Positions 1-20,000 of a DNA stretch of 20,000 nt are shown here, piece by piece. A program made the translations under genes and the position numbers. The notes beneath the pieces are model-generated. The model was not told the origin of the DNA, made no database searches, and was given only the letters and a program-made list of their open reading frames with translations. This stretch comes from an uncultured virus (IMG/VR IMGVR_UViG_3300027229_000005) (lineage: Duplodnaviria > Heunggongvirae > Uroviricota > Caudoviricetes). The stretch's first letter is position 1. Each line of letters opens with the position of its first letter. The DNA lies in IMG/VR virus record IMGVR_UViG_3300027229_000005; one strand, given 5' to 3'.

Positions 1-1077
1 TCAGGCTCATCTGGCTCTTCAGGTACTGATGGTACTTCAGGCTCATCTGGTTCTTCAGGTTCTGATGGTACTTCAGGCTCATCTGGTTCTGATGGTACTT
101 CAGGTTCTTCAGGTACTGATGGTACTTCAGGCTCATCTGGTTCTTCAGGTACTGATGGTACTTCAGGTTCTTCAGGCACTGATGGTACTTCAGGTTCTGA
201 TGGTACTTCTGGTTCATCTGGTACAGATGGCGTTGGAGGTATTACACAGGCTGGAACTAACATTGATGTTTCGGGTTCTGGTACAGTTGCAGACCCTTAT
301 GTAATTAGTGCTTCTTCATTAGCAAGTGGATCTTCAGGTTCATCAGGTACTGATGGTACTTCGGGTTCTTCAGGTACAGACGGTACTTCGGGTTCTTCAG
401 GTACAGACGGTACTTCGGGTTCTTCAGGTACAGACGGTACTTCGGGTTCTTCAGGTACAGACGGTACTTCGGGTTCTTCAGGTACTTCAGGAGATAATGG
501 TACTTCAGGTTCATCAGGCACGGACGGCACATCAGGTTCATCTGGCACAGACGGTACATCGGGTTCTTCAGGTACAGACGGCACTTCAGGTTCATCAGGT
601 ACTGATGGCACTTCTGGTTCTTCAGGTACTTCAGGTGACAATGGTACTTCGGGTTCTTCAGGTACTTCAGGTGACAATGGTACTTCGGGTTCTTCAGGAA
701 CTGATGGTACTTCAGGATCATCAGGCACGGACGGTACTTCAGGTTCTTCAGGAACTGATGGTACTTCAGGTTCATCGGGTACTTCAGGTGACAATGGTAC
801 TTCGGGTTCTTCAGGTACTTCAGGTGACAATGGTACTTCGGGTTCTTCAGGAACTGATGGTACTTCAGGATCATCAGGCACAGACGGTACTTCAGGTTCT
901 TCAGGAACTGATGGTACTTCAGGTTCATCGGGTACTTCAGGTGACAATGGTACTTCGGGTTCTTCAGGTACTTCAGGTTCATCTGGCACGGACGGCACTT
1001 CTGGTTCTTCGGGTACTAATGGTACTTCAGGTTCTTCAGGTACAGATGGTACGTCAGGTTCTTCAGGTACTAATGGT
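1..1077 (+). repeat. Coding low-complexity 9/27/36-bp repeats (GGTACTTCA/GGTTCTTCA) with a 153-bp higher-order duplication
   Basis: Direct reading; GGAACTGATGGTACTTCAGGATCATCAGGCAC occurs at 697 and 850 (offset 153). Confidence 0.9.
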
Positions 1078-1638
1078 CTTGGAATTCCTTCAGGTGGTAC
1101 ATCAGGTCAAGCGCTTGTTAAAATTGACTCTAACCCATATAACGTACAGTGGTCTACTATCTCAGGAGGTTCTGGTTCAGGAACTAACAAGTATCTACTA
1201 AGACTTGAATATGATTCATCAAACCACCTAGTTAATAACACTACAGATAACAAGTTTGTTTCTGCAACTGGATTCTTGACTGCAAACGCATCAGTTGACT
1301 CAGTTTCAGTTAATACTTCAACGGCAATTTATACAGCTACAGTTTCATTCAATGAATCAAATCCACCACTTGCAATTCAGGTTCTTGCATGGGATCCTGC
1401 AACTTACAAGTATGAAGTTCACGCCTACAGAGTTGACGCTGCACTAGCTAAAATTGATTCTGCAGCTGCAAACTTCTCTACGTCTGGCACAAATCAACTT
1501 GTTCCAAACTTCTTAAATGGTGCATTTACAACATCAATGACACTTGACGTAAGAAAAGACTTTATTAAATACGGTAATAAATCAGGTTTGGGTTCTTCTG
1601 CAAGAAACGCTCACGCATACGTAATATTTGTATTCTAA
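1..1638 (+). CDS. 5'-truncated Gly-X-Y ([12 protein letters not shown]) repeat fibre protein with a C-terminal non-repetitive domain
   Basis: Frame +1 is open from base 1 ([14 protein letters not shown]...) to TAA at 1636-1638; the tracked 1276..1638 ORF is only its C-terminus. It contains fibre-type linkers ITQAGTNIDVSGSGTVADPYVIS (241-309) and GIPSGGTSGQALVKIDSNPYNVQW (1081-1152). Confidence 0.85.
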   Translation, partial: SGSSGSSGTDGTSGSSGSSGSDGTSGSSGSDGTSGSSGTDGTSGSSGSSGTDGTSGSSGTDGTSGSDGTSGSSGTDGVGGITQAGTNIDVSGSGTVADPYVISASSLASGSSGSSGTDGTSGSSGTDGTSGSSGTDGTSGSSGTDGTSGSSGTDGTSGSSGTSGDNGTSGSSGTDGTSGSSGTDGTSGSSGTDGTSGSSGTDGTSGSSGTSGDNGTSGSSGTSGDNGTSGSSGTDGTSGSSGTDGTSGSSGTDGTSGSSGTSGDNGTSGSSGTSGDNGTSGSSGTDGTSGSSGTDGTSGSSGTDGTSGSSGTSGDNGTSGSSGTSGSSGTDGTSGSSGTNGTSGSSGTDGTSGSSGTNGLGIPSGGTSGQALVKIDSNPYNVQWSTISGGSGSGTNKYLLRLEYDSSNHLVNNTTDNKFVSATGFLTANASVDSVSVNTSTAIYTATVSFNESNPPLAIQVLAWDPATYKYEVHAYRVDAALAKIDSAAANFSTSGTNQLVPNFLNGAFTTSMTLDVRKDFIKYGNKSGLGSSARNAHAYVIFVF

Positions 1639-1642
1639 GACT

Positions 1643-3589
1643 ATGGCAATCTACAATCCAACCAATCCACCCCTATTTCTATCCGGTAGAATCACATCTA
1701 TTAACGGTTTAGATCAGTATCCTTATGAGGATTCAACTGGCATTAAAGCAACCGGTGCATATTACACCTTTGAAATCACAGTTGATCAAGTAACTTCGCA
1801 ATCCATCGGTACTGCTAATTCTCGTTCAGGTAACGTTAAAGAGTACAATGGATTGGACATTAAGGCTGGAGATTGGGTTACAAGTGAAAATGGTCAGATT
1901 GTTCTAAAGATTGAATCAATCGAAACTAAATCCGAAACGTCTATTTCTTTTATCGCAAAAGACGTAGATATGATTGCGTATAAACTTTACGCTTCAAATT
2001 ATCTTACAACAAATTCTAAGCTAGCTTTCTTTGAAGTTTCAGATAACAATGTGCCTCTTCTAACTACTGGGGCAGTTCAATCTTTCTTTCCAACTCCAGC
2101 GTCAATGGATAAGATCCAAGGTCGCTTTGCAGCTGAAGAAGAAACAGAAAGATACAGATTTGAATTTTCAACTTCTCAAACAGGTTATAATTCAGGCGAC
2201 ATTATTACAGTTTCAGCTGAAGGCGAGTTTGTAAAGCTTGGAACTCCGGGTGCTGCAGAAGTTCCAGTTGGTTTGGTTCTTGAAAAGACAATGAATGACA
2301 CTGTAGTTTACATTAAGCCATTTAACACGTTAATTGATAACCACTCAAACCCTGAACTTCTTAATGGTAATGCTGGTGAAATCTACTACATGGACCCTAC
2401 AGTTCCTGGTGGAATCACAACAACTGCTTCAAGAGGAGCTAAAGCACTTTTCCTACAAGTTAAAGATCCAGTTCAAACTGAAGTTAGAGCTACTATTTCA
2501 AACTACTTACCGGGTTCTTCAGACATGATTATCTTTAATGAGATTCCAGTGTTTGATGGTTCTTCAGATGAAGTTTCAACAGTTCAAGATTTTGTTGACC
2601 TAATTAACGTATCAACTGATGATCACCATATCACAGCATCTAAAGAATCAGAGTTTTCATCTTTGCTTTCTAACGCATCTGTTGCAACTAATGGTGTATC
2701 AATCCTAGCGCTATCAGATAACACAGGCGCAAGTTACACCCAGATTGATGTAACAATCAGCGATGGTACAAATTCAACAACAGTTCTATTTGACCAAACA
2801 ACAGTAACTTCTCCAATCGCATATCCAGATGCACCGGAATACCTATTGGTTAATGCTCAGATCGCAGCTGATCTTTTTAACGCTGCTTTTCAAGCTGATG
2901 GCCTAGATCTTGAAGCAATCGCAATCATACCAGGAGACGGAGCTTACTCATCTACCTTTGGACAATTGAAGATTCAAGCTATTACATCAACGGCTTCAAT
3001 CTCTATCACAACAACTGACGTTGACGTTCTAGGAGATACATTCCTATCAGGTTTTGGTATCGCGGCTTCAGCCCCTGCAAACGGAGCTGACTTCTTGATT
3101 TTAACAAGACAAGATGGTGGAGATCTAATGATCACCGGTAATGGAACATATATCAACCAAAACGGTATCACATCTTCATCAGCGGGTTCTTCTGCAGTTC
3201 TTCTAATGCTAGAAGGCGTTAATGACGAACCAGAAACGGGAGTTAATGTATCAGTTGATAAAAACCAGGTTGTGGCTTCAACCACAACACACGATCACTA
3301 TGTGACAGGAATCAATATCGACTACACTCCATTCCAGGATAGCGATGTAATTGTTAAAATTAACGGTGTTGAAGTTAACATCGGAGATGGAGACAACGAA
3401 GATGATTGTTACTTTACAGATCCTACCCTTTCAGGTTACAATACTGATGGAAACGCAATGGTCGCCAAGCTGATTAAAGACATTGCATCCGGCGACGTAT
3501 TGATCTGGAACCCTACCTATGCAGGTTATGGACTAGATCCATCAGATGATATTGACGTTATTTACCAGGCTTCTTCTTACGACCTGTAA
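1643..3589 (+). CDS. Putative virion structural protein (648 aa, acidic, beta-rich); C-terminal domain paralogous to 10230-10988
   Basis: ATG at 1643 lies 4 nt after the upstream stop and is preferred to the TTG at 1628. The C-terminal TGINIDYTPFQDSDVIVKINGV...DCYF...AKLIKDIASGDVLIWN...DDIDVIY matches the 10230 protein. Confidence 0.75.
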   Translation: MAIYNPTNPPLFLSGRITSINGLDQYPYEDSTGIKATGAYYTFEITVDQVTSQSIGTANSRSGNVKEYNGLDIKAGDWVTSENGQIVLKIESIETKSETSISFIAKDVDMIAYKLYASNYLTTNSKLAFFEVSDNNVPLLTTGAVQSFFPTPASMDKIQGRFAAEEETERYRFEFSTSQTGYNSGDIITVSAEGEFVKLGTPGAAEVPVGLVLEKTMNDTVVYIKPFNTLIDNHSNPELLNGNAGEIYYMDPTVPGGITTTASRGAKALFLQVKDPVQTEVRATISNYLPGSSDMIIFNEIPVFDGSSDEVSTVQDFVDLINVSTDDHHITASKESEFSSLLSNASVATNGVSILALSDNTGASYTQIDVTISDGTNSTTVLFDQTTVTSPIAYPDAPEYLLVNAQIAADLFNAAFQADGLDLEAIAIIPGDGAYSSTFGQLKIQAITSTASISITTTDVDVLGDTFLSGFGIAASAPANGADFLILTRQDGGDLMITGNGTYINQNGITSSSAGSSAVLLMLEGVNDEPETGVNVSVDKNQVVASTTTHDHYVTGINIDYTPFQDSDVIVKINGVEVNIGDGDNEDDCYFTDPTLSGYNTDGNAMVAKLIKDIASGDVLIWNPTYAGYGLDPSDDIDVIYQASSYDL

Positions 3590-3630
3590 AAAAACGCATT
3601 TTTTCCAGAAAATATCACTATATTATATCA

Positions 3631-3660
3631 AAAAGGGAGCTAAACGCTCCCTTTTGTTTT
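3631..3660 (+). terminator. Intrinsic terminator, possibly bidirectional
   Basis: AAAAGGGAGC-TAAAC-GCTCCCTTTT followed by GTTTT, about 40 nt after the stop at 3589. Confidence 0.8.
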
Positions 3661-3669
3661 GATATATAG

Positions 3670-3700
3670 TCTTGAAGCTGGCACAAAGTCGGCTTCAAGA
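3670..3700 (+). promoter_or_regulatory. 5'-UTR RNA stem-loop directly after a GATATATAG motif (3661-3669)
   Basis: TCTTGAAGCTGGC-ACAAA-GTCGGCTTCAAGA forms a 13-bp stem with two G:U pairs and no following U-tract, 24 nt before ATG 3725. Confidence 0.55.
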
Positions 3701-3724
3701 ACAAAAAATACGAAAACCACATAC

Positions 3725-5716
3725 ATGGCACAAATTCGTTCAAAACAAATTTCAGATTTCTTAGCACAGGTTAACTGGGCAACTGTTAAGACAACTGAAA
3801 TCCCTAACGCATTCGACGTTGACGCAAGATTCGACACAGTAGAATCTGATCTAGTAGACGAAAGCGCTGCAAGAGGCGCCGCTGACTCGGCTCTATCTGC
3901 ATCTGTCGATTCTCTAGAAACTGCTCTATCTGCTGAGATTGAGGCTACTAACACTGATGTTACTGAACTTTACGCAGCTCTATCTGCTGAAGCTGACACA
4001 AGAGAAACTGAGATGAACACTCACCACGATGAGCACGTTAGTCTTATCACCGCTGAGTCTGGAAGAGCTATCGCTGCTGAAGGTTTCCTAGGCGCATCTG
4101 TTGATTCTCTAGAAGTTGCTGTTTCTATCGAATCTGAAAGAATCAATGCGATTCTTGACGGTTCTACAGTTGATCTAGACCAATTTGCAGAAGTTGTTTC
4201 TTACGTAAACGGTCTTGACCTTGTGAATGATAACTCATTCATCTCAAGAGAGACTTTCGTTGATGGTAGACTAAACAGACTAGACTCTTCAGTTGATTCT
4301 CTAGAATCTGCTCTAGCTGGCGAAATCGAAGCTACTAACGGCGACGTTACTGCAATCAATGCTTCTATCGACTCTCTAGAAAACAAGGCTGGTACTGACG
4401 TTTCAGCTCTTATCGCTTCTGTTGATTCTCTAGAAGGTGTTGACGCAGACCTACAACAGGCTATCAATTCTCTTGAAGAGAAGCACAATGATGAGATGAA
4501 CACTCACCACCTTGAGCACGTATCTCTAATTACAGCTGAAGAAGAAAGAGCTATCGCTGCTGAAGGTTTCCTAGGCGCATCTGTTGATTCTCTAGAGCTT
4601 GCTCTAGCGAACGAAATCGAAGCTACTAACACTGATGTTACTGCACTTTACGCAGCTATCGATGCTGAAGAAGGAAGAGCTGGCGCTGCTGAAGGTTTCC
4701 TAGGTGCTTCTGTTGACTCTCTAGAGCTTGCTCTAGCGAACGAAATCGAAGCTACTAACACTGATGTTACTGCACTTTACGCAGCTATCGATGCTGAAGA
4801 AGGAAGAGCTGGCGCTGCTGAAGGTTTCCTAGGTGCTTCTGTTGACTCTCTAGAGCTTGCTCTAGCGAACGAAATCGAAGCTACTAACACTGATGTTACT
4901 GCACTTTACGCAGCTATCAACACTGAGTCTGGAAGAGCAGGCGCTGCTGAAGGTTTCCTAGGCGCATCTGTTGATTCTCTAGAAGTTGCTGTTTCTATCG
5001 AATCTGAAAGAATTAACGCAATTCTTGACGGTTCTACAGTTGATCTAGACCAATTCGCAGAGGTTGTTTCTTACGTACAGGGTCTTGACCTTGTGAATGA
5101 TAACTCATTCATCTCAAGAGAGCTTTACGTTAACAACTACCTAACATCTCTAGACGCTTCAGTTGATTCTCTAGAATCTGCTCTAACTGGCGAAATCGAA
5201 GCTACTAACGACGACGTTACTGCAATCGGCGCTTCTATCGACTCTCTAGAACTTGCATTGAACAACGGTTCAGGCGCTCTAGTTGATTCAGTTGACTCTC
5301 TAGAGCTTGCTCTAGCAGCTGAAATCTCAACTACTAACGCTGAAGTTGCAGGTATTAACTTGTCAATTGACTCTCTAGAGCTTGCTCTAGCGAACGAAAT
5401 CGAAGCTACTAACGGCGACGTTCTAGCTATCATCGATTCAGTTGATTCTCTAGAGCTTGCTCTAACAGCTGAGACTAATTTAAGAATTTTCGGTGATACA
5501 TACGCTGAAGTTGAAGTTACTGGTATTACAGCTGCTGCTGGTCCAGTTGTTATTTCATCTCCAGTTCTATTCGCAGAAGGTTCTTTCGATACAGAAGTTT
5601 ACGTTAACGGTCTAAGAGTAGCATTTACTCAAATGAATCCTAATGATTTCGATCTAAACCTAGTTTATGCTATCGAAGCTTCTGACATCATCAGAATCGT
5701 TGGTGTTCAAGCTTAA
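3725..5716 (+). CDS. Repetitive acidic coiled-coil fibre protein (663 aa) with a small C-terminal beta domain
   Basis: The ATG at 3725 (MAQIRSKQI) is preferred because the tracked TTG 3659 extension overlaps a terminator and a hairpin. It has recurrent SVDSLE and ExxRAxAAE motifs and two AILDGSTVDLDQFAEVVSYV motifs resembling the 'LDTLxEIA' phage-fibre motif. The C-terminus reads VYVNGLR...DIIRIVG. Confidence 0.8.
   Translation: MAQIRSKQISDFLAQVNWATVKTTEIPNAFDVDARFDTVESDLVDESAARGAADSALSASVDSLETALSAEIEATNTDVTELYAALSAEADTRETEMNTHHDEHVSLITAESGRAIAAEGFLGASVDSLEVAVSIESERINAILDGSTVDLDQFAEVVSYVNGLDLVNDNSFISRETFVDGRLNRLDSSVDSLESALAGEIEATNGDVTAINASIDSLENKAGTDVSALIASVDSLEGVDADLQQAINSLEEKHNDEMNTHHLEHVSLITAEEERAIAAEGFLGASVDSLELALANEIEATNTDVTALYAAIDAEEGRAGAAEGFLGASVDSLELALANEIEATNTDVTALYAAIDAEEGRAGAAEGFLGASVDSLELALANEIEATNTDVTALYAAINTESGRAGAAEGFLGASVDSLEVAVSIESERINAILDGSTVDLDQFAEVVSYVQGLDLVNDNSFISRELYVNNYLTSLDASVDSLESALTGEIEATNDDVTAIGASIDSLELALNNGSGALVDSVDSLELALAAEISTTNAEVAGINLSIDSLELALANEIEATNGDVLAIIDSVDSLELALTAETNLRIFGDTYAEVEVTGITAAAGPVVISSPVLFAEGSFDTEVYVNGLRVAFTQMNPNDFDLNLVYAIEASDIIRIVGVQA
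4559..4985 (+). repeat. 129-bp (43-aa) near-perfect tandem repeat, about 3.3 copies
   Basis: GAAGGTTTCCTAGG begins at 4562, 4691, 4820 and 4949; unit AEGFLGASVDSLELALANEIEATNTDVTALYAAIDAEEGRAGA. Confidence 0.95.
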
Positions 5717-5750
5717 TTGAATAACAACCTTTAAGTGATTTAATTCACAG

Positions 5751-5779
5751 AGGGCTTCCCGCAAGGGAAGCCCTTTTTT
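5751..5779 (+). terminator. Rho-independent terminator
   Basis: AGGGCTTCCC-GCAA-GGGAAGCCCT is a perfect 10-bp stem with a GNRA loop, followed by a T-tract. Confidence 0.92.
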
Positions 5780-5826
5780 ATTGACGAATAAATAAAACAA
5801 AGCCAGTAAAAACACTTACAATATAG

Positions 5827-7017
5827 ATGAAGATAGGAATCACAATCGGTCTACAATCCGATTACGAAAGTATATGGATCAACGGTATTAAATTGAATGC
5901 CCTGCTCTTAGCAAATGCTCTAATGAAAATAGGCAAATATGAAGTTGTAATTCTCGATACTAGCCGAAAGGTAACAGATCTATCAAAGGTTTCATGGGAC
6001 GTTAATAAATTTCCAATCGAAGATTATTGGAAAGTATATCCAACCGTGGATATTTTAATAACACTTGGAACTTCTTTTCCAACTGAGATTTTAGATCAAT
6101 TCAGAAAATCAGGACCAAATAAGAAGGTTGTCAAATACATGTGCGGTAATTCTTATGTAATTGATATGGAGCGTTCTATTTTTAAAGAAGGTAATGATCT
6201 GGGTAAAGCACCATGGGATCCAGGAGCCGATCAATTATGGTACGTACCCCAACAGGGCTATCAAAATCATGAATACTATAAGGTTGCATTTAGAAATGAA
6301 AACGTTTTCCCAGTTCCTTTTGTATGGGATCCTATGTTTTTAGATATTGAGGTGCTTAGGGCAAGAATTAAAAAGACAAAAACGCCATACTACATTCCAG
6401 GTAAAGAAAACTCTGAAAAGCTTCTATCAGTATTTGAACCTAACTTAAACGTAGTCAAATATGCAATGATACCTATTATGATTGCAGAGAAAGCACTTAG
6501 AGAAGGTGTAGAATTTAAGAAAATGAATGTGGCGAGTGGACAAAGACTTCTTAAGAATGGATACTTTAAGTCAATGATTGCGACTATGGATATTGTCAAT
6601 GGCTCACAAGGTCCAAAGATTAGTTTCACATCACGATACCCCGTTACTCACTACTTAGCTAATGGAGCTGACGTTATAGTTTCACATCAGTGGGAAAACC
6701 CACTAAATTATTCTTATCTAGACGTGATGTACTTTGGATTTCCACTAGTTCACAATGCTGATATGATCAAGGATGCAGGGTACTACTATTCAGATTTCAA
6801 TGTCAATGAGGGATACAATCAATTAAAATATGCAATTGAAGAACACGATAATAATCTAGAAGAGTATAAGCTAAGAAATCAAAAGGTACTAGACAGATAC
6901 ACTGTCAAAAACCAAGATCTATTAGATACTTACGAGAAGTTAATCGAAAATCTCTTTGAAAAGGATAAACATCAATTAAGTTACAATTACAATTGGCAAA
7001 CTAATACATATTTCTAA
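5827..7017 (+). CDS. DUF2827-like protein, probable GT-B-fold glycosyltransferase
   Basis: Motifs MKIGIT...SIWINGI, YMCGNSYVIDME, VPFVWDP, FEPNLNVVK, DVIVSHQWENPLNYSYLD, PLVHN and GYYY, which I recognise as DUF2827-like. Glycosyltransferase activity is inferred. Confidence 0.7.
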   Translation: MKIGITIGLQSDYESIWINGIKLNALLLANALMKIGKYEVVILDTSRKVTDLSKVSWDVNKFPIEDYWKVYPTVDILITLGTSFPTEILDQFRKSGPNKKVVKYMCGNSYVIDMERSIFKEGNDLGKAPWDPGADQLWYVPQQGYQNHEYYKVAFRNENVFPVPFVWDPMFLDIEVLRARIKKTKTPYYIPGKENSEKLLSVFEPNLNVVKYAMIPIMIAEKALREGVEFKKMNVASGQRLLKNGYFKSMIATMDIVNGSQGPKISFTSRYPVTHYLANGADVIVSHQWENPLNYSYLDVMYFGFPLVHNADMIKDAGYYYSDFNVNEGYNQLKYAIEEHDNNLEEYKLRNQKVLDRYTVKNQDLLDTYEKLIENLFEKDKHQLSYNYNWQTNTYF

Positions 7018-7773
7018 ATGAAAATCAGCGTTATCATGATGAGCTACTTGGATGAATATCCAAATGCTAGAACCAATTCTATTCCAAAATTCAAAAGAGC
7101 TGTAAATTCTTTTTTAGAACAAGATTATGAAAATAAAGAATTGGTAATAGTAGCAGATGGATGTGACATAACTAAGAGCCTATATGAAAAGCATTTTTCA
7201 AAATACGATAATGTTAATTTAATTTGGGTTGAGAAATCAAAATCTAGATGGCCTGGAAAGATTAGACAATTAGGCATTTATTATTCAACAGGTGATTATA
7301 TTGCATATTTAGATGCAGACGATGTTATTATGCCTACTCATTTAAGCTCAATTTCAAAAGCAATTACTGAATCTAATGGTGCAAAGTTCTTGCTTAATAC
7401 CGGCGGATCTGTACCCATCATCATTGATGAACCCTATAAGTTTGAAAAAACTGGAATAATTGAAATAACTTCAAGCTTTAAGTTGGATATGCAAACTATT
7501 GAGAACAATGCTAAGGCCGGCAAAATTTACATTGTAGACCTGCCATTGTATGGCAAGTTAATGTTATACAAGTTAACATTTGAAGATCCTTCAGGCACAC
7601 ATCTTGTCGTCCATTCCAGAAATGTAAATTCAAAATGGAGCAGTATCGATGATCCAATGGGCGGTGAAGACAAAGTATTTATTGAGGAATTGAAAAAAGA
7701 ATACAAACCTTATATGTTCAAAGAGTATACATATATAGTCTGCCACTCTAAAATGAAAAATCATGACGTATAA
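7018..7773 (+). CDS. Glycosyltransferase family 2 (GT-A fold)
   Basis: KISVIM...SFLEQDYENKELVIVADG, GDYIAYLDADD (DxD motif) and GGED. The ATG abuts the upstream TAA (TAAATG). Confidence 0.9.
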   Translation: MKISVIMMSYLDEYPNARTNSIPKFKRAVNSFLEQDYENKELVIVADGCDITKSLYEKHFSKYDNVNLIWVEKSKSRWPGKIRQLGIYYSTGDYIAYLDADDVIMPTHLSSISKAITESNGAKFLLNTGGSVPIIIDEPYKFEKTGIIEITSSFKLDMQTIENNAKAGKIYIVDLPLYGKLMLYKLTFEDPSGTHLVVHSRNVNSKWSSIDDPMGGEDKVFIEELKKEYKPYMFKEYTYIVCHSKMKNHDV

Positions 7774-7775
7774 CC

Positions 7776-8906
7776 GTGAAAAACTATTTAGATCTATTAA
7801 ACGAGTTTAATAACACTCCAAAACCGGTTGAATCTGAAAAAACTCAGGAGATTCAAAAGCCTATTCCTCCTTCTCCAGTTCTAAGACCTAGACCCGAAAT
7901 TAAAAAGGTTGAATCCAAGCCAAAGATCGAAGATAAGAAAGTGGAACCTGCGCCTCCAAAGAAAAGTAGATTTGAACAAGCAAAGGAACAAATAGAAAAA
8001 GAAAAAACACTTCCAAGGCAAGAACCAACTCAAACTAAAATAGAGCCAACATCGCAGCCAACGATAAATGTTAAAACTTTTACAAGACCTATCATGAAAA
8101 AACCCGATCCAGCTCTAACACCCGCTCCAAAGGTTGAATCAAGAAAAGCTATTGATTATCCTAAAATCTCAATTATAATGCAGACTTATCTTGGAGATTA
8201 TCCAGGTTCTCGTATAAATTCTGAGCTTAAGTTTAAAAGAGCAATTGCAAGTTTCATTAAACAGACTTATGAAAATTGTGAGTTGATTATCGTTTCTGAT
8301 GGATGTAGTGTAACTCATAATTTATGGATCAATGAAATTCAAGGAATTAATCGCATCAAATATGCCTATGTAGATAAATCTGGATATGGCAATATGTATG
8401 AAAAAGATCAAACTGGAGAAAAGATCTATAGAGGAATTCCAAGAGCAGTGGGCGTAACTATCGCAACCGGTGATATTATTACATATTGTGACTCAGATGA
8501 TTTTATGCTTCCGTATTTTTGTGAAATGCTAGTTCTTCAACATCGTGCAAATCCAAATTCAGATTGGATGGTAAATTCAGCATGGTTTGATCATGAAGCA
8601 ATGATAACTTCATCCGCTGCTGCCGGAGAAGTCTTAAAATCTTATGAAAATGCTAGAGTCTTAAACTCTCCTTTTTCTAAAGATTATAAATTTGTTGAAT
8701 CAAGGGTTAAGGAAGGTTTTGTAGTTAATACACCTTGGTTGCTAGCTCACATGTCAAGTTGTGAAGTTAAATGGGAAGATTCTAAAGGAGGTGTTAGTGA
8801 AGATACGCTATTCGGTAGAAAGCTAAGATCTAAATATCCAACTGGCCACGTCTACTCAAGCCCAACGTATTTGAGATGTCACTATTCAGGCCTCTGGGAC
8901 GTTTAA
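7776..8906 (+). CDS. Glycosyltransferase family 2 with an approximately 125-aa Pro/Lys/Glu-rich N-terminal extension
   Basis: GTG start 2 nt after the previous stop; PKISIIMQTY...QTYENCELIIVSDG, GDIITYCDSDD and VSED motifs. Confidence 0.85.
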   Translation: MKNYLDLLNEFNNTPKPVESEKTQEIQKPIPPSPVLRPRPEIKKVESKPKIEDKKVEPAPPKKSRFEQAKEQIEKEKTLPRQEPTQTKIEPTSQPTINVKTFTRPIMKKPDPALTPAPKVESRKAIDYPKISIIMQTYLGDYPGSRINSELKFKRAIASFIKQTYENCELIIVSDGCSVTHNLWINEIQGINRIKYAYVDKSGYGNMYEKDQTGEKIYRGIPRAVGVTIATGDIITYCDSDDFMLPYFCEMLVLQHRANPNSDWMVNSAWFDHEAMITSSAAAGEVLKSYENARVLNSPFSKDYKFVESRVKEGFVVNTPWLLAHMSSCEVKWEDSKGGVSEDTLFGRKLRSKYPTGHVYSSPTYLRCHYSGLWDV

Positions 8907-10091
8907 AAATACGGGATCATATCCATATTTTTGACAATAGGCGTTCATTTTCTTTTGTAGCTCTGACGAAACTGATTGAAGTTCATTCTTTAAACTTTCA
9001 AATCCTTGATGTTTTCGATCATTAACCACGCTCTGTGGAGAAACCCATTTTACGTTTAGATTCTTATCTTTTAAGAAATTGAACAAATCTATGGCTTGAT
9101 CTTCAACCCGATATGTAAACTTGGGTCCCATTTTAATTATTAATTCGTCCCATCTTAAGATAGAATGAATAGCCTGTTCAACGGGATTCGATGATCTAGA
9201 TACCCTGCCTCTTCTAATTCTAAATTTAAGAGATTCGGGCCTAACGTCTTCAGTGAAAACAATTGATGGAATAGAATCCTTAGGGTTTCTGACGTTATAA
9301 ATTAAGATTTCAGGTTTTAACTTATCAGTGTGCTTAATCCACGGCCATGGCCCATTTTCAATTACATGTTGCCACGCTACAATTCCATCCTCCATAAGTT
9401 TTTCGTGACCTATTCTTAAACCCCAGCTACTTAATATAGAAGCTGTAAAACCTGTCCCAGTTCTAGGATGTCCTACGCCTAAGATTAAAACCTTTTTACG
9501 ATCTAATCCTAGCGATTTTTCCATGTGCTTAACATACTGTTGCATTATTTTGGGCTTTTCTTCTTCACTAGCGTGATACCAAGTCCATGCAACTGAACCC
9601 TGAATACCTTCAATTTCTTTTTGGACTTTATCACTTTCATGTTTTAATTCATTAACATGATCATAATACTCTTCACCGAGTTCAATCTCCAACTTAATTG
9701 CAGTAGTAATTAAAAGAGCCCAGTTATAATCATCATTAGCTTTAATACTGCTCTCATATAACTGCTTAAGTCTTAATCTTTCGCTATCAGAAGTATCAGG
9801 TGATAGTCTGTCAGGGTGACACTTAACCACCATTTTTCTAAAAAGTTTCTTAAATGAAGGATCTCTTTCAGGCTCTTCTTCTGAATCTTTCGCTTGATTG
9901 GCCTGTTCAGCTGCATCTGAAGTTACCTTACTATCAAATAAATCTGGCCTTTTTAATCCTGCAATCGCGGAGCTAAAATCAGAATTAATATTAGATTGTA
10001 TTTCCTTTAGATCATTCAAGTCCTCAATGAAGAACTCATATTGTCTAATCATTCGTTTGAAATCTATTATCTGAGAGCCTAGCTTTTTCAT
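8886..10091 (-). CDS. Fusion of a J-domain-like (HPD) helical region and a PAPS-dependent sulfotransferase-like domain
   Basis: FKKLFRKMVVKCHPDR (HPD at 9810-9818), ILGVGHPRTGTGFTASIL (5'-PSB-like loop) and YNVRNPKDSIPS (3'-PB-like motif). Its 3' end overlaps the convergent GT2 gene by 21 bp. Confidence 0.7.
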   Translation of the reverse strand: MKKLGSQIIDFKRMIRQYEFFIEDLNDLKEIQSNINSDFSSAIAGLKRPDLFDSKVTSDAAEQANQAKDSEEEPERDPSFKKLFRKMVVKCHPDRLSPDTSDSERLRLKQLYESSIKANDDYNWALLITTAIKLEIELGEEYYDHVNELKHESDKVQKEIEGIQGSVAWTWYHASEEEKPKIMQQYVKHMEKSLGLDRKKVLILGVGHPRTGTGFTASILSSWGLRIGHEKLMEDGIVAWQHVIENGPWPWIKHTDKLKPEILIYNVRNPKDSIPSIVFTEDVRPESLKFRIRRGRVSRSSNPVEQAIHSILRWDELIIKMGPKFTYRVEDQAIDLFNFLKDKNLNVKWVSPQSVVNDRKHQGFESLKNELQSVSSELQKKMNAYCQKYGYDPVFLNVPEA

Positions 10092-10229
10092 GCAATTTAC
10101 GTAGATTAAGTCTTTGATTAAAATGATTAAAAATCAGCCAGTATGTAAACTTTAACCCAATCTTTGTGTATATATACCATAGTGAGAAAACCCTCAAACA
10201 TAAACCTCAAATAAACAATCTAGTAAGAC
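10092..10229. promoter_or_regulatory. AT-rich divergent intergenic region with palindromic GTATATATAC (10168-10177), candidate phage promoter
   Basis: It lies between divergent genes. A similar TATATA core (GATATATAG, 3661) precedes the 3725 gene at a similar distance from the ATG (64 versus 62 nt). Confidence 0.4.
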
Positions 10230-10988
10230 ATGTCTCAAATCAAAATCAAACAGATTGATGGCTTGCAAGAGATTCTTGACGCTATCATTCTTTCGATCAC
10301 GTCTGGATCGCTAAAGTCAACCTTTACACAGGTTGGCCATGGCTTCTCAGCAGGTCAGGTTGTTGCCTTCGACGGTGGTACATGGGTCCTTGCTGATGCA
10401 TCTATTGAGGACAAACTAGGTAGAATTGTTATTGAATCAACTCCATCCGCCGACACTTTTGTCGGTGTTCAGGTTGGTAAGGTAACAGTTGCTACTTGGA
10501 ATCTTGTCCCAGGTGCGTTTTATGTTGTTGACGATTCAGGAACGGGTAATCCTGTATTGTTCACAACAAACGACGCGTATGCATACAGTAACCCAATCAT
10601 GCAGGCAATTACCGAAACGACAGCACATGTCCTTCCTTGGAGACCATCAGTTGGTGGCGCACCAGTCGACACAGGAGTCGAAGTGTACCAAAGAGATCAA
10701 AACCCTCTACCAACCAACGGTGATTATTCAGCGACGGGCATTACAATTAATTACACTCCTTTCTTGGATTCAGCGGTTGACATTCTAGTCAACGGTGTTG
10801 GTGTTCAAGAAGGAAACGGTGTTAGAACATCAGACTGTTACTTCTCCAATGACGGAGGTCTAACAGCTAAGCTGATTGCTGACATCGAAGCCGGCGACGA
10901 ATTATACTGGAACGGCGAACTTTCAGGATTTGATTTGACTGCAGATGACATTATTGACATCATCTACAACAAATCAGCTCTAGATTAA
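10230..10988 (+). CDS. Putative virion structural or decoration protein (252 aa)
   Basis: N-terminal MSQIKIKQI, a central HGFSAGQVVAFDGGTWVLADA...LVPGAFY beta module, and a C-terminal domain paralogous to that of the 1643 gene. Confidence 0.75.
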   Translation: MSQIKIKQIDGLQEILDAIILSITSGSLKSTFTQVGHGFSAGQVVAFDGGTWVLADASIEDKLGRIVIESTPSADTFVGVQVGKVTVATWNLVPGAFYVVDDSGTGNPVLFTTNDAYAYSNPIMQAITETTAHVLPWRPSVGGAPVDTGVEVYQRDQNPLPTNGDYSATGITINYTPFLDSAVDILVNGVGVQEGNGVRTSDCYFSNDGGLTAKLIADIEAGDELYWNGELSGFDLTADDIIDIIYNKSALD

Positions 10989-11018
10989 ACCTAAACCAAA
11001 ACAGACATTTATTATAAA

Positions 11019-14000
11019 ATGGCAATTCCTTTAATTAAAACGACAGGTACCTCAGGTTCTTCTGGTTCTTCAGGTACTAACGGTACTTCAGGTACTTCCG
11101 GCACAGCCGGAACTTCGGGTACCTCGGGTTCATCAGGTACGTCTGGCTCGTCTGGTACTTCTGGTTCTTCAGGTACGTCTGGTTCGTCTGGTACTTCTGG
11201 TACTTCTGGTACCGCTGGTACTTCAGGAACTTCAGGTACATCTGGATCTTCAGGTACATCTGGTTCTTCAGGTACTTCGGGTACTTCAGGTTCTTCAGGC
11301 TCATCTGGTTCATCAGGTACAGACGGTACCGATGGTACGGACGGTAGTTCCGGTTCATCAGGTACTTCGGGTACTTCAGGCACTTCAGGTTCTTCAGGTT
11401 CATCTGGTACTTCAGGTCTATCTGGAACTTCGGGTCTAGATGGTACGGACGGTAGTTCCGGTTCATCTGGTACTTCAGGTTCATCAGGTACAGATGGTAC
11501 ATCAGGTACTTCAGGTACTTCAGGTACTTCAGGTACTTCGGGTTCATCTGGTACAGACGGAACTTCAGGTTCATCTGGTACAGACGGAACTTCAGGCTCA
11601 TCTGGTACAGACGGAACTTCAGGCTCATCTGGTACAGACGGAACTTCAGGCTCATCTGGTACTTCAGGTACTTCAGGTACTTCGGGTACTTCAGGTACTT
11701 CAGGTTCATCTGGTACTTCAGGTTCATCTGGTACTTCAGGCACTTCAGGTACTTCAGGTTCATCTGGTACAAATGGTACTGGCGGTTCTTCAGGTTCATC
11801 TGGTACTTCTGGTACTTCTGGTACTTCTGGTACTTCTGGTACTTCTGGTACCTCTGGTTCATCAGGTACAGATGGTACATCAGGTACATCAGGTACTTCA
11901 GGTACTTCGGGTACTTCAGGTACTTCAGGTTCATCAGGTACAGATGGTACATCAGGTACATCAGGTACATCTGGTACTTCAGGTTCATCAGGTTATGATG
12001 GCGCTAAATCAGGATGTTACGGCGATCCAAATGGTGACGTAACAGGTTCATTCGTTGGTCAACTTTATTTTGACTGTGACGGTGGTATTTGGGAATGGTC
12101 AGGCTATGGTCCTGGTAACCCTGCACCATGTGATCAAGGTATGGACGTTGTGTTCTTGGTTGACTACACCGGTTCAATGGGTGGAGCAATCAACAACGTT
12201 AAGTCTTCAATTGCAGCTATCGCTTCAACGATCGAGACAGAATCTAATAACAACTACAGACTATCTCTTGTAACATTTGACGAGTACGGAGTTGACGGTA
12301 CACCAACTTACGGTGCAACTGCAACTTACAACGCTCTTCCATCTACACAGAGATACATTCTAAACAATTACACAGCTAGCAGATCTTCACACATCACTGC
12401 TCTAGAGACATTCTCGTCAAACAACATCTCTTCGTTCACTTCACAGTTGAACAAGATGAATACAGTTGACTTCCCTCTAGGTAATGGTCAAGGTACTCCA
12501 GAACCAGCAGGTATTGCTCTTGATAGAGTAATCAACTCTGGTATGGTAGGTGGCTTTAGAGAAGGTGTTGCTAAGTACATTGTTCTTATTACAGACGCAC
12601 CTGACGGTGGTAGCGACGACGCATACACTCAAGCAGATATTGATTACGCTGATGTATTGAAAGTTGACGCTTACAACGCTAACGCACAGGTGCTGTTGAT
12701 GACTACTTATTCAACTTCATCACTTAACACAATCGCAACCTATTCTGGTGGTATTGTTACTAACAGCCACGCCCCTGGTGCGGTACAAACAGTGATCGAA
12801 GAGACATGTACGGCTAACGAAGGATCTACTCCAGGTGGCGGCGCATGGACATTTAAAGGTTACATTTCAGGTGAAGCTGGTCTTCCAGGTTCTTCTGGTA
12901 CTTCTGGAACTTCTGGCACAGACGGTACATCTGGAACATCTGGTACTTCTGGTACTTCAGGTTCATCTGGTACTTCTGGTACTTCTGGTACTTCAGGTTC
13001 ATCAGGTACAAACGGTACTTCAGGAACATCTGGTACTTCTGGTACTTCTGGTACTTCTGGTTCATCAGGTATAACTGGTGAAGGAGGTTCTTCTGGTTCA
13101 TCAGGTACAGATGGTACTTCTGGTTCATCGGGTCTATCTGGTACTTCAGGCTTAGACGGCACTGATGGTACATCAGGTACTTCAGGTACTTCAGGTACTT
13201 CAGGTACTTCAGGTTCATCTGGTACAGACGGAACTTCAGGTTCATCTGGTACAGACGGAACTTCAGGCTCATCTGGTACAGACGGAACTTCAGGCTCATC
13301 TGGTACAGACGGAACTTCAGGCTCATCTGGTACTTCAGGTACTTCAGGTACTTCGGGTACTTCAGGTACTTCAGGTTCATCTGGTACTTCAGGTTCATCT
13401 GGTACTTCAGGCACTTCAGGTACTTCAGGTTCATCTGGTACAAATGGTACTGGCGGTTCTTCAGGTTCATCTGGTACTTCTGGTACTTCTGGTTCATCTG
13501 GTACTTCTGGTACTTCTGGTACTTCTGGTACTTCGGGTTCTTCAGGTACAAACGGTACAAACGGTACTTCGGGTTCTTCAGGTACAAATGGTACAAACGG
13601 TACTTCGGGTTCTTCAGGTACAAACGGTACTTCGGGTTCTTCAGGTACAAACGGTACTTCAGGTTCTTCAGGTTCTTCGGGTTCATCTGGTTCTTCAGGT
13701 ACAAACGGTACTTCAGGTTCTTCAGGTTCTTCGGGTTCATCTGGTTCTTCAGGTACAAACGGTACTTCAGGTTCTTCGGGTTCTTCGGGTTCTTCGGGTT
13801 CATCTGGTTCTTCAGGTACAAACGGTACTTCAGGTTCTTCAGGTACAAATGGTACAAACGGTACTTCAGGTTCTTCAGGTACAAATGGTACAAACGGTAC
13901 TTCAGGTTCTTCAGGTACAAACGGTACTTCAGGTTCTTCAGGTACAGATGGTACAGACGGTACTTCAGGTACTAACGGTACTTCAGGTTCTTCAGGTACT

Positions 14001-17000
14001 AACGGTACTTCAGGTACAAACGGTACTTCTGGTACTTCTGGTACATCAGGTTCTTCAGGTACAAACGGTACATCAGGTACAAACGGTACTTCTGGTACAT
14101 CTGGTTCTTCAGGTACTGCTGGTACTTCAGGTTCTTCAGGTACAAACGGTACATCAGGTACAAACGGTACTTCTGGTACTTCTGGTACTTCTGGTACTTC
14201 TGGCACTTCTGGTACAAACGGTACAAACGGTACTTCTGGTACTGCTGGTACTTCTGGTACATCAGGTGTTAACGGTACAATTGACGCGCCTTATTTCTTT
14301 GGTGGTCAAGGAGATGCAACTGCAACTAACTTCACCACAAATACAGGCGATCTATACAACGCAACAGAAATTAGAATCAATAATTTCGATAGATGGATGA
14401 ATGACAGAACAACCCTTCATAATGTGATGGGTGCTGCTTCACAACTATTGTTCGAATTTAACGGTGCTGATAGACACGAGTTCACAATTAATGCTAAATT
14501 GATTGTCGGTAACGAAGCAGTCTTCACTGTTGCTAGAATTAACTCTCCAGATCCTGGTTATGTGCCAGTGATCGGAAACATGCTAATTATTAAATACACG
14601 GTTGCAGGTGCAGGCGGTATCTCGGGTACTTCAGGTTCATCTGGTTCATCTGGTACATCAGGTTCTTCTGGTACATCAGGTACTTCAGGTACTGCTGGAA
14701 CATCAGGTTCTTCTGGTACATCAGGTACTTCAGGTACTGCTGGAACATCAGGTTCTTCTGGTACATCAGGTACTAACGGTACATCAGGTACTAATGGTAC
14801 ATCTGGAACTTCAGGTTCATCTGGTTCATCTGGTACATCAGGTACTTCAGGTACTTCTGGAACATCAGGTACAAACGGTACATCAGGTTCTTCTGGTACT
14901 TCAGGTACTTCAGGTACTGCTGGAACATCAGGTTCATCAGGTACAAACGGTACTTCAGGTACTTCAGGCTCATCTGGTACATCGGGTACTTCTGGTACAT
15001 CGGGTACTTCTGGACATGATGGTGCTAAGTCAGCATCTTCAGTTGTAGAATTAGGTACAGGTTCATTCCCTGGTCAACTAGGTTTCACAGCAGACGGTCT
15101 TGTTTATCAATGGGACGGAGCTGCCGCATGGAACCTAGTAGCTGATCTAAACGGTACTTCTGGTTCATCTGGTTCTTCAGGTACTAACGGTACTTCAGGC
15201 TCATCTGGTTCATCTGGTTCATCTGGTTCTTCAGGTACTAACGGTACTAACGGTACTTCAGGTACAAATGGTACTTCAGGATCATCTGGTTCATCTGGTT
15301 CATCAGGTACAAATGGTACTTCTGGTACAAATGGTACTTCTGGTTCATCAGGTTCATCGGGTTCTTCAGGTACTTCAGGTTCATCTGGTACAAACGGTAC
15401 TTCTGGTACAAACGGTACTTCAGGTTCATCAGGTTCATCAGGTTCATCAGGTTCATCAGGTACATCTGGTTCTTCAGGTGTTAACGGTGCTAAAGGTGCT
15501 ACTGGTGCTCAAGGTGCTCAAGGTGCTCAAGGTGCTCAAGGTGCTCAAGGTGCTCAAGGTGCAGTCGGTACTGCAGCAACAATCGATGTTGCTCCAGCTC
15601 TTACTGGTGCAGAAGGTACTCCAGTTGAAGTTCTAAACATTGGAACGCCTTTGAACGCTAACCTAGAATTCACAATCCCAATTGGTCAAAAAGGTCAAAA
15701 AGGTGCTACAGGCGCTCAAGGAGCTGCAGGTACTTCTGGTACTTCAGGCTCATCGGGTACAAATGGTACAAACGGTACTTCTGGTACAAACGGTACTTCT
15801 GGTACATCTGGTTCATCAGGTACAAATGGTACTTCTGGTACTAATGGTACAAGCGGTACTTCTGGTACAAACGGTACTTCTGGTACAAACGGTACTTCTG
15901 GTACAAACGGTACTTCTGGTACTTCAGGTTCATCAGGCACAAACGGTACTTCTGGTACAAACGGTACTTCTGGTACTTCTGGTTCATCAGGTACATCTGG
16001 TTCTTCAGGTGTTAACGGTGCTAAAGGCTCTACTGGTGCTCAAGGTGCTCAAGGTGCTCAAGGTGCATCAGGTTCATCAGGTTCATCAGGTACATCTGGT
16101 TCTTCAGGTGTTAACGGTGCTAAAGGTGCTACTGGTGCTCAAGGTGCTCAAGGTGCTACAGGTGCCCAAGGTGCTCAAGGTAACGTAGGTACTGCAGCCC
16201 AAGTTAACGTTGCTCCAACAGTTACATCGGCTGAAGGTACTCCTGCTCAAGTTGTAAACCTAGGTGATACTTTAAACGCCAACTTTGAATTTACAATTCC
16301 AGTTGGTCAAAAAGGTCAAAAAGGTCAGACTGGTGCTACGGGTGCTCAAGGTGCTCAAGGCGCTGCTGGTACTTCAGGTACATCTGGTTCATCTGGTTCA
16401 TCAGGCACGTCTGGTTCTTCAGGTGTTAACGGTGCTCAAGGTGCTCAAGGCGCTGGCGGTGCTACAGGTGCTCAAGGCGCTACTGGTGCTCAAGGTGCTC
16501 AAGGTGCTCAAGGTGCTCAAGGTGCTCAAGGTGCTGCCGGTACTTCTGGTTCATCAGGTACTTCTGGTTCATCAGGTACATCTGGTTCTTCAGGTGTTAA
16601 CGGTGCTAAAGGCTCTACTGGTGCTCAAGGTGCTCAAGGTGCTCAAGGCGCTACAGGTGCTCAAGGTGCTCAAGGTGCCGCAGGTGTCAATGGTACTTCT
16701 GGTTCATCAGGTACTTCTGGTTCTTCAGGTGTTAACGGTGCTCAAGGTGCTCAAGGTGCTACAGGTGCTCAAGGTGCTCAAGGCCAAAAAGGCGCTACAG
16801 GTGCTCAAGGCGCTCAAGGCGCTCAAGGTAACACAGGTACTGCAGCAACAATCGATGTTGCTCCAGCCCTAACAGGTGGACCTGGTACTCCAGTTGAAGT
16901 TCTAAACATTGGTAACGCTACCAATGCTAACTTCCAGTTTACTATTCCTTCAGGTGTACAAGGTGCTCAAGGTGCTGGTGGTGCTAAAGGTTCTACTGGT

Positions 17001-17633
17001 GCTACAGGTGCTCAAGGTGCTCAAGGCGCTGGCGGTGCTACAGGTGCTCAAGGTGCTACAGGTGCTCAAGGTGCTCAAGGTGCAGCTGCTCCTATCACAA
17101 ACAACGTCAACAATAGAGTTCTTACAGCCACTGGTTCTACAACCATCAACGGTGAAACTAACCTAACGTTTGACGGTAACACGCTCCTATGGAAAGCCGG
17201 TGATGTTGGTTTCTACAGCCAACCTGGTGGTCCATACCCGAACGGGACCTGGGTCGAATTCTCTAACAGCGCAATGGTGAACGACGGAGATATGGAAGCT
17301 CCAATGCCAATGATGTGGGATTTTGTATCTAATGGAGTTGGTTTCCAAGGTTCATCACTACGATTCAAGACTGATGTTGAAACTCTAACATTTGACGCTG
17401 AGGAATTCCTAAGCCTGAATGCTAGAGAGTTCACATGGAAAGAATCTGGTAAGAAAGACCTAGGTTTCATTGCAGAAGAAGTTGCTGCATTTGACGAGAG
17501 ACTAGCAGTTTCTGACGGTCAAGGTGGCTTCATCTCGATGCATTACGACAAAATGACGGTTTACTTATTCGAAATCGTTAAGGACCTACACTCTAGAGTG
17601 AAGGATCTAGAAAATAGAATAAATAAACTTTAA
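11019..17633 (+). CDS. Giant (2204 aa) Gly-X-Y repeat fibre protein with a vWA domain, several knob modules and a C-terminal Peptidase S74 intramolecular chaperone
   Basis: Uninterrupted ORF with [12 protein letters not shown] then GAQ/GAT triplets, a vWA motif [26 protein letters not shown]...[10 protein letters not shown], and SSLRFKTDV...GFIAEEV...[15 protein letters not shown]. Confidence 0.9.
11493..13493 (+). repeat. 330-bp direct repeat pair (11493-11822 and 13164-13493) flanking the vWA module
   Basis: Aligned by eye, the copies are identical except G/A at 11540/13211. The offset is 1671 bp (557 codons). Confidence 0.85.
12129..12809 (+). other. von Willebrand factor A (vWA) domain within the 2204-aa fibre
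   Basis: MIDAS-like DYTGS (12162), [18 protein letters not shown] and [10 protein letters not shown]; bounded by Cys codons at 12129 and 12807. Confidence 0.88.
15567..16949 (+). repeat. Three dispersed 38-aa 'GTAA...FTIP' collagen-interrupting modules (15567-15680, 16188-16301, 16836-16949)
   Basis: [114 protein letters not shown]. Confidence 0.9.
17352..17633 (+). other. Peptidase S74 / intramolecular chaperone auto-processing domain
   Basis: SSLRFK (Ser...Lys dyad pattern), GFIAEEV, and a terminal coiled coil [18 protein letters not shown]. Confidence 0.88.
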
Positions 17634-17646
17634 ATAAGCTGAAAGC

Positions 17647-17674
17647 GGACCCGGTCTTCGGACCGGGTCCTTTT
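17647..17674 (+). terminator. Rho-independent terminator with a cUUCGg tetraloop
   Basis: GGACCCGGTC-TTCG-GACCGGGTCC followed by TTTT, 13 nt after the stop at 17633. Confidence 0.9.
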
Positions 17675-17696
17675 CTTAAAAAAACAAGATAAGAAA

Positions 17697-20000
17697 ATGT
17701 CTAGAATTAGTCTTAAAGACTTAGCAACGTTTAGATCTACATTCGTTCTAAAGGATTCCGATGCAGAATTACTAAAAGCTAAGTTCATTGACACTACAAG
17801 AACAACTGCAGGTAAAACTGCAAATGCTTACGGTGCTGATGAATCTTACACCAAGCTTTTTGCAATGGGTCCAATCGTTGATGAACTTACACGTGGTGTT
17901 AAGGCACTTGAGAATGAGATGACTCACCTCCACGAGTATATTACTGGTCAGCTTGGTCGTGATGCAGATAAAACCCTTCTTCCTCCAAACGTAGCATTTA
18001 CGGATGCTCTTGGAAATGAATACAATCTAATTACATTCGACGAAGCCACCAAAACATCACAGATCAATGTAGATGAACTTTTTGTTGGTCCAAACTCACT
18101 ATATGTTAATGGTAAGAAAGTCATCGAGGATAACTCCGACACTATTAACATTTCAACCGATCCAGGTCAAAACCTTGTTATTAAAACTCTTAACAACGGT
18201 ATTCTACAATTCTCTGCTCAAGAGGGTGGTATGAATTTTAATTCGACTGGCGGTGTTACATTTAACTCAGACATCACTATTAACTCGGCTAAATCGATCT
18301 CTGGTTCTAATGCAACCACAGGTCTACAACTTGGTAAAACTCAAGTTAATGGTCAGCTAACAGTTGATGGTAATATCATTCTTCCGGGTACAGCAAAAAT
18401 TGCTTTTGCAGGTGACGCGGCAGAAACATTCATTGCAGCAAATACAGATTCTCCAGAAGATTTGGAGATCTTCGCTGATCAGGACATTCACCTAAGACCG
18501 GATAACAACGTTACGGTCAACGGTACACCAATCCTAAATTCTTCAGGTCAATGGATTGGTCCTAATTCTGGCCTAATTGGTGCTACAGGTGCTCAAGGTG
18601 CTCAAGGTGCTAGAGGTGCTCAAGGTGCTAATGGCACTTCAGGTACATCTGGTTCTTCAGGTACATCTGGTTCTTCAGGTGTAAATGGTGCTCAAGGTGC
18701 TCAAGGAGCTGTTGGTCAAAAAGGTGCTACGGGTAATACAGGCGCTCAAGGTGCTCAAGGTGCTGCAGGTACTTCAGGTACATCTGGTTCTTCAGGTGTA
18801 AATGGTGCTCAAGGTGCTCAAGGAGCTGTTGGTCAAAAAGGTGCTACAGGTGCTACTGGTGCTCAAGGTGCTGCAGGTACATCTGGTTCTTCAGGTACAT
18901 CTGGTTCTTCAGGTGTAAATGGTGCTCAAGGTGCTCAAGGAGCTGTTGGTCAAAAAGGTTCAACAGGTAATACAGGCGCTCAAGGCGCTCAAGGTGCTGC
19001 AGGTACTTCAGGTACATCTGGTTCTTCAGGTGTAAATGGTGCTCAAGGTGCTACAGGTGCTCAAGGAGCTGTTGGTCAAAAAGGTGATACGGGTAATACA
19101 GGTGCTCAAGGTGCTCAAGGTGCTGCAGGTACTTCAGGTACATCTGGTTCTTCAGGTGTAAATGGTGCTCAAGGTGCTACTGGTGCTCAAGGAGCTGTTG
19201 GTCAAAAAGGTGATACGGGTAATACAGGTGCTCAAGGTGCTCAAGGTGCTCAAGGTGCTCAAGGTGCTCAAGGTGCTCAAGGTTACCAAGGTCCTGTTGG
19301 TCAAAAAGGTGCTACAGGTGCTACAGGTGCTCAAGGCGCTCAAGGCGCTCAAGGTTACCAAGGTCCAATTGGTAATACAGGTGCTACTGGTGCTCAAGGT
19401 GCAGCAGGTGTAGACGGTATATCAGGTACTTCAGGTGTAAATGGCGCTACAGGTGCTACTGGTGCTCAAGGTGCTACAGGTGCTCAAGGAGCTGTTGGTC
19501 AAAAAGGTGCTACAGGTGCTACTGGTGCTCAAGGTGCTCAAGGTGCTGCAGGTACTTCAGGTACATCTGGTTCTTCAGGTGTAAATGGTGCTCAAGGTGC
19601 TCAAGGAGCTGTTGGTCAAAAAGGTGCTACGGGTAATACAGGTGCTCAAGGTGCTCAAGGTGCTCAAGGTGCTGCAGGTACTTCAGGTACTTCAGGTACA
19701 TCTGGTTCTTCAGGTGTAAATGGTGCTCAAGGTGCTCAAGGAGCTGTTGGTCAAAAAGGTGCTACAGGTGCTACTGGTGCTCAAGGTGCTGCAGGTACTT
19801 CAGGTTCATCAGGTACATCTGGTTCTTCAGGTGTAAATGGCGGTACAGGTGCTCAAGGTGGTACAGGTGCTCAAGGTGCTCAAGGTGCTCAAGGTGCTCA
19901 AGGTTACCAAGGCCCTGTTGGTCAAAAAGGTGCTACAGGTGGCGGAGGTGCTCAAGGTGCTCAAGGTGCTCAAGGTGCTGCAGGTACTTCAGGTTCATCA
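17697..20000 (+). CDS. 3'-truncated collagen-like fibre protein (at least 768 aa); not in the ORF track
   Basis: ATG at 17697 ([16 protein letters not shown]...) with the frame open to the window end. About 294 aa of non-repetitive N-terminus ends in [16 protein letters not shown], followed by [18 protein letters not shown] triplets from 18579. Confidence 0.88.

Follow-up and report, generated by a model that had tools for sequence, protein, structure and literature searches.

The window analysed here is a 20,000-nucleotide stretch of DNA from an uncultured Caudoviricetes virus (IMG/VR record IMGVR_UViG_3300027229_000005), and its genes and elements are collected in Table 1. An earlier note, made from the letters alone, had proposed that four modification enzymes in a structural block decorate Ser/Thr-rich Gly-X-Y virion fibres with sulfated glycans. 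The four enzyme ORFs were present where that note had placed them, and the surroundings are those of a virion-fibre locus, but the direct flanks are a repeat stalk gene and the 252-aa gene, not the GTS fibres. A fixed four-gene operon was rejected, since the last of the four genes runs toward the others from the minus strand and its sulfotransferase half was present in 5 of the 32 DUF2827 loci; the sulfotransferase is thus an optional, minority add-on. No membrane segment was predicted from sequence in any of the four enzymes.

Table 1. Genes and elements of the fibre locus (positions in the window)
Feature	Positions	Strand	Remarks
Gly-X-Y fibre gene, 3' part of 907 aa (GTS/GSS/GTD triplets)	1..1638	+	129 triplets, 77% S/T at X/Y; possible secondary acceptor
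Conserved fibre-locus protein, 653 aa, function unknown; kin to 252-aa protein	1628..3589	+	
ATATATA, late-promoter-like motif of stalk gene	3662..3668	+	ATA[AT]ATA in 24/27 homologs
Acidic Ser/Thr/Ala repeat protein, 663 aa, predicted coiled-coil stalk	3725..5716	+	Best candidate DUF2827 acceptor
Intrinsic-terminator-like hairpin closing stalk transcript	5749..5776	+	
ATAAATA, late-promoter-like motif of DUF2827	5788..5794	+	
DUF2827, GT-B fold, predicted initiating glycosyltransferase	5827..7017	+	Pfam E 6e-89
GT2 glycosyltransferase, DADD motif, abuts DUF2827 stop	7018..7773	+	Pfam E 2e-15
Second GT2 (paralog), DSDD motif, ~120-aa Pro/Lys/Glu-rich N-terminus	7776..8906	+	Pfam E 4e-9
J-domain/sulfotransferase fusion gene, whole	8886..10091	-	
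Sulfotransferase-fold domain, C-terminal half of fusion	8889..9494	-	GHPRTGT and R-x7-S motifs; predicted structure
J-domain-like co-chaperone, N-terminal half of fusion	9507..10091	-	HPD motif
Palindromic GTATATATAC between divergent fusion gene and 252-aa gene	10168..10177	.	Could serve both genes
252-aa fibre-locus protein	10230..10988	+	N-terminal I[KR]xKQI motif common to stalk and fibres
Gly-X-Y fibre, 2204 aa, GTS/GSS-rich, vWA insert, C-terminal S74 chaperone	11019..17633	+	Possible secondary acceptor
Third Gly-X-Y fibre, GAQ-rich	17697..20000	+	Continues past window end

The phage is T4-like and Lak-related; its major capsid protein (MCP) was nearest to LR756500 (52%) and then to Lak (35-38%). 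A longer, near-identical record of the same phage, G053 (99.7-99.9% identity across three overlaps), encodes APS kinase (E 2e-18), two Sulfotransfer_2 genes, Glf, UDP-sugar dehydrogenase, GlmS and epimerases. It also carries many further glycosyltransferases, scattered and distant from the fibres, and because they sit so far away, other glycan targets exist in G053. The phage encodes a late sigma factor and, 55 kb away beside the polymerase, a T4-type DNA alpha-glucosyltransferase (C1:1589-2809, E 5e-30). No cultured phage with this DUF2827 was found. The moraphages, as described in the accessible part of PMC12619734, are large relatives of Lak that are T4-like and encode DnaJ, ClpA and four core glycosyltransferases. 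Judged by MCP nearest matches and shared gene types, they resemble this phage. That part of the paper does not link the glycosyltransferases to fibres, and the words "collagen" and "sulfotransferase" do not appear in the paper.

DUF2827 has a predicted GT-B fold

The DUF2827 protein matched the Pfam profile PF10933 with 298.8 bits against a cut-off of 25, over positions 1-362 of 362, while no significant sequence match was found in PDB and none in PHROG. Its structure model (pLDDT 90) aligned with BshA (Foldseek E 6e-11; VIA Z 22.6, rmsd 4.4, 325 aligned), and by this modelled fold DUF2827 is a GT-B glycosyltransferase. The fold leaves the acceptor unnamed, because the enzymes that match best have small molecules, lipids or DNA as acceptors. 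GtfA and SdgB were among the fold matches, GtfA (Z 16.6) being no nearer than other GT-B enzymes.

Both downstream GT2s matched PF00535 and carry a DxD motif, and the best PDB match of the first was GalT1 (5hea, E 3e-10). The proposal that DUF2827 and the GT2s are glycan-building enzymes was supported (Pfam matches in Table 1). Among 40 long DUF2827 homologs, 29 were fused to other glycosyltransferases or methyltransferases. The slot behind DUF2827 is taken in relatives by GT2s, pyruvyl transferase, hexapeptide acetyltransferase, HtrL, Sulfotransfer_2 or, in some relatives only, a PLOD-type glycosyltransferase.

A repeat stalk gene is paired with DUF2827

The start of the stalk gene was set from the conserved MAQIRSKQI. 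The product contains 14 S[VI]DS[LI]E repeats and 16% S+T, with no Pro in residues 31-600; its heptad signal was weak, the top period (3.55) standing barely above others. We found no YadA-type Pfam match, no sequence-level match to autotransporters among those compared, and only unnamed viral clusters in Atlas. The stalk is also dense in D[ST][AILVMT], the Bacteroidota O-glycosylation motif (2.6 versus 0.2 per 100 aa). The Bacteroidota system is periplasmic. Stalk glycosylation of the Bacteroidota type was set aside and the enrichment discounted because of that location and because the motif count mirrors the stalk repeat.

Using the stalk's own N-terminal DNA pattern, we collected 51 stalk loci, many of them near-copies. 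DUF2827 lay directly behind the stalk gene in 50, and the remaining locus stops at the contig edge. From the other side, inspection of the 32 non-redundant DUF2827 loci with an upstream gene found a stalk-type gene there in 29. Three distant relatives (L314, L318 and L319; 18-20 kb loci) have GTS fibres and neither stalk nor DUF2827. The stalk-DUF2827 synteny lies inside one lineage and may be explicable by shared descent.

We then turned to bacteria. Among the best 80 bacterial DUF2827 loci, counted in six frames and without a matched control gene, 50 had a 150-aa stretch with an S+T share of 45% or more no further than 8 kb away. These stretches were mostly SLST-repeat autotransporter stalks, with 45-70% S+T as against the phage stalk's 16%. 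DUF2827 arrays beside trimeric autotransporter adhesins have been described, with DUF2827 put forward as a cytoplasmic glycosyltransferase that acts on the neighbouring fibre (bioRxiv 10.64898/2026.01.22.700529, accessible part). The phage enzyme belongs to the same Pfam family, and the adjacent bacterial stalks were extremely Ser/Thr-rich in our loci. However, the phage DUF2827 is single-copy and followed by GT2s and the J-domain/sulfotransferase fusion, and its partner, less rich in Ser/Thr, has no autotransporter anchor. In both systems, glycosylation of the partner is a proposal.

GTS/GSS fibres do not track DUF2827

The Ser/Thr-rich Gly-X-Y fibres are as the earlier note described them: the 2204-aa fibre has 490 triplets (186 GTS and 118 GSS), with 73% Ser/Thr at X/Y and 1 Pro. 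The expected co-occurrence of the enzymes with such repeats failed in both directions. GTS-type fibres were found in only 13 of 32 DUF2827 loci, the other 19 being GTS-poor, and DUF2827 was found in 0 of 74 flanked GTS loci and in 0 of 47 sampled GTS-fibre records (positive control 5/5; only 4 records at least 90% complete). Neither GT2 presence (7/13 GTS-rich versus 12/19 GTS-poor loci) nor sulfotransferase presence (3/13 versus 2/19) tracked GTS content. On a quick DUF2827 tree the GTS label switched 5 times, 4 of them forced by strong branches. Given the absent association and the label switching, GTS/GSS fibres were rejected as a co-evolving partner of DUF2827. They may also be glycosylated, yet they are not what holds DUF2827 in place.

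We therefore consider it unlikely that a four-enzyme cassette is dedicated to these fibres and builds a sulfated, mucin-like coat on them. With about 1000 Ser/Thr set in nearly Pro-free Gly-X-Y runs, the fibres would suit that role; Gly-X-Y genes occur in 29/33 DUF2827 loci, most keeping at least 14% S/T at X/Y, and BclA is glycosylated (PMC8968730, accessible part). In 10 of 18 DUF2827-less GTS-fibre records a GT4 lay within 12.5 kb (4.4 expected), and locus L215 has a sulfotransferase and APS kinase between two GTS fibres. The GT4 signal is modest, with a combined p of 0.089 overall and 0.028 without contig-end anchors at a cut-off picked post hoc, and GT2s showed no enrichment near GTS fibres (3/18 versus 4.3 expected).

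The fourth gene encodes a predicted fusion of a J-domain-like and a sulfotransferase-fold half

The sulfotransferase-like call of the earlier note held for half of the fourth gene, but the gene is on the minus strand and its other half is a putative co-chaperone that the note had not seen. Residues 1-195 are J-domain-like, with HPD, and matched the DnaJ profile below cut-off (E 0.039). A stand-alone J-domain homolog was also below cut-off (E 1e-4), and HPD was invariant in 6 aligned sequences.

Residues 200-401 form the predicted sulfotransferase-fold domain (model pLDDT 92), which had no Pfam match of its own and nothing significant in PDB by sequence. Comparison of the model with TPST1 gave VIA Z 10.9, rmsd 3.7 and 168 aligned residues. 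The best six VIA rows were all sulfotransferases (Z 9.0-10.9, ~170 aligned), while kinases reached up to Z 9.0 with ~115 aligned. GHPRTGT, R69 and S77 were invariant across 30 homologs, of which 7 and 6 weakly matched Sulfotransfer_4 and _3 (best E 0.008). GHPRTGT and R-x7-S correspond to the 5'-PSB loop and the 3'-PB motif of PAPS-dependent sulfotransferases.

Gly-X-Y genes were absent within 6 kb in 35 of 41 loci of the sulfotransferase family. The family included 6 J-fused members, all 6 in a DUF2827 fibre locus. Of three fusion-carrying records searched, one had APS kinase, and the other two are 49-59% complete. APS kinase and NDP-sugar enzymes occur in the same phage population. A role for the sulfotransferase on the fibre or on its glycan is possible, though we lean against it.

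Promoter-like motifs suggest late expression

The motif ATA[AT]ATA was found upstream of 30/34 DUF2827 genes and in 2.9% of genome windows. It preceded 4/8 head/tail genes versus 0/13 replication genes (Fisher p 0.012), was also found ahead of ClpA (9/13), and was missing before the major capsid gene and the T4-type alpha-glucosyltransferase gene. It was likewise missing within 80 nt of the G053 APS kinase and of most distant glyco-genes, many of which are operon-internal. In most relatives a hairpin and T-run were seen by eye between stalk and DUF2827. These motifs suggest that DUF2827 and its neighbour enzymes are probably late-expressed.

Discussion

The three predicted glycosyltransferases and the fusion likely sugar-coat the phage's own fibres and possibly also sulfate them, the rod-shaped fibre next door being a likelier target than the Ser/Thr-rich collagen-like fibres. 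The glycan-coat reading of the earlier note thus survives in that soluble, probably late enzymes lie in a fibre locus and are unlikely DNA modifiers, but its link to GTS repeats does not. Virion glycosylation is favoured because of the late-promoter-like motif, the lack of membrane segments and the separate DNA alpha-glucosyltransferase.

We lean, by a little, toward DUF2827 and the two GT2s being a late, cytoplasmic O-glycosylation module for the phage's own fibres, most likely the upstream stalk; the fusion would be optional and may put a terminal sulfate on the glycan. Starting at the motif downstream of the stalk terminator, the late sigma factor would transcribe DUF2827 and both GT2 genes. 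DUF2827 would transfer the first sugar from an NDP-sugar to Ser/Thr residues as the stalk is being made, a role also proposed for bacterial DUF2827 on autotransporter stalks, and the GT2s would extend it. The J-domain would recruit host DnaK to the folding fibre, bringing the fused, PAPS-using sulfotransferase with it. The DUF2827 acceptor is quite probably a fibre of the same locus. Protein O-glycosylation by DUF2827 would accord with its gene context; among the fold matches, protein glycosyltransferases do not stand out.

The same order is known from streptococcal serine-rich repeat adhesins, where GtfA/B place the first sugar on Ser/Thr repeats and the chain is then lengthened by GT-A enzymes such as GalT1, the best PDB match of the first phage GT2. 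The phage differs in that its GT-B starter, DUF2827, is not specially GtfA-like and there is no accessory Sec system. Phage-encoded glycosyltransferase series also modify mycobacteriophage virion proteins, as proposed here, according to the accessible parts of PMC12619734 and PMC10877033; in those phages the C-termini of capsid and tail-tube proteins are modified, whereas here the acceptors would be repeat fibres, the initiating enzyme belongs to another family and the glycan may end in sulfate. Mimivirus collagen and Bacillus BclA (PMC8968730, accessible part) are glycosylated Gly-X-Y surface fibres with dedicated enzymes, but they rely on hydroxylysine or on GPT-type repeats, and their enzymes come from other families.

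Glycosyltransferases in the fibre region of T4-like pelagimyophages have been read as O-chain modifiers (PMC7029224, accessible part), and the pyruvyl, acetyl, HtrL and GT2 enzymes of the slot are typical of surface-polysaccharide clusters. Remodelling of host LPS or capsule to block superinfection is nevertheless rather improbable here, given the late-type promoter motif, the lack of membrane segments in all four enzymes and, in phages and bacteria alike, a strict pairing with a protein fibre. Still less probable is a non-protein product, such as a small molecule or free glycan, with the sulfotransferase a passenger or a TPST-like enzyme sulfating protein residues directly. The best GT-B matches are indeed small-molecule enzymes such as BshA, a polyketide sulfotransferase scores level with TPST1/2 at the top of the sulfotransferase-fold matches, and most of the sulfotransferase family lies away from fibres; but a non-protein product leaves unexplained the fixed position behind the stalk and the fusions to chain-extending glycosyltransferases. 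Hypermodification of phage DNA, for which T4 alpha-GT is among the DUF2827 fold matches (Z 19.4) and viral glycosyltransferases that assemble oligosaccharides on DNA at a late stage of infection offer a precedent (PMC13326640, accessible part), is very improbable in a phage with its own T4-type enzyme elsewhere, and bacterial DUF2827 sits with adhesins.

The preferred reading, a fibre-glycosylation module, would give the DUF2827 family, found beside Burkholderiales adhesins as well, a candidate activity, and the locus offers a small soluble enzyme-substrate pair of non-pathogen origin suited to testing it. Glycosyltransferases beside the fibres of large T4-like phages, usually read as host-LPS or DNA modifiers, would become virion-coating enzymes. 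Because our full-text search found no paper joining phage, sulfotransferase, adenylylsulfate kinase and virion, a phage coat that bears sulfate would come as a real surprise. More speculatively, and we doubt it, this phage would build a sulfated fibre coat with its own late enzymes (DUF2827 priming, GT2s extending, the J-domain delivering a PAPS-fed sulfotransferase), while hundreds of IMG/VR GTS-fibre phage sequences would have reached glycosylated, sometimes sulfated fibres through other initiating enzymes, large GT4s. If so, proteoglycan-like virions would be a common trait of large phages.

Enzymes of the cassette

The DUF2827 protein was predicted (pLDDT 90) to adopt a GT-B fold, and the best fold matches of the model were GT4-type enzymes. 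Among 40 long DUF2827 homologs chosen from a profile search, 29 had a second glycosyltransferase (GT) or methyltransferase domain, the extra domains of the long homologs including GT32-like DXD, GT2, GT25, GT9 and PLOD-type. Both GT2 genes directly abut the DUF2827 block, and the nearest PDB sequence to the first is streptococcal GalT1. The fourth enzyme, which the earlier note called sulfotransferase-like, is a two-part protein. The description holds for its C-terminal half, which has a sulfotransferase fold in the predicted structure and keeps the PAPS-binding motifs; the N-terminal half is instead J-domain-like and is a separate stand-alone protein in most relatives. Stand-alone homologs of the C-terminal half, of about 205 aa, also exist (30 matches). 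Membrane segments were predicted in none of the four enzymes.

Features of the window, its contig and related loci
Feature	Location	Strand	Observation
Stalk gene	window, 3725-5716	+	663-aa acidic Ser/Thr/Ala repeat protein
DUF2827	window, 5827-7017	+	
First GT2	window, 7018-7773	+	
Second GT2	window, 7776-8906	+	
J-domain-sulfotransferase fusion	window, 8886-10091	-	
252-aa protein	window, 10230		
Main GTS/GSS fibre	window, 11019-17633	+	vWA domain between GTS runs; S74 chaperone domain at C-terminus
Alpha-glucosyltransferase	contig, C1:1589-2809		T4-type DNA enzyme ortholog, adjoining polymerase, among replication genes
Slot after DUF2827	L304:6327-9310; L308:6288-9307		40% S+T protein and unannotated 752-aa protein, not GT2
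Interrupted DUF2827	L025:10001-11219 (G049)		TAG inside DUF2827; stalk gene split
Putative sulfation genes	L215:3888-6523		between two GTS fibre genes: sulfotransferase, unannotated gene, APS kinase, small nucleotidyltransferase
Scattered glycan-synthesis genes	G053, 126-157 kb (L202-L204)		Glf, UDP-sugar dehydrogenase, GlmS, epimerase, carbamoyltransferase; also GT2-TPR, 1285-aa GT9-GT9-GT4, cysteine-synthase-like gene adjoining APS kinase

Cassette and GTS/GSS fibres

It was proposed in the earlier note that the cassette modifies the collagen-like GTS/GSS fibres and co-occurs with them. Of 60 viral DUF2827 loci collected, 33 were non-redundant, and Gly-X-Y genes were present in 29 of these. 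Three loci were added to the 29, and only 13 of the resulting 32 Gly-X-Y loci had GTS/GSS-rich fibres, the others being built from GDQ, GAQ, GFQ or GPT. The presence of GT2 and sulfotransferase showed no tie to GTS content across the 32 loci, and when 46 DUF2827 proteins were placed on a quick tree, the GTS label required five changes. A reverse search used a GTSGSS DNA pattern with serine as TCN codons only, and 144 matches in 8 of 64 parts gave an estimate of about 980 IMG/VR stretches. DUF2827 was found with two profiles in none of 74 flanked GTS-fibre loci, and in none of 47 whole GTS-fibre records, only four of which were at least 90% complete (positive control, 5/5). On these counts the proposed co-occurrence fails, and we consider it unlikely that the GTS fibres are the main acceptor.

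Among GTS-fibre records of at least 88 kb, a GT4 lay within 12.5 kb of the fibre in 10 of 18, where 4.4 would be expected; the excess is modest and was identified post hoc. The gene maps of GTS-fibre loci were picked for having a nearby GT4. In L207, L208, L214, L215 and L216, from phages without DUF2827, multi-domain GT4 proteins of 650 to 900 aa adjoin GTS fibres, and some carry GT9 or FkbM domains. GTSGSS-type Gly-X-Y fibres in IMG/VR are nearly proline-free, reach 4,600 aa and are common across several phage lineages.

DUF2827 and the stalk gene

An acidic Ser/Thr/Ala repeat protein precedes DUF2827 in 29 of 32 loci. When the stalk gene was sought by its own start pattern, DUF2827 was the next open reading frame in 50 of 51 loci, many of them near-copies and all from one lineage. 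Three relatives at a greater distance, which carry GTS fibres, have neither gene in their loci. Two features of the stalk in the window, a content of only 16% S+T and a weak coiled-coil signal, count against it as the partner of DUF2827. In locus L025, the interrupted DUF2827 and split stalk may reflect decay, assembly error or recoding.

Among bacteria, mostly Burkholderiales, 50 of the best 80 of 296 DUF2827 stretches had a 150-aa stretch with at least 45% S+T inside 8 kb, chiefly SLST autotransporter stalks. This agrees with the link between DUF2827 and such adhesins in a preprint (bioRxiv 10.64898/2026.01.22.700529) and with the O-glycosylation suggested for these repeats in PMC7142374.

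The stalk and the 252-aa protein have an N-terminal motif, xxI[KR]xKQI, in common with many fibres of these phages (L002-L060); the motif may be a common virion-docking peptide. Downstream of DUF2827, L027, L033 and L034 encode non-collagen proteins of 900 to 1200 aa in which S+T reaches as much as 69% over a 150-aa stretch.

Phage setting and expression timing

The window is the final 20 kb of a 71-kb contig encoding a split DNA polymerase, ribonucleotide reductase, UvsX and helicase, together with a late sigma factor, portal, prohead protease, major capsid protein, terminase, sheath and tube. The capsid protein is closest to LR756500 (52%), followed by Lak phages (35 to 38%). By sequence, this resemblance fits the moraphage-like large phages, for which Bacteroidota hosts are predicted (PMC12619734). 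A 170-kb record, G053, is 99.7 to 99.9% identical to the contig across three overlaps and reaches beyond it.

The motif ATA[AT]ATA resembles the T4 late promoter, TATAAATA. On the contig, none of the 13 replication genes has it upstream, as against 4 of 8 head/tail genes and 3 of 5 fibre-locus genes. It stands about 30 nt 5' of DUF2827 in 30 of 34 cases, right after the putative terminator of the stalk gene, and is absent 5' of ClpP (0/21) and a thymidylate-synthase-like gene (0/17). Since ClpA carries it in 9 of 13 cases, the motif is not strictly structural; it is a candidate late promoter of the Lak-related phage group.

Possible sulfation

Six of 41 viral loci of the sulfotransferase family were J-domain fusions, all six inside a DUF2827 fibre locus; the other 35, many of them short, had no Gly-X-Y gene within 6 kb. 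G053 encodes APS kinase, NDP-sugar enzymes and two Sulfotransfer_2 proteins, one just 3' of the fibre block. The small gene after APS kinase has an HxGH motif and no Pfam match, so it is only a putative ATP sulfurylase. Judged from these genes, sulfation is within the predicted means of the phage. Few records have APS kinase (4 of 37, one of them a weak match), and a search of two other fusion-bearing records, both incomplete, revealed none.

Proposed role of the cassette

Virion glycosylation is known in giant viruses and, according to PMC12619734 and PMC10877033, in mycobacteriophages. The passages on DUF2827 in one of two papers found by full-text search make no mention of phages, and in the literature covered, which excludes most subscription journals, neither a phage DUF2827 system nor a sulfated virion was reported. 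GTs among T4-like phage fibre genes were interpreted as LPS modifiers (PMC7029224), and actinophage GTs as DNA or cell-wall modifiers (PMC10202952). Remodeling of the host surface by our cassette is, in our judgment, rather improbable, and action on a non-protein product somewhat more so. Modification of DNA is very improbable, as the separate alpha-glucosyltransferase, which suggests that the phage DNA is glucosylated, would already serve that function.

We favor, with moderate confidence, fibre glycosylation by the cassette, a scheme in which we infer every catalytic step. Late in infection, DUF2827 would likely prime Ser/Thr residues of nascent fibres, with the stalk as the best guess for the acceptor, and the GT2 enzymes would lengthen the glycan so begun. 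The variable slot would tailor this glycan, with pyruvyl, acetyl or sulfate groups in relatives, and the J-domain would bring DnaK and, in the phage of the window, the sulfotransferase.
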